Shown one piece after another: positions 1-60,569 of a stretch of 60,569 bases of DNA. The notes beneath the pieces were generated by a model. That model searched no databases. It saw nothing but the letters and a program-made list of their open reading frames with translations, and was not told where the DNA came from. Positions within the stretch are counted from its first letter, which is position 1. Each line of letters opens with the position of its first letter. The DNA lies in contig DATBEX010000049.1 of assembly GCA_036558805.1 (NCBI GenBank), positions 1 to 60,569 of the forward strand. Reading direction: 5' to 3'. Source of the stretch: Candidatus Udaeobacter sp. (GTDB lineage Bacteria; Verrucomicrobiota; Verrucomicrobiia; Chthoniobacterales; UBA10450). The position numbers and the translations under genes were made by a program.

Positions 1-1806
1 ACCGTTGGCAACGGTCTTAAGAGCAGGATCAGTGAGGCTTACCAGCACCGTGAAATTGGACTGTGTGCTGGGAACCTTGGTATGATCGATGGTCATTGGC
101 CTCTGGCATGCATTCCCGGATGGAGTTCCTGTTGGCGTTGCCGTTGCTGTTGGAGTTGGCGTTGCAGTCGGTGTTGCTGTTGGACTAGGTGTCGGTGGTG
201 GAGGAGTGGCAGTAGGAGTTGAAGTCGCGGTTGGCGAAGGAGTAGCAGTGGGAGTAGGCGTAGGCGTTCCTCCTGGCAGTCTAAAAGCAAAGACCTTGTT
301 GTCGCCCGCAACGTAGATACGCCCACGGGCAGCGACGCCGGTGTTTCTCCACTTGTGCATCCCCGCCATCAATTCGTGGGCGCCGCCACCACCATAGACG
401 ACAGAACCTGTATCTCCGTCGTAACCGTGCAATCGCTGGTCGCCACCGCTACCTAGGTTGTCAGTACTGGTACCTACCACCCACACGATCGTGTTATTAG
501 TCCCGTCCGTGGAGGTCACGAAAGGTGACCCGCAGCCGTTACTGGGGAACGTACTCCATCCGCTGACGATGGTAGGTGGATTGGTTGCAGTAATGCGGAA
601 AGTGCCGAGTGCGTCAGCGCCGGCGCGAAAAGCAACATACGTGCCTTGGTTAGTTCGGTAGGCCGCCGGGCCCCCATAGATGTAGCTGAAGGCCACCTGT
701 GCTTCTGCTATCGGCGCCCTGATACCACCGAGATTATCGCGATTAAGTAGATGTACGTATTCATCTTTGCCCAGTTGGACGACAAGACGGGAGGGCGTTG
801 CGCCCGGCACGTCCACCAGTAACGGACCTGCGGCCCCTACATCAACGGTCTGCTGATCGAGGCTCGACCAATTGACCGGCACCCAGTAATCACTGGTATT
901 GCCGCTAAAAACCGGGCCGGGTTGAAAACGAATCACCGCCTGGCCGCCGCTCCAGTGAGCAGGTTGGAAAGTGTTACCGGTGCTAACGAACGGGTTATTG
1001 CCGTCACTGGCAACGCCACCAGCGCTCCATACGCCGCCACCGATAGCGCTGGTGGCCCATGCTGTTACACTTGCCGAGTTGTTTATCTGCACTCCCACCA
1101 GCCAGCCATGGTAAACGCTGCAATCCGAGTGACTCCCATATCCCACATAAAGGATGTTGCCCACTATGCCGAGCGCCGCTGATTGCATTTGGTTGGCTGC
1201 AATGAAGTTCGTGCCGTTGTATTGGGCTGTCAGCTCCACGTCCACCGGCCAACCCGGGTTAATAGCGCCCGTGTCTACATTGAGAGAGATGATGTAATGT
1301 TTGAGGGTCGTCCCGCCATCGGGTGTTGTCAGTGCGCCCACAAAGAGCGCACGCGAAGGCAGATCGACAACAGGAGTACTGATGATCCCCGCGGAACCAA
1401 CCTCAGTGCAGAAGATATCATTTGCTGGCACCGGAGGACCTACATTTCGTTGCCAAATAATGGTGCCATTAACAGGGTTGAGTGCGTAGACATTATTCGA
1501 ACTGGTTGCAATAATGAGCATTGCTCCGTTTGGACCGCCCTCGATGTAAAGGGGCTGCGTTAGAACGCTGCCTACGATCGTACCGTTGAAGTTTAAGTCA
1601 CGCGTCAGGTTCGCGGCCGCCGCTTGGGTGAAGGCCGAATCGATGTAAAGACCATCACGGGAACTATTATTGTGATACTGGGTAACGTTAACCTGCGCGT
1701 TTGTCGGAACAATAACGCTCCACAAACCTGCGGCTACAAGCCAATAAATGGAAAATACTGTTTTCAAAGGTCGAGATGATAGCACTACACCGTTCTGATC
1801 TTGCAT
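1..1806 (-). CDS. Secreted PQQ-like beta-propeller protein with Thr/Pro-rich linker and the start of a DUF2341-like domain; 3' end runs off the left edge (partial)
   Basis: Absent from the ORF track because there is no stop in the window. Hand translation from ATG at 1806 stays open for 602 codons to base 1. N-terminus MQDQNGVVLSSRPLKTVFSIYWLVAAGLWSVIVPTNAQ looks like a signal/TM segment. Then VTQYHNNSSRDGLY and blade-like motifs (NNVYALNPVNGTIIWQR, RIYVAGDNKVFAF), linker TPTPTPTATPSPTAT.., then MTIDHTKVPSTQSNFTVLVSL. Confidence 0.75.
   Translation of the reverse strand, partial: MQDQNGVVLSSRPLKTVFSIYWLVAAGLWSVIVPTNAQVNVTQYHNNSSRDGLYIDSAFTQAAAANLTRDLNFNGTIVGSVLTQPLYIEGGPNGAMLIIATSSNNVYALNPVNGTIIWQRNVGPPVPANDIFCTEVGSAGIISTPVVDLPSRALFVGALTTPDGGTTLKHYIISLNVDTGAINPGWPVDVELTAQYNGTNFIAANQMQSAALGIVGNILYVGYGSHSDCSVYHGWLVGVQINNSASVTAWATSAIGGGVWSAGGVASDGNNPFVSTGNTFQPAHWSGGQAVIRFQPGPVFSGNTSDYWVPVNWSSLDQQTVDVGAAGPLLVDVPGATPSRLVVQLGKDEYVHLLNRDNLGGIRAPIAEAQVAFSYIYGGPAAYRTNQGTYVAFRAGADALGTFRITATNPPTIVSGWSTFPSNGCGSPFVTSTDGTNNTIVWVVGTSTDNLGSGGDQRLHGYDGDTGSVVYGGGGAHELMAGMHKWRNTGVAARGRIYVAGDNKVFAFRLPGGTPTPTPTATPSPTATSTPTATPPPPTPSPTATPTATPTPTATATPTGTPSGNACQRPMTIDHTKVPSTQSNFTVLVSLTDPALKTVANG
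118..274 (-). repeat. Low-complexity Thr/Pro/Ala-coding linker inside CDS 1..1806
   Basis: A run of ACN/CCN/GCN codons on the minus strand (GGTPTPTPTATPSPTATSTPTATPPPPTPSPTATPTATPTPTATATPTGTPSG). It also generates the spurious GVGVAV-type ORFs 89..316 and 93..326. Confidence 0.8.
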
Positions 1807-1972
1807 AGGTCGCGAGCCACCTGTGTTATACAAAGCAAGGCAGCAAATCAAGTTCCAAAAGAGAGAGATGTTTAAGAAACGTTAGGACCAGGTATCTGTC
1901 CTGGTTTGGGATGAAGATGCAATCGAGAGGCTCGTGCTACCCCGCTTCCGAAATTCGTAAAGTATTCCGACG

Positions 1973-3016
1973 TCATTTACAACATCCCGGCGGAGATGCC
2001 TGTGGATGCTGCACGGGAGTGGAACGATTTACACGGGCTTGGTTAGCTAATGTGGCGGAGCTGGACGAAGTCCTCGAAGGTTCCGGACCACCAATCCGAA
2101 AAGCGACGGCGTAACGGGTTTGCCAGTCAGGCCTCTTTCGGTTGAGAGGCTCAAGCGCCCACCAGGCCCATGGCCAGTCGGCTCGCACAGAGCGATCGCC
2201 GTCGTGGATTTCTTCTACCAAATCCCGCACTGGCTCCCAGCCAAGGCCGATTGCAGTCTTCGTTCGAACGTCCAAATCGACTCCTGAAACAAAAAGGTAC
2301 CCTCCTGGACTAACAAATCGTGCAATATTGCCGAGGCATCTTTCAGCTTCGGCTTGGGGCATGTGACAGAGAAAGTTACTCGCGACCACGATGTCTTGAG
2401 GCCCAAGAATGCTTATAAGTTCCGGGTCAGCTACATCCTGAACGTGCCACCTGATCCCTTCTTTGAGCCATGATTTGACTGTGGCCTGATCGCCATCCCA
2501 ATCGAACATTTCAACCTTCTCAGCCTCAGTCAATCGTTCAAAAATCGAAGCACCAACCAGGTCGGAGGTGTTGGGAGTATAGATGCCTTTCTCGGCGAAG
2601 CTCACTATCTCCGGCGAAATATCCACTGCCTCCAGGATTACCTTTAAGTCCGGCCGTGTTGCGCGCAGGGTCCAGAGGATTGAATAAATCTCGGCTCCGA
2701 CGCTACAACCCAGCACGGCAATCGTTAACGTTGCGCCGTGGGGCTTCTGGCCGGCCACGCGGCGCATCAATTCCAGTGCTGGACGATTCCTAAGGAAGAA
2801 GGTGCCAAAGAACTGCTGGCGTCTGGCGCTTAGGCACACCAAGCTATGCAACCACATCCCGTACGAACGAATGACGTTCAGATTTCGTACGCGGGAAGGG
2901 AGACGGTTCCATACGAGCTTGTTCAGCCGCAGGTAAAAGCCGACAGGAGACCTGCCCAAGAACTGGAAGCGCGCCAGCTTGGCCAGGATTGGATGAGACC
3001 CTTGGTTGTTTATCAC
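1973..3016 (-). CDS. CheR-type SAM-dependent methyltransferase-like protein
   Basis: 347-aa ORF. TIAVLGCSVGAEIYSILWTL .. LEAVDISPEIVSFAEKGIY .. IVVASNFLCHM fits the CheR methyltransferase core pattern (GCSxGEExYS .. ATDI .. CRNVLIYF). Start uncertain (an internal Met is possible). Confidence 0.65.
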   Translation of the reverse strand: MINNQGSHPILAKLARFQFLGRSPVGFYLRLNKLVWNRLPSRVRNLNVIRSYGMWLHSLVCLSARRQQFFGTFFLRNRPALELMRRVAGQKPHGATLTIAVLGCSVGAEIYSILWTLRATRPDLKVILEAVDISPEIVSFAEKGIYTPNTSDLVGASIFERLTEAEKVEMFDWDGDQATVKSWLKEGIRWHVQDVADPELISILGPQDIVVASNFLCHMPQAEAERCLGNIARFVSPGGYLFVSGVDLDVRTKTAIGLGWEPVRDLVEEIHDGDRSVRADWPWAWWALEPLNRKRPDWQTRYAVAFRIGGPEPSRTSSSSATLANQARVNRSTPVQHPQASPPGCCK

Positions 3017-3028
3017 AACGAAATTCTC

Positions 3029-4321
3029 TTAACCGTTCGTTTGCTCAAAAGCATTAGAGACAAGGGTGTATTGTTCGTCCAACGTTTTGCGATATTCCTC
3101 GATCTTCTGTTTAATATAAGGCTTGAGCGTCTCGGCATTCGTTTCGAGTCTAACAAACCTATCGATCAAATTGTCAAAATCCAGGTTAGCAAGAGGAAGG
3201 CAGTATTCTGCCAGCCCTATTTCAGTCATTAACGAATTTAGCTTCATATGATCTGACAAGCAGATCACTGGTTTGTTGAGCATTAGAGCCAATACGAGGT
3301 TATGAAATCGTGATGTGACTAAAAAGTCGACGGCTGCGATTTGAGACAACAACTGTGCTACCGTGAGAACCGGTTCACTAATAATCTGATCTTCTTTTCT
3401 TACTAATCGGCGCTCGCGCAGTAATTCCAGGAAATCCTCTTTCACTCCACTGTCGTACAAAACGTCTCCGATTATCACTCGCACGGTGTAATTTCTATCG
3501 CACAACCAAACCGCCAAATTTGCCAGCGCGTTCAAGTAATCGCGATAGGTGCGATTATTGTGGCGATCACGCAGACCCTCGCGGCCAAGATAGTCCTTCA
3601 AGCCAATACCGATAACGGGCCTTTGTCTACCTAGGTTCTGACATGTTGGCAGCAGTGTGCTTTGCAAGCTAAACGCCAAGTCTGGATAAACGCGGTCACT
3701 ACCACGACAAGGGCCCATTTTCTCTACGTACTGTTTCGAGGCGATGTCTCGGTAGCTACGGTAGTCCGAGAAATTGAGACTCGCCCTAATGAACCATCTG
3801 CTTAGAGGATGGTATATCGGACCGACTCCTATGTTTAGGAAAAGCAACCTAGCCCTGCATACTTTCGCAATGATCGACCATTTAAATATATCGTAGGGCC
3901 AGCTAAACGGTCCAGTCACATAATCTGACACCACCTGCGTTCCCGGAACGATGAGCATTTGACTCCCCTTGATTACGTTAAAGCCCTTAGCCCAATGGAT
4001 CACTTCCAGAGGAATTCGGAAGAGAATCTTTCGCAGTAATTTCATCAACCTTGAGCGTCGCCCAGACCACAACTGGGAGTCTAACCAGGCGGGATAGCCT
4101 CGATGGACGGCAAATGCGGGGACGCCGTGTCTTAGTTCCGTATCCTCCGGAACTGTGCAAACACATGTAAATCTCGCGTCCGGCAATGCCTTATGGATGT
4201 TGTACATCGTAGCCTGCAACGTGCATTCATTGCCCAAATTCTGGTTACCAAACACACCGAAAAAGACGATTTTGTTACTCTTTTTGTTTTGTCTCATTTC
4301 GCGATCAAAATCGTTTGCCAA
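3029..4321 (-). CDS. Polysaccharide pyruvyl transferase family protein (CsaB/WcaK-like)
   Basis: 430-aa ORF. N-terminal IVFFGVFGNQNLGNECTLQA and C-terminal FLVTSRFHNLVLALMLNKPVICLS are typical of the PS_pyruv_trans family. Confidence 0.75.
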   Translation of the reverse strand: MANDFDREMRQNKKSNKIVFFGVFGNQNLGNECTLQATMYNIHKALPDARFTCVCTVPEDTELRHGVPAFAVHRGYPAWLDSQLWSGRRSRLMKLLRKILFRIPLEVIHWAKGFNVIKGSQMLIVPGTQVVSDYVTGPFSWPYDIFKWSIIAKVCRARLLFLNIGVGPIYHPLSRWFIRASLNFSDYRSYRDIASKQYVEKMGPCRGSDRVYPDLAFSLQSTLLPTCQNLGRQRPVIGIGLKDYLGREGLRDRHNNRTYRDYLNALANLAVWLCDRNYTVRVIIGDVLYDSGVKEDFLELLRERRLVRKEDQIISEPVLTVAQLLSQIAAVDFLVTSRFHNLVLALMLNKPVICLSDHMKLNSLMTEIGLAEYCLPLANLDFDNLIDRFVRLETNAETLKPYIKQKIEEYRKTLDEQYTLVSNAFEQTNG

Positions 4322-4462
4322 TGTGACCTGAAGTTTTGTTGATCGTTGTTACCTTTAGTTGCTGAATCCACACCCATTGCTACGAGAAGCGTTGCAGTGA
4401 GCTCATGAGGCGTGGCGCGGCTCGTGCCGTGATCCTTGTGCATTTACGCCTCGCGGAAGGCA

Positions 4463-5659
4463 CTACATCAATTGATGATTCCTGGCAATGTCTGCCAGTT
4501 CTTTCAGTCGTTTCTCCCGCAACTCGAGTTGCGGCATGGGCTCAAGCCCGGCAACGGCAAGAATTTGTTTCCAACGATACAACCAATCGTGGCGGAGGAG
4601 TGCTTCCGCTGCATTCCGGCGGCTGGCTTCACAAAGCCGCTCCGGTTGACCAGCAAGCTCAGTCAAAACCTCCGCGACATCGGAGCTATCGGGGTTGATT
4701 GGAATAACCGCGTCCTTCCAATCGAAAAGCTGGTGAAACAGCTCACAATTCGGGGCTTGGCCGATCATCACGGTACCTGCTGCCGCCCCTTCGTAAAATC
4801 TAGCCGGCACTTCAATTTGCCCTCGAGTCTCCTGTGGCAGATTCACCTTGCCAGGGGCAACCAAAAAATAGCGACTCCGCTTGACCTGGTTGGAGAGTAA
4901 TTCGCGGTGCTGCCTATGATTGGACACCAAGTTTTCCGCGCCAGCCTGGAGCGTTTCATAAACGTAGAACATGTTCCGCTCAGTAGTAAACTTAAGCAGC
5001 GTCCGGTGAAGACCGTCCAATCGACGTCCCAGGCTGTAAACGTCGATCACACGCGCTGGCGGGTTCGGGTAAGGGCTGAAACGTATCGCGTCCACTCCAT
5101 AGGGAAGGAAGTGGCAACGCCGGCCGATTACTTCGCTAATCGCATCGACACTCCCTTTGAAGCCAACGAACACGTGATCGAATCGCTTCAGGATGTGCAG
5201 GTAATTTCGGCTGAGGACAACTTCTGCGGAGTATAATTCGTCGAGCCAACATACGCTTGTCCTGCACCAATCCTTCCAATCCTGAAAGGCGTTCACATAA
5301 ATCAGATCTCGCAGAGTTTGGAAGCGACAAAAAAACAGGTCGTATTCTTTTCTGAGGCGGACCGGACGGAGTCCGGGGTTGACGGAGGCGAGCGTTCGAG
5401 TGACGTCCTTCCACAAAAGCCTGCGCTGGCATTTTTCTCTAAGCCTGAAGGCTATGCCCGGCTCCACTGGTAAGAGGTCAACATCATCCACCTCCGTGAA
5501 AACATCCTCAGCTTCGTAGTTCGCCGCCTCAAAGGCCATGCGGGCGACCCCTCTCCAGGTTGGGATGCAAACACGAGCTGCAGGCAATGACCCCGATGAT
5601 TGCGACAAGCGTCGCCCTTCAACTTGGTCGTTTAGCGTGTGCATATGTTCATAGCTCAC
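4463..5659 (-). CDS. Glycosyltransferase, GT1-like (CgeB / Glyco_trans_1_2-like C-terminal domain)
   Basis: 398-aa ORF. C-terminal half with RSRYFLVAPG .. VPARFYEGAAAGTVMIG resembles the CgeB-type GT-B C-terminal domain. Assignment is from motif memory only. Confidence 0.5.
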   Translation of the reverse strand: MSYEHMHTLNDQVEGRRLSQSSGSLPAARVCIPTWRGVARMAFEAANYEAEDVFTEVDDVDLLPVEPGIAFRLREKCQRRLLWKDVTRTLASVNPGLRPVRLRKEYDLFFCRFQTLRDLIYVNAFQDWKDWCRTSVCWLDELYSAEVVLSRNYLHILKRFDHVFVGFKGSVDAISEVIGRRCHFLPYGVDAIRFSPYPNPPARVIDVYSLGRRLDGLHRTLLKFTTERNMFYVYETLQAGAENLVSNHRQHRELLSNQVKRSRYFLVAPGKVNLPQETRGQIEVPARFYEGAAAGTVMIGQAPNCELFHQLFDWKDAVIPINPDSSDVAEVLTELAGQPERLCEASRRNAAEALLRHDWLYRWKQILAVAGLEPMPQLELREKRLKELADIARNHQLM

Positions 5660-5983
5660 CGAAACCCTCGCAACTACCAGGGCTGAAGAACTGGGGATCG
5701 ATTAGGCGTGTCACCGATTTTCATTTTGTCGGTGTGCACAGACACAAGATGGATACCAGACGCTTCGCATATTTCCCATGCACTCGTTTAGGGTAAAATT
5801 GAGATGCATCGCTTGCCTCTGCCCAATCCAGGCAGATCGGGCAAGCTGTTGCCTGTAACAAGACCATCGTTTCATGCGGCACATCGGACATGTGGTTGGT
5901 GAGATACCCACCCTTCGGCAGAACTGAGTCAGAATGGAAAAGCGCCGGAAACGCGCAAAGGGGGCTCAAAACAAACTGATCAG

Positions 5984-8218
5984 TTACGGTGCCGTCAAAC
6001 TCCAGCCCGCGGGGAGACTTGGACCAAATGCACCGCTGACGAAGAGGTTGTTGTTCAAATACCAGATCGCTGTTTGACGGGTGCCGGCATTATAAAGCAC
6101 ATAATCGGGTTTGCCGTCACCGTTGAAATCGGCGGTAGCTACCAACGCCCAGCCGCTGGGAACGGTGGGCCCCCAGGCGGCACCGTTAAGTGCTAGCCCT
6201 GATAAATAAGCGATCGCTGTGTAGCCCGAACCGGGATGGAATAAGACATAATCTGCGTGACCGTCTCCATCAAAATCCGCTGTACCCGCCAGTGTCCAGC
6301 CGACGGGAAGAATCGGGCCATAGCCACCGCCCACATAAACGTTATTGCTCAGATACCAGACAGCCGTTTGATTCGTGCCGGTGTTGTAAAGCACATAGTC
6401 GGGCTTGTTATCGCCGTTAAAATCGGTCGCCCCGACTAATTCCCAACCATTGGGAAGAGCGGGTCCAAAAGCATTCCCAATCCGAGTTGGCCCCGACAAA
6501 TACCAAAGTGCCGTTTGCGTCGTGGCGGGATTAAAGAGCGCGTAATCGATATGGTTATCACGGTTGAAATCCGCCCCAGCTCTTAGACTCCAGCCCGCGG
6601 TGAGACTTGGACCAAATGCACCGCTGACGAAGAGGTTGTTGTTCAAATACCAGATCGCTGTTTGGCGGGTGCCGGCATTATAAAGCACAAAGTCCGGCCT
6701 GCCATCACTGTCAAAGTCGGCCACTGCCGCTCGCGCCAAGCCAGTACCACCCGATGAAACTAATGGATGCGGATAAACGTACGGCGTATAACCTGGCTTA
6801 GCTGTGTCGTTGAAATAGTGCACATTGGCTCTGACGCCCGGTCCCGCGCTGAAATTGACTGGTGTGTTACCGGTTGTGTTGTTCCACGAGTAGCACGGCT
6901 CGGTCACTTGATTGTTCCATCCGCCGGGTCGGATTGGCGGCGTGCCCATGATCAAAGAACCGAGCGCCCGGCCGGGTTGATCAAGGGCGTGAACGACTTT
7001 GCGAATTTCAAGTGAATCGCCTGCGCAGAACGACATGGATGGCGGTGTTGGATAACCACCGTTATCCGCGTAAGTGATCGTGTTCGACGTGTTGCTCAGA
7101 ATCTCACTGAAATTGAGGCTGCCTGAGTTGCAAACATCACTGGTGCGCCTGAGAGCGTACCCTACCCAGTAGTTCGGTGTCCAGTTAACACCGGAAACGG
7201 TCACGGTTCTGCTCTGGCTGCTGGATGCCGCCGTCCCTGTGAAGAACGCGTTCGGCGCGTTTACGTCCCATGCATTTGTCCCATCGGCGCCGCCCCAGGG
7301 ATCAAATGGGAAGAAGTTTCTGAAATTTTGAAGTGTAAACGTTGCTGAATCACCCCAATATCCGCTAATGGCATTGTGGTGAAACAATACCCCTCCCGAG
7401 CGAACGCCGCCTACGAACCTGTTAATATCGGTTCCGGTAAATGTATTGTTATACACTTCCATTGCCCTTCCACCGCGCGCGCGTCCTGTGCTTTCAGTGC
7501 CGTGATTGGATATGAGGCCGTTGAGGATATTGTTGTGTCTGACAACAAACCGCCCTCCTGCGTAGGAATCTGTAATGCCTTTTTGGGTTTGGTCGCTATG
7601 TGTGAACGTGTTGTCCTCGATGAACAAGAACCAACCCGTCCCGAAGCCAGTCGGCGCCGCCCACGAACCATCACCTTGGGTTCGTCCGTTCCAATATGAA
7701 TCGTAGATATTGATTGGCAGGCCACTCCTGTCCATTACGAACGTGTTGTGATCTATGACTCCAATTACTGTATCGAATAGCGACGCACCATTCAGGTTGT
7801 TCCATTTACAGTGATCAAAACGAAATTTCGAGCCGTCCGTGTTTGATCCGACGACGCGCAATATGTCGATTGCCCTGTTCGTTCTGCCTCCGTCTTGAAA
7901 TTCAATCCCGGTGATCCGCGTTAGGTTGTTACCGGCGAGCGTAACTTGAATGAGTTGTCCAGATTGAACCCCATCCTTGACAACACTAATGCCTACTCCT
8001 GCGCCTTGCAGGGTGATCGCCTTGGTGATGGTGACTCCGGTTGTCCAATGTAAAATTCCTGCCGGGAGCGTGATGGTGTCGCCGTTCTGTGCTTGGTTAT
8101 TGTGGATGGACTGAACGCTTGCTGCGGTCCCATTAGAGTGATAGATCGCGGCCCGACAAACTGGAGCCAGAAAACTGCCTAAAAGTAGAATAAATACGAC
8201 GACTCCAGGTCGTTTCAT
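5984..8218 (-). CDS. Secreted right-handed beta-helix (pectin-lyase-fold-like) protein with five C-terminal FG-GAP/VCBS-like repeats
   Basis: 744-aa ORF with signal peptide MKRPGVVVFILLLGSFLAPVCRAA. Beta-helix-like N-terminal ~500 aa (FRFDHCKWNN, VIDHNTF, FIEDNTFTH, VVRHNNI, MEVYNNTF). Then 5 repeats of ADFxxDGxPDYVLYNxxTxQTAxWYL. Paralogue of 27447..29165. Confidence 0.75.
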   Translation of the reverse strand: MKRPGVVVFILLLGSFLAPVCRAAIYHSNGTAASVQSIHNNQAQNGDTITLPAGILHWTTGVTITKAITLQGAGVGISVVKDGVQSGQLIQVTLAGNNLTRITGIEFQDGGRTNRAIDILRVVGSNTDGSKFRFDHCKWNNLNGASLFDTVIGVIDHNTFVMDRSGLPINIYDSYWNGRTQGDGSWAAPTGFGTGWFLFIEDNTFTHSDQTQKGITDSYAGGRFVVRHNNILNGLISNHGTESTGRARGGRAMEVYNNTFTGTDINRFVGGVRSGGVLFHHNAISGYWGDSATFTLQNFRNFFPFDPWGGADGTNAWDVNAPNAFFTGTAASSSQSRTVTVSGVNWTPNYWVGYALRRTSDVCNSGSLNFSEILSNTSNTITYADNGGYPTPPSMSFCAGDSLEIRKVVHALDQPGRALGSLIMGTPPIRPGGWNNQVTEPCYSWNNTTGNTPVNFSAGPGVRANVHYFNDTAKPGYTPYVYPHPLVSSGGTGLARAAVADFDSDGRPDFVLYNAGTRQTAIWYLNNNLFVSGAFGPSLTAGWSLRAGADFNRDNHIDYALFNPATTQTALWYLSGPTRIGNAFGPALPNGWELVGATDFNGDNKPDYVLYNTGTNQTAVWYLSNNVYVGGGYGPILPVGWTLAGTADFDGDGHADYVLFHPGSGYTAIAYLSGLALNGAAWGPTVPSGWALVATADFNGDGKPDYVLYNAGTRQTAIWYLNNNLFVSGAFGPSLPAGWSLTAP
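6001..6100. repeat. 100-bp direct repeat, copy 1 (98/100 identical to 6589..6688), inside the FG-GAP repeat region
   Basis: Hand alignment of tccagcccgcggGgagactt...ctgtttgAcgggtgccggcattataaagcac against copy 2 shows only two mismatches. Confidence 0.9.
6589..6688. repeat. 100-bp direct repeat, copy 2
   Basis: See copy 1. Encodes the N-terminal-most FG-GAP module; copy 1 encodes the last module. Confidence 0.9.
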
Positions 8219-8378
8219 GACAAAGGATTGTTGAGAGTGAAAGCCTGAACCTGTCCTTGGTATCAGAATAAATTTTCATGGCAAGCATTTTTTCCCCTCC
8301 CTTCCAATTTTCTGAGGACGGGTCTTTGATCTGCGCTGGAAGCTCCAAGCCTGGGCTGGTGGACGTCCTGGGAACATT

Positions 8379-9665
8379 CTAAGCCTTCCACACTTTTCCC
8401 AGCGGTACCGGCACGCCAGCCATGGCGTTTCGTGTGTCGACTATGCACCGGGCCCATTCTCCGAGCTCATCATAGTTTACTGATGAATGGTTTGTTGCGA
8501 TGAGAACGACATCGAACTTTTCCATCGTTGCGCGGTTCCATTCGACCGATTTTTTTCCGGCGAATTGCGGGTGCTCTCGGGTTAGTTTGATCACCGGAAC
8601 ATAAGGGTCATGGTAAGCGACCTCCGCGCCTCGGTCCGATAGCAATTTCATTAACACGTAACTGGGCGACTCTCGCTCATCATCGACATTTGGCTTATAG
8701 GCCAAACCCAGAATCAGAATCCTGGACCCATTGATAGCCTTGTGTTGCATGTTGAGTGCATCTGCAATTATGTGCACGACGTGCTCGGGCATTCGCGTAT
8801 TGATCTCGCCCGCTAGTTCAATGAAACGCGTGTGTTGCCCATATTCGTGAGCCTTCCACGTGAGATAAAATGGATCGATTGGGATGCAATGCCCGCCAAG
8901 GCCAGGTCCGGGATAAAACGGCATGAACCCAAACGGCTTGGTCTTGGCTGCTCCAATTACTTCCCAGATGTCAATCCCCATGGCCGCATAAACCACCTTG
9001 AGCTCATTAACCAGCGCAATATTGACGCTCCGAAAGATATTCTCGAGTAATTTTGTAGCTTCAGCGACGCCACACGAAGAGACCGGCACAAGAGTGTCGA
9101 TCGCCTTACCATACAGCGCCATCGCGCGGTCGAGGCAGGTTGGCGAATAGCCCCCTACAACTTTCGGAATCGACTTGACCTTGCTCTGTTCGTTCGCTGG
9201 ATCCTCTCGCTCCGGTGAAAAGGCCAGGTGAAAATCTTCCCCAGCTTTCATTCCCGATCCTTCTTCAAGGACGGCCCGGAGATCGGTGTCAGTTGTACCG
9301 GGATAAGTCGTCGATTCCAGGACTACTAAAACGCCTTTGGAGAGATACGGCGCAATCGCCCGACCCGTCTCAAGAACGAACGAGGTGTCCGGCTCGCGAT
9401 TTTTGCTCAGGGGCGTTGGCACACAAATGATGACCGCTTGAACCTCTTTGATGTGACTGAAGTCCGTCGATGCCGAGAATTTTCCAGAATTCACTAATTC
9501 CGAGACGGCCGATCCTTCAATATGTTTGATGTAGCTTTGCCCTTTTTTCAGCAACTCGACTTTTTTGGGATCCACGTCGATCCCCAGCACGTCCACGCAT
9601 GAGCGCGCGAATTGAAGCGACAGCGGCAGCCCGACATAGCCAAGACCAATAACAGCGATTTTCAT
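8379..9665 (-). CDS. Nucleotide-sugar dehydrogenase, UDP-N-acetyl-D-glucosamine (or ManNAc) 6-dehydrogenase family (WbpA/TviB/WecC-like)
   Basis: 428-aa ORF. MKIAVIGLGYVGLPLS Rossmann start, FSPEREDPAN, GGHCIPIDP catalytic Cys motif, GLAYKPNVDDERESP. Confidence 0.85.
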   Translation of the reverse strand: MKIAVIGLGYVGLPLSLQFARSCVDVLGIDVDPKKVELLKKGQSYIKHIEGSAVSELVNSGKFSASTDFSHIKEVQAVIICVPTPLSKNREPDTSFVLETGRAIAPYLSKGVLVVLESTTYPGTTDTDLRAVLEEGSGMKAGEDFHLAFSPEREDPANEQSKVKSIPKVVGGYSPTCLDRAMALYGKAIDTLVPVSSCGVAEATKLLENIFRSVNIALVNELKVVYAAMGIDIWEVIGAAKTKPFGFMPFYPGPGLGGHCIPIDPFYLTWKAHEYGQHTRFIELAGEINTRMPEHVVHIIADALNMQHKAINGSRILILGLAYKPNVDDERESPSYVLMKLLSDRGAEVAYHDPYVPVIKLTREHPQFAGKKSVEWNRATMEKFDVVLIATNHSSVNYDELGEWARCIVDTRNAMAGVPVPLGKVWKA

Positions 9666-9668
9666 TTT

Positions 9669-10427
9669 TCAATCATGGGCTGGCGGGAGCGGAGCCGCCG
9701 TCTCTGGATGCACCGCTTCCGACGGAAAAAACAACAGCCTCGCGTATAAATACGCCGCAAACTCACTGACCACATTCTTAAGACCTTGGCTGTAATGCCA
9801 CCAACGGTTTGCGGGATAATCCACGCTCGCCACGGCGATGATCCCAACCTGTACGTTGTTTCCGAGCGCTTTTTGGAAAAGCAGGCGAGTTCGGCGCGCG
9901 TGTACATCCTCGGTAACAACATTGATGGCAGATACGGCCATGTTATGGTCACGAAACCAGTTCCGCAACGCAACTGCCGAACCGTACGTTCTGTCGCGGT
10001 CCATCACACGGGATGGGACCATCTGCAACGATTGGTCCGGCACGCCCGCCTTTTTCAAAAGGTCTGCCCCAACACTGGCTGAAGTCATGAAGTCGTTGGT
10101 GTATCCTCCAGTGCCTTCCACCGGCCCCCCCGTCGTAAAAACGTGTTGATAGCGGTTATCTTGGAATTCCTTTACTGCCGCCCGAATTGCATACTCGTTT
10201 ATCCACCCCTCGACTACAAGGTTATTCGCGTCGACGCGATGAGTTATCGCAAGAAATGGGTAAATGCTCTTTAGAACAAGCACGCTGACCAGCAAAAGCG
10301 CAGAAATGACAATCAGCCGTCCACGCCAGGAAAGGGACCAACGCTCCCTGCGATCAAACAATCCCCACATCGCTCGGCGCGGTGTCGCCCGTGGCAATGG
10401 AACAGACGAACTAACGCTATTTTGCAT
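9669..10427 (-). CDS. DUF218 (YdcF/ElyC/SanA) family membrane-anchored protein
   Basis: 252-aa ORF with an N-terminal TM (LIVISALLLVSVLVL), then VVEGW .. VFTTGGP .. RTYGSAVALRNW .. INVVTEDVHARRTRLLF, typical of DUF218. Alternative start at 10370. Confidence 0.7.
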   Translation of the reverse strand: MQNSVSSSVPLPRATPRRAMWGLFDRRERWSLSWRGRLIVISALLLVSVLVLKSIYPFLAITHRVDANNLVVEGWINEYAIRAAVKEFQDNRYQHVFTTGGPVEGTGGYTNDFMTSASVGADLLKKAGVPDQSLQMVPSRVMDRDRTYGSAVALRNWFRDHNMAVSAINVVTEDVHARRTRLLFQKALGNNVQVGIIAVASVDYPANRWWHYSQGLKNVVSEFAAYLYARLLFFPSEAVHPETAAPLPPAHD

Positions 10428-12081
10428 TGAAGAAACGGATCCTGGGCTTCAGTTCCAGGAGAATTTCAAAGAGCGAAAACGCCACTCGACGCATGTGCGG
10501 TACCGCACAAACTAAAATCGCTCCAGCAAAGAGTCCAATGGGAGCGCTGACCACCAATTGCACTAATGGATGGAAGTTCGCTAGAGGGAGGCGCGCCACC
10601 CATGTCACGCTGCACACAACTATCCAAAGCGGGAGATAGCGGAGAATCCCAGACCACAAATCCGCCGTAGTTACAGGTCCACGCCGTCCGGCAAAATAAT
10701 AAACAGCAGGCGTGCCGAATAGAAGCCCGGCCGCGGAAAAAGAGACCGCGAGTCCGACAGGGCCAAACGGTAGACCGGCAATAAAGGCAGCGATCGTGAT
10801 ACTGGAACAGAGCACGCTAGCGAACAGCCAATCTTTTCCACGCCCCTGAGTCTGGAATAGCCAAGTTGAGGCTCCCGTTAGCGGAACCCAAATGGCTGCA
10901 ATGGTAAAGCCAGCGAAAATAGGCACTGCCTGTTCGAATCTCGACCCGAGGACGACAAGAGTGAGAGGGCGAGCGAGAGCTAGAAGAAGACCAGTGAAAA
11001 GAAAGGTCACCAATGCCATCGCCTCGTATACGCGAAGAAATGTGCGCCGATATCGCTCCGGTTCAGCTTGGACCCGCGACAACGCCGGAATCAACACGGC
11101 ATTGATCGGCATCGTGAATTGTTCCAGCGGCCGCATGAGAAGGATAGAAGCTCTCGAATACAGGCCAACTGCTACTGGACCGAAAAAGCGACCGATCAAA
11201 ACATTATCCAAACCTCGAGCAAGCGTGTTTATCAGGTTCCCAATCGTGATGTTCGCCCCGAAGCTCAGCAGGTGCCGAGTTTGAGCATTCCGCGAGAACA
11301 ATCGAGGTTGCCATCCCGAAATTAGCCAGGACATCACGAGCCTCACCACGACCTGCATTACGTTGGCACCAACCAGCGCCCAGTAGCCGAATCCGGACAG
11401 GGCCATTCCGATCCCGGTCAGATAACCGGCGAGTACGCAAGTAACCTCGATGGTCGCGATGGCCCCGAACCGCATCTGCCGGTTTAGCAGAGCAATGTGT
11501 TGAACCGCCGAGGTAGTGAGAAGAAAGGTAATCGAAAGCGCCAGCGTGATACCTACCAGCCGTGGTTCGCGATAAAACCATGCGATTGCCGGTGCCGAGG
11601 CAGCAACGACCAGCGTAACAAGACCACCCACGCCAACGTTTACCCAGAAGAGATTAGACACCTGTGCGTGGTTAATCTCCTGCCGCTGCACGGTTGCCGT
11701 AGAAAGCCCGATATCCTGAAAAATCCAGAGAAATCCCATCATGGTCGTTACCATGGCATAAAGACCGAAATCCTTTGGTGTGAGCAGGCGCGCCAGCACC
11801 ATAATAAACGCGAGGTTTAACAGGAACTTGGTTGCCTGTGCGGCGATCGTGATAAAAGTCCCGGAGATCGTTCGCCCCTTGAGATCACCTAAGAGGTGAT
11901 CAGTATTAAGATGTTTATCGTTGGGATCGACCGCTTTCCTGGCAGTATCTTGTTCGCCTGTTTCTCGCGGAGCCACGTCAACTACAATAGCCTCATCTTG
12001 AGCTACGCTCGAACTGTTGTTAGTAATCATTTCGATTGCTTGGACGTCCAGGTTAGCTGGACTTGTGCTGCTGAGTAGCAC
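10417..12081 (-). CDS. Wzx-type polysaccharide flippase (MOP superfamily)
   Basis: 554-aa polytopic ORF. GRTISGTFITIAAQATKFLLNLAFIMVLARLLTPKDFGLYAMV is the typical flippase N-terminus. About 60 aa of hydrophilic leader, so the true start may be downstream. Confidence 0.8.
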   Translation of the reverse strand: MLLSSTSPANLDVQAIEMITNNSSSVAQDEAIVVDVAPRETGEQDTARKAVDPNDKHLNTDHLLGDLKGRTISGTFITIAAQATKFLLNLAFIMVLARLLTPKDFGLYAMVTTMMGFLWIFQDIGLSTATVQRQEINHAQVSNLFWVNVGVGGLVTLVVAASAPAIAWFYREPRLVGITLALSITFLLTTSAVQHIALLNRQMRFGAIATIEVTCVLAGYLTGIGMALSGFGYWALVGANVMQVVVRLVMSWLISGWQPRLFSRNAQTRHLLSFGANITIGNLINTLARGLDNVLIGRFFGPVAVGLYSRASILLMRPLEQFTMPINAVLIPALSRVQAEPERYRRTFLRVYEAMALVTFLFTGLLLALARPLTLVVLGSRFEQAVPIFAGFTIAAIWVPLTGASTWLFQTQGRGKDWLFASVLCSSITIAAFIAGLPFGPVGLAVSFSAAGLLFGTPAVYYFAGRRGPVTTADLWSGILRYLPLWIVVCSVTWVARLPLANFHPLVQLVVSAPIGLFAGAILVCAVPHMRRVAFSLFEILLELKPRIRFFNAK

Positions 12082-12143
12082 GTTTGATGTTCATCAATGC
12101 TACTCGAACCCTTCTTACCCGCGAAACATCCGGGCTCATTTCC

Positions 12144-13163
12144 TCAACTGGGCAAGCTCGAGTCACGCTGAAAAGAATGCATCACTTTGTCCCACGCTCT
12201 TAGCACGGAACACTTGGTCTGATTGTAGTACAATTGGGTATGCTTTGCAGCCCCAAATCCAAAAAGCTTTTCAATCCAGGCAAACTTCCACGATGCCTTG
12301 GGGAGAGAAAGCTGGCCTCCTAGTTCGGCAGCAAGTTGTTGCGCTTCCCGCACCAAGTCAGGACGGTTCGGATAGAAACTGGGCAACCAATCCTGCAAGC
12401 AAGTCACGCACGCAGCGCGAACCCGTTGATTGTCTTCCCGCGCGCGCAGGTATCCTATCTGGAGCTTCATCGCAAGGAGTTGCGCTTCCATTTTCTTTTC
12501 CGATCCGCCGATATGGCTCAGGCGACTACTTGGCGTGATGCGGTAATAGACCCTGCTCTGTGGAATGAACCGAATACCACTACTGCGATCAATTATGCGA
12601 GAGAAATATTCGCCATCGTCGTCTACTGAAAGTCGGGTGTCCCAGGGCCCGGCAGCCTCAGTCAACTCTCGGCTGACGAGCCAGGTGGCGGTTTGCACAT
12701 GCCAATGTCCTTCCCACTTTCTTATCAACCATTCAGTCGGGGCGAGGTCGAAACAAAGCGAAGTGGGAATAAACTTTGCTTTGCTTGGCCGGTATCGAAA
12801 AGAACCCCATGGCGAAGAAAAAAGTATCCGTCGGTCCTTCGTACGTGCGGCTTGCTCCATCTGGTGAGCGACCTTGTCTCGCGAAAGCAGGTCATCTGCG
12901 TCGAGCCATTGAATGTAATCGCCGCTACTTAGCGAAAATGCCGTGTTCCGCGCGGCGGAAGCTCCTTGATTTGATTGCGTAACAACGCGGACTCCTTTCG
13001 TTTCAAATTGCTTGGCTGTTCGCAAGGTGTGATCGGTAGAGCCATCATCAACCACGATGATCTCCTTATTGGGCCACGTTTGCCCAAGCGCGGAGCGAAT
13101 GGTTTCGGCGATCCAGGGCTGAGCGTTGTACGCTGGGATTAGGATGGAGACCAGAGAAGCCAT
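12144..13163 (-). CDS. Glycosyltransferase family 2
   Basis: 339-aa ORF. VSILIPAYNAQPWIAETIRSALGQTWPNKEIIVVDDGSTDHT and a later DADD motif. Confidence 0.85.
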   Translation of the reverse strand: MASLVSILIPAYNAQPWIAETIRSALGQTWPNKEIIVVDDGSTDHTLRTAKQFETKGVRVVTQSNQGASAARNTAFSLSSGDYIQWLDADDLLSRDKVAHQMEQAARTKDRRILFSSPWGSFRYRPSKAKFIPTSLCFDLAPTEWLIRKWEGHWHVQTATWLVSRELTEAAGPWDTRLSVDDDGEYFSRIIDRSSGIRFIPQSRVYYRITPSSRLSHIGGSEKKMEAQLLAMKLQIGYLRAREDNQRVRAACVTCLQDWLPSFYPNRPDLVREAQQLAAELGGQLSLPKASWKFAWIEKLFGFGAAKHTQLYYNQTKCSVLRAWDKVMHSFQRDSSLPS

Positions 13164-13268
13164 GTGATCAAAAATCAGAGTACGGAAAAGCGTGGCAAAG
13201 CGTTAAGAGGTTGAACCGTGTAATCACTGGATCGGACATTTGCAAAATTCGGCCTTCGATTTCAGGAG

Positions 13269-14576
13269 TCAGTGAGAAGATAAAGGATTGGCATAAACAG
13301 CCGCCGTTATCTCAGCTACCTTACTCCATGAGTATCGTTCATTTGCATACTGTCTGATCTGAGACCGCGTATTTTTCAGATTGTTGAATAGTTCGCTTTT
13401 GAAATACTCGTCGATCTTGTTTGCCAGGTCCGATGGATTCTGCGCTTTGAACACCAAGCCTGTCTCGCCTTCGACGATTTCGTTCTTCAAGCTCGCTACG
13501 TCGGCGGCAATAGCGGGTAGTCCAAAATTATAGCCAAGGAAAAGCACGCCGCTCTGAAACACCTGTGCATACGGTAGGATCAAAGCGTCGGCTGCTTTGA
13601 AATAGAGCTCCGTGTCCTCGTCAGGGATATACTCGATCTTCTGGATGACGCGATCATGAATTTTACCTTTGACTATGGTCCGCCGGATTTCATTCCAGTA
13701 ATTCTGTGGCCCCTTCGGCCTTCCCACAATCAACAGGCGATAGCTGCCATCTTTTTCTAAGAGTGCAGAAAAAGCGGCTATCAAGTACTCGAGCCCCTTA
13801 TAAGGGGCGATGTTTCCAAAAAACAGCATGACTTTATCGCTGCTGCTCACGTTCAATCGGCGCTTCGCTTCCGCGCTCGAGAGGCCGGTGTCTGGAACTG
13901 TGTTATTAATGCCAAATGGAATAACGCTGATCTTGCGTCCGGGAATATGAAACTCAGAGATCATCTGTTGTTTCATTCCGTCGGTGTGAACGAAGAGGTG
14001 GTCGCTCAAGTTGTACTGGACTTTCAGCGAAAGTCGATTCAGCCACGAATCGTTGGAATCCCGCTTACCCGCGTTCACGTTGTGGGCCGTGAGGACAATG
14101 CGTTTACCTAGCAGTTTGTAATACAGCATCAACAAAGTGCAGTCGAAGAGTTGAAATTTATTATTCCAGAGAATGTGAAAAATCTTCGGCTTCGCTGTGG
14201 CGCTGTACCTGATCAAGCGCCAGTAGTACGTCAACACTCTGGCCAGCTTTCTGGTGGATCCTGCGTCGGGATTCTGGTCTCCTCGCAGATTTAAAAAGTT
14301 CACTCGACTATTGGTTAGTAACTCCGGGACGTTCAAATCGTCACTGCCAATAAAATCAATGGAAATGCCTTCTGAAGTGAGCGCAGCTGCCATTCCAAGA
14401 GCATAGGGCTTGTCGCCGCCACCAGTGAGAAGGGTAACCCGAAGCGTCTGAGGATAGAGGCTTGATAAGCCCTCTGAGTTAGAGCTTTGGCGTGCTAAAA
14501 CGGACAAAGCGGCGTCTGAGGACTCAGATGATCCTTGACGTCCGATTTCCGGTGTCTGTTCGGCGAGTGGCATCAT
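13269..14576 (-). CDS. Glycosyltransferase family 4 (GT-B)
   Basis: The ORF track gives 13269..14609. I prefer ATG at 14576, which overlaps the upstream TGA (14573..14575) as ATGA. Motifs: RVTLLTGGGDKPYALGMA .. FGNIAPYKGLEYLI .. PSDLANKI. Confidence 0.8.
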   Translation of the reverse strand: MMPLAEQTPEIGRQGSSESSDAALSVLARQSSNSEGLSSLYPQTLRVTLLTGGGDKPYALGMAAALTSEGISIDFIGSDDLNVPELLTNSRVNFLNLRGDQNPDAGSTRKLARVLTYYWRLIRYSATAKPKIFHILWNNKFQLFDCTLLMLYYKLLGKRIVLTAHNVNAGKRDSNDSWLNRLSLKVQYNLSDHLFVHTDGMKQQMISEFHIPGRKISVIPFGINNTVPDTGLSSAEAKRRLNVSSSDKVMLFFGNIAPYKGLEYLIAAFSALLEKDGSYRLLIVGRPKGPQNYWNEIRRTIVKGKIHDRVIQKIEYIPDEDTELYFKAADALILPYAQVFQSGVLFLGYNFGLPAIAADVASLKNEIVEGETGLVFKAQNPSDLANKIDEYFKSELFNNLKNTRSQIRQYANERYSWSKVAEITAAVYANPLSSH

Positions 14577-15472
14577 TTGGCACCACGAACCGCCACCTCC
14601 AACTGGCACGTGACCGTGCTTAGCACCTCATCCACTGAAATGGCGCTTGTCGCGCGCTCATCGTATCCCCGTTTGTAGAAGAACTCTTCCAGCAGCGGCG
14701 AAATGACTTTTTTCTGAATCCCGTAGTCGTAAATTTCCCAAGGGCTCGTGCACGTAAAAACAGTCACGCACCGCGTACCGGTCCCGAGCGCGAAATGCAT
14801 CGGCAGACTATCGCCGCCAACCAGGCAGCTGTGGTTTCGGACATCGGCCAGATGCTCGAGCAGCGATGACCTTTCCGGGAGTACGTTGACGATCAACCCG
14901 CTATCTTCCAGGCGCCGCTTTAATTGCTCGTAATAAGCCCATTTCTTCATTGGCCAGACAGGTCCGGCATCTGCTGCTATGGCCACATCGCCAGACAGCC
15001 CGGTTTCAATCGGTTGCGGCAACAGATACGTCTCGCCCGAGAAATCGAACCCAAGTCCCCTAAAAATTAGCTCCTGATATGTCTGCCGATTGAGAAGCTT
15101 AAGTCGATCGGCTGCTGACCGTCCATGGGAACTGATGAGACTGAGATCAAACCAGCATCTTGAGTTCTCCGTATAACGCAAGCGCTGAGACGCGTCCAAA
15201 TAAGCACCGAAGATCTGTGGCGGTCGGACTGTCTTGAGAAAGGTTGCGACCTCGACGGTGTCTTCGAGATTTATCGCTAAGTCGTAGGGAATGTCTAATG
15301 CTCTCGCTCGCGCTTCCCACGAAAAATGACGCAAGTTGTCTGATAGACCGTCCAGCAACACAGCATTCTTCGCTGCTGTGATCCACGTGACCGAACCGTT
15401 TAATCGACGCAACAGGGGCGTCGTGCGAACAACATCCCCGGTAGCCCCAAGTTTGATGATTAAGACGTTCAT
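14573..15472 (-). CDS. Glycosyltransferase family 9 (heptosyltransferase-like)
   Basis: 299-aa ORF. MNVLIIKLGATGDVVRTTPLLRRL is the canonical GT9 N-terminus. C-terminal GGDSLPMHFALGTGTRCVTVF. Confidence 0.75.
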   Translation of the reverse strand: MNVLIIKLGATGDVVRTTPLLRRLNGSVTWITAAKNAVLLDGLSDNLRHFSWEARARALDIPYDLAINLEDTVEVATFLKTVRPPQIFGAYLDASQRLRYTENSRCWFDLSLISSHGRSAADRLKLLNRQTYQELIFRGLGFDFSGETYLLPQPIETGLSGDVAIAADAGPVWPMKKWAYYEQLKRRLEDSGLIVNVLPERSSLLEHLADVRNHSCLVGGDSLPMHFALGTGTRCVTVFTCTSPWEIYDYGIQKKVISPLLEEFFYKRGYDERATSAISVDEVLSTVTCQLEVAVRGAK

Positions 15473-15559
15473 ACCAGCTCAAGTTGGAAGCGACAGGTTG
15501 ATACTAGTTCTTTATCTCGTGTGACCTGGCCACAAGCATTACGTGCCGGGGTACCTATT

Positions 15560-17383
15560 CTAATTCTGTTCAATTAATTTTCTCTGGATGAATTCCAGCG
15601 TCAAAATCTTGTGTATCTCAGATGTATAGTTTCGCTGCCCGGTGGTATGAGCTTTAAGCATCGCTTCCACAGAATTCGCGCGAAGGTAGTGTCTGCTTCG
15701 CGCACCCGGGTCGAGAAGAATCTCCTTTAAGCTCGGCGAGAGTTCATCGCGGTACCAGACACGGAAATGAGCGACTTTGTGCCGCCCAAGGAACAGCCTT
15801 TCCAGGTGCATCGGGGCAAACATGTGATCGAGTTTCGCCAGCCATTGCGGCATGCCGTAATCATAAGCGTACTCCGCTTTAAAGGTGAATTCTTGGTACC
15901 AATGCAGCAACCGATTGAAATGGCGAATTGATCCGGAGGCGAGTCCGCGATCCGTCGCAATCCTTCCCAATGCCGGATTGCCATCAGCAATGAGTCGAAT
16001 CGCTGGCTCATTCTGCAACAGGCTTGCTGGCGTTTGATAAGCTAGCGCAACCAGATCGTTATCAAAATACGGAGTTCGATACGTGACCTGCGATCGTTCT
16101 ATGGCAAATTTACTCGCCATATACCATGGGGCCTGCTTAAAGGACGTGAAGGAAAGTCTGTGGCCTTGAAGCTCGTTAGCATAGCTCTCAGCCGCCTCCC
16201 GAAAAGAGTTTTCTAATTCTAGAGCGAACACCCCTTGTAGAATAGGAGTCGGCTTGAACATCACAAGACGCCTTAAGATTTCGCCGCCACAGACACCACT
16301 AAGTCGGACCGGGGCGATTTGGCGGGCGAATCTTTGAACGTACAAGTCGATCGACCCAGTTACGTCCATGGTACCGTCGCTGATATAAACGGCTTTCTCG
16401 GCGAGATCCTGGAACTGGGACAAGAACTCGTTACCCACCAGAATCGTATTGTGCGGCTGCCCGCAAAGTTTTGCGGCTCGTCGGGCGATCTTGACGTCCT
16501 CACATTCGCGATATTTCCCGCCCCATGTGTAGCATGGCAGCGTGCCGGCGAGAGAAGGCGCCCAGGCCAGGATCATTCGGCTATCGACCCCGCCAGTCAA
16601 AGACAGGCCGATGGGCTGTTTTCCAAGGAAATATTTCGGAAGGACCCGCGCCCAGGTCTCTTTCAAGTTCTCATAGAAGTCGGATTCGCTTAACTCCGGC
16701 TGGCTTTCCCATTCTTCTCGCTTGAAATAAGTCTTTTTCTTAACTGGTTCTCCCCTGGAAAACACCCACGACGAACCTGGTGGAAGCAAGGAGATCCCGG
16801 AAAAGAGCGTCCTGTTTTGCAGAATTGCCTCACAACAGAAAACCTCGCCCAGGCTGCGTAAATCAAGTTGACGAGTGTTGGGAAGGATCTTTAGAAGGGC
16901 CTTCGCTTCAGAAGCAAAATAAAATCCACGCGAGTCTTCGTGATAGTAAATTCGATTTACGCCATAGCGGTCGTTAAACAGAACGAGCTTGTGCTCACGA
17001 AGGTCCAATAACACACCGCTAAACCACCCGTTGAGCTTCTCCAGGAATCCATAACCCATTTCCTCGTACAAGTGGACAAGATGACTTGCGTCACTTGAAG
17101 TAAAGTCGTGCCCGCGCTCTCTCATAGCGTCGACATCAGCCTGGTCGGCGAAATCCTCGCCTGAAAAAAGAAGGCAGATGTCTTTCTTTTCATTCCAGAT
17201 CGGCAGACAATCTGCGAATGCTCCCTGGTGACAAACCCATCCGCTCCAGAGACCAAGCTGCTCGTTAACATAGGTGCCGCTAACATAGAACGGCTCATGC
17301 GTCATGGCCTCCAGCATGGACTGAATCAGAGAGCGCTCTCCCGATGGCCCGTGTTTACTGATTATACCAACAATCCCAGGCAT
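15560..17383 (-). CDS. Asparagine synthetase B-family amidotransferase lacking the N-terminal catalytic Cys
   Basis: 607-aa ORF starting MPGIVGII where MCGI is expected (ATG CCT; an in-frame TAA lies 3 codons upstream). PP-loop SLTGGVDSRM is present. Confidence 0.85.
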   Translation of the reverse strand: MPGIVGIISKHGPSGERSLIQSMLEAMTHEPFYVSGTYVNEQLGLWSGWVCHQGAFADCLPIWNEKKDICLLFSGEDFADQADVDAMRERGHDFTSSDASHLVHLYEEMGYGFLEKLNGWFSGVLLDLREHKLVLFNDRYGVNRIYYHEDSRGFYFASEAKALLKILPNTRQLDLRSLGEVFCCEAILQNRTLFSGISLLPPGSSWVFSRGEPVKKKTYFKREEWESQPELSESDFYENLKETWARVLPKYFLGKQPIGLSLTGGVDSRMILAWAPSLAGTLPCYTWGGKYRECEDVKIARRAAKLCGQPHNTILVGNEFLSQFQDLAEKAVYISDGTMDVTGSIDLYVQRFARQIAPVRLSGVCGGEILRRLVMFKPTPILQGVFALELENSFREAAESYANELQGHRLSFTSFKQAPWYMASKFAIERSQVTYRTPYFDNDLVALAYQTPASLLQNEPAIRLIADGNPALGRIATDRGLASGSIRHFNRLLHWYQEFTFKAEYAYDYGMPQWLAKLDHMFAPMHLERLFLGRHKVAHFRVWYRDELSPSLKEILLDPGARSRHYLRANSVEAMLKAHTTGQRNYTSEIHKILTLEFIQRKLIEQN

Positions 17384-17389
17384 ATCCGA

Positions 17390-18802
17390 TTAACTAGCAG
17401 AAGTTAGAAAAGAAGACTCGCAACCAGCAGATCTTCCATCCTGCCATCCGTTCGCTATAGGCAGCGTCTTTCGAGGCTGAAGATCGGGTTTCGGACCTTG
17501 GCCTACCACCCACGTCAAAATCTGCGTCATAAGCTGCGCTTTTCCATCCCAGCTTAGGCGCTCTCGAGCATAGCGCATTCCGCGCTGTCGCAACTGGTCA
17601 AGAAGACTTGGATCATCAGCCAACTTTGCCAGGACCTTTTCGATCTGCGAGACCACATCGTCTTCGTTAGTGAGAGGTACCTTGAAGCCGACCTCGGGAT
17701 CAACAATATCACCGGGTCCACCAAAATCCACAACCACGGGTACTGCGCCCATTGCCAGGGCCTCAAAGACTACAGCGCCGCCAAACTCGTGAACCGAAGG
17801 AAACACCAGCACATCGACCGCTCCGAGGCGCCGTAGGACTTCATCGTGGCTTAAGCTTCCACAGAAAGTAACACTGTTCTCGATCCCCAGCGCCTTGGTG
17901 AGTTGCTCAAGACTGGCCTGCTCCGGGCCGTCGCCAATAATAGTGAAATGAGCCCTGTCAGCTTGCAGCAGCGAAGCGGCCGCTCGTAGAGCGAGGTCAC
18001 AAGCCTTGTATGGGACAAGGCCGCCGACGAATATTAACTCAAGCTTGCCGCCACGTGCCGAGCCGCGTGAAGCACTCCCGCAACGTGAAGGATTGATGCC
18101 GTTCTCTCCCGGAACGAAAAATAATTTGTCGCGATATGCTGCGAACTCATTATAGGTATTTGAAGAACCTGCAATGATGGCCGACGCATGACGACAGGTT
18201 GACCGGGCGAAAGGCAAAAATCGGTAAAAATTCCTCAGGTTGGAGATCCATTCCTTTTGCTTCTTGGCTTGTCTAAAACCTGCTGGCCACGGCAAACCGC
18301 CGTTGATCGGGCCGATTACAAACGGAATGGGGCCTTTCCGGAGAAAAAAAGCAAACGGACTTGGCAAGACAGACGAAATAGGCAAAAGGCGCACGACCAC
18401 ATCGAATTCACCCGTCTTGATTCGGTTTCGCGTCTGCCGCCAGGCCTGCCATTCAAATGCCACACAAAAGATATAGTTAAAAGCAGTCAAAACCTGACTG
18501 CGGTAGTTATTCTTAAAGATCCAACGAACGATCCAGGAATACACATGATCGATCCGTGAAGTGGCGATGACTTCGATCGCATGAAACGGGGACCGTTTGC
18601 CGCGCACTGCCGCTTCGTCCTGACGACGAATGGCGAACGTCACTTCATGGACTCGCGCCAGAGCTGCGCCGTGCGCGTATCCAATAAGAGGCCCGGTAAT
18701 TCCGTCCGGGTTGCTAGCTGGAGCTAGCAGCAAGATCCGCAGCCTCGTCGATTTACGACTGTTGCTAGACAGGTGGGTTTCCATATGGCAGTCGGGACTC
18801 AT
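17390..18802 (-). CDS. Glycosyltransferase family 4 (GT-B)
   Basis: 470-aa ORF. LRILLLAPASNPDG .. LVFPSVHEFGGAVVFEALAMGAVPVVVDFGGPGDIV. Confidence 0.8.
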   Translation of the reverse strand: MSPDCHMETHLSSNSRKSTRLRILLLAPASNPDGITGPLIGYAHGAALARVHEVTFAIRRQDEAAVRGKRSPFHAIEVIATSRIDHVYSWIVRWIFKNNYRSQVLTAFNYIFCVAFEWQAWRQTRNRIKTGEFDVVVRLLPISSVLPSPFAFFLRKGPIPFVIGPINGGLPWPAGFRQAKKQKEWISNLRNFYRFLPFARSTCRHASAIIAGSSNTYNEFAAYRDKLFFVPGENGINPSRCGSASRGSARGGKLELIFVGGLVPYKACDLALRAAASLLQADRAHFTIIGDGPEQASLEQLTKALGIENSVTFCGSLSHDEVLRRLGAVDVLVFPSVHEFGGAVVFEALAMGAVPVVVDFGGPGDIVDPEVGFKVPLTNEDDVVSQIEKVLAKLADDPSLLDQLRQRGMRYARERLSWDGKAQLMTQILTWVVGQGPKPDLQPRKTLPIANGWQDGRSAGCESSFLTSAS

Positions 18803-18828
18803 GGCGTTGAAGGCTGCTAATATCGCGA

Positions 18829-19875
18829 CTATTTAGTGCCAAATTCTTGTCGAAATATCGAGCCGTATGCGCGTTTCATAAGCCGGGCGATGTCGAGAGA
18901 AACGGCCATTGGGAGGCCAGCGAGCACTGGGTGCTGCATTCCTAACGATCGAAGTATTGCACTCAACTTATAATGTGCGGACATCCAGTTCGTGTCACAC
19001 TCCAAACCCGGACGGAATTTGGCAGAAGACAGAGTGTACGGCGACACGTCAAGATATACCATCTTAAAATACTCTCTAAGGTCATTGCGTCGCTCCGAGT
19101 TCCAAGGCGCCACCCATGGCTTAGTGCCCATACAATGAATGAACGTTGGTCCGTCCCCAAACAGACTCCGCAACCGCTCCGCTGTCGTGTAACCCCATAC
19201 ACCGTCAAACTGGACGATATCTTTACCTCTGCGAAGCACCCTAAGAGGGACATGAGCGAATTCGGTAGAAGTTAAGAGTGCGGTCAAGACATCTTGATCG
19301 CCCTGCATGTGAATGGGCCTTTGCCGCCACCCTTTTTGCTGGTAGCTTTGGTATTCATCGGATTGTAGCAGCTCCCACCATCGTTTCATCAACGGATAAT
19401 GCTGTCTGGTCACCCGGAGTACACCAGAATTGAGAGAAGCCGGGAGAACTCGACCGACCGGAAACTGCCACAATTGTGCGCGACGCCCGGCTCCATCATG
19501 GTCGTAGTGGTCTGGCGAACACGTGTGCTCTGTGGCGACAAAGACTGATTCATCGAGGCCATCGAACAATGGATGAATGTCCCTGGTTACAAACATGTCC
19601 GAGTCGATCCAAATGACTTCGTCGAAGCCAGTATCGAGTAATCGCATGATTGCCTGTGGCTTTACGTTCCAGCCGTAACCATTCCTTAGGCCGTCCGTCT
19701 GTAGCCGTACTTGCGGGTAGGCATTTAGCCATCGACGAAGTCCTTCGTTTGCAAAAGGATAGAACAAGCTGATCGCCCTGCCGGGGCACTGAAGACCCAG
19801 GCTCGCCAGAACCACCCTCAGGGAAGGCTCCCATGCTTCTCGGTCCTCGTTGACGCAGATAGTCGATTGAAACAT
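18829..19875 (-). CDS. GT-A fold glycosyltransferase, GT8-like
   Basis: 348-aa ORF. WNVKPQAIMRLLDTGFDEVIWIDSDMFVTRDIHPLF (DxD), LNSGVLRV, GDQDVLTALL. Confidence 0.6.
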   Translation of the reverse strand: MFQSTICVNEDREAWEPSLRVVLASLGLQCPGRAISLFYPFANEGLRRWLNAYPQVRLQTDGLRNGYGWNVKPQAIMRLLDTGFDEVIWIDSDMFVTRDIHPLFDGLDESVFVATEHTCSPDHYDHDGAGRRAQLWQFPVGRVLPASLNSGVLRVTRQHYPLMKRWWELLQSDEYQSYQQKGWRQRPIHMQGDQDVLTALLTSTEFAHVPLRVLRRGKDIVQFDGVWGYTTAERLRSLFGDGPTFIHCMGTKPWVAPWNSERRNDLREYFKMVYLDVSPYTLSSAKFRPGLECDTNWMSAHYKLSAILRSLGMQHPVLAGLPMAVSLDIARLMKRAYGSIFRQEFGTK

Positions 19876-19938
19876 ACCTTTTGCGTGATTCAGCCTACAA
19901 CGATTAAAAAAATACCGCTAGATTCTCAAAGCGGTGGG

Positions 19939-20010
19939 GAGCCGGCGGGAGGAATCGAACACTCCATCTACTGATTACGATTCAGTCGCTCTAACGTTAA
20001 GCTACACCGG
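19939..20010 (-). tRNA. tRNA-Thr(CGU)-like gene with non-canonical D loop and T stem
   Basis: Hand fold: acceptor GCCGGTG/CGCCGGC, D stem GCTT/GAGC with loop AACGTTA (single G), anticodon stem ACTGA/TCAGT, loop ATCGTAA, T arm GGAG(T)G-TTCGATT-CCTCC (bulged T). No encoded CCA. The 5' 14 nt overlap the end of CDS 19997..20983. Confidence 0.55.
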
Positions 20011-20983
20011 CGAATTTATTGCGTTGTAAGGTGATGTTGCTGGAGATTCTTTTGTGATACCAGTCTCTGCAACTTAGAGCTAGATAAAGAATGGGCTCTG
20101 GAAGCAATCCGCTAACGCCTCGATACAAACGCAGTCGAACAAATAGTTCGCCCATTGGAGTCAACGGAATGTAATACCTGGGAAAGTTAACTTGCTGGAA
20201 ACCGTTCCGACGCTTGAATTCCACCAGTGAACTCCGACGTTTGTTGCCATAGATGAATTTCCCATAGATCAGTTGCGAGATGGTCTTTTGCTCGCATACC
20301 TCGGCCGCTTTTGCGATCAGCGCGTTTTGCGGTCGTTTGTCATAATGTTCGTCCATCGAGATGATATGAAAAATTGTCGCCGCATCGTCAACGTAAACCA
20401 TTTTCAAGAAGCCAATAAGTTCGTCACCCAGATACGCACCGATAAATTCACTTCGATCCAGATACGTCGCAAGACTTTGCCTTACGCTACCAACGTCCTT
20501 CCCATAGTGCCAGAAGAGCCTTCCGTCTCGTATCTGAATGCTGTTATAAATTCTGTGGACTCCCGTGACCAGATCATCATCAAATGGTACAACTTTCACG
20601 ACCACACCACGCCTGCCCGCGCGTCTTACATTCTTTCGCGATACTTGAGATAAATTTTCCCACCAGTCCTCAAAACGAGCTGTGGGTATTGCAGCCCAAT
20701 TATCCCAGTCCCGGTGATAATCATATTTTGGCATGATCTCAGGTGGCTTTTGCGCAAAAGTAAAGAGGTCAGCTCCCAGGGGGCTATCCTTTAGCTTGGT
20801 AATAAACGAGTCAGGGTCTTCTACAGTCACCCCCTCTATCGCGTTTTCATCCTTAATTTCCGCCGTCTTGATCCATTTGCCCGTCACTATAACTGTCCGA
20901 CCACAGATCTCGGTTGACGGGACATTGAGTGTCTTACCGCGGACGCGGATTTCTTCCATTTTGGCGTTGGCGCAGCTATCCAT
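19997..20983 (-). CDS. FemAB-superfamily / Acetyltransf_6-like GNAT-fold protein
   Basis: 328-aa ORF. FEDWWENLSQVSRKNVRRAGRRGVVVKVV .. YLGDELIGFLKMVYVDDAATIFHIIS .. NALIAKAAEVCEQKTISQLIYGKF fits the BioF2/CelD/FemAB-like acyltransferase pattern (from memory). Confidence 0.6.
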   Translation of the reverse strand: MDSCANAKMEEIRVRGKTLNVPSTEICGRTVIVTGKWIKTAEIKDENAIEGVTVEDPDSFITKLKDSPLGADLFTFAQKPPEIMPKYDYHRDWDNWAAIPTARFEDWWENLSQVSRKNVRRAGRRGVVVKVVPFDDDLVTGVHRIYNSIQIRDGRLFWHYGKDVGSVRQSLATYLDRSEFIGAYLGDELIGFLKMVYVDDAATIFHIISMDEHYDKRPQNALIAKAAEVCEQKTISQLIYGKFIYGNKRRSSLVEFKRRNGFQQVNFPRYYIPLTPMGELFVRLRLYRGVSGLLPEPILYLALSCRDWYHKRISSNITLQRNKFAGVA

Positions 20984-20992
20984 TGGTTTCTG

Positions 20993-22924
20993 TTAAGATG
21001 CGATGCAAACAGCATCCATTCTTTTTTGAGTGGCAGGGATTAGTTGCTCTCCTTGCGACCAACTCCGACGCAACCATTGCTCGAGCATCACGATGCTAAA
21101 TAGAAGCTTGTGGTTATCCTGGCGTCCGGACTGGTGACTTTCGAGCAGTCTTCGCACGGGACCGGGATTGAGCAAACCAAACATAAGTGAGCTTTCATCC
21201 ATAAGCACTTCCCGAAGTGTTCCGTTAAGCGAAGAGCGAAACCATTGGTCTACGACGTTGGCGGCGAAGCCGCGTTTTTTCGCCTTTAGAATTCGCGGCG
21301 ACAAGTACCTCTGGCAAATCTGTCGGTGCAACCATTTCCGGGTTCCATTGCGGACTTTAAGATTCGCGCCGAGCCGTTGCACGTATTCCACCACGGTGCG
21401 ATCAAGGTACGGCACGCGGACTTCAAGACTGTGTGCCATGGATAACTTGTCCCCATACATGAGCAGCTCGTCAGGAAGCGAAGAGCGAATTTCAAGAAGC
21501 TGAAATCCGCCGAGCTCATCGGTGTGTTCCATTTGTGGCCGGAGTGCATCCCAATACTCGACCAACTCGTGGCGGTCTTTATCGGGAAGAACATCCTCGC
21601 GAAAAAGTCCGTCTATTGTTTCTGGCGACGCGAGTGAAAAAACATCTTGATAACGCTTCAAACGATCCGCAGCGCTTAGTGAACGAACACCACGCTTCAA
21701 TGTTTCATTCCGCGGCAATCGATTCACAGCAAATCCGGCTATCGATCGGAGACCGGCCGGCAGCCCGCGCCACAAATTTCCATAGTGGACACCCAGGTGC
21801 CGCGTATAGCCACCGAACAACTCATCCGGGCCCTGACCGATCAAGGCAACTTTTACATCCTGTCGCGCGCGTTGCGAAACGAAGTACATTGGAACGATCG
21901 ACGATGTCGCAATCGGTTCTTCCAGACATTCCACGATTTTCGGGAGTGAGCGTTCAAACTCAGACTGGTCGAGCTTAACCCTTATATGCCGTGCCCCTAA
22001 AAGGTTGGCGGTGACGGCGGCATCGGTTAGCTCGTCGTCTTCGAAGCTCTCGCCGTAGCCTATCGTATAAGCTGGCCACGGCCCACCTTGTTCGTTCATC
22101 AACGCCAGTAGCAGGCCCGAGTCAAGACCGCCGCTTAAAAGGATTCCGACGGGCACGTCACTAAGCAAATGACGCTTAACGGCACCTCTGTACAACTCGT
22201 GCAGTTCACAAACGGCTTCTTCTTTTTTCTTGGAAGTCGGAAAAGGGGTCGGGATGAACTTGTACCAGCGTTCTTCGCGGCATTGGCCTTTCTCCGCAAC
22301 TAGCATCGTACCGGGCGCCAACTTCCGAATGCCTTGGAATATCGTTAAAGGAGAAGGCGTATATCGGAACCTGAGAAAGAGATTCAAGGCTATAGGATCG
22401 ACGGCGGGTCGCGATTTTTGCGCAGCCAGAATCGGTCGGATTTCAGAACCAAAGGTTAAGGTTCCATTGTCGATCTTGTAATAGATGAGTTTGATGCCCA
22501 TGGCGTCCCTGGCCAGGACTAGACGTTCCTTCTGCACATCCCAAATAGCCAGACCGAACATGCCGTTAAGGCGATTGAAAACATCCGTGCCCCATTGCTT
22601 GTAGCCGTGGATGATCACTTCCGTGTCAGAACTCGTCCGAAATTGATGGCCCTTGCTTTGCAACTCTGTTCGCAATTCTTTGTAATTGTAAATCTCGCCG
22701 TTAAAGATTACCCAGACGGTTTCTTGCGCGTCCGACATCGGCTGATGACCGCCGGCGAGATCGATGATTGATAATCGTCGGAAGCCAAGACCCACAGGCC
22801 CCGCGATGAAGAAACCTTCATCGTCGGGTCCGCGATGTGCGATAGAACGCGCCATCCGCACGATCGTCTCGCGCTCCACGGGCTCGTGGCGCTGGAAGTT
22901 AAACTGTCCTGCAATGCCGCACAT
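20993..22924 (-). CDS. Asparagine synthetase B-family glutamine amidotransferase
   Basis: The ORF track gives 20993..23119. The canonical Ntn start MCGIAGQFNF is at ATG 22924. PP-loop LLSGGLDSGL is present. Confidence 0.9.
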   Translation of the reverse strand: MCGIAGQFNFQRHEPVERETIVRMARSIAHRGPDDEGFFIAGPVGLGFRRLSIIDLAGGHQPMSDAQETVWVIFNGEIYNYKELRTELQSKGHQFRTSSDTEVIIHGYKQWGTDVFNRLNGMFGLAIWDVQKERLVLARDAMGIKLIYYKIDNGTLTFGSEIRPILAAQKSRPAVDPIALNLFLRFRYTPSPLTIFQGIRKLAPGTMLVAEKGQCREERWYKFIPTPFPTSKKKEEAVCELHELYRGAVKRHLLSDVPVGILLSGGLDSGLLLALMNEQGGPWPAYTIGYGESFEDDELTDAAVTANLLGARHIRVKLDQSEFERSLPKIVECLEEPIATSSIVPMYFVSQRARQDVKVALIGQGPDELFGGYTRHLGVHYGNLWRGLPAGLRSIAGFAVNRLPRNETLKRGVRSLSAADRLKRYQDVFSLASPETIDGLFREDVLPDKDRHELVEYWDALRPQMEHTDELGGFQLLEIRSSLPDELLMYGDKLSMAHSLEVRVPYLDRTVVEYVQRLGANLKVRNGTRKWLHRQICQRYLSPRILKAKKRGFAANVVDQWFRSSLNGTLREVLMDESSLMFGLLNPGPVRRLLESHQSGRQDNHKLLFSIVMLEQWLRRSWSQGEQLIPATQKRMDAVCIAS

Positions 22925-24233
22925 TCGGTTCAGCGGGTTGGGAAACGAGGGGTAAAAATTGCTGGTCCATAACATTCTCGGCGCGACCCCTGTTATCTGT
23001 CGCTCGACGTGTTTCGGACAAATAAAATGCAAGGCTTCGAAACATCTGGGACTGTCCCCAACGATGCATCGGAACGTTATCCCAGCCCAGGTGTAATTTC
23101 CGGGAGCGGAACGATCCATCGCGCTTTACCCACACTTTCAAAATGTGTGTAACGACCTTTTCCAAAGTTCCGTCCAGTTCTGGAAAGCGATCACGCAGCA
23201 GCAGGCACAGGTTGATACACTCCGCCCAATCGTAGAGCTCGCGTTTGTAAACCGTCAACCGGGGGGCTTTGGAAAAAGGATTCGGCAGACCATCGTCGTC
23301 GAAAAGATTCTCAACGTAATACTTAATCCCTTTAGAAAGTGCCTCCTTACACGGCTCGTACCCGGTCAAAACGAAGATCTTCGCGATGGCTTTCATTACG
23401 AAACAGGTATGGTAGTGGTCGATAAAGTCTCGTACTCCATCCATAGCATAGAACCACGAACCATCCGGATTCTGGCTCTCTAAAACGAAATTCAAATTTC
23501 GTTCTGCGATTTTCCAATACTCCTCGTTGCAAAGAACTTTGGATGCACTAGTGAGCAGGAAAGCGCGATAGGCGGCAGCGTTAACAACTCCGCCTTTATC
23601 GAATGGCGTATAGGAAGAGCTGCTGGCATGTTCCGACGTTTTGAAATCCTTAATATCAGCAGCGGCATGTCGCGCAATCGATTCGACGACTACTTTGCAA
23701 TCGCTCTCTCCTGTCAGTTCGAACATCTGAAGGAACGCTTCGTAACAATATGGAGTCGTCGTAATGAGTGGCGTTTGTTCTTTGATTGTGCCGTTGCGGG
23801 TGACCCAGTTAAATGGATAACCCCAGCAATATTCCTTGAAGTCAGGGCAGCGCGATTTTTTGAGCTCGGTTAGAAAATGCATCGCGTTTTCCAACTGCGA
23901 AGAATCTCCGGTTGCCTGGTAAAGGAAAGCAAAGCCCATCGCGTAATGAGCGTCCGCGATTGGAAATCGCATAGGGTGATGAAATAGCCGTCGTCCGGTC
24001 GGCAGGAATGCTTCGCAGAAAATCATGGGGGCAACAGCTGCTGTCCCGACAAGCCCATGGCTATAGTAGAGTGCCTTGGCTCGTCCGCCGACGGGTCCAG
24101 CGAAGAAACTTTGGTAATCCCATGATGCTTCACCGTAGCGCTCCAACCAATCGGTGAAGTTGGCAAGGACGCGAGAAACGGCTTCTGCAAGCTGTGTATT
24201 CTCAGACGTGATGGATCCGGATTTCTGGTTCAT
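22899..24233 (-). CDS. Cytoplasmic (alpha/alpha)6-toroid-like protein of unknown function (six-hairpin glycosidase/epimerase-like)
   Basis: 444-aa ORF with no signal peptide. ESQNPDGSWFYAMD and HRWGQSQMFRSL motifs recall six-hairpin toroid enzymes. The function call is weak. Confidence 0.45.
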   Translation of the reverse strand: MNQKSGSITSENTQLAEAVSRVLANFTDWLERYGEASWDYQSFFAGPVGGRAKALYYSHGLVGTAAVAPMIFCEAFLPTGRRLFHHPMRFPIADAHYAMGFAFLYQATGDSSQLENAMHFLTELKKSRCPDFKEYCWGYPFNWVTRNGTIKEQTPLITTTPYCYEAFLQMFELTGESDCKVVVESIARHAAADIKDFKTSEHASSSSYTPFDKGGVVNAAAYRAFLLTSASKVLCNEEYWKIAERNLNFVLESQNPDGSWFYAMDGVRDFIDHYHTCFVMKAIAKIFVLTGYEPCKEALSKGIKYYVENLFDDDGLPNPFSKAPRLTVYKRELYDWAECINLCLLLRDRFPELDGTLEKVVTHILKVWVKRDGSFRSRKLHLGWDNVPMHRWGQSQMFRSLAFYLSETRRATDNRGRAENVMDQQFLPLVSQPAEPNVRHCRTV

Positions 24234-24274
24234 TTCGCGTTCTTTCGTCTCTTGAATTGACGGTCACGGCGTCC

Positions 24275-25192
24275 TTACGGCGCCTGCTGTTGACCGATTT
24301 CCGAATAAAAGTTGTTGATCTTTCTGAACTTCAACAGCGTAGAGAAAATGTTCCGCAGCTTTTTCATCTGTTCGCGGCGATGAAATCGCATCAGTTCACG
24401 GGAGACCGGTCGTTCTACTCTTCGGGTGGCTGCCCAACAGTAACCGGCAAGAAGGGCCGCACCATCGGATGGTTGCTTTGTTGCACGGTAAGCGACACGA
24501 AAGAGCTGCCACAAAGGTGACCCGCCCAGGTAATAGTCCTTTTCGCCATAGGAAAAGCTGGCCGCCATTCTGCTTCGTCCCGCCGTGCCCAGCGTTCTAT
24601 AATGATGGAATCGCTTTTCAGGAAACGACCGCGTTTTCCATCCTTTCATCCGCGCCGTAGTAACGGCAATCCAGTCAACTCCTCCCCCTGGGTTAGGGAT
24701 GTAACCACCTACTTGCTCAAAACACTGCCGCCGGAAAAGCTGGCATCCTCCAGCTACATGGTTTTCACCCTCGAAGCTATCGCGAGCAGTGTCGTAACCA
24801 TCATCTTCGGTGAATGGCGTCCCGGCTACTCCAAGCTTGGGGTCTTCAGAAAATTTCCGCATCAAAAAACTCAGGTATTCCGGATCGAACGAAATGTCGG
24901 CGTCGAGATTCCCGATTACGTCAAAATCTAGGGATCCAATTCGCTCCAGACCTGCGTTGAAGGCGCGGACCTTGGCTCCAAAATGCCGATCCAAACGCGG
25001 TGAACGGTGAACAAGCTGGATCCAGGGAAAACGCCGTGCATAATCGGCAGCGATGTCGCCGGTCTTGTCGGTCGAACCATCGTTGACGATAATCCAGCGT
25101 TCGGGTAACAACGTTTGGGCGGCCATCGACTCGAGCGTCTTCGGAATGAAACGCTCTTCATTGTGGGCGGGAGTGATCAGGACGTACTTCAT
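24275..25192 (-). CDS. Glycosyltransferase family 2
   Basis: 305-aa ORF. MKYVLITPAHNEERFIPKTLESMAAQTLLPERWIIVNDGSTDKT and NLDADI. Confidence 0.85.
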   Translation of the reverse strand: MKYVLITPAHNEERFIPKTLESMAAQTLLPERWIIVNDGSTDKTGDIAADYARRFPWIQLVHRSPRLDRHFGAKVRAFNAGLERIGSLDFDVIGNLDADISFDPEYLSFLMRKFSEDPKLGVAGTPFTEDDGYDTARDSFEGENHVAGGCQLFRRQCFEQVGGYIPNPGGGVDWIAVTTARMKGWKTRSFPEKRFHHYRTLGTAGRSRMAASFSYGEKDYYLGGSPLWQLFRVAYRATKQPSDGAALLAGYCWAATRRVERPVSRELMRFHRREQMKKLRNIFSTLLKFRKINNFYSEIGQQQAP

Positions 25193-26352
25193 GACGAATG
25201 ACCGATGACTGACAACGGAATATCGAAGGGAGTGGCGTTTCGCCTGGTTTTTACGGTGTTTTGGCTAGCTTCAGGTTTTCGACCACCATAGATTTGGGCG
25301 AAGATCTCATCCATGATACGGGCGGTGAGGATGATTTCGCGGTAAGGGATAGGCGGTGGGCTGCTAAATCGGACGCTGTTGTAAAAGCGCTCAATAAGCT
25401 CCTTCATTCCAGAATCCTGGTGAAGCCGCTGCCGAACAAAATTGGTGACGTTGACACGCGCGTTCCTGAGATGCTCGCCGGCAGCCCGAAGCGGTGGTAT
25501 GAAATAAGTTAGATAACTCTTACAGGGTCGATTTTTATTTCGAACAACACTTCCGCTGCTGTGATCGACAGCGATAGAACCTTCTGGGCCGTAGAGGCGC
25601 AGCTGGTTGAGCCCTTTTAGTTGTGTCGAAAAACAGAATGATGCAGTCCTACCTGTTTTGTCCCGAAGCAATACCCTTAATTCATCCAGGATCCGTTCGT
25701 CACCCAAGCTCTTAAGTCGTGGACTTTGGCCTCCAATCGCCTTGATGTCCGTGAGATCGTCATCAAGAAATTCAGCAAGCTTCGCTACTCCATGACTGAT
25801 AATATTGTGGAGCAAGCCACCCGGCAGTTTTCGCACCCAATGGCTTTGATTTTGCAAAAGCCCTTTTGCGTATGTCGCGTCGCCCAGGTCGTAGGAGAAA
25901 TAACTCTCTAAATGCGCCGGCTCTCCGCCCAATAAACCCTCCTTGATCAAGCGCCGCATTTCCAGCATCTCAAGCGTGAACTGGAGATTGTGTCCCGCGG
26001 TGATCCTGACATTTTTGCGTTCTGCCAGCTCGATCAACGATTCTGCCTCTTCGCTGGTGACTGTAAAAGGTTTCTCCAGGTAGACGTGGCTTCCCGCGTC
26101 GAGACATTCTTTCGCCAGGCTGTAGTGACTCTGTGGCGGCGTGGTGATGTGAACAACATCAGGTGAAACGGCTTTCAACATCTCATGGGCATTGGAGAAA
26201 ACGCCAGGAATTTTGAAACGCTCGGCAAGCTGCTGCGCCATGAGAGGCTCCTGATCGCAGACTGCAACGATGCTGCAATCCGGAATTCGCCGAATCGCGT
26301 GTACATGCTGGTCAGCAATCTTCCCGCATCCGACTATAGTGACACGAAGCAT
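25189..26352 (-). CDS. Gfo/Idh/MocA family oxidoreductase
   Basis: The ORF track gives 25189..26562. I prefer ATG 26352 (MLRVTIVGCGKIADQHV), 5 nt after the upstream stop. The stop overlaps the next start as ATGA. Confidence 0.8.
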   Translation of the reverse strand: MLRVTIVGCGKIADQHVHAIRRIPDCSIVAVCDQEPLMAQQLAERFKIPGVFSNAHEMLKAVSPDVVHITTPPQSHYSLAKECLDAGSHVYLEKPFTVTSEEAESLIELAERKNVRITAGHNLQFTLEMLEMRRLIKEGLLGGEPAHLESYFSYDLGDATYAKGLLQNQSHWVRKLPGGLLHNIISHGVAKLAEFLDDDLTDIKAIGGQSPRLKSLGDERILDELRVLLRDKTGRTASFCFSTQLKGLNQLRLYGPEGSIAVDHSSGSVVRNKNRPCKSYLTYFIPPLRAAGEHLRNARVNVTNFVRQRLHQDSGMKELIERFYNSVRFSSPPPIPYREIILTARIMDEIFAQIYGGRKPEASQNTVKTRRNATPFDIPLSVIGHSS

Positions 26353-26357
26353 CCTGA

Positions 26358-27410
26358 TCAGTTCTCGGCGTTTGTTGCGAACTGGGCAAGAAACGTTTCC
26401 ATCGCTTGCTTCATTGGCACCCGCGGTTTCCAACCGAGGCGTGTCTTGAGTTTCGCGTTCGAGTAGCGCTGACTTTTCCAATTGGCTGCGCAGCGTCGAC
26501 GGTTGAAAGCCGGCGGAAGCTGGCCCTTTGACCAGGTCGAATATTTTTCCCAAGTATAGCATGCGCCATAAGCGACCCAGTAGGGAACGTTAATCGAACG
26601 AAGACGTCTTGCGACCTTGTAAGTTCTGAGAAACTCCCGAGCAGTGAGAAGGTCGTCATCAACAATATTGAAAACTTCACCATCGACACCCGGTGTGAGC
26701 GCAGCGAGGACAATTGCTTCGGCGCAATTATCGACATAGGTCAGTGGCAAGAGATTCGAGCCGTTTACCTGGATAAGCGGTCCGAGAATCTTGATCCCGA
26801 CCCGTCCGTTTAACTCCTGTTTGCCGGCTCCGAAAACGTAACCCGGTCTCAGCGTCACACACGGCAGGCCGCAACGTTTTGCGTATTCCCGGACAATTTC
26901 TTCCTGTTTAAGTTTTCCAAAACCATAAGCGTCAAATCGTTCCTGCGGCGCCGTTTCCAACGGGCAAGTTTCATCAAGGAGACTTTTGTGCTTTAGATTC
27001 AAATTCGAATAAACTGCAAAGGAACTGACATTCACAAACCGCTTTGGCTTTCCAACTTCGAGAAACGCATCCATCAAATTGCGCGTCGCCAAGGCAGAAT
27101 TCATAAATGCTCCGGCGAACGACTTCTCGATCCCGGCTGCAAGATGGATGATTATGGAAACATCCTGCGTGGCCCTTCGGCAGTCCTCGCGTGAAAGCAA
27201 GTCCCCGGAAACCAATTCGACAGTTGTGGCGTTCGAATGCTGGCTGAGAATTTTCTTGAGATTTTCAAGGTTACCTGAAGGGCGGACAAAGCAGCGCAGG
27301 TTAGTGGGACAATATTCAAGAAGACGCTCGACAACCTTTGTCCCGATGAAACCGTTGGAGCCGGTGACCAGGACGCGATCAGCTGGTTCAACTAAAGGTT
27401 TTGCATTCAT
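26358..27410 (-). CDS. NAD-dependent epimerase/dehydratase (SDR family)
   Basis: VLVTGSNGFIGTKVVERLL Rossmann motif and YGFGK (YxxxK). The ORF-track start 27446 is a TTG; ATG at 27410 (MNAKPLVEPADRVLVTG) is preferred. Confidence 0.8.
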   Translation of the reverse strand: MNAKPLVEPADRVLVTGSNGFIGTKVVERLLEYCPTNLRCFVRPSGNLENLKKILSQHSNATTVELVSGDLLSREDCRRATQDVSIIIHLAAGIEKSFAGAFMNSALATRNLMDAFLEVGKPKRFVNVSSFAVYSNLNLKHKSLLDETCPLETAPQERFDAYGFGKLKQEEIVREYAKRCGLPCVTLRPGYVFGAGKQELNGRVGIKILGPLIQVNGSNLLPLTYVDNCAEAIVLAALTPGVDGEVFNIVDDDLLTAREFLRTYKVARRLRSINVPYWVAYGACYTWEKYSTWSKGQLPPAFNRRRCAANWKSQRYSNAKLKTRLGWKPRVPMKQAMETFLAQFATNAEN

Positions 27411-27446
27411 CAGCTTAGCTCGGCCGTGAGGGTGAATACTTGCCAA

Positions 27447-29165
27447 TTAATAGTTGGGCGCAGGGGATTCAGCCGTTTCGTTCCCCGAGCTCTCTTTGTC
27501 TCCGCCCCACCTCCGCCTTTTTATCTTTTTAGCCTTTTTTTCGTTAGTATAGCTGTGGGGCGCCGGTGACGTGCTTAGTGCGGGCTGCGATGGAGATGAG
27601 GACTTAGTGAGCGGATGCGGGTAGGTGTACGGCGTGTATCCCGGCATCGGAGTGTTATTGAAATAATGCACATTGGCTCGTACGCCCGGTCCCGCGCTGA
27701 AATTAACTTTTCCATTAACTTCATTGGTGTTCTCCCACGAGTAGCACGGCTCGGTCACTTGATTGTTCCATGCAGCAGGTCGAACTGGCGATTCGCCGGT
27801 GATCAAAGATCCGCGCGCCCTGCCGGGTTGATCCAAGGCGTGGTCTACTTTACGAACTTCAAGAGAGTCGCCTCTGCAAAACGACATCGACGGCGGCGTC
27901 GGATAACCAGGGTTACTCCCGTAACTGATCGAATTTGATGTGTTACTCAGGATCCAACCGAAGTTAAGACTACCGGACTTACAATTATCACTGGTTCGGC
28001 GCAGGGTGTATCCTGCCCATTGGTTCGTTCTCCAGTTGGCTCCGGAGACGGTTACGCTTGTGCCGGAGCTATTAGCGGCTGCCGTTCCTGTGAAAAAGAC
28101 AGTGGGATCATTCACGTCCCACACATTGGTTCCATCAGAGCCGCCCCAAGGCTGAAACGGGTAGATGTTTCGATAATTTTGAAGATCGAACGCGGACAAA
28201 TTTCCCGAGTACCCATTAACTGTATTGTGGTGAAACAACGTGCCGCCTGAACGTGATCCGCCTAACTGTGAGTTAAGGTTAGTCCCAGTGTAGTTGTTAT
28301 TGTAAATCTCCATTGCCCTACAGCCACGCGTGCGTCCCGTGCTCTCAGTGCCATGATTCGTTATAAGGCTGTTGAAAATCGTATTGTGCCGAACAACAAA
28401 TCGCGCTCCCGCGTATGCGTCTATCATTCCCTGCAAGTTTTTCTGGCTATGTGTAAAGGTGTTGTCCTCGATGAATAGGAATTGGGACGAACCGTAATCC
28501 GTCGGCGCAGCCCACGAACCATCACCATAGTCCTGTCCATCCCAGTGTGAACCGTAGGGGTAGACCGCACAGCCAAATTTGTCGAGCACGAACGTGTTGT
28601 GATCTATCACACCGATCACGGTATCGAATACCGCCCCGCCTTTAAGATTATTCCATTTGCAGTGGTCAAAACGAAATGTAGAGCCGTTGGTGTTTGATCC
28701 ATCAATATGCAGTATGCCACCCGGCGCATCTATCGTGTTTGCTCTACCTCCGTCCTGAAATTCAACCCCCGTCAGTCGAGAGGCTGAGCCGGCAGGCAGC
28801 GTCCATCGAATCAGTTGTCCGGATTGCACACCGTCCCTGATGATTGTAGCGCCGACACCGGCTCCCTGGATCGTGATCGCTTTTTTGATTTGTAACGTGC
28901 GAGTCCAAATGGTTGTTCCATTGGGTATCGTTATAATGTCGCCATTGGCCGCCGAGCCGATGGCCGCCGCAACATCGGACTGTGATATACTCTTCGCGTT
29001 AATTGTTGTGGCTGCCGGCAGCCCAGAAGCAGTGAGGATAAAAGCGGCAGCAACTGAAACGAGAGCCGTAACGCGCGGTTCCAGACCGGCGGAACGGTGG
29101 AGGTTCCGCGCCAGTCTACGGTTCGTCGGCATATACCAGTTCGCTGCTCTCTTCCGGGCTCTCAA
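27447..29165 (-). CDS. Secreted right-handed beta-helix-like protein, paralogue of 5984..8218 without FG-GAP repeats
   Basis: 572-aa ORF collinear with the first ~520 aa of 5984..8218 (ITIQGAGVGATIIRDGVQSGQLI, FRFDHCKWNN, FIEDNTFTH, VVRHNTI, MEIYNNNYTG). Ends in a Lys/Arg-rich tail. Alternative start at 29132. Confidence 0.75.
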   Translation of the reverse strand: MRARKRAANWYMPTNRRLARNLHRSAGLEPRVTALVSVAAAFILTASGLPAATTINAKSISQSDVAAAIGSAANGDIITIPNGTTIWTRTLQIKKAITIQGAGVGATIIRDGVQSGQLIRWTLPAGSASRLTGVEFQDGGRANTIDAPGGILHIDGSNTNGSTFRFDHCKWNNLKGGAVFDTVIGVIDHNTFVLDKFGCAVYPYGSHWDGQDYGDGSWAAPTDYGSSQFLFIEDNTFTHSQKNLQGMIDAYAGARFVVRHNTIFNSLITNHGTESTGRTRGCRAMEIYNNNYTGTNLNSQLGGSRSGGTLFHHNTVNGYSGNLSAFDLQNYRNIYPFQPWGGSDGTNVWDVNDPTVFFTGTAAANSSGTSVTVSGANWRTNQWAGYTLRRTSDNCKSGSLNFGWILSNTSNSISYGSNPGYPTPPSMSFCRGDSLEVRKVDHALDQPGRARGSLITGESPVRPAAWNNQVTEPCYSWENTNEVNGKVNFSAGPGVRANVHYFNNTPMPGYTPYTYPHPLTKSSSPSQPALSTSPAPHSYTNEKKAKKIKRRRWGGDKESSGNETAESPAPNY

Positions 29166-30573
29166 CTCCGTCGGATGCGTGTGCGCTGGCTAGGAAAATC
29201 CGTGGGTAGTCAGTAGCTATGAGGTAGAAGGCAAACCAGAGAGGGCTTATCGTTCTAAAGGCTGCTTCTGTCCAATTGTAGAGGACTAGCGCGGCGAGAA
29301 ACCCCAGTCGATAACGACCCCATTCAAAGTTCCTAAAGAGGTCGACGCGTATTTTGCGGAACGTCGCAATAAACAGTCCAATTAGGAGAAACACTCCAAT
29401 TCCACCCAGGGTCAAATAGGTTTCCAGGTAGCCATTGTGAGCCTCGTTTGGAACAAAATAGAAGATCCCTTCCAATTGCTCGAGCCTTTTTCCCAACCAG
29501 AAGCTCTCAAATCCTGCCCCGAGGATCGGATTGGTCTGCATTCCCAGGAGGGTTGTCCAGAGCCCTGTTCTTCCTGATAACTCCGAACCCCTACCTAGAT
29601 TCTCGGACATATGCCCTGAAAGCCCGAACATCATTTCTGCAACGATAAGCAGAACGAGGGCCGCCAACAGGTACGTCCCAACAAAATTCTTGTTTATACG
29701 GCGGCTGCCAACAAACAGTAGTACCAATATCCCTGCAGTCAGAGCTATACTGGATGTGGCGCTGTGCGCCTGTGTGAAAAGCCACCAGATACCGATCGAG
29801 AATCCAGCGATCAGCCGAAGCTCATTTCGTCTCCACCTGCTCCGCTCGCTATGCCAGGTTTGCAGAAAATACCAAAAGAAAAAGTAACCTAGGATCAGAC
29901 AATCGCCGCCCAGCGCGTTCTTGTCCGTGGTGATGCCTGTGCACACTGCCCCGCCCCAGGGGCTAAATCCCCGTCCCAATTCAGGATAATATTTGATCCA
30001 AAGAATGGAAACGGGGACGACGACGTAGGCGCATCGCTTCATTAACCGGATTAGCGCTTCTTTGAAATCCGGTTCCGTAATTACGATGAGGGCCATGATC
30101 GGATGACCAAGAACCTTGATCCACCGTTTTAGAGCTACCAGGGGAAAATCCGACCATACGATGGAGATCAAACAGTAAAGTAAGAAGACGATGAGCCAAC
30201 CGTTGTTGGAAACAACCTCTGAAAGACGGACTTGTCTTTTAGCGAGGACACAAAAGCCTGCGATAATCAGTGCAAAATAAACCCAGGCATCCAGCGGACT
30301 TCCCTCTTCCACAGAGGGAGCACCGCTCACGGGCAACCCGAAGATATTGAGCCAGGCGGAAATGGATCTTGAGCAACCGATTATCAGCCAAAGCAGCGGA
30401 AGCCAAAGGGCGCCGCTGATATCGGGTTTCTCGCGAATGTCGCGCCGGAAGAGCCAGACAATGAGTGCAAGTGTGAGAAAAAGGGCTAGCGGTGACGACA
30501 GCTGGAGCCCGAACAAGCTGGCAATGCGGGGTTCAACTAGATTCACGGAGAAGAGATCCTTGTCTCGGGCCAC
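29116..30573 (-). CDS. O-antigen ligase/polymerase-like (Wzy_C domain) membrane protein
   Basis: 485-aa polytopic ORF. AHSATSSIALTAGILVLLF .. SGRTGLWTTLLGMQTNPILGAGFESFW .. EAHNGYLETYLTLGGIGVFLL. Confidence 0.75.
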   Translation of the reverse strand: MARDKDLFSVNLVEPRIASLFGLQLSSPLALFLTLALIVWLFRRDIREKPDISGALWLPLLWLIIGCSRSISAWLNIFGLPVSGAPSVEEGSPLDAWVYFALIIAGFCVLAKRQVRLSEVVSNNGWLIVFLLYCLISIVWSDFPLVALKRWIKVLGHPIMALIVITEPDFKEALIRLMKRCAYVVVPVSILWIKYYPELGRGFSPWGGAVCTGITTDKNALGGDCLILGYFFFWYFLQTWHSERSRWRRNELRLIAGFSIGIWWLFTQAHSATSSIALTAGILVLLFVGSRRINKNFVGTYLLAALVLLIVAEMMFGLSGHMSENLGRGSELSGRTGLWTTLLGMQTNPILGAGFESFWLGKRLEQLEGIFYFVPNEAHNGYLETYLTLGGIGVFLLIGLFIATFRKIRVDLFRNFEWGRYRLGFLAALVLYNWTEAAFRTISPLWFAFYLIATDYPRIFLASAHASDGVESPEESSELVYADEP

Positions 30574-30604
30574 TCATTCGCAGCCCAATAAATCCAGAGA
30601 TCGG

Positions 30605-31144
30605 TTAGAGTGTGCGAAGAAGACGCGCCGGGTTGCCAACGTAAATACCCGACTGAGTAATGTCCTTTGTAACAACCGCCCCGGCGCCGATGACGACTTT
30701 ATCACATATCGTGACCGGAAGAATGGTGGCGTTTGTTCCAACGCTTACGTGCTTCCCAAGTTTTGTTGCTCGCCAAGTGTCAGGATTTGCGTCCGGGCCC
30801 CCGCCAACAAACGGATCATTGATGAACATGGCGCCATGAGAAATGAAGCATTCGTCTCCAATCGTTACGAGCTCACAGATGAATGAGTGCGATTGAATTC
30901 TGCATCGCTTCCCGATCGTTACTCCCTTTTGTATTTCTACGAATGGTCCGATGAAGCTGTTATCACCAATTGTGCATCCATAGAGATTGACCGGTTGCAC
31001 GATAGTTACGTTTTTACCGAACGTTACATTGACGATCCCTGATTGGCGGATTTCTGGCTTTGACACAAAGGTCTGGCCTGGTGGCTGAGCTAAAGGAACG
31101 TCGGTAGTCACGGATCGAGAATTCAGTTTATCCAAAGAGAGCAA
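30605..31144 (-). CDS. Left-handed beta-helix (hexapeptide) sugar N-acetyltransferase, WbpD/WlbB/QdtC-like
   Basis: 179-aa ORF with hexapeptide repeats IGDNSFIGPFVEIQKGVTIGKRCRIQSHSFICELVTIGDECFISHGAMF .. IGAGAVVTKD. The start codon is TTG (uncertain). Confidence 0.8.
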   Translation of the reverse strand: MLSLDKLNSRSVTTDVPLAQPPGQTFVSKPEIRQSGIVNVTFGKNVTIVQPVNLYGCTIGDNSFIGPFVEIQKGVTIGKRCRIQSHSFICELVTIGDECFISHGAMFINDPFVGGGPDANPDTWRATKLGKHVSVGTNATILPVTICDKVVIGAGAVVTKDITQSGIYVGNPARLLRTL

Positions 31145-31150
31145 AACCAG

Positions 31151-32449
31151 TCACCAGCTGATCTCTGTGAATTTCTTACCGCGAGAGTTTTCACGGGAAG
31201 CGTCTGTTTCCCGACCGAGTAGCGTTTCATAAGCGGTCACAAGGTTTCTGCCCACCTTAGCCCACTGCAGTTCCTCCGCGACGCGGCGACGGCCGTAAGC
31301 GCCCATTTTTTTCTGAAGCTCGGGCTTATCCATGAGTTGCGCAATGGTTTCCGCAAATTCCGCTTCATTGTTCGGTTTAACATAGATGGCAGCGTCTCTG
31401 GCAGAAAAGCGCGTTTCCTTCAGATCGAAAGAGACAATTGGTTTTTCGGCCGCCATATATTCCATCACCTTGATCCAAGTGGATTGGTCATTTAACGGGC
31501 TGGAAGGATCGGGGTCCACGCAAATATCGGCAGCCGCAAGGTTGGCCTGCAATTCTTCATCGGAGACGAAGCCCGTTAATTCAATGCACCCGTTAAGTTG
31601 CAAGGTTCCAGCCAGGTCGCGCAAATCTTGTAGTGAGTCCCCGCTGCCCATTATAACGCAATAAAAATCCGAACGGTTCAAGCCATGCAACAAATGCCGT
31701 AACGACCTAAGTAGATAGTCAACGCCGTCTTGTGGATTCAGGCTACCGATATAGCACAGAATCGACTTGTTCATTGCTTTCAAACGGACGCTGGGTGCGG
31801 CCGCTGTCATCCGCATCTGGTTCGGACCATTTCTTACAATGAAGATATTACGGGGATCCTTGTTTGCGCGTTCGATTTGTATTTGTTTGTACGATTCGTT
31901 TGTGGCAATCGTAACGTCAGCAAGTTTCAAGCTGCACCATTCTAACATCCTTAGAATCCGAGTGTAAGGTCCTTCTGCTGCGCTATAACGCGACCGGTAA
32001 AGCTCCGGGCATAGATCGTGCTGATCAAAGACAAATTTCTTTCCGAGCAGTTTGAACGGCAGAGCTGCTAAAAAGAGAGTATCGGGAGGATTGTGGGCGT
32101 GCATCACGTCGAAGCCGCGCGTTACAAGAATGTAAGCGCTAACTAGTAGACAGGCTGACGTGAAGTAGCAGTATTCAACAACATAACCCAGAAAGGATTT
32201 CAATTTAACAAGAACCAGATTGAATCGGTTGATCGTTGCCGATGGAGTCTTCTTGAACAGTTCCAGTGTTGGAACCCGGTAAACTTCGACGCCGTCCAAT
32301 GTTTCGCGGCTTGGCTGGCCCCGTTTCTGAAGCGCGATGACGGCAACCTTGTGACCTGCTTCCGTGAGTAAAGCCGCCTCGTTCCTGACCCGAGTGTCCT
32401 GTGGAAAATGATTCTCAACCCACATCAGGACTTTGATTGGCGATCGCAT
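31151..32449 (-). CDS. Glycosyltransferase family 4 (WbuB-like)
   Basis: 432-aa ORF. IKVLMWVENHFPQDTRVRNEAALLTEAGHKVAVIAL and a GT-B C-terminal domain. Confidence 0.8.
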   Translation of the reverse strand: MRSPIKVLMWVENHFPQDTRVRNEAALLTEAGHKVAVIALQKRGQPSRETLDGVEVYRVPTLELFKKTPSATINRFNLVLVKLKSFLGYVVEYCYFTSACLLVSAYILVTRGFDVMHAHNPPDTLFLAALPFKLLGKKFVFDQHDLCPELYRSRYSAAEGPYTRILRMLEWCSLKLADVTIATNESYKQIQIERANKDPRNIFIVRNGPNQMRMTAAAPSVRLKAMNKSILCYIGSLNPQDGVDYLLRSLRHLLHGLNRSDFYCVIMGSGDSLQDLRDLAGTLQLNGCIELTGFVSDEELQANLAAADICVDPDPSSPLNDQSTWIKVMEYMAAEKPIVSFDLKETRFSARDAAIYVKPNNEAEFAETIAQLMDKPELQKKMGAYGRRRVAEELQWAKVGRNLVTAYETLLGRETDASRENSRGKKFTEISW

Positions 32450-32475
32450 TATGGTCGGGTTGTGTTGTAGCTGTG

Positions 32476-33783
32476 CTACCAGCAGATGCCCTGATAATTC
32501 GGAGAAGCCTTTACGGTTTCGTGGGGCAGGCGAATCAAATCAATAATCAACTTTGAATCGCCGTTGTTGGTTACAGCTTCCTGAATGTTGGAACTGTTCT
32601 TGCCAACTACCACTACGTCACTGGCTGCTATGGCTTCTTTTGCGGAAGAAACCATCAACGATGAAATATGGGGTATTGCTTGCTCGATGTACTGTTTGTT
32701 GGCGCCTACGAGCCTCGCTAAGGCAACCTCTTCGTCGTAGATGCTCAATTTATATCCTTTGCCGATCAGAGTTTCGATCAATCCAACGATCGGACTTTCA
32801 CGGAGATCGTCGGATCCGCCCTTGAAACTGAGGCCCAGCACTCCGACACGATTTTTGCCAGCGTGGCGGATCAGATTGAAGGCCAGCTCGATTTGCTTGC
32901 GATTTGTTTCGAGCACAGCACCGAGCACCGGCATTTCCAAATCCAATTGCTTCGCCTTGTAAAGAATGGCGCGAACGTCCTTTGGCAGACATGAGCCGCC
33001 GAAAGCAAACCCGGGCTTCAGATAATAGGGAGAAATGTTCAGCTTTGTATCTTTGCAAAAAATCTCCATTACTTTGTGGCTATCCGTGCCCATCGCCTTA
33101 CAGAGATTTCCGATCTCATTTGCGAAGCACACTTTCAGGGCGTGAAATGCGTTGGAGGCGTACTTGATCAACTCAGCTACTGAAAGCGGCGTACGCTCTA
33201 CAGGAGTTTTTAGGGTAGAATAAAGACTTGCAACTCGTTCAGCAGCACGCTCGTCATCGGTTCCGATAATCGTAAATGGAGGATTATGAAAATCATGAAT
33301 AGCTGTCGTTTCGCGCATGAACTCTGGATTCATGCAGATCCCGAAGTCCTTTCCATCCTTTTTACCAGATTCTTTTTCCAGCAAGGGACGGACTACATCG
33401 TTCAACGTTCCCGGTAAAATCGTGCTTCGGACAACCACGACGTGGTAGCTGTTTGCTTTTTGTAGCAGCTGTCCGATCTCGGTTACAACTCTGTTGAGCT
33501 GGGAAAGACCCAGACTGCCATTATCATTACTCGGCGTGCCAACACAAACCAGGGAAACGTCGCCGAGGCTCTGCACGCGCTGAGTAGCTCGCAGGCGCTT
33601 CGCCTCGACAGCGCGGCCAATCAACTCTTCCAAACCCGGCTCAATAATGGGGCTTTTCCCGGAGTTAATGAGCGAGACTTTAATCTCTTGCAAGTCCACG
33701 CCAGTTACGGAATGACCCATCTCAGCCAAACATGCTGCCGTTACACATCCCACGTACCCCATTCCGAAAACCGTGACATCCAT
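32476..33783 (-). CDS. Nucleotide-sugar 6-dehydrogenase, GDP-mannose 6-dehydrogenase (AlgD)-like
   Basis: 435-aa [58 protein letters not shown] closely parallels the AlgD N-terminus as I recall it. GGSCLPKDV catalytic Cys. Confidence 0.8.
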
Positions 33784-33805
33784 AGAAGAAATTGTGTTGA
33801 TAGCT

Positions 33806-34783
33806 CTAACGTTGAGTTGACGCTGGAGTCTTCGCGATACCAGCGCAAAACTGTGCCACCTTGCTGGGAGTCGCGTTCCAAAACGCCCCGCTGTACCGAC
33901 GACTCACGTAATCCAGGAACGATTTGTAATGGCTCACCGGATATTCCGCTCGTCCGACTGGTGCGTCACCAAAGCATAAGTAATCAGGATGGACATCAAC
34001 TAGCGCCATTCCGCCGTGTTGAGCGATCCAATCGAGTTTTCGCAGCCAGATCTCCGGCGTCTTCTCTTGCAACAATACGAAAAGTGTAAAGTCCTGAGGA
34101 AGCGTATAGGGGACCTCAACGTAACCTCTTGAAGAAGGGCTGATGACTGGTGGTTCGGGGTTGATGGAGCTGCCGTTTGGGTGTGGCACCCAGAATGGGA
34201 AGATGGTGTGGCGACCGTCAGGCTGCGGTTCAAATGGGTCCGTATCAAAGGTAGATGCATCGTACTGCACATCGAGATCGTGCAACCAATCGAGGTGACG
34301 CAACATGAACCCTGATCTGAAACCCGAGGCGCCCCACTCACGCGCATAACTGTTGATCTTCGCGGCGCGGCGCTTGAACTTGCGTCGCGAGGAAAACAGA
34401 TGTCCATCGTGTTTCAGATCGTGAATTCCCACCTCGAACCCCCTGGCAGTCAGTTCCTCCCTTAATTCTGCTGGGACTCGGTAACTGCCTTCGGGAATAA
34501 AATTAAAGGAAGAACGGAACCCAAGGTCCAATTCCAATTGCATTAAGGATCGGCACCTGTTCAGGCCTCTTTTGCTCTCGACGTCGTGGGTCAGAACAAG
34601 CGCAAATTTCTTGCCCTCCGGCCACCCGGGCCAATTTTGCGGCGGGCGTTCCGAACCTGGCATAATCGGCCAAACATCTCGGGTGCGCTTGCGTAACCGC
34701 ATTGCCAGCCTTCGTCGAATCGCCGTTCGAAGAAATTGCGGGACAAACGGTTTTAGCCCGTAGTAAATTCGATTGCGTAACAT
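33806..34783 (-). CDS. Polysaccharide deacetylase-like (NodB/CE4-like) protein
   Basis: 325-aa [14 protein letters not shown] .. [13 protein letters not shown] .. GFRSG resemble the metal/catalytic motifs of the deacetylase fold. Moderate confidence. Confidence 0.55.
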
Positions 34784-34797
34784 GAGCTATCGCAGGT

Positions 34798-34935
34798 TCA
34801 GCGCTCGTAGTAAACGTCCTTGGGGCGCCCCAACGACGTGTTGAAGGCTTTTGTCTGCTCCGCGTGCTTCCGATCTTCCATCCGGTATGGAAGCGCGAGC
34901 AGGAGTATAAGCAAAAGTAAGAAGACGAATAGCAT
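34798..34935 (-). CDS. Candidate 45-aa single-pass membrane peptide
   Basis: Below the ORF-track size cut-off. Hand translation: MLFVFLLLLILLLALPYRMEDRKHAEQTKAFNTSLGRPKDVYYER. Fills most of the 233-bp gap between two operon genes on the same strand. No clear SD. Confidence 0.3.
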   Translation of the reverse strand: MLFVFLLLLILLLALPYRMEDRKHAEQTKAFNTSLGRPKDVYYER

Positions 34936-35016
34936 CCGCAGGATATTAATGATCCCAGAGGGGCCGTAAGCTAATCAGACATTGTAACCGCCGTGCCCCT
35001 CTATGAATGCGGCCGA

Positions 35017-37023
35017 TTAAGACTCGGAATCAAGCCACCTTGGGACGTAAGAACGCGACTTGTTTACCACGACGGCAACGTTCTTTCGTTCAGCTATCAG
35101 CTTTGCGTAGCTGCGCTTAATGACCTCACGGTTGTTTTTCTCTGCCTCGACCACGACCAGAAGCTTGTCCATGAAAGCAGCCATCCCCCACGTGGGACTC
35201 GTTTGGTCCAGCGGGGGCATATCAAAGATAATGTAGTCGAAGTCGCTAGCCTTCATATTCGGCATCATGTCGAAGAACTTTTTCAACCCGAGTTGCGCCG
35301 GACCCCCAGTACTAGGCGATCCCACTGTAGCAAGGTAGAGATTGTCCGCAGCCGAGGCTATGGAGTCGGATGGCTTAAGAGCCTTGTTCAAAGGATAAGC
35401 AGGTTTACCCTTGAAAAACGGGTGGACCTCCTCCGGTCCCAGGTTCACATCGACGAGAAGCACCTTACCGTCGTTTGTTTCTGAAAGCGACGCAGCGAGG
35501 CCAGCGGCAAGCGTGGAAGCTCCTCCGTGCTCCGAAACGCTGGCAACACCAACCAGCTTCGGTTTATGCGTCAAATGATTGAGCTCGAAGTAAAGACCAA
35601 GGCGGTCTCGGATTGCATCACAATATGGCCGAATGAAATGCTCGGATTCCCATGGTGCTAACTTGGGATTTCGCCGCCCTGTGGTAAGTGCTCCCTGCTT
35701 AGCCGATGAACCATTACGAGGCAATGCGAAGTGCCCGTTCGCGTAGGGGATCGACAGCATCAATGGAATATGTAACTGCGTCTCCAGTTGAAGCGGCCGC
35801 CCAACGGTCTGGTTTAAAACCAAACCCTTTAGCAAAGCTAATGCTATTCCGAGAGCTATCCCGCCGCCAGCCAGTGCCAAGGCAATCTTGTCGCGCGTTT
35901 TGGTCTCCAAGCCGGGGGGCGAAGGCCGCTGCACTGCGCTAATGTTAGGCATCTTGGATGGATCCAGAGCCTCATCGACGCGTGCCTTCTCGAGCGACGC
36001 GGCGAAGTACTTGTAATTGGTTTCATCCATTTCCTTCTTACGTTCCAAGTCTTCAATTTGCGGAGCCAGCTCCGAAAGTTGTTTCGTTCTCTGCTGAACA
36101 TCGCGAAGCCTGGTCTTCAGCGCTACAATTTTCGCCTGCGTCCCAGCGACCTTGCCCTTAGGGTCATCTGCAGGTTTTTTCTTTCCCCAGGTCTTCGTTG
36201 AATTTTCGCCTTTGTGACTAACAAGAGCTTGTTGCTCCGCTAGGTCCGCCTCAGCGGAGTTGAGTTGTTCCTGAGCTTTTCCGGCCTCAGCAGTAAGGGC
36301 CGCTGAGCCCTCTTTAAGCGATGCAATTCCTGTTTTCTCTCTAAGTGTCTTCAGAGCGTCCTCTGTCTGGTTTAAACGCGTGCGGACTTGATCGGTTTGT
36401 TGAGACACGAAATCAAAGGCGTCGGCAGAGCGATGGACTTCAAGATGTTTGACGAAATAACGGCTTAACAACTCCTGCAAAACGAGAGTCGCAACTTCCG
36501 GATTGCGGTTCTTATAGGAAATCAAAATGATGCTGCTTCCTTTTGTTGAAATTACCTTCAAACCCGAAGCAATGCTTTGCGCCGCTTCAGCTTCTGTTGC
36601 CGATGCTCCGGAAGGCGGCAACCATCGTTGAAGGCCGATCCCCCGCATTAGCCTTGAGAACAAGTCTTGCGGCGGTGGCAGCAATCGCTGGGGACCGAGC
36701 GCCTGGGCAACTTGAACTGCCAGATCCCAACTGGTCAGAATCTCGATTTCAGCGCCGATGACTCTATCCGCTTCCTGGTTCGACGCGGTTGCCGCTTTTT
36801 CTGCGTCGATTGGGTCGACGGCACTTCGTTCCGTAACATATCGCACAAGCAGCTTGGCCTGGGACTGGTAGGAAGGCGGAAAGAGGAAATAAACCGCCGC
36901 CGCAGCAATAATACCCACCGCCGCGCATACGATAATTGTTCGCTTTCGTTTAAACAGAGCAAAGAGAATATCGCCCAGCTTTACTCCAGAGTGATGTTGA
37001 GGTTCGTGTCGGATTTCAGCCAT
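35017..37023 (-). CDS. Polysaccharide co-polymerase (Wzz/GumC-like) fused to a BY-kinase-like P-loop domain with a degenerate Walker A
   Basis: 668-aa ORF with N-terminal Wzz-type TM (IIVCAAVGIIAAAAVYFLF), a long coiled-coil periplasmic region and a second TM. C-terminal VASVSEHGGASTLAAGLA (no Walker Lys), VLLVDVNL, FDYIIFDMPP. No C-terminal Tyr cluster. Confidence 0.8.
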   Translation of the reverse strand: MAEIRHEPQHHSGVKLGDILFALFKRKRTIIVCAAVGIIAAAAVYFLFPPSYQSQAKLLVRYVTERSAVDPIDAEKAATASNQEADRVIGAEIEILTSWDLAVQVAQALGPQRLLPPPQDLFSRLMRGIGLQRWLPPSGASATEAEAAQSIASGLKVISTKGSSIILISYKNRNPEVATLVLQELLSRYFVKHLEVHRSADAFDFVSQQTDQVRTRLNQTEDALKTLREKTGIASLKEGSAALTAEAGKAQEQLNSAEADLAEQQALVSHKGENSTKTWGKKKPADDPKGKVAGTQAKIVALKTRLRDVQQRTKQLSELAPQIEDLERKKEMDETNYKYFAASLEKARVDEALDPSKMPNISAVQRPSPPGLETKTRDKIALALAGGGIALGIALALLKGLVLNQTVGRPLQLETQLHIPLMLSIPYANGHFALPRNGSSAKQGALTTGRRNPKLAPWESEHFIRPYCDAIRDRLGLYFELNHLTHKPKLVGVASVSEHGGASTLAAGLAASLSETNDGKVLLVDVNLGPEEVHPFFKGKPAYPLNKALKPSDSIASAADNLYLATVGSPSTGGPAQLGLKKFFDMMPNMKASDFDYIIFDMPPLDQTSPTWGMAAFMDKLLVVVEAEKNNREVIKRSYAKLIAERKNVAVVVNKSRSYVPRWLDSES

Positions 37024-37034
37024 AGTTTTGTCTC

Positions 37035-38063
37035 CTAGTCGAGATGCGGATAGATGAGTGAGCCTGCCAGCCTGTTGAACACCAGCGGTAACCTGCCAAA
37101 GACTCTCTTGTGGAAGCCGGAATCACGGCGGGCAGGTCCTAAGCAGTGTCGGCCTAATGGATCGATTCGAAAGTAATCAATTGTTTCTTCCTGCGTATCC
37201 CATGAGAGTTTGAATCGTCGCAAACCGTCATTTTCGCAGTCGGTGCGACCGAAATGTAATTTTTCGACGCCGGCGCGCGCCAAAAACTGGATGCCTTGCC
37301 ACATCACAAGGTTATTTGCGCGGAATTCCTGAAACCTCTTGTCAGAAGCGCCGTACTTATAAACAGCGCTCTTTCCAAAGCGGAAGAAGATCGCCGCTGC
37401 AATTGGACGCGCGCCACGCTGTGCGAGGACAATGAATCCCAGACCGGGCTTGATGATATGCTCGTAAATGTTGAAGAAAAATGATGCAGGCTGTGGCGGG
37501 AGACCGTGGCGGCGGCGCGTTTGGACATGGAGGCGGTAAAAATCGCTGACGGCCTGGCGATTGCGGACGACAACCGTGCTCACATCGCTGCGTTGCCCTT
37601 TGCGAATCGCGCGGCGAACAGGACTGCTGAAGCGCTTGGCCAGCTCCTCAACGCGAAGGCGCAAATCCAGGGTATGCCCGAAGAATTTTACTGGGGAAGC
37701 GCAGGCGGATCGAAAGCATCTACCTCCGCGGATTTCCAAATGCTTCCACCGGCGTTCCCGGGCGAAGCAAATGAGACGATCCGTTATCACGCCGGCTAGA
37801 TCTGGATCAAAGATTAGCGGTTCGCAGACATCGCTGAATGGGAGGCAGACGCCGCGCCGTCCAGTTATTGGGCTCCGCACTTCCATCAGCGGTATTAACG
37901 CGACTAACCGGCGTCCGTGGGAAAACTGGAGGTAAAAAGGCTGATGATTATAAGTCTCGTGGAGAACCTTCGCCCAGGCACTGGTGTGGAAGCAATTGGC
38001 GTCACGATGCAACGCAATCACCAGGTCCCAACCGGGATTGTGAATGGGATTAATAATCCACAT
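37035..38063 (-). CDS. FemAB-family protein (EPS-locus type)
   Basis: The ORF track gives 37035..38210. ATG 38063 (MWIINPIHNPGW) avoids a 35-nt overlap. FHTSAWAKVLHETYNHQPFYL .. IPLMEV .. FKLSWDTQEE .. AVYKYGASD fit the FemAB/lipid II glycyltransferase-like pattern. Confidence 0.75.
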   Translation of the reverse strand: MWIINPIHNPGWDLVIALHRDANCFHTSAWAKVLHETYNHQPFYLQFSHGRRLVALIPLMEVRSPITGRRGVCLPFSDVCEPLIFDPDLAGVITDRLICFARERRWKHLEIRGGRCFRSACASPVKFFGHTLDLRLRVEELAKRFSSPVRRAIRKGQRSDVSTVVVRNRQAVSDFYRLHVQTRRRHGLPPQPASFFFNIYEHIIKPGLGFIVLAQRGARPIAAAIFFRFGKSAVYKYGASDKRFQEFRANNLVMWQGIQFLARAGVEKLHFGRTDCENDGLRRFKLSWDTQEETIDYFRIDPLGRHCLGPARRDSGFHKRVFGRLPLVFNRLAGSLIYPHLD

Positions 38064-38175
38064 TTGCAGCGGTTCCTCGCTGGTTCTCTGCCCTGCAGGA
38101 GACTCTTCAACAGAAGAGGGCGCGGCTTCTACGGGTTGTGGCTTGGTTGACTGAAGAGTTTTCAAAAATCTTTTC

Positions 38176-39294
38176 CTATGCGAAAGCTTCCACCCCAACC
38201 GGTTCACCAACGCAGCGCGCTACATATTCGACCTGTTGTTGGGTTAACTCCGGAAACATTGGAAGAGAAAGAAATTCGTCGGCCAGCCTCTCGGCGATTG
38301 GAAACGCGCCGCGCTCATAACCGAGGTTCCGGCACGCATCCTGAAGATGGATGGGAACGGGATAATGCACGGCGCAGCCAACTCCTTTCGCCTGAAGATG
38401 TCGTAAGACTGCATCACGCTGTTGCACTCGAATGGCATAGACGTGATAGACGTGCCGTGCGTAACTCGCCTCTAACGGTGTAAGAATTTCATCGATTCCC
38501 GCGAAAGCCTTGTTGTATTCCGAGGCATGTTTGCGGCGCCGGGAATTTGCTTCGTCCAGGTGACGGAGTTTGACAGATAAGACTGCTCCTTGAATGCCGT
38601 CCATCCGGCAGTTCCATCCCATCAGCGCATGGTAATATTTTCGTGACTGGCCGTGGTCTCGGAGCATCTGAATTTGTTTTCGCAACTCGGGATCGTTCGT
38701 CACGACCGCACCACCCTCGCCGAAAGCCCCAAGATTTTTTCCGGGATAAAAACTGAAGCAGCCCGCGTCAGCTATCGTACCGGCTTTTCGGCCTTTGTAC
38801 CTGGAGCCATGCGCCTGAGCTGCATCTTCAACGACAAAAAGGCCGTGGGCGCGTGCAAATTGCAAGATTGGATCCATGTCTGCCGGCTGACCGAAAAGAT
38901 GGACCGGGATGATCGCCTTGGTTTTCTTCGTCAGGGCCTTTTCAAGTTCCGCCGGGTTCATTGTGAATGTGTCCGGGTCCACGTCCACAAACACGGGTCG
39001 AGCTTTGCAGTAAGTAATCGCCTCGACGGTGGCAATAAACGTGTTCGGAACCGTGATTACTTCATCGCCTTCGCCGATTCCAAGCGCCAGAAGAGCGAGC
39101 CAAAGCGCGTCGGTGCCATTGCCAACTGCGATTGCGTGTGAGGAGCCGCAGAAGGCAGCGAACTCTTCTTCGAACTTTTCTACGAACGGTCCACCGGCAA
39201 ACGCGCTGCTTTCAATCACTTCGCGAATTGCCCGATCGAACGTTTCAATTAGGGGAGCGTGATGCGCCCTCAGGTCGAGGAAAGGAACTTTCAT
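38176..39294 (-). CDS. DegT/DnrJ/EryC1/StrS family PLP-dependent sugar aminotransferase (WbpE/WlbC-like)
   Basis: 372-aa ORF. MKVPFLDLRAHH .. AIAVGNGTDALWLAL .. FSFYPGKNLGAFGEGGAVVTND (the Lys in YPGKNLG would be the PLP-binding Lys). Confidence 0.9.
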   Translation of the reverse strand: MKVPFLDLRAHHAPLIETFDRAIREVIESSAFAGGPFVEKFEEEFAAFCGSSHAIAVGNGTDALWLALLALGIGEGDEVITVPNTFIATVEAITYCKARPVFVDVDPDTFTMNPAELEKALTKKTKAIIPVHLFGQPADMDPILQFARAHGLFVVEDAAQAHGSRYKGRKAGTIADAGCFSFYPGKNLGAFGEGGAVVTNDPELRKQIQMLRDHGQSRKYYHALMGWNCRMDGIQGAVLSVKLRHLDEANSRRRKHASEYNKAFAGIDEILTPLEASYARHVYHVYAIRVQQRDAVLRHLQAKGVGCAVHYPVPIHLQDACRNLGYERGAFPIAERLADEFLSLPMFPELTQQQVEYVARCVGEPVGVEAFA

Positions 39295-39382
39295 TGCTAT
39301 TTAATCGATGCGGCGAACTCTCGGAGTTACAGCCAACGCGTCACCGCGGCGCGCTGGGTTGTTCCAACGCTGGCCGAACTGG

Positions 39383-40492
39383 TTATCCGGCGGCGAATAC
39401 TTCTGCGGGAACAATTTCTGGCTTTACTCTCGGCGACGCGAAGACCGGCGCCGCACCATTGGAAGAAGCAAGTGCAACCGGGGCTCCGTTTATCTTAAGA
39501 GAAGCGCTGGCCGCTTCGAGGATCCTGACCATCTCCAGGCCCCGACGACCATCCGTTAGCGGTTGAGAACTCGTTCGTATGCAGTCAATAAAATGCTGGC
39601 ATGCCAGCTTTAGCGGTTCCTCCTGATGGAGGTATGGGATGTAACTGTCTCCGTAATGGTAGGAGTATTGAAATTCAGCAAACGTGTCGTAGTGCGGCGG
39701 ACGTTCTACGCGCGCATCGTAAATACGGATTTTTTCACGAGTCCGCAAATCGTCATACACGATCATGCGGCGCGTACCGACGATGGTCATCTCGCGAATC
39801 TTTCGTGGCTCAAGCCAGCTGCTCTGGATCGTCGCGAAACGCTTGCGTGAAAAGGACAACGACATGTTTGTCACGTCCTCTACTCCAGGCGTTATATGAG
39901 CGTTGCCCTGGCAGTTAATCGTAGTGGGAAATTCGTCCAGAATGTGAAGAATGATCGAGATGTCGTGTGGCGCCAGATCCCAGGCGACATTAATGTCTTT
40001 TTGGAATAGTCCCAGATTAAGGCGTCGGCAATTGATATAACGGATCTCGCCCAGGTCTCCGGCTTGAACGATTTGGGCAATCTTCTGCACGGGCGAAGAG
40101 TAGAGAAAAGTGTGGTCCAGCATCAAAGTCAGACCCTTGCGATCCGCAATCTCGATCAGTTCCTCGCATTCGGCTGAAGAGGAAGCCATCGGTTTTTCGA
40201 TAAACGTATGCTTCCCCGCCAGAAGGGCTGCTTTTGCTAATGAATAATGGTGCTTAACCGGGGTCGCGATGACCACAGCATCCACGTTTGTACCGTTGAG
40301 GAGCTGCTGCGTTTGTGTGATGCCTTCGATGTCCGGATATAGAGCGCGGACATGTTTCAGGCGTTCAGGGTTGAGGTCGCAGACCGCTTTGAGTTGGCAG
40401 TCCGGAAGGCTTTTAAAATTGCGAACCAAAAGCGGTCCCCAGTAGCCGCACCCGATTATGCCGACTGTGATTGGTTTTTTCATGGGCTTCAA
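39383..40492 (-). CDS. Gfo/Idh/MocA family oxidoreductase (WlbA/WbpB-like context)
   Basis: 369-aa ORF. ITVGIIGCGYWGPLLVRNF .. FIEKPMASS, adjacent to the DegT aminotransferase. Confidence 0.85.
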   Translation of the reverse strand: MKPMKKPITVGIIGCGYWGPLLVRNFKSLPDCQLKAVCDLNPERLKHVRALYPDIEGITQTQQLLNGTNVDAVVIATPVKHHYSLAKAALLAGKHTFIEKPMASSSAECEELIEIADRKGLTLMLDHTFLYSSPVQKIAQIVQAGDLGEIRYINCRRLNLGLFQKDINVAWDLAPHDISIILHILDEFPTTINCQGNAHITPGVEDVTNMSLSFSRKRFATIQSSWLEPRKIREMTIVGTRRMIVYDDLRTREKIRIYDARVERPPHYDTFAEFQYSYHYGDSYIPYLHQEEPLKLACQHFIDCIRTSSQPLTDGRRGLEMVRILEAASASLKINGAPVALASSNGAAPVFASPRVKPEIVPAEVFAAG

Positions 40493-40509
40493 CAGCTGTT
40501 CTTACTAGA

Positions 40510-41421
40510 CTAGACTCGTAAGATGGTTGTTGCGGGTCGGCTGGGACTTTCGTGCGAGGCTTTCACCAGCTTTTTCAAAATCGGTTCGGACGACGCGGGA
40601 GTGCTACCTTGTCCACGATGTTGTGACGCCAGTCGGGATTCGGTCATTTGCCCCGCGATGACGCCGCAGGTCTTGAGCATGATTTTCAGGTCGAGCAAGA
40701 TCGACGCGCTTTTCAGATAGAAAAGATCCATCACGATCATTTCGTTGAACGTAGTCTTGTTCTTGCCGTTCACCTGCCAGTATCCGGTTAACCCAGGCAG
40801 ACCGTTCACGCGTTCCCTTTGCCACGACTCATAATGAGCAAATTCATTCGGCGTGCATGGGCGAGGACCGACCAGGCTCATGTCACCACAAAGGACGTTA
40901 AAAATCTGGGGTAATTCATCCAAACCGCTCGCGCGCAAAAACCGTCCGAAAAGGGTGAGTCGTGGATCGCCGTAAGTATCTAGCTTCGTCATAGGGCGAT
41001 CGGCCTTCATCAATTCGTGGAAGTAGTCTTCGTGACTTTGCGTCTCTGCGCTCACCTTCATTGTTCGAAACTTCCAGATAAGAAAGTGTCTCCCACCCAA
41101 CCCAACGCGTTTCTGTCGGTAGAAAATTGGCCCCGGAGAAGCGAGTCGCGTCACCAGCATGAGCAAAACCATCACGGGCAGCCAAATCGGCAGCGCGATC
41201 AGGACACACGCGACGTCGAGGACCGATTTCCAACCAGGCACCCTAGGCGCAAGCGCTGTTGAGAAATCGATTCTAATCCTTGGAGCTCTCGCGCCATTCC
41301 CGTTCGCCCCGTTGATGTTCAAGCTGTTCCCGTTCGCCCCGCTCCGGTTCAGGCTCTTAAAGGGCAAGCTGCCGCCCTTGGTCGCCCGCCCCAGGTTCGG
41401 GAGATGATCTTCTATCCTCAT
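40510..41421 (-). CDS. Initiating undecaprenyl-phosphate sugar phosphotransferase (small monotopic Bac_transf family)
   Basis: 303-aa ORF. PIFYRQKRVGLGGRHFLIWKFRTM .. DELPQIFNVLCGDMSLVGPRP. First gene of the minus-strand locus. GGAGGA lies 9 nt upstream of the ATG. Confidence 0.9.
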   Translation of the reverse strand: MRIEDHLPNLGRATKGGSLPFKSLNRSGANGNSLNINGANGNGARAPRIRIDFSTALAPRVPGWKSVLDVACVLIALPIWLPVMVLLMLVTRLASPGPIFYRQKRVGLGGRHFLIWKFRTMKVSAETQSHEDYFHELMKADRPMTKLDTYGDPRLTLFGRFLRASGLDELPQIFNVLCGDMSLVGPRPCTPNEFAHYESWQRERVNGLPGLTGYWQVNGKNKTTFNEMIVMDLFYLKSASILLDLKIMLKTCGVIAGQMTESRLASQHRGQGSTPASSEPILKKLVKASHESPSRPATTILRV

Positions 41422-41429
41422 CTGTTGAG

Positions 41430-41435
41430 TCCTCC
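41430..41435 (-). promoter_or_regulatory. Shine-Dalgarno-like GGAGGA for the phosphoglycosyltransferase gene
   Basis: The minus strand reads gttGGAGGActcaacagATG. Confidence 0.45.
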
Positions 41436-41581
41436 AACTGCTGCTAGTCCGCTAACTCTGCGGAAAGAGTGAGGGGGAGCCCGCATCTACGTCTTACGTC
41501 CATTAAGCAACCGTGACTGAGGAGCGAGCCCTCGAAAAATTCACCCTTAAAAATTGCAAAACTGGGGGAGAAAGCCGGAAA

Positions 41582-41596
41582 CGAAAATCGAAAATC
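41582..41596. repeat. Tandem heptamer CGAAAAT x2 (minus strand GATTTTC GATTTTC)
   Basis: Seen ~160 bp upstream of the polysaccharide operon start. Same 7-nt GATT-phased repeat type as 58745..58779. Confidence 0.5.
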
Positions 41597-41794
41597 TGAG
41601 TACAGCAGAGTCGACATGCCAGGGAAGCCTGTTGGATTGGTGTAATTTCCCGCACGCTTACTTCTACGGAAACTGCGGGGGGAAGGTTCCAATTATTTTG
41701 CTGGAAAAGGGAATTTAACGGGACTGTCACAATCCGCAGATAACGCCCGAGAATAGACGGGAAATGATGATCGCAAGTGATCGATTCCGCACAC

Positions 41795-41983
41795 TTATTC
41801 GATCTCTGAAAGCAGAGTGTCGAGGTTTTCGCTCTCGGAGAGGTCGTCTTCAGCGAGTCCCGTTTGTACCAAACACCCTAGGCAAAGCCCGTTATGAACT
41901 CGCACCACACTGCAACAGTGCGGGCATTCGTCGTGCTCGTGCGGAATCGCTGACACGGAATCAGTAAGCCCGGTAAAATCCAT
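41795..41983 (-). CDS. Candidate 62-aa CxxC..CxxC zinc-ribbon peptide with acidic tail
   Basis: MDFTGLTDSVSAIPHEHDECPHCCSVVRVHNGLCLGCLVQTGLAEDDLSESENLDTLLSEIE. Four Cys in a CPxC..GLCxGCL arrangement. Lies 370 bp upstream of the operon on the same strand. Weak RBS. Confidence 0.3.
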   Translation of the reverse strand: MDFTGLTDSVSAIPHEHDECPHCCSVVRVHNGLCLGCLVQTGLAEDDLSESENLDTLLSEIE

Positions 41984-42276
41984 TTTTCGTTGTCCCAGCT
42001 GGCCTTTGGCCGCTGACTGCGCTCTCTTTGTTCAATGTTGCAAGGCGAGGCGCCGGCGAGAACCAGATTCTCTGCCGGTTGGCCGAACTACATAGAGGAC
42101 CAAGCTGCCTGTCGAGAGCGTGGAGAACGAGAAACTTAAGTGTGAGGTTGAGTATTACACCCTGCACAAGCACTTCTACGGAATCCAGCGACAGAAGTTC
42201 GCCTAAAATGCTTATTCTAATGCGAAAAAGGTCTGGTTTTTACATATTTGTTTCAATTAGCGTTTCGAATTGACGT

Positions 42277-42894
42277 ATGGACCAGTCATTTGAGGTCTTA
42301 AAAGCTGCAATCGGCGCAGCAAGGGAGACGCTGCAATCGCTTCTTAACCTCGAGTCGCAGGTGGCGAAGGCGGCGGACCTGATCGAACAATGTTTGCGCG
42401 GGGGGAACAAATTGCTCGTTTGCGGCAACGGCGGCAGCGCCGCCGATGCGTCGCATTTTGCAACAGAGTTTGTAGTGCGCTTTATGAAAGATCGTCCCGC
42501 GTATCCCGCGATCTGTCTTGCCGGGGATGGCGGACTTCTCACCGCTGCAGGCAATGATTACGGCTTCGATGAGATTTTCGCTCGCCAGGTCGCGGCCTTC
42601 GGCCTTCCAGGAGATCTGCTGATTTGCCTAACAACTTCTGGCAAGTCGAAAAATGTCGAACGCGCATTTCAGGAAGCGAAAGCGCGCAATCTTAAGACCA
42701 TTGCCTTTCTCGGTCGCGACGGCGGATCGACCATTGGAATGGCCGACGTCGATCTTTTGGTTCGTGGCGATTTAACTGCCCGGATTCAGGAGGCACATCA
42801 GCTTCTGCTCCACGTCTTGTGCGAGACCGTAGAGGTTCGGCTCGGCGAAAAGAAAAAAACCAGTAAACACACCAAAGATACGAAAATTCGATAG
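42277..42894 (+). CDS. gmhA: D-sedoheptulose-7-phosphate isomerase (SIS domain)
   Basis: 205-aa ORF. KLLVCGNGGSAADASHFATEFV .. LTTSGKSKNV .. QEAHQLLLHVLCE. Confidence 0.85.
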   Translation: MDQSFEVLKAAIGAARETLQSLLNLESQVAKAADLIEQCLRGGNKLLVCGNGGSAADASHFATEFVVRFMKDRPAYPAICLAGDGGLLTAAGNDYGFDEIFARQVAAFGLPGDLLICLTTSGKSKNVERAFQEAKARNLKTIAFLGRDGGSTIGMADVDLLVRGDLTARIQEAHQLLLHVLCETVEVRLGEKKKTSKHTKDTKIR

Positions 42895-42949
42895 ACAGAT
42901 TCTCCCGTCCTGCACGTCCGCGTGTTTCGTGAACTGAAGAGACTGCGGG

Positions 42950-43798
42950 TTACTCCGATTTTCTCAGCAATCGTTCGCGTTCCCGGTCGAGTTGCCGGCG
43001 CTCGCTCGCCGTTAGACTTCCGATTCCGAACTTGGAAATCTTATCAAGGATCGGGTCAATAGAAGGATAAACATCGTCGGCATCAGCCGAACGAACAGAT
43101 CGCACCTTGGGGACGACGTGGAACTTCGGTTTCGGGCGAAGGCGCGTTTTCAACGCGTCCCACCAGGCAAGTTCCGGCCCGGCGCCATGCATTTCAATGA
43201 AAAGGAATGCCGCGCCAATGCTGGTCCAAACGACCATCAGCTCGCTCCAGGCGTGATATGCGAGCAGTTGAAGGGTGTAAACCGCAGCAAGAATCAGCAC
43301 AACCCATTTGGTCATGATCCGCAGAAACAACTCAGCCCGCGGATAGATGGTGGCGAAGGCAACAAAAACTCCAAAGTGCAATGCAGGCGAACCGGCCAGA
43401 ACCGACCGGTGCCATAATCCCCAGACGGTGAGTAGCGCCGTAGGCGCAAGCAATAAAACAAGATAGAGTGCAATATAGGCACGCCGCCCAATAAAGCGTT
43501 CCACTTCGCGGCCGAACACGAACAGCATGTACATCTCGATCGCGAACCAGAGAAGCGTCGACGGCGAATGCACAAAGGCATAGGTGCCCAGTCGCCACAC
43601 CTGCAGCCCATTCCAAATTCGCGCGCTGTCGAAGACGAAATAACTGAGCGTGCCGCTCAGGCTGGAAATTGCGGTAAAGATGCATGCTGCAACCGCGCAA
43701 GCTACGTGTACCCCGACGAGCATCGTGGTCACATCGACGGGATAACGACCCATCCACGCAACCGGCCGATAATCATCGGACGTGGTGACCCCGAACAT
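42950..43798 (-). CDS. Rhomboid-family membrane protein (catalytic status uncertain)
   Basis: 282-aa polytopic ORF. WRLGTYAFVHSPSTLLWFAIEMYMLFVFGREVERFIG is rhomboid-like, but AGSPA replaces GxSG. C-terminal DPILDKISKFGIGSLTASERRQL tail. Confidence 0.6.
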   Translation of the reverse strand: MFGVTTSDDYRPVAWMGRYPVDVTTMLVGVHVACAVAACIFTAISSLSGTLSYFVFDSARIWNGLQVWRLGTYAFVHSPSTLLWFAIEMYMLFVFGREVERFIGRRAYIALYLVLLLAPTALLTVWGLWHRSVLAGSPALHFGVFVAFATIYPRAELFLRIMTKWVVLILAAVYTLQLLAYHAWSELMVVWTSIGAAFLFIEMHGAGPELAWWDALKTRLRPKPKFHVVPKVRSVRSADADDVYPSIDPILDKISKFGIGSLTASERRQLDRERERLLRKSE

Positions 43799-43949
43799 GC
43801 TTTCAATTAATGCCGCGCACTGTTCTTACGCAAGCGTGATTCATGATCCGTGGATTATTTCGGCGTTATCGTCAGGGAGATGATAGAACGCTTCGACGAT
43901 TCAACGTGGCAAGCCGCTCATTCATAGTTAGAATGGACACCTTCTTTTC

Positions 43950-45755
43950 ATGAGAAACACCGCACCCGCTATATTCCCGCCTAGTGGAGTCGGCGATAAA
44001 AAGCCGACCAATCAGGCCGTGCTCAATTGGGTGCACGAGATCGAGAAACTGACAAAACCCGAGAACATTTTCTGGTGTGACGGTTCCGAGCGCGAGAATG
44101 ACTTTTTGATCACGGAATCCTTAAAGCAGAACGTGCTGATCAAACTGGACGAACAAAAGGTTTCACGGTCCTACTTGCATCGTTCAAACCCGAACGACGT
44201 CGCGCGAGTGGAGAAGTTCACATTTATTTGCACGCCGACGAAGGAGGAAGCCGGTCCAACAAACAACTGGTCAGAACCGGCAGAAACATATTCGAAGTTG
44301 TATGGGCTGCTGAATGGCGCGATGCGGGGGCGCACCATGTTTGTCGTGCCATACATCATGGGCCCGCCCGATTCTCCCCTAACAAAAGTCGGCTTCGAAA
44401 TCACCGATTCAAAATATGTTGTGCTCAGTATGCGAATCATGACGCGCATGGGCAAAGTCGCGCTGGATCGTCTGGGCAACGATCCAAAAGCGGAATGGAA
44501 CCGTGGCGTGCATTCGTTACTGGATGTCGACCCTGATCGGCGGTTCATCTGTCATTTTCCCCAGGACAACACGATCATCTCGGTCGGCTCCGGCTACGGC
44601 GGCAATGTTTTGCTGAGCAAAAAATGTCTCGCGCTGCGCATAGGGTCGTACCTCGCGCGTAAGCAAGGCTGGATGGCGGAGCACATGCTGATCCTTGGCG
44701 TTGAATCGCCCGAAGGAAAAAAATATCATGTGGCTGCGGCCTTCCCCAGCGCATGTGGCAAAACAAATTTTGCAATGTTGATTCCGCCCGCACACTTCAA
44801 AGGCTGGAAAGTGACGACTGTGGGCGACGACATCGCGTGGATGGAAATTCGCGACGGGCGCTTGTTTGCTGTGAACCCGGAGAACGGATATTTCGGCGTG
44901 GTTCCCGGCACCAGTTACAAGTCGAATCCGAACGCGATGAAATCGATAGAGCACGACACTCTTTACACAAACGTCGCACTCACTGACGATGGTGACGTTT
45001 GGTGGGAAGGAAAAGACGGCGCAGCTCCAGAACACGCTATCGATTGGCGCGGGAATGACTGGACGCCCGACTCAAAAGAAAAGGCCGCGCATCCCAACAG
45101 CCGGTTTGCAACGCCGATGCGCAATAATCCGGCTCTCGATCCCGATGTGGAAAAGGGCGAAGGCGTTCCGATCAGCGCCATCATTTTCGGCGGCCGTCGC
45201 AGCGACACTGTGCCATTGGTCTATGAAGCGTTCGATTGGGTTCACGGTGTTTATCTGGGCGCCACCATGGCCTCCGAGACGACGGCAGCCGCGACGGGCG
45301 CTGTTGGACAAGTCCGACGCGATCCGATGGCAATGCTGCCGTTCTGCGGATACAACATCGGCGATTATTTCCGTCATTGGATCGACATCGGAAAACGCCT
45401 CACCAATCCGCCGCTAATCTTCAATGTGAATTGGTTCCGCAAAGGTGCGACCGGGAAGTTCCTCTGGCCGGGATTCGGGGAGAACATGCGGGTGCTTAAA
45501 TGGGTGATCGATCGCTGTGAGCAAAATGCCAGAGCTGTCAAATCGCCTGTCGGCTGGTTACCCAGTCCACATGATCTCGATCTTGATGGCCTGGACATCG
45601 ATCACACAGGCGTGGCCGAGCTTCTGGGAATCGATCACGAAGAGTGGCAAAAGGAGCTCGCTGCGCACAAGAAGTTTTTCGACTCCCTTGGGGGCGTGGT
45701 TCCGGAGCAATTGCAAAAGCAGCGCGAACAACTCGTCGCGCGCTTTAAGCTGTAG
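43950..45755 (+). CDS. pckG: Phosphoenolpyruvate carboxykinase (GTP)
   Basis: 601-aa ORF. FPSACGKTNFAML kinase-1a motif, GDDIAWM, WFRK. Confidence 0.95.
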   Translation: MRNTAPAIFPPSGVGDKKPTNQAVLNWVHEIEKLTKPENIFWCDGSERENDFLITESLKQNVLIKLDEQKVSRSYLHRSNPNDVARVEKFTFICTPTKEEAGPTNNWSEPAETYSKLYGLLNGAMRGRTMFVVPYIMGPPDSPLTKVGFEITDSKYVVLSMRIMTRMGKVALDRLGNDPKAEWNRGVHSLLDVDPDRRFICHFPQDNTIISVGSGYGGNVLLSKKCLALRIGSYLARKQGWMAEHMLILGVESPEGKKYHVAAAFPSACGKTNFAMLIPPAHFKGWKVTTVGDDIAWMEIRDGRLFAVNPENGYFGVVPGTSYKSNPNAMKSIEHDTLYTNVALTDDGDVWWEGKDGAAPEHAIDWRGNDWTPDSKEKAAHPNSRFATPMRNNPALDPDVEKGEGVPISAIIFGGRRSDTVPLVYEAFDWVHGVYLGATMASETTAAATGAVGQVRRDPMAMLPFCGYNIGDYFRHWIDIGKRLTNPPLIFNVNWFRKGATGKFLWPGFGENMRVLKWVIDRCEQNARAVKSPVGWLPSPHDLDLDGLDIDHTGVAELLGIDHEEWQKELAAHKKFFDSLGGVVPEQLQKQREQLVARFKL

Positions 45756-45861
45756 CCGTCGCTCTGGGCGACGCGCGTGCGGGCGACTGCACAGGGAGCG
45801 TTTCGCAGAGGAAAGCGGCTGCAAGATTTGCGAACCGCTTGACTGGCAGCGAATATTTCCA

Positions 45862-48800
45862 GTGGGTTCGAAGATTGCGAGCGCAAAACATCTCAGATCA
45901 CCAATCGCAAAGGATCACATTGAGATTCGCGGAGCGCGTCAGAACAATCTCAAAGGGATCGACGTCGATCTTCCTCTGGGAAAATTGACGGTGGTCACGG
46001 GCCCGAGCGGTAGCGGCAAATCAAGTCTGGCATTCGAGACCATTTACGCCGAAGGCCAGCGCCGTTATGTCGAAACGTTCAGTCCCTACATGCGGCAATT
46101 TCTCGACCGCATGGACAAGCCCCGCGTAGACGACATCCACGGTATCCCGCCGGCGATTGCCATCGAGCAAGCAAACCCTGTTAAGAGTTCGCGCTCGACT
46201 GTCGGCACCATGACCGAGATCAACGACTACCTGAAATTGCTCTGGCCGCGCGTTGCTCGCGCATTCTGTCCGAATTGCAGCCGCGAAGTTCGGCCTGAAA
46301 CCACGCAGTCAATCAGTCGCCAGATACTGCATGATCACGCCGGGAAAACGGTTCTGATCAATTTCCGGGTGGCCGTTCCAACGAAAACCGAGCCGCGCAC
46401 CTTTTTCGAGTTCCTTCAGCAACAGGGCTACCTCCGCGTATGGATCGACAATCAAATTGTACGCGTCGATGCCGATCCAAAATTCAAGCGACTTGCTGCC
46501 CGTGTACAGGTCATTCAGGATCGCATCGCGATCTCAGAGGAGACATGTGCGCGCCTGGTCGAAGCTATCGAAACGGCGCTGCGATTTGGCAAAGGCAAGA
46601 TCAATGTCATTCCGCTTTCAGAAAACGCCCAACGCTCAACGCCCGGTGTCCAGCGTCCAACTGATCACGGATCACCGATCACGGATCACGAATTTCCTTT
46701 CTCTAACGGCTGGCATTGTGCGCATTGTGATCTCGATCTTCGCCCACCTACACCCGGGTTATTCAGTTTCAATAATCCGCTGGGTGCGTGCCCGGAATGT
46801 CGCGGATTCGGTCGTATCATCGCAATCGATCTGAATAAGGCGATTCCAGACCGCAGCTTGAGCATCAAACAAGGCGTGGTCCGGGTTTTTCGCGGTGCAG
46901 AGTTCGGCGAATCGCAGAAAGATTTGCTTCGGGCGTGTGCGCGCAAAGAGATCGATATCAACCTTCCGTTCGAAGAATTGCCAAAGGCTGATCAGTCCTT
47001 TGTCATCGAAGGTGAGAAACGATCAGGCGATTACACAGACGAGGATTACGAAAACGATCGGTGGTATGGCGTCCGTGGTTTCTTTCGCTGGCTGGAAAGC
47101 AAAACTTACAAGATGCATGTGCGCGTTCTACTGAGCCGCTACCGTGCCTACATCACTTGTCCGAGCTGCAACGGAGGACGATATCAGCCCGAAGCACTAA
47201 ATTACAGGGTCACAACGGCGGTGCATAGTCGCCGGGACGGCGCTCCGAAAGCGCAGTTACCGCTAACCCTCCCCGAATTCCAGGCGCTTTCGCTCCGGGA
47301 TGCCCGGGATTTTCTGACGGCGCTCGAGATTCCGTCAAACGATTCGACTGCACGCATGTTGCGCGAGGAGATTTGTGCGCGCCTCAACTATCTCTGCGAA
47401 GTCGGCGTCGGCTATCTTACGCTCGACCGATCGACGCGTACTTTAAGCGGCGGCGAAGTGCAACGAGTGAACCTCACTACGTGCCTGGGGGCCTCATTGG
47501 TCAACACACTCTTCGTCATGGATGAACCGAGTGTCGGTTTGCATTCGCGCGACGTTGGCCGGCTGGTTCGCGTGATGCACAACTTACGCGACAAAGGCAA
47601 TACGTTGCTCGTGGTCGAGCACGAGGAACAAATCATTCGGTCAGCCGATAATTTGATGGATATCGGCCCAGGCCGCGGCGAACACGGTGGGGAGTTGGTT
47701 TGGAACGGAACGCTGGATGATTTCTGTAGCCGCTTCCCTGGGGGAAGCGCAGGTGCCGATGCTAATAGATCGTCAGGGTCGCGCCGCCCTGAGGGCGACG
47801 GCTACAGGGAATCACTGACGCGCGATTACCTGATGAATCGCAAATCGATTCAGGTTCCGACGTCGCGAAGAACATCGAAGTCGTCGCTCAAGATCATTGG
47901 CGCGCGACAGCACAACCTGAAGAACATCGATGTCGAACTTCCGTTGCGTGTTTTCACGTGTGTCACCGGTGTTTCTGGTTCTGGAAAATCCACGCTGATT
48001 CACGACGTACTCTACAGGAATCTGTCGATCGCAAAGGGACAGTCGTCCCATCACCACCCAACGCAAAACTACAGCTCGGCAGGCGAGCCGGGTGCATGCA
48101 AATCGGTTACCGGAGCGCATCGCATCCGGGATGTAGTCATGGTCGATCAGGCTCCGCTTGCGCGGACGCCCCGATCGACGCCGCTGCTTTATTTGGGGCT
48201 TTACGACCGTGTTCGCGAATTGTTTGCCGCTCAACCGGAAGCAATGTCGCAGGGGCTCACGGCCGGCACATTCTCGTTTAATTCCGGCAGCGGCCGCTGC
48301 GAGCGCTGCTCCGGCACGGGTTACGAGAAAATTGAGATGCAATTTTTGAGCGACCTTTTCGTGCGCTGCGCCGAATGCGAAGGCAAACGGTTTCAGTCCC
48401 ATGTTCTGAAAGTTCAATTGTGCGGAAAATCAATCCACGATCTGCTCAAGCTCACCGTAAGCGAAGCGATCGAATTTTTCGCGCAAATTGGCGAGAAGGA
48501 AACCTTATCTGAGCCGCTTAGCGTACTCGAGGAGGTCGGACTTGGTTATCTGCGATTGGGGCAACCTCTCAACACCCTTTCCGGCGGTGAATCGCAGCGA
48601 CTGAAATTGGTCGGCCATCTCGCGGAAACAGAAAATGTACAACGTTCAAGCGCAACGGAAATCGGCAACTTGTTCATCTTCGATGAACCGACCACGGGAC
48701 TTCACTTCGATGACGTAGCGATGCTACTGCGATTATTTCAGCGCCTGGTCGACCGCGGCCATTCCATCGTGGTGATCGAGCATAATCTCGAAGTCATAAA

Positions 48801-51690
48801 GTGCGCTGATTGGATCGTCGACCTCGGACCGGAAGCAGGAGACGCCGGTGGAAATGTGGTCGCTGCCGGGACTCCAGAGCAAATCGCGAAGGCGGAGACG
48901 TCGCACACAGGCAAATTTTTGAGGCAGGCTCTTTCGAAACCTCGCAAAACATCCCGCCAGTCAGAAAAGTCCTTCGCTTACGCTCAGGATAAAAGTGTGG
49001 AGCTGGCGCGAGCTGCCGAAGAAGCGCCGCCTTTCGGCGCAAATAAAGCGAATGGCACAATCCAGGTTCACGGGGCGCGCGAGCACAACCTCAAGAACAT
49101 CGAGATCAAAATCCCCAGAGAACAAATGGTGGTCATCACAGGTCTAAGTGGCTCCGGCAAATCAACGCTTGCTTTTGATATTCTCTTCGCGGAGGGACAG
49201 CGACGTTTTCTCGACAGCATGTCGCCGTATGCGCGGCAATTCGTCGAGCAGCTCGAAAAACCGGATGTCGACCTGGTCAGCGGGCTGCCTCCCAGTGTAG
49301 CGATTGAGCAACGGGTCACGCGCGGCGGAGGGAAATCGACAGTCGCTACAGTGACGGAGATCTACCATTTTCTCCGGCTACTTTTCGCAAAAACCGGAAC
49401 GCAATCTTGTCCGGCCTGCGATTTGCCGGTGGAGAAACAAAGCCTGGCCGCGATTACGAAACAAATTGAATCATTAGCGAAACGCGGACCGGTGAGAGTG
49501 CTTGCACCGTTGGTCAAGGCTCGAAAAGGCTTTCACACCGAAGTCGCGCGATGGGCGGAACGACAGGGATTCGATGCCCTTTACGTGGATGCGAAACTGG
49601 TTCCCGCCTCGCATTTTCGAAAGCTGGAGCGGTTCAAAGAGCACACGATCGATGTAGTCGTTGGTCTGATCGATCCGAGACGGATTGCGAACGCGCGTGA
49701 GATCGCCCGGCGCGCGCTGGAGATCGGCCGCGGCACGGGTCGGCTGCTTGACTCGAAAAACAGGCTGACGGTCGTGAGCACCGAAATGAGCTGCCCAAAC
49801 TGTGGCCGCGCATTCGAGGAGCTCGATCCACGTTTGTTTTCGTTTAATTCGCCTCACGGCGCGTGCGAAGAATGCGGCGGATTTGGCGAAATCTGGGACC
49901 AGGATTTGCAAACTGCTGCCGATCCCGACGGTGAATCGGTCCTCGAAACCGAGCTCGCCGCTGAGCGTGAGGCAGAATGGATCGAGGAAGGCGCGGCGCG
50001 AGAATGTCCGAGCTGTCACGGCTCACGCTTGAACGCCGTCGCGCGTCATGTACGTATCCAAGGTTATACCATCGATTACTTCACGAATCTTTCGGCCTGC
50101 GAAGCAGCGCGCAAGGTCGAGAGGTTGAAGTTTCGCGGAACGCATCAAACGATCGCTGCCGGTCTCGTTCCTGAAATTCAGCAGCGATTGCGTTTCATGG
50201 AAAAAGTTGGCCTCGGCTATCTCGCGCTGGGACGATCGGCAAAGACGTTGAGCGGCGGAGAATCACAGCGGATTCGATTAGCGGCACAACTCGGCTCAAA
50301 CCTGCGCGGCGTCCTTTACGTACTGGATGAGCCGACGATCGGTCTACATCCCCGGGATAATTTGCGATTGCTCGATACACTGACCGCCCTGCGGAACAAA
50401 GGGAATTCGCTGATTATCGTTGAGCATGACGAGGAAACGATGCGGCGCGCTGATCACATCGTCGATCTAGGTCCACGCGCAGGAATTCACGGCGGCGAAG
50501 TTGTAGCCACGGGCACGCTGCGCGACGTGGAAAAGAATTCGGATTCCGAGACCGCGCGCTGCCTGAAGACTCCACTCCAACATCCCACCCGCGGATCGCG
50601 CCGGTCCTTGGGCAACGTCGAAGACTGGGTCGAAGTCCGTAACGCCAAGGTGAATAATTTGAAAGATATTTCTGTTCGTTTCCCGCTGGGCAGGCTTTCG
50701 GTGATCACAGGAATTTCCGGGAGCGGCAAGTCGACATTGATGCACGAGGTCATCTGGCCGGCGGTACGGGAGCAGCTGAAAGAAAGAAAACGCGCAGGAA
50801 ATGGCGATCTGTTCAAGCTGGTAAACGGTGCGCAAGAGATTGAAGGCGTTTACGAAGTTGATCAGTCGCCGATTGGTAAGACGTCGCGCTCAACGCCGGG
50901 CACCTATGTAAAAGTCTTCGACGAGATCCGGAATCTTTACGCGCAACTGCCGGTCTCCCGCGTACGCGGGTACTCCGCAAGCCGATTTTCGTTCAACGCC
51001 GAAGGCGGTCGCTGCGAGACTTGTAAGGGCCAGGGCGTGATCAAACTGGAGATGAACTTTCTGCCGCGCAGCTATGTGCCGTGCGAAGACTGCGGCGGCA
51101 AACGTTACAATCCGCAAACACTTGAGATACTCTACAACGACAAATCGATCGGCGACGTGATGGAAATGACCATCGAGGAAGCGTCGGAATTTTTCTCGGC
51201 GCATCCCAAAGTCGCGCGACCGCTCTCCTTGCTGGTTGATACGGGGCTGGGTTATCTCAAGCTGGGGCAACCGAGTCCAACGCTAAGCGGCGGAGAAGCG
51301 CAACGACTAAAGCTAGTCACCCAGCTCAAACGTGGCGTTAGCCGCGCAGCTGACGAGCGTATTCGTAAAATGCGCAAACCGGGTTCGACACTGTATTTGC
51401 TGGAGGAACCCACCATCGGTCTGCACATGGCGGACATTGAGCTGCTTCTGAACGTTCTGCATCGGCTCGTCGACGAAGGAAACACGGTGATTGTCATCGA
51501 ACACAATCTTAGTGTGATCGCGGAAGCTGATTACATTGTTGATCTCGGCCCGGAAGCGGGCGCGGACGGAGGTGAAGTCGTCGCCTGCGGTGCGCCCGAA
51601 CAAGTCGCAAAGAGCCGCGTGAGTCGCACCGCGCCGTTTTTGCGAAAAGTATTGAACTCATCGTGCGCGAAAACGGCGTTGTCATCCTGA
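45862..51690 (+). CDS. uvrA: Tandem double UvrA-like ABC ATPase (two complete UvrA units, four ABC modules, 1942 aa)
   Basis: The frame is open from 45517, but its first 79 codons overlap pckG. The first in-frame start after the pckG stop is GTG 45862 (no clear SD). Four Walker A, four LSGGE, four Walker B and six Cys4 modules. Unit 2 begins about 49055 ([14 protein letters not shown]). Confidence 0.9.
46663..46690. repeat. Tandem heptamer GATCACG GATCACC GATCACG GATCACG inside uvrA unit 1
   Basis: Read directly from the sequence. Encodes [10 protein letters not shown]. Four GATC sites in 28 nt. Confidence 0.9.
48969..48990. repeat. Single arm of a palindromic dispersed-repeat motif embedded in the UvrA inter-unit linker
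   Basis: GTCCTTCGCTTACGCTCAGGAT matches the reverse complement of 51684..51704 at 21 of 22 positions (a single 1-nt indel). Confidence 0.8.
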
Positions 51691-51787
51691 GCGAAGCGAA
51701 GGACCTCGCAATCGAAGGGCGAGTCACGCAAAGCAGATAGCGCGATCCAGCCCTTTTTAGGAGGTGCCTCACTTCCTTCGGGACGAC
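51681..51787. repeat. Intergenic palindromic repeat element (VILSEAKDL / HPERSEG-type arm plus a degenerate partner arm)
   Basis: Left arm GTCATCCTGAGCGAAGCGAAGGAC (51681..51704) straddles the uvrA stop. Possible truncated right arm TCCTTCG-GGACGAC (51774..51787). Internal 8-bp hairpin AGGAGGTG-CCT-CACTTCCT (51759..51777). Confidence 0.45.
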
Positions 51788-51837
51788 ACGCGTTTTAATT
51801 GCGGGTGTCAACGACATCAGTGACAATCGCCAGACAA

Positions 51838-52776
51838 ATGCTCGCCTATTATCTCCACAATTTTGATCCAATTATTTTTCGGGTCTCCGGCAACGTTGGC
51901 CCGCGTTGGTACGGCTTGGCTTACGTGCTTGCTTTTATCTGCAGTTATCTACTCTTCCTTTGGCTTGCTAAACGCGGCTATGCGGATCTGCCCCCGCAAC
52001 GAGTGGGCGATTTCATCACTGGCTGCGCGCTGTTTGGTGTGATCATCGGCGGGCGTCTCGGGTACGTGTTCTTTTACAAGCCGGAGATGTTGCGCGAACC
52101 GCTGTCGATCTTGCGCGTCTGGGAAGGCGGAATGTCCAGCCACGGCGGAATGCTTGGCGTATTGCTTTTCACTTTGTACTACGCGCATCGGCACAAAATT
52201 TCGTGGACGAATCTTGGCGACAATTTGGTCGTCACTGTGCCGATCGGATTGTTCTTCGGGCGCTGTGCCAATTTCATCAACGGCGAACTTTACGGTCGGA
52301 TTACGAAAGTCCCCTGGGCGATGCAATTCCCAAAGGAACTGTTTGATCATTCTCAGGAAGCCGAGCGCGCGGTGGCGGCATGCGCGCGAATCAAGTCATC
52401 GCTCACAACACCTGATGCAATCGTTGAGGCAGTTCGCAGCCAACCAGAAGTGGCCGCTGCACTGCGCCCAATCCTTTCGCCACGCCATCCCTCCCAGCTC
52501 TACGAGGCTTTTTTTGAGGGAGTAGTTTTGTTCGCGATTTTGTGGTTCGTGCGTACTCGCAGGCACGAGCCAAACGGTGTCTTGACCGGACTATTTTTTA
52601 TCTGGTATGCAATTTTTCGGATCGTAGTCGAATATTTCCGCGAACCCGATGCAGCACTGATCGGTCCCTTCACGCGCGGCCAATTCTTTTCATTCTTCCT
52701 GATCGCGATCGGCCTCGGGTTTGTTGCAGTGGCAAAAATGCGACCGACGTACCCCAGAGCTCGAAATGACCGGTAG
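51838..52776 (+). CDS. lgt: Prolipoprotein diacylglyceryl transferase
   Basis: The ORF-track start 51799 is a TTG. ATG 51838 (MLAYYLHNFDPIIF) fits the usual Lgt N-terminus. WYGLAYVLAF, GGRLGYVFFY, WEGGMSSHGG, GRCANFINGELYGR. Confidence 0.9.
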   Translation: MLAYYLHNFDPIIFRVSGNVGPRWYGLAYVLAFICSYLLFLWLAKRGYADLPPQRVGDFITGCALFGVIIGGRLGYVFFYKPEMLREPLSILRVWEGGMSSHGGMLGVLLFTLYYAHRHKISWTNLGDNLVVTVPIGLFFGRCANFINGELYGRITKVPWAMQFPKELFDHSQEAERAVAACARIKSSLTTPDAIVEAVRSQPEVAAALRPILSPRHPSQLYEAFFEGVVLFAILWFVRTRRHEPNGVLTGLFFIWYAIFRIVVEYFREPDAALIGPFTRGQFFSFFLIAIGLGFVAVAKMRPTYPRARNDR

Positions 52777-52820
52777 CGTTTCTCTAAAACGGCGTTATTA
52801 CTTATGCCGGTGACGCGGGA

Positions 52821-53573
52821 ATGCTTGAAATCTTAGCAGCCGGCGGCGGTCTCCTTTTTGCGTTCGATCACGCGACGATCGCAGGAAAACTCGTTCTCAC
52901 TCTGCTTGCCGTTGCCTCCATCTTCAGCTGGTCGATCATGGTCACCAAGCTGCGCGTGATCCGATTTGCTCGAAAGCAGAACGCTCGTTTTCTCGCAGCT
53001 TTTCGGCAGGATCGACAACCGTTGCGTCTGTTTGAGAAGAACGCGCGTTTTCCAGGATCGCCAGTGTTCAATGTATATCGGGCCGGCTGTGAGGAAATGA
53101 CATTTCATCTGCTTGGCTCGCCTGAGGTCGACGGTACGTTTCGTGCGCGACTCGAGATCGCTGACAAAATTTCGCCGGCGCAAATGGGCGCAGTAAATGC
53201 AGCGATGGAGCGAGCTGTCGGTGAAACTGCGCTTTCACTTGAATCGCAGATGATTTTGCTCGCCACTGCGGTAAGTGGTTCGCCCTTTCTTGGCTTGCTG
53301 GGCACGGTCTGGGGCGTGATGGATGCCTTTACCGGCGTGGCCGAGGCAGGCTCGCCGAACCTGGTCTCCATGGCGCCCGGTGTTTCCGGGGCGCTCATTA
53401 CTACAGTGACAGCGCTCTGCGTCGCAATTCCAGCGATGTTCGGTTACAATTTTCTTGTCACCAGCATTCGCGGGATCATCGTCGAGATGGACAATTTTGC
53501 CGCCGAGCTTGCTTCGGAATTTGAACACAAGTACGTCGATCACAGCGTACGGGAATCGGCATTCCGCCGATGA
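52821..53573 (+). CDS. MotA/TolQ/ExbB proton-channel family protein
   Basis: 250-aa ORF. FLGLLGTVWGVMDAF .. APGVSGALITTVTALCVAIPAMFGYNF. Confidence 0.85.
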   Translation: MLEILAAGGGLLFAFDHATIAGKLVLTLLAVASIFSWSIMVTKLRVIRFARKQNARFLAAFRQDRQPLRLFEKNARFPGSPVFNVYRAGCEEMTFHLLGSPEVDGTFRARLEIADKISPAQMGAVNAAMERAVGETALSLESQMILLATAVSGSPFLGLLGTVWGVMDAFTGVAEAGSPNLVSMAPGVSGALITTVTALCVAIPAMFGYNFLVTSIRGIIVEMDNFAAELASEFEHKYVDHSVRESAFRR

Positions 53574-53986
53574 GACGTTACTCACAACGCCAGGGGCTTT
53601 CTACCCTCAGTGAGATCAACGTCACGCCGCTCCTCGATCTGGCGTTCGTGCTGCTCATCATTTTCATGATCACCACGCCGTTGCTCGAAAGCAGCATGAA
53701 TCTCGTAATTCCATCCAGCGGTGCCACAAATCCGCCGATCAAGTCAGCACAAGTGCAAATTGTCTCAATCGATCGCAGTGAGACGATTCGGTTTAACAAT
53801 CAGGCAATCGATTTGAAAGCACTCACCTCGCGACTGACTGAATTGAAACGGACGAACCCAGACGTTGCCGTCGTGATTCGGCCCGATCGCGAGCTGCCTG
53901 TACAAAAATTGATTGCGCTGATGGATGCGCTGAAGGACGCGCAAATTACCAAGGTCGGCATCGCTACGAAAGCAGAGCCGAAGTAG
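53570..53986 (+). CDS. ExbD/TolR biopolymer transport protein
   Basis: 138-aa ORF. SEINVTPLLDLAFVLLIIFMITTP. ATGA overlap with the upstream gene. Confidence 0.85.
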   Translation: MRRYSQRQGLSTLSEINVTPLLDLAFVLLIIFMITTPLLESSMNLVIPSSGATNPPIKSAQVQIVSIDRSETIRFNNQAIDLKALTSRLTELKRTNPDVAVVIRPDRELPVQKLIALMDALKDAQITKVGIATKAEPK

Positions 53987-54919
53987 ATGTCGACGAACCC
54001 GCCTTTGCGTAGCCAGGGCGTCGCGACGCCGCGCTTTTGGCGAAACGTCACGCTAATTGCGCTTGCGCATGTCGCGTTGATCGCAGTGTTGATTCGCTGG
54101 AGTTTAGAGGCGCGAAATGCGCCAGATGCGGAAAGCCTGGTCTGGCTGAGCGGTGCGGAAAATATCGCAGCAGAACGATCGGAACCGAGCGCGACACAGT
54201 ACGCGAAAGCTTCCACTACGCCGATTGAATCCGAACCGTTAAACCCGGACGAGTCAAAGAAGGAGCGCCCGTTTTTGACTCAGGCAAGGAGCGAGATCGA
54301 TTTTCCGACACCGAAACCGAAGCCGGCTGCAACGCCAGTTTCGAAAACGACTGCTCCTGAAGGAAAAACGAAGCCGACGCCAAAGCCAGCTCTCAAACCG
54401 ACGGCCAAGAAAGCTGTCCTGGCGAAAGCATCCAACTCAGCTGGGCACCTGAACCCGGCAAAACCCAAGGAAGAGCGAACGGACGGGACTGGTCAGAAAA
54501 AGAAGAGCGCGAAGACTACTGATGCGAAGACCAAATTGTCATCCAGTAACGGCACTGGAAAAACTAGTTCAGCCGGCAAAGGCGCGAGCGCGGGCGGCGG
54601 AAGAAACGCTTCAGAATTCGGATGGTATGGCAATATGTTGCATGATCGTTTTTACAGCGCATGGGTCCAGCCAACTTCTACAGTCGCTTCCGGCACTAGG
54701 ATTTCGACGCTCGTAAAAATTCGAATCGAAAAAGACGGTCGCGTCTCAAAGTTTGAGATCATCAAACCCTCGGAGAATGTTGTGGTGAATGAGTCGGTTG
54801 CGGCAATTGCCAAACGAGTGACTGAAGTGGACTCGCCACCGACAGGGCTCATAAACGGGAATCACTACGACGTAAAAATCAATTTCGAGCTAAATACGAA
54901 TCAAGAAACGGCGAAATAA
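53987..54919 (+). CDS. TonB/TolA-like energy transducer
   Basis: 310-aa ORF with an N-terminal TM (VTLIALAHVALIAVLI), a Pro/Lys-rich spacer (PTPKPKPAATP..KPTPKPALKPTAKK) and a TonB_C-like end (YGNMLHDRFYSAWVQP .. VKIRIEKDGRVSKFEIIKPS). Confidence 0.7.
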   Translation: MSTNPPLRSQGVATPRFWRNVTLIALAHVALIAVLIRWSLEARNAPDAESLVWLSGAENIAAERSEPSATQYAKASTTPIESEPLNPDESKKERPFLTQARSEIDFPTPKPKPAATPVSKTTAPEGKTKPTPKPALKPTAKKAVLAKASNSAGHLNPAKPKEERTDGTGQKKKSAKTTDAKTKLSSSNGTGKTSSAGKGASAGGGRNASEFGWYGNMLHDRFYSAWVQPTSTVASGTRISTLVKIRIEKDGRVSKFEIIKPSENVVVNESVAAIAKRVTEVDSPPTGLINGNHYDVKINFELNTNQETAK

Positions 54920-54961
54920 ACGTTCCCTGGACTGGAGCCTGCCGGAGCGGACGTCCGCGAT

Positions 54962-56341
54962 TCAACCACGATTTCCCGAAAATTTCTTCTCGATCAATCG
55001 GTGTAAATGCCCGGCTATTGCGGGATGATCGAGGCGCTGAACTACTTCGTCCAGAAAACCGGTGACGATGAGACGCTGTGCTGCGGGGACAGGAATACCG
55101 CGAGTGCGCAGATAGAAGAGCTCGTCTTCATCGATTTGACCGGAAGTCGCACCGTGGGTGCAACGGACGTTGTCGGCGAGAATTTCGAGCCCTGGCATCG
55201 AATTGGCTTCTGCATCGTCACTCAACAAGAGGTTACGAACTTTTTGATACGCATCGGTGAAATGGGCGTGCGGTTCTACTCGAATCAGTCCGCCGAAAAT
55301 GGTACGGGCGCGGCCGTCGAGAGCGTTTTTGTATAGGAGATCGCTCGCCGTGCGCGGGGAGACATGGTCCTGCAATGTGCGAGCATCGAACTCCTGTTGG
55401 TGCTTCGCTACAGCGACAGCCAGCAGGTCGCTCCGCCCACCTTCGCCGATGAGCCGGCTTAGACTTTCGAAGCGCGAATAGCGTGAGCCAAGATGCAAAT
55501 TCAGGCTCATCGCCGAAGCATCATGGTCCACGGTTGTCGAGTTCATTTGCAGCGCGATAACATTGTCTGCCCAATTTTGGGCGCAGACATAGCTGACCTT
55601 CGCGCCCGGGCCGGCGACGAGATCGTTTACGCCGCATGCGAATCCAGGCACATGTTCATTCACGGAGCGGAAATGTTCGATTACGGTGACCTTCGCGAGC
55701 TCGTCCGTGACCAGGAGTAAATGCGGAAAGGCGGAAGCATTTTCACCATTTAGCCAGTGGAAAATTTCGATCGGTAACTCGATCTCGACGCCCCGCGGCA
55801 CGTAAAGGAATGTCCCTGACGAAACCAACGCCTGATGCAGCGCTGAGAACTTGACAGATCCAAGCTTCGCTGGCTGCGACATGAAATGCTTGCGGAACAG
55901 GTCGGTGTGTTCAACCATCGCTCGCTCGAGCGATTGGAAAATGACGCCGCGCTTTTTAAGCTGGTCCGAAATGACGTCGCGCTCAATAAGCTCGTCACCG
56001 GCGAAGATCATGCGCCCGGCCACCTCTTCCAGTCCACGCGATTGTTCGAGAATAGTTGTCCGCTCCTTCTCAGACAATGTGCCGCCGTATTTGAAAGGGT
56101 TTAGGTCGAGAAGGCCGACGTTGGCAAACCGCCACGCTTGATCTTTCCGTGTCGGATTAGGTAATGACTCAAATTCCTTCCAGGCTGCGCGTTGCTGATC
56201 ACGGAACCAATCGGGAAATTCGCGCGTCTCGCCCGGGCCGGAAAGAATCGCTGCGGCCTGTTTCTCGATTATCGCTGTGTCGTTTCTGGTCATTTCGATA
56301 TCGGGCGCATGGGATTCATGCGTCCCATGCGTCGTACTCAC
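54962..56341 (-). CDS. sufD: Fe-S cluster assembly protein SufD
   Basis: 459-aa ORF directly downstream of sufB. SufB/SufD-fold C-terminus (RCTHGATSGQIDEDELFYLRTRGI). Confidence 0.85.
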   Translation of the reverse strand: MSTTHGTHESHAPDIEMTRNDTAIIEKQAAAILSGPGETREFPDWFRDQQRAAWKEFESLPNPTRKDQAWRFANVGLLDLNPFKYGGTLSEKERTTILEQSRGLEEVAGRMIFAGDELIERDVISDQLKKRGVIFQSLERAMVEHTDLFRKHFMSQPAKLGSVKFSALHQALVSSGTFLYVPRGVEIELPIEIFHWLNGENASAFPHLLLVTDELAKVTVIEHFRSVNEHVPGFACGVNDLVAGPGAKVSYVCAQNWADNVIALQMNSTTVDHDASAMSLNLHLGSRYSRFESLSRLIGEGGRSDLLAVAVAKHQQEFDARTLQDHVSPRTASDLLYKNALDGRARTIFGGLIRVEPHAHFTDAYQKVRNLLLSDDAEANSMPGLEILADNVRCTHGATSGQIDEDELFYLRTRGIPVPAAQRLIVTGFLDEVVQRLDHPAIAGHLHRLIEKKFSGNRG

Positions 56342-56355
56342 GTGCAGCGGTGCGA

Positions 56356-57765
56356 TTACCCGACTGAGCCTTCCATCTCCAGCTCGATCAATCGCTTGAG
56401 CTCGACGCTGTATTCCATCGGGAATTGGCGGACGAGATCGTTTACAAAGCCGTTGACGCTCAAGCTCATCGCCTGCGCCTCGGTGAGGCCGCGCTGTTGC
56501 ATGTAGAAGATTTGTTCCGCGCTTACCTGGCTGACGCTGGCTTCGTGTTGAACAGCGTTGCCTGTCCCGCGAACGGTGATTGCTGGATAAGTATCGGTGC
56601 GCGAAGTCGCGTTAATTAGCAACGCGTCACACTCCGTGTTGTTCTTGCAATTCTTCAGGTGTCTCGGCACATGAACCAAACCGCGATAGGTGGCACGACC
56701 TTTTCCGATGGAGATCGATTTGGAGATGATGTTACTGGTCGTCTCATCGGCGGCGTGAATCATTTTCGCTCCAGTGTCCTGGTGCTGGCCGTCATTTGCG
56801 AGCGCGATGGAGAGAACTTCACCGCGCGCTTTGCGACCTTTCATGATCACGCTCGGATATTTCATCGTCAGGCGCGATCCGATGTTACAATCGATCCATT
56901 TCACTTCGGCATTTTCCTGGGCGAGACCACGTTTAGTGACAAGATTAAACACGTTCGAAGCCCAGTTCTGCACGGTGATGTACTGAATCTTAGCTCCTTT
57001 CAGCGCGACCAATTCCACGACGGCGCTATGCAGTGTGGGCGTGTTAAATTTCGGCGCCGTGCAACCCTCCATGTAAGTCACTTCCGAACCTTCGTCGGCA
57101 ATGATTAGCGTGCGCTCGAACTGGCCAAAGTTTTCGGCGTTGATGCGGAAGTAAGCCTGCAGAGGATGCTTCACTTTTACCCCGGGCGGAACGTAGATAA
57201 ACGAACCACCGCTGAAGACGGCGGAATTCAGTGCGCTGAATTTGTTGTCGGCAATCGGGATGACTTTGCCGAACCATTTCCGGAATATTTCCGGATGATT
57301 TTTCAGGCCCTCCCTTGATCCAACGAAAATAACGCCCTGTTCGCCAACAGCCTTTTTGATGTTTGAGTACACTGCCTCGCTATCGAACTGCGCTTCCACG
57401 CCGGCGAGGAATTTTCGTTCCTGCTCGGGAATACCGAGCCGTTCGAATGTGCGCTTGATGTCCTCCGGCACTTCCTCCCAGCTGCGTTTCGGTTCCGTGC
57501 CGGGGGCGAGGTAGTAGCGGATTTTGTCAAAGTCGATCGCTTCGAGGTCCTTGCTGGCCCAATGCGTAGGGAGCGGTTTCCCCAAAAATGTTTTCAGACC
57601 GCGCAAACGAAACTCGCGCACCCAATCCGGATCTTCTTTAACATCTGCGATGTAATGGATCGTCCGCTCGCTTAGTCCTACGCCTGCGTCGCGCACATGC
57701 GCTTCCGGATAAAAGAAATCACCTTTGCCTCGATCGATATCGATGGCTGTTGTTTCGGTTTTCAT
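56356..57765 (-). CDS. sufB: Fe-S cluster assembly protein SufB
   Basis: The ORF track gives 56356..57855. ATG 57765 ([10 protein letters not shown]) lies 4 nt after the sufC stop. [26 protein letters not shown] is the conserved SufB C-terminus. Confidence 0.95.
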
Positions 57766-57769
57766 TGTC

Positions 57770-58546
57770 TTACCTCGTATATGCTGGTTCGGCGCCGTCC
57801 CGCGCCCAATCGTAGCCCCGTTCCTCAAGTTCGAGAGCGAGCTCCTTTCGCCCACTTCTAACGATTCGCCCTGCTACCATCACATGGACGTGATCGGGGA
57901 TGATGTAGTTCAGGAGACGCTGATAATGCGTGATCAACAGTATGCCAAGATTGGGGCCGCGCAATGAATTTACCCCGTGCGCCACGGTCTTGAGAGCGTC
58001 GATGTCTAGACCACTGTCGGTCTCATCGAGCACGGCGTACTTGGGCTCGAGCATTGCCATTTGCAGGATCTCGGTGCGCTTTTTTTCGCCGCCGGAAAAG
58101 CCCTCGTTCACCGCACGCGACGTGAACGAGCGGTCCATTCCAAGCAACTCCATCTTTTCGTAAAGTCTGGCGTAGTAATCGGTTGCCTCGAGCTCTTCAC
58201 CTTCCGGTAGGCGCGATTGTAATGCTGCGCGGAGAAAATTGGCGATTGTCACGCCTGGAATTTCGCTCGGATACTGGAAAGCCAGGAAAAGACCGCGCCG
58301 TGCGCGTTCGTCCGGTTCGAGCGCCAAAAGGTCTTCACCGTCCACTAGTATCTTGCCAGCGGTGACATGGTAATCGGGATGCCCGGCCAGAACCTTGGCC
58401 AGAGTGCTTTTTCCCGAGCCATTTGGGCCCATTAAAGCATGCACTTCGCCGCGTGGGATGCGAAGAGTCAGGCCCCGAACGATTTCCTGATCGCCGACCG
58501 CAATGTGTAGTTTCTCTATGTTCAACTCCTTCATAACGGAGAACAA
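57770..58546 (-). CDS. sufC: Fe-S cluster assembly ATPase SufC
   Basis: 258-aa [40 protein letters not shown]. Alternative start at 58534. Confidence 0.95.
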
Positions 58547-58666
58547 GAAATATACCCCGATTTAAGAGATTCGCGAACGCTCTTGGACTTCTTCCTTCCC
58601 GGGCGTGACCATTTATTGTGCGCGTGTCGAGCCCCATGAATGCGAAACTCCAAGTGCATGCCTTTG

Positions 58667-58740
58667 TGGCTACCCCGCTTGGATTCGAACCAAGAATAAC
58701 GCCTCCAAAGGGCGCTGTGTTACCGTTACACCACGGGGTA
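58667..58740 (-). tRNA. tRNA-Gln(UUG), canonical, CCA encoded
   Basis: Hand fold: acceptor TACCCCG/CGGGGTA (U1-A72), discriminator G, D arm GTGT-AACGGTA-ACAC, anticodon stem GCGCC/GGCGT with loop CTTTGGA, T arm CTTGG-TTCGAAT-CCAAG, then GCCA. Confidence 0.85.
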
Positions 58741-58744
58741 TTCG

Positions 58745-58779
58745 GATTCGCGATTTTAGATTGGCGATTTTCGATTCAA
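58745..58779. repeat. Five tandem 7-nt GATT-phased units (GATTCGC GATTTTA GATTGGC GATTTTC GATTCAA)
   Basis: Read directly from the sequence. Lies immediately 5' of tRNA-Gln (minus strand) and upstream of the plus-strand pseudokinase gene. Confidence 0.7.
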
Positions 58780-58899
58780 GCGCAATGTCCAAAATTCACG
58801 CGTGATCGCTCCCGGCGGAGCAACTTGCTGGCAAAATCGAGGTTGAATCATCGGCCGGTGGGGCGAGTGTGATAATCTCGCTTCGCCAATCGAACGGTT

Positions 58900-60569
58900 A
58901 TGGAGCGCACAATTTTCCTTCAGCATTATCGCGTCAGTCTTGGTTCTGATGGCGAGCCAAATGAACTCGGCCGCGACGGTGCCGTGATTGCGTACGAAGC
59001 CGTCGACGAGAGATCCGGCGAGCCAGTTGCCCTGACGCTTGTTCCAACGGACAGCATAGACCCGGGCCTCCGAGAGCGATTCGAAGAACAGGCGCGCGCT
59101 GTTCAGAGGCTAAGACACGTTAATATTGCGAAGGTCTTTGATTTTGGACGCGAAGACGGAAATTACGTTTATGTCTCCGAGCGACTGCCCGGCGAAAGCC
59201 TTGCTGCGTGGGTTGCCCAACATGGACCAATGCCAGCTGACGCAGCATTGCGCGTGGCGGAACAAATCGTGAGTGTCCTCTCGTCCGCCAGTTTTCATAA
59301 GCTTCCATATCCGCCTGTTGAACCCGCGTACATTTTTGTGATGCCGGGCCAGACTCCCGAAGGTGGATGGCCGCTTGTGAAATTGACCAACTTCGGGTTG
59401 GCCGGAATGACGAGTGACGCCGAAACCCCGGCCACGATGGACGCCCCGCTTTCGGGCGGAGCCGCTGGCCTGCAACCAAAGGATGCCGCGTTAGAACATG
59501 CGACTCCCGCGGCGGGAAGTGCGAGCGCTGAATCCGTGCAACCCAAGCGAGAACATCGGACACCGGATCTAGATTCAGAGATTTATTCGCTTGGTGGAAT
59601 AATGTATTTTCTTCTCACCGGCGTTGCGCTTTCAGCCGAGACGGTACGGCATCCTCCCAAGTTTTCCGGGTTTCCAAAACCTTTGCGGAATCTGCTCGCC
59701 CGGATATTGAATCCCAACCCGGACAAACGTCCAAAGGACTTGGTCGTGCTTGGAGAGATGATTCGGAGTTGTCTGCTCAAAATTGAGCGGCGACTCTCAC
59801 TGGCCGACCGATATGGCATTCCACTCAGGACAACAGTTCCGCGGCCCACCAAGCCTCGACCGCGGCGTTTGCTGCGAACGGCATTGGCGTTTGGCGCTCT
59901 TATCGTGACTGCCGCCGTGGTTGCCGCGGTCCTGTTTCCCGAGTCAATTGGCGGAATCCTGCACCGACCCCGCGAGGCGAAATCGATCGGCGTCATCGTT
60001 GGCGTGCCCGAATCTTCGCCCACACCTGCGGCAGCCCAAAATGCTTCGACCCCTGTTGCTCCTGCGACTGTGTTGTCACAAGCCGCGAATTCAGCGCTGG
60101 CGATAGCGAATCAACCAACAGCGGACCAGGCGGCTGTTCCGAGTTCCTCTCAGACTCCAGCGACGGATTTCCAGCAAGCCCAAACATCGAATGGACAACC
60201 GCAGGTCGCCGCAACGCCGGAAGCTTTGGCGGGCGCTTCCCCGAGTGTGGTTCCGGAAGCTTCAGAGGGAAGCGAGGCTGCTACCGCATCCCCCGCAGTC
60301 TCTGAGCCTGCGCAGTCGGCTGTAACAGATCAGTCGAACTCGCGAAGTAAAAAGAAACGCGTTGCTTCGACATCGTCAGCGCGCCACGGGTCAGTCCGCG
60401 TTCGGATGGTGGGAATCACGTCCGACGGAAGACTGATTTATCGGTTGCCTTCGGGCCGCACCAGAATCGTCGCGCCCGACTCAGGGGGAACTGAATTTGC
60501 TCCGCGCAGGCATCGCCGCACTGTCATTCAGCGCGACCAAATGTTTGCTCCTCCGGCTCAATATGGGCC
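58900..60569 (+). CDS. Membrane-anchored Hanks-type Ser/Thr kinase-like pseudokinase with a Pro/Ala/Ser-rich extracytoplasmic region; runs off the right edge (partial)
   Basis: Absent from the ORF track (no stop). Hand translation from ATG 58900 is open for 556 codons: MERTIFLQHYRVSLGSDGEPNELGRDGAVIAYEAVD.. Kinase-fold landmarks are present but degenerate: VALTL for VAIK, FHKLPYPPVEP for HRDxKPxN, NFG for DFG. TM segment ALAFGALIVTAAVVAAVLF. Confidence 0.7.
   Translation, partial: MERTIFLQHYRVSLGSDGEPNELGRDGAVIAYEAVDERSGEPVALTLVPTDSIDPGLRERFEEQARAVQRLRHVNIAKVFDFGREDGNYVYVSERLPGESLAAWVAQHGPMPADAALRVAEQIVSVLSSASFHKLPYPPVEPAYIFVMPGQTPEGGWPLVKLTNFGLAGMTSDAETPATMDAPLSGGAAGLQPKDAALEHATPAAGSASAESVQPKREHRTPDLDSEIYSLGGIMYFLLTGVALSAETVRHPPKFSGFPKPLRNLLARILNPNPDKRPKDLVVLGEMIRSCLLKIERRLSLADRYGIPLRTTVPRPTKPRPRRLLRTALAFGALIVTAAVVAAVLFPESIGGILHRPREAKSIGVIVGVPESSPTPAAAQNASTPVAPATVLSQAANSALAIANQPTADQAAVPSSSQTPATDFQQAQTSNGQPQVAATPEALAGASPSVVPEASEGSEAATASPAVSEPAQSAVTDQSNSRSKKKRVASTSSARHGSVRVRMVGITSDGRLIYRLPSGRTRIVAPDSGGTEFAPRRHRRTVIQRDQMFAPPAQYG

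Follow-up and report, generated by a model that had tools for sequence, protein, structure and literature searches.

Canonical class I UvrA, as represented by the E. coli protein and the structures 2r6f, 3pih and 9gxk, is a single polypeptide of about 940-1000 aa that acts as a homodimer. Class II UvrAs (D. radiodurans UvrA2, DrrC and Ecm16; 2vf7, 7sh1) are accessory paralogues with a domain missing that occur beside a canonical UvrA, and their self-resistance subgroup is often found in clusters for DNA-binding drugs. Class II proteins are without the UvrB-binding domain and zinc module 1, while the insertion domain is kept (PMC9328131). Double-length forms also exist. Planctomycete tandem UvrAs of 2300-2425 aa, met in the present analysis, are symmetric, with all key residues and an insertion domain in both units, and the 1809-position "excinuclease ABC subunit A" model NF001885 (PRK00635), which we take to be the chlamydial UvrA, likewise describes a double-length protein, so that curated databases already have an entry for tandem UvrAs. 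Outside this family, eukaryotic MSH2-MSH6, compared with the bacterial MutS homodimer, and ABC transporters with one degenerate ATP site are asymmetric descendants of symmetric dimers.

Here we analyzed a stretch of 60,569 nucleotides from Candidatus Udaeobacter sp. (contig DATBEX010000049.1, assembly GCA_036558805.1), hereafter the window, in which an earlier note made from the sequence alone had described a double UvrA in one 1942-codon frame. An ORF scan of the window showed that the frame is open from 45517 to 51690; the GTG start at 45862 gives a protein of 1942 aa, well outside the canonical size, and an independent gene call for the same contig, P0001, is identical to it (100% identity and coverage). 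The four ABC modules and six zinc modules listed in the note were reproduced exactly by a motif scan. Walker A motifs start at aa 47, 703, 1094 and 1617 and LSGGE signatures at aa 528, 906, 1463 and 1808, the four Walker B motifs are VMDEPS, IFDEPT, VLDEPT and LLEEPT, and 12 CxxC pairs make up the six Cys4 modules, three per unit, with all 24 cysteines present. Each unit has two ABC ATPase modules complete with Walker A, Walker B, signature and H-loop. The features of the gene are as follows.

45862..51690, + strand: whole tandem UvrA gene, 1942 codons plus stop (ORF and translation; database gene call P0001)
45862..48933, + strand: unit 1 (aa 1-1024), a complete class I-like UvrA with UvrB-binding and insertion domains (end-to-end alignment with 2r6f and 9gxk; architecture code NBISC)
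46267..46728, + strand: unit 1 zinc module 1 and UvrB-binding domain, C136..C289 (Pfam UvrA_inter)
46789..47169, + strand: unit 1 zinc module 2 and insertion (DNA-binding) domain, C310..C436, with no second copy in the protein (Pfam UvrA_DNA-bind, Cys spacing)
48298..48378, + strand: unit 1 zinc module 3, signature domain II (flanking arginines R722, R724 and R730 replaced by M, Q and T)
48934..49050, + strand: inter-unit linker (aa 1025-1063, 39 aa), of low complexity and not conserved (conservation dip)
49051..51687, + strand: unit 2 (aa 1064-1942), a UvrA unit without insertion domain (alignment to 2r6f; architecture code NB-SC)
49408..49803, + strand: unit 2 zinc module 1 and UvrB-binding-domain fold, C1183..C1314 (second Pfam UvrA_inter stretch, HMMER alignment)
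49864..50016, + strand: unit 2 zinc module 2, with a 43-aa acidic spacer instead of the insertion domain (Cys spacing)
51013..51093, + strand: unit 2 zinc module 3, signature domain II (R712, R722, R724 and R730 all kept)
51397..51414, + strand: fourth Walker B, LLEEPT (Glu in place of the Asp found in every canonical UvrA compared)

Each unit thus shares with a canonical class I protomer a core of two ABC modules, three zinc modules and the UvrB-binding-domain fold, and unit 1 has the full class I domain set; unlike the canonical protein, the two units lie in one chain. The proposal that unit 2 has lost its insertion domain, made from the spacing of the Cys pairs in zinc module 2 (119 aa for unit 1 as against 43 aa for unit 2), was borne out in two ways: Pfam has two matches to UvrA_inter but a single one to UvrA_DNA-bind (aa 323-393), and unit 2 aligns with residues 24-322 and 405-961 of B. 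stearothermophilus UvrA (2r6f), skipping that domain. The spacer has a net charge of -12, and in Chthoniobacterales and Verrucomicrobiales homologues it is 34-44 aa long, acidic and carries a motif like S[VM]LExEL..ER. The units are diverged, as the note had held, with an identity of 33-41% to each other and of 40% (unit 1) and 45-50% (unit 2) to E. coli UvrA. Linker length across the tandem family has a median of 23 aa and a range of 9-57. Structure prediction for unit 2 reached a pLDDT of 36.8 and gave no usable model. The window protein scores 1156 bits against NF001885, below the cut-off of 3054, and is therefore not a member of that family; ten other tandem representatives also fall under the cut-off.

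The asymmetry of the two units was then followed at the residue level, by comparison with 80 canonical UvrAs at positions where 77-80 of the 80 agree (E. coli numbering), with retention counted over 58 unit 1s and 58 unit 2s of the family. At R216 and E222, which are changed together in a published UvrB-surface mutant (R216A E222A; PMC3025350), the window protein has R and E in unit 1 and N and R in unit 2. At R712, R722, R724 and R730, the residues of a published DNA-binding mutant (PMC3025350), it has R, M, Q and T in unit 1 and four arginines in unit 2. The family behaves similarly: unit 1s keep R216 in 52 and E222 in 39 of 58 cases, both being lost in unit 2, while R722, R724 and R730 are lost in unit 1, with R730 kept in 0/58 unit 1s compared to 80/80 canonical UvrAs. 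Family unit 2s keep R712 (58/58), R722 (53/58, as K or R), R724 (48/58) and R730 (41/58). Judged from these alignments, the units have lost different, complementary residues of predicted function, and in contrast to canonical class I UvrA, unit 2 is without both insertion domain and UvrB contacts and unit 1 without the signature-II arginines, an asymmetry that extends well beyond the missing domain.

The UvrB-contact residues R176, D205, R206, R216 and E222 are all kept in the window's unit 1; retention among family unit 1s is 0.90-0.98 for the first four and 0.67 for E222, compared to 0.96-1.00 in canonical UvrAs, which argues for selection on these residues for binding of UvrB (or Mfd). The UvrB-binding-domain fold of unit 2 keeps a different conserved set (A152, P153, K159, G160, D180, L192 and H198). 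Since it is thus still under selection, at other residues, it may bind some partner, possibly UvrB in another way, a point against the reading favoured below. Both units have kept the dimer-interface and wedge residues R52, Y53, Y60, Q63, F64 and P81 of canonical class I UvrA. The fourth Walker B reads xxEEPT in 65 of 69 Verrucomicrobiota homologues, the others being gapped or garbled; the corresponding D857 is Asp in 80/80 canonical UvrAs and Glu in 19/58 family unit 2s, and this exchange might change one ATPase site, which also counts against that reading.

The reading that we favour, and hold to be somewhat likelier right than wrong, is that the fused paralogue is an intramolecular pseudo-dimer serving as an auxiliary, asymmetric damage sensor that loads one UvrB. 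Units 1 and 2 of a single chain would meet head to head, as two protomers do in an ordinary UvrA dimer; the sole insertion domain and the sole intact surface for UvrB contact would come from unit 1, and the DNA-binding arginines that canonical UvrAs have in signature domain II from unit 2. Because UvrB contacts and insertion domain are found only in unit 1 and the signature-II arginines in unit 2, we infer that, of the two sides for docking UvrB, one is composite and intact and the other degenerate. Such a hard-wired sensor would bind DNA and load a single UvrB, in effect a natural complex of the UvrA2-UvrB1 type, and its lesion range might differ from that of canonical UvrA. A pseudo-dimer of units 1 and 2 is plausible and has indirect support; intramolecular pairing, a stoichiometry of one UvrB and a role in excision repair are inferences. 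According to published work, it is the protomer with its own insertion domain displaced that the first UvrB binds to (PMC11985968), which fits a unit 1 bearing both elements. The arrangement would resemble MSH2-MSH6 and the degenerate-site ABC transporters in that duplication would have been followed by complementary loss, each half keeping a different part of the homodimer's asymmetric job. It differs from them in that the families are unrelated, the UvrA halves are covalently joined and the four ATPase sites look intact. As regards head-to-head pairing, none of the four ATPase sites has been lost, and neither have the dimer-interface and wedge residues; some family linkers are just 9-14 aa long, which we count against it.

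These short linkers and the dimer-interface residues kept in both units would also suit a pairing of two tandem polypeptides, like unit with like unit or in a swapped arrangement, into an assembly of eight ATPases. We consider this unlikely, as joining like units would leave one dimer fully intact and the other fully dead.

It is likewise improbable that the tandem UvrA is a UvrB-independent protection or drug-tolerance factor of the DrrC/Ecm16/UvrA2 kind that removes intercalators or other ligands from DNA at the expense of ATP. The earlier note had drawn a link to such factors, and the resemblance is real to the extent that this is a fast-evolving UvrA paralogue with one domain missing alongside a canonical UvrA; moreover, class II paralogues work without the excision-repair machinery (PMC9328131), and tandem proteins made of two class II units exist (17 clusters), as do those combining class I and class II. 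However, by domain content the protein is not a class II UvrA, as zinc module 1 and UvrA_inter are present in both units; unit 2 shows the reverse of the class II pattern, lacking the insertion domain, and unit 1 misses no domain. The retention of UvrB contacts in unit 1, apparently under selection, also speaks against the link, and so does the neighbourhood. Unlike members of the self-resistance subgroup, the tandem UvrA has no antibiotic-cluster context: the PEPCK gene upstream ends at 45755, the Pfam-scanned neighbours are PEPCK, lgt, exbB, a tonB-like gene and sufBD, and the gene cluster further upstream is one for polysaccharide synthesis. The neighbourhood is housekeeping and not a biosynthetic cluster. 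No uvrB or uvrC was found among the Pfam-scanned genes, which comprised these neighbours and ten of the largest upstream ORFs.

A housekeeping, syntenic context would equally be expected if the tandem protein were the organism's sole UvrA and the fusion a neutral covalent form of the normal homodimer. Consistent with this, the whole protein scores 2050 and 2000 bits against the NCBIfam UvrA equivalogs, both halves pass TIGR00630 (cut-off 730), no uvrA besides the tandem gene was found in the window, and double-length UvrA, for which NCBIfam has NF001885, is to our knowledge the only one in Chlamydia. Single halves, on the other hand, reach 971 and 1067 bits against NF001503, both below its cut-off of 1147, and canonical UvrAs form their own clade (bootstrap 87%). 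By clade and equivalog cut-off together, the tandem protein is thus not an orthologue of canonical UvrA. Four relatives (L010, L015, L017 and L027) have, on the contig that bears the tandem gene and some 6-7 kb upstream of it, a canonical single-length uvrA whose product shares 51-54% identity with the E. coli protein. Canonical UvrA is also abundant in assemblies with a Udaeobacter label: at least 120 canonical clusters, several of them named Udaeobacter or Verrucomicrobia, match one Udaeobacter-labelled UvrA at 87-100% identity. The tandem UvrA is therefore a paralogue in these relatives and not necessarily the main UvrA, and the window's own lineage probably carries both genes. The tandem units also evolve faster: for the same genome pairs, identity is 90-93% for the canonical and 81-90% for the tandem protein, and core identity is 0.70 among canonical UvrAs but only 0.48-0.52 between tandem units and canonical UvrAs. 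The loss of residues present in 77-80 of 80 canonical UvrAs indicates that the fusion is not neutral, and we regard a sole housekeeping UvrA as distinctly improbable.

The chance that two adjacent uvrA-like genes were merged through faulty sequencing or assembly of the junction is negligible, and this artefact is refuted for practical purposes: the longest frame is shorter at L028, L038, L060, L061 and L065, but an uninterrupted double-length frame is found in about 65 independent Verrucomicrobiota assemblies (45-88% identity; many projects and technologies), double-length UvrAs fill more than 100 clusters at 50% identity, and the gene contains no long nucleotide repeats able to cause misassembly. 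The longest frame reaches at least 1750 codons in 69 of 80 related Verrucomicrobiota loci, and the 65 of these that are uncut by contig ends have frames of about 1820-2140 codons. The four Walker A, signature and H-loop motifs are each kept in at least 65 of the 69 homologues, most of them in 69/69, the four ATPase sites and the full set of zinc ligands are conserved throughout, and conservation is roughly equal in the two units with a dip at the linker. Neither unit is therefore a degraded remnant, one of two outcomes that the earlier note had said would overturn its reading.

These data establish the tandem-fused UvrA as a real, conserved gene typical of Verrucomicrobiota, and its status as the norm across the phylum, its coexistence with canonical uvrA in relatives and the complementary residue loss go beyond what had been noted before. 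No functional study of a tandem or double UvrA was found in the open literature, in agreement with the note, which had also stated correctly that double-length annotations exist; the family is common in databases under the name "excinuclease ABC subunit UvrA". The combination of a class I unit with an insertion-domain-less unit accounts for 48 of 150 representatives. The nearest neighbour was another unit 1 for 58/58 unit 1s and another unit 2 for 53/58 unit 2s, with weak neighbour-joining bootstrap values for monophyly of the unit 1 (41%) and unit 2 (23%) clades, a further point against the favoured reading. Outside Verrucomicrobiota, the same architecture is present in Betaproteobacteria and one Spirochaetaceae MAG, and the same residue pattern is seen in Xenophilus, Caenimonas, Thauera, Bordetella, Kinetoplastibacterium and Spirochaetaceae.

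The open frame that contains the tandem uvrA gene runs from 45517 to 51690 on the forward strand, and since it extends 345 nt upstream of the start codon, the ORF list gives 2057 aa instead of 1942. This extra open stretch 5′ of the likely start (45517..45861) overlaps the 3′ end of the upstream PEPCK gene. An independent gene call on the window's contig (protein P0001) gave 1942 aa, with 100% identity and coverage to the frame described in the earlier note. The gene, its upstream neighbour and the parts of unit 2 discussed below (residues in E. coli numbering) are:

45862..51690, + strand: tandem uvrA, GTG start at 45862, 1942 codons
ends at 45755: GTP-dependent PEP carboxykinase (PEPCK), upstream neighbour of tandem uvrA
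49408..49803: UvrB-binding-domain fold of unit 2, carrying A152, P153, K159, G160, D180, L192 and H198
49864..50016: conserved, very acidic spacer of unit 2, net charge -12, with a motif resembling [12 protein letters not shown]
51397..51414: fourth Walker B (unit 2, second ATPase module; aa 1846-1851), EEPT replacing DEPT

Every motif listed in the earlier note was found again in the translation and by a motif scan, and the anatomy it proposed was right: Walker A at aa 47, 703, 1094 and 1617, LSGGE at aa 528, 906, 1463 and 1808, the Walker B series VMDEPS, IFDEPT, VLDEPT and LLEEPT, and 12 CxxC pairs that make up six Cys4 modules; the scan also found four H-loops. The Walker B aspartate at the EEPT site is invariant in 80 canonical UvrAs, and its replacement by glutamate is seen in 65 of the 69 aligned Verrucomicrobiota members (the remainder being gapped or garbled) and is missing in most family members outside that phylum. 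Two low-complexity insertions were noted in unit 1, one in the UvrB-binding domain (46620..46700, aa ~255-280) and one in the linker between the ATPase modules (47720..47810, aa ~620-650); both are variable or absent among homologues (gap fraction ~0.3). Scans for promoters and terminators near the gene returned nothing beyond chance expectation, and no SOS-box-like palindrome was seen by eye in the 107-bp spacer upstream of it.

We then examined conservation in a homologue scan that took one genome per GTDB species, analysing the best 80 of more than 597 related stretches. All 80 were labelled Verrucomicrobiota or unclassified, at 45-88% identity, and they included Ca. Udaeobacter, other Chthoniobacterales, Terrimicrobiaceae, Prosthecobacter, Brevifollis and Opitutia. 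The longest frame reached at least 1750 codons in 69 of these loci, and in the 65 of them that no contig end truncates it spanned ~1820-2140 codons. In the protein database, a further 120 clusters or more were found with lengths of 1875-2061 aa, 78-87% identical to the window protein and named, where a name was given, 'excinuclease ABC subunit A/UvrA'. Because uninterrupted frames of comparable length recur in the Verrucomicrobiota loci and in these clusters, an assembly artefact at the junction is ruled out, and the matches point to a soil verrucomicrobium like Ca. Udaeobacter as the origin of the window. Neither is one unit a degraded remnant, a possibility that the earlier note had raised: the alignment of the 69 full-length homologues shows conservation of Walker A, signature and H-loop in all four copies, the two units are conserved to about the same degree, and neither is decaying.

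Parsing the protein with UvrA HMMs, as the earlier note had proposed, matched both halves; the NCBIfam UvrA equivalogs scored 2050 and 2000 bits against the whole protein and 970-1067 bits against each half. By Pfam, the protein has two UvrB-interaction domains but a single UvrA DNA-binding (insertion) domain, located at aa 323-393. Along its whole length unit 1 can be aligned with solved structures of class I UvrA, and unit 2 covers residues 24-322 and 405-961 of B. stearothermophilus UvrA, that is, all but the insertion domain. The zinc module 2 spacing is 119 aa in unit 1 versus 43 aa in unit 2, which lacks the insertion domain. The units are diverged, sharing 33-41% identity, and each resembles E. 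coli UvrA (unit 1 40%, unit 2 45-50%) more than its partner. At the nucleotide level the gene has no internal repeat beyond a 44-nt conserved motif. A structure prediction for unit 2 (mean pLDDT 36.8, pTM 0.25; 23-row alignment of 86-92% identical homologues) was unusable. The earlier note's suggestion of a DrrC-type link was not supported, as the window protein is not class II and carries the UvrB-interaction domain in both units.

The asymmetry of the two units proved deeper and more orderly than had been noted, in that residues are lost reciprocally. As a baseline we used 80 canonical single-length UvrAs from many phyla, and we considered the residues changed in two published mutants, namely E. 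coli R216 and E222 in the UvrB-surface mutant and R712, R722, R724 and R730 in the DNA-binding mutant (PMC3025350).

Table. Retention of UvrB-surface and DNA-binding residues (E. coli numbering) in canonical UvrAs and in the two units of the tandem family, with the residues of the window protein (unit 1 / unit 2).
R216 (UvrB surface): canonical 80/80; unit 1 52/58; unit 2 ~0.07-0.09 kept; window R / N
E222 (UvrB surface): canonical 77/80; unit 1 39/58; unit 2 13/58; window E / R
R712 (DNA binding): canonical 80/80; unit 1 57/58; unit 2 58/58; window R / R
R722 (DNA binding, K/R counted): canonical 79/80; unit 1 26/58; unit 2 53/58; window M / R
R724 (DNA binding): canonical 79/80; unit 1 19/58; unit 2 48/58; window Q / R
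R730 (DNA binding): canonical 80/80; unit 1 0/58; unit 2 41/58; window T / R

An unbiased pass over all 308 positions that are at least 95% conserved in canonical UvrAs found the ATPase and signature cores retained at ~0.70-0.82 in both units; the positions at which the units differ strongly lie in the UvrB-binding domain, in the insertion domain, near G502 and in signature II. When the UvrB-binding domain was realigned locally, its conserved positions fell into two sets: unit 1 has retained R176, D205, R206, R216, S220 and E222, which unit 2 has lost, and unit 2 has retained G116, A152, P153, K159, G160, D180, L192 and H198, which unit 1 has lost. The residues R52, Y53, Y60, Q63, F64 and P81 (E. 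coli numbering), which form the dimer interface and DNA wedge in C. thermocellum UvrA (PMC12796330), are kept in both units. In Verrucomicrobiota, a strongly acidic spacer of 34-44 aa replaces the insertion domain of unit 2. This spacer occupies the position of a DNA-clamping domain in canonical UvrA.

The tandem protein thus has its only insertion domain and its only intact UvrB surface on one unit, unit 1. In M. tuberculosis complexes, it is the protomer with its own insertion domain displaced that receives the first UvrB (PMC11985968). The UvrB-binding surface of unit 1 and signature II of unit 2 would be the two halves of one composite site, which is retained, and the parts that the tandem protein has lost would be the two halves of the other. 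The simplest model would be an intramolecular head-to-head pseudo-dimer with a single UvrB-loading side, acting beside canonical UvrA, and the single copy of the insertion domain may perhaps alter its specificity. A possible, if rather doubtful, reading is that of an obligately asymmetric UvrA 'heterodimer' occurring in nature, with exactly one UvrB docked on a fixed side, the interplay of insertion domain and UvrB-binding domain confined to unit 1, and DNA anchoring confined to unit 2. The normal UvrA dimer is symmetric, yet the outcome of repair is a single UvrB on a single strand, and how this symmetry is broken is debated; open questions in bacterial excision repair are the stoichiometry, UvrA2B1 versus UvrA2B2, and the way in which a sensor that is symmetric passes the lesion on to just one UvrB, and on the correct strand (PMC11985968). 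If this reading is true, the tandem protein would offer a ready-made system for both questions; it would be a natural single-sided UvrA. The family shows what evolution keeps once protomers can specialise, namely a single insertion domain, a single UvrB-contact surface, and the signature-II DNA contacts on the opposite unit.

Within the 60,569-nt window there is no second UvrA. In four Chthoniobacterales loci (L010, L015, L017 and L027), with tandem proteins that share 72-74% identity with that of the window, a second uvrA lies ~6-7 kb upstream of the tandem gene on the opposite strand; it is of single length (~950-990 aa), and its product is 51-54% identical to E. coli UvrA along its entire length. 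One of them lies on a complete 4.18-Mb chromosome:

273..3257 of locus L017, - strand: canonical uvrA

A canonical UvrA from a Udaeobacter MAG, used as a query, matched at least 120 clusters (960-992 aa, 87-100% identical), some of which bear the name Ca. Udaeobacter or Verrucomicrobia. On one 413-kb contig with a canonical uvrA of the Udaeobacter type, no tandem gene was found within 10 kb of it. Judged from these relatives, the tandem gene is a paralogue of canonical uvrA, and because of the second uvrA in the four loci and the many canonical clusters, the lineage probably carries both genes commonly. The tandem protein evolves faster than canonical UvrA: in the same genome pairs canonical UvrA is 90-93% identical versus 81-90% for the tandem protein. 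Measured over 638 well-aligned core columns, identity is 0.70 among canonical UvrAs of many phyla, 0.48-0.52 between units and canonical UvrAs, and 0.44-0.46 among the units.

To place the window protein among other tandem UvrAs, 1.84 billion cluster representatives were searched with a 1200-aa query across the junction, and the best 150 matches were parsed against E. coli UvrA. About 110 of these are proteins of 1500-2343 aa. The window architecture, a class I unit followed by a unit without the insertion domain, accounts for 48 of the best 150; two full class I units are present in 25, two class II units, which lack the UvrB-binding domain, in 17 (P0235 and 16 other clusters, ~1590-1750 aa), and a class I unit plus a class II unit in five; a few show the reverse order. 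Named examples of the window architecture outside Verrucomicrobiota are those in Ca. Kinetoplastibacterium crithidii, Thauera, Aquabacterium, the cultured Xenophilus azovorans DSM 13620 and Caenimonas sedimenti, and in one Bordetella and one Spirochaetaceae MAG; a scan with the Kinetoplastibacterium protein returned one close relative only. The Planctomycetota tandems (P0129, P0140, L213 and L216) differ in being symmetric, class I plus class I, with 2300-2425 aa and an extra C-terminal region. Three single-length UvrA-like proteins without the insertion domain were also seen (P0244, P0251 and P0255; 882-944 aa), two of which fall in the unit 2 clade. These could be either short-contig fragments of tandem genes or genuine split versions.

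As the earlier note had said, double-length UvrA annotations exist in databases, where tandem UvrAs are plentiful and partly curated: besides the at least 120 clusters there is NF001885, an NCBIfam model of 1809 positions. Membership of NF001885 was rejected for the window protein, at 1156 bits against a cut-off of 3054, and for ten other tandem representatives, all below the cut-off. By sequence, the tandem protein is built of UvrA units and predicted to work in a UvrA-like way, and it is neither a plain class I UvrA, nor a class II UvrA, nor a member of NF001885. Our search of the open literature found no description of a tandem, double or 'class III' UvrA and, in line with the earlier note, no functional characterisation of one, although a published mention is possible. 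The family is common and already named 'UvrA' in databases, and its mechanism appears to be unstudied. Since hundreds of tandem proteins are named plain 'UvrA', though at least some host genomes also carry canonical uvrA, excision-repair presence/absence calls may conflate two proteins, in Verrucomicrobiota and in other groups.

With regard to the origin of the fusion, the nearest neighbour of unit 1 is another unit 1 in all 58 family members, and that of unit 2 is another unit 2 in 53. Neighbour-joining trees also place the unit 1s and unit 2s in separate clades, with bootstrap values of only 41% and 23%, and given this weak bootstrap the grouping rests on nearest neighbours and shared characters. 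The pattern suggests one old fusion for the family. Both units share a Ser80-to-Pro change at the dimer interface, where serine is present in 80 of 80 canonical UvrAs, which suggests that the duplication arose within an already diverged paralogue. The loss of the insertion domain from unit 2 is not universal, since a few family members retain a domain of 100-130 aa there. The inter-unit linker is unconserved, being 39 aa in the window protein against a family median of 23 (range 9-57); P0166, P0165 and P0162 have the shortest, at 9-14 aa.

The tandem gene lies among housekeeping genes, with PEPCK upstream and lgt, exbB, a tonB-like gene and sufBD downstream, and the order PEPCK-tandem uvrA-lgt-exbB recurs in 32-41 of the 80 loci. 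At the site matching that of the relatives' canonical uvrA, the window holds a polysaccharide cluster instead:

~1973..41421, mostly - strand: polysaccharide/O-antigen-type cluster, ~40 kb

It encodes a Wzx-like flippase, a Wzy-like polymerase, a Wzz-like protein, glycosyltransferases, two asparagine-synthase-like amidotransferases, a UDP-glucose dehydrogenase, a sugar transferase and an FG-GAP repeat protein. A tRNA-Thr(CGT) gene lies inside this cluster (19938..20011), and a tRNA-Gln(TTG) gene lies near sufBD (58667..58740, - strand).
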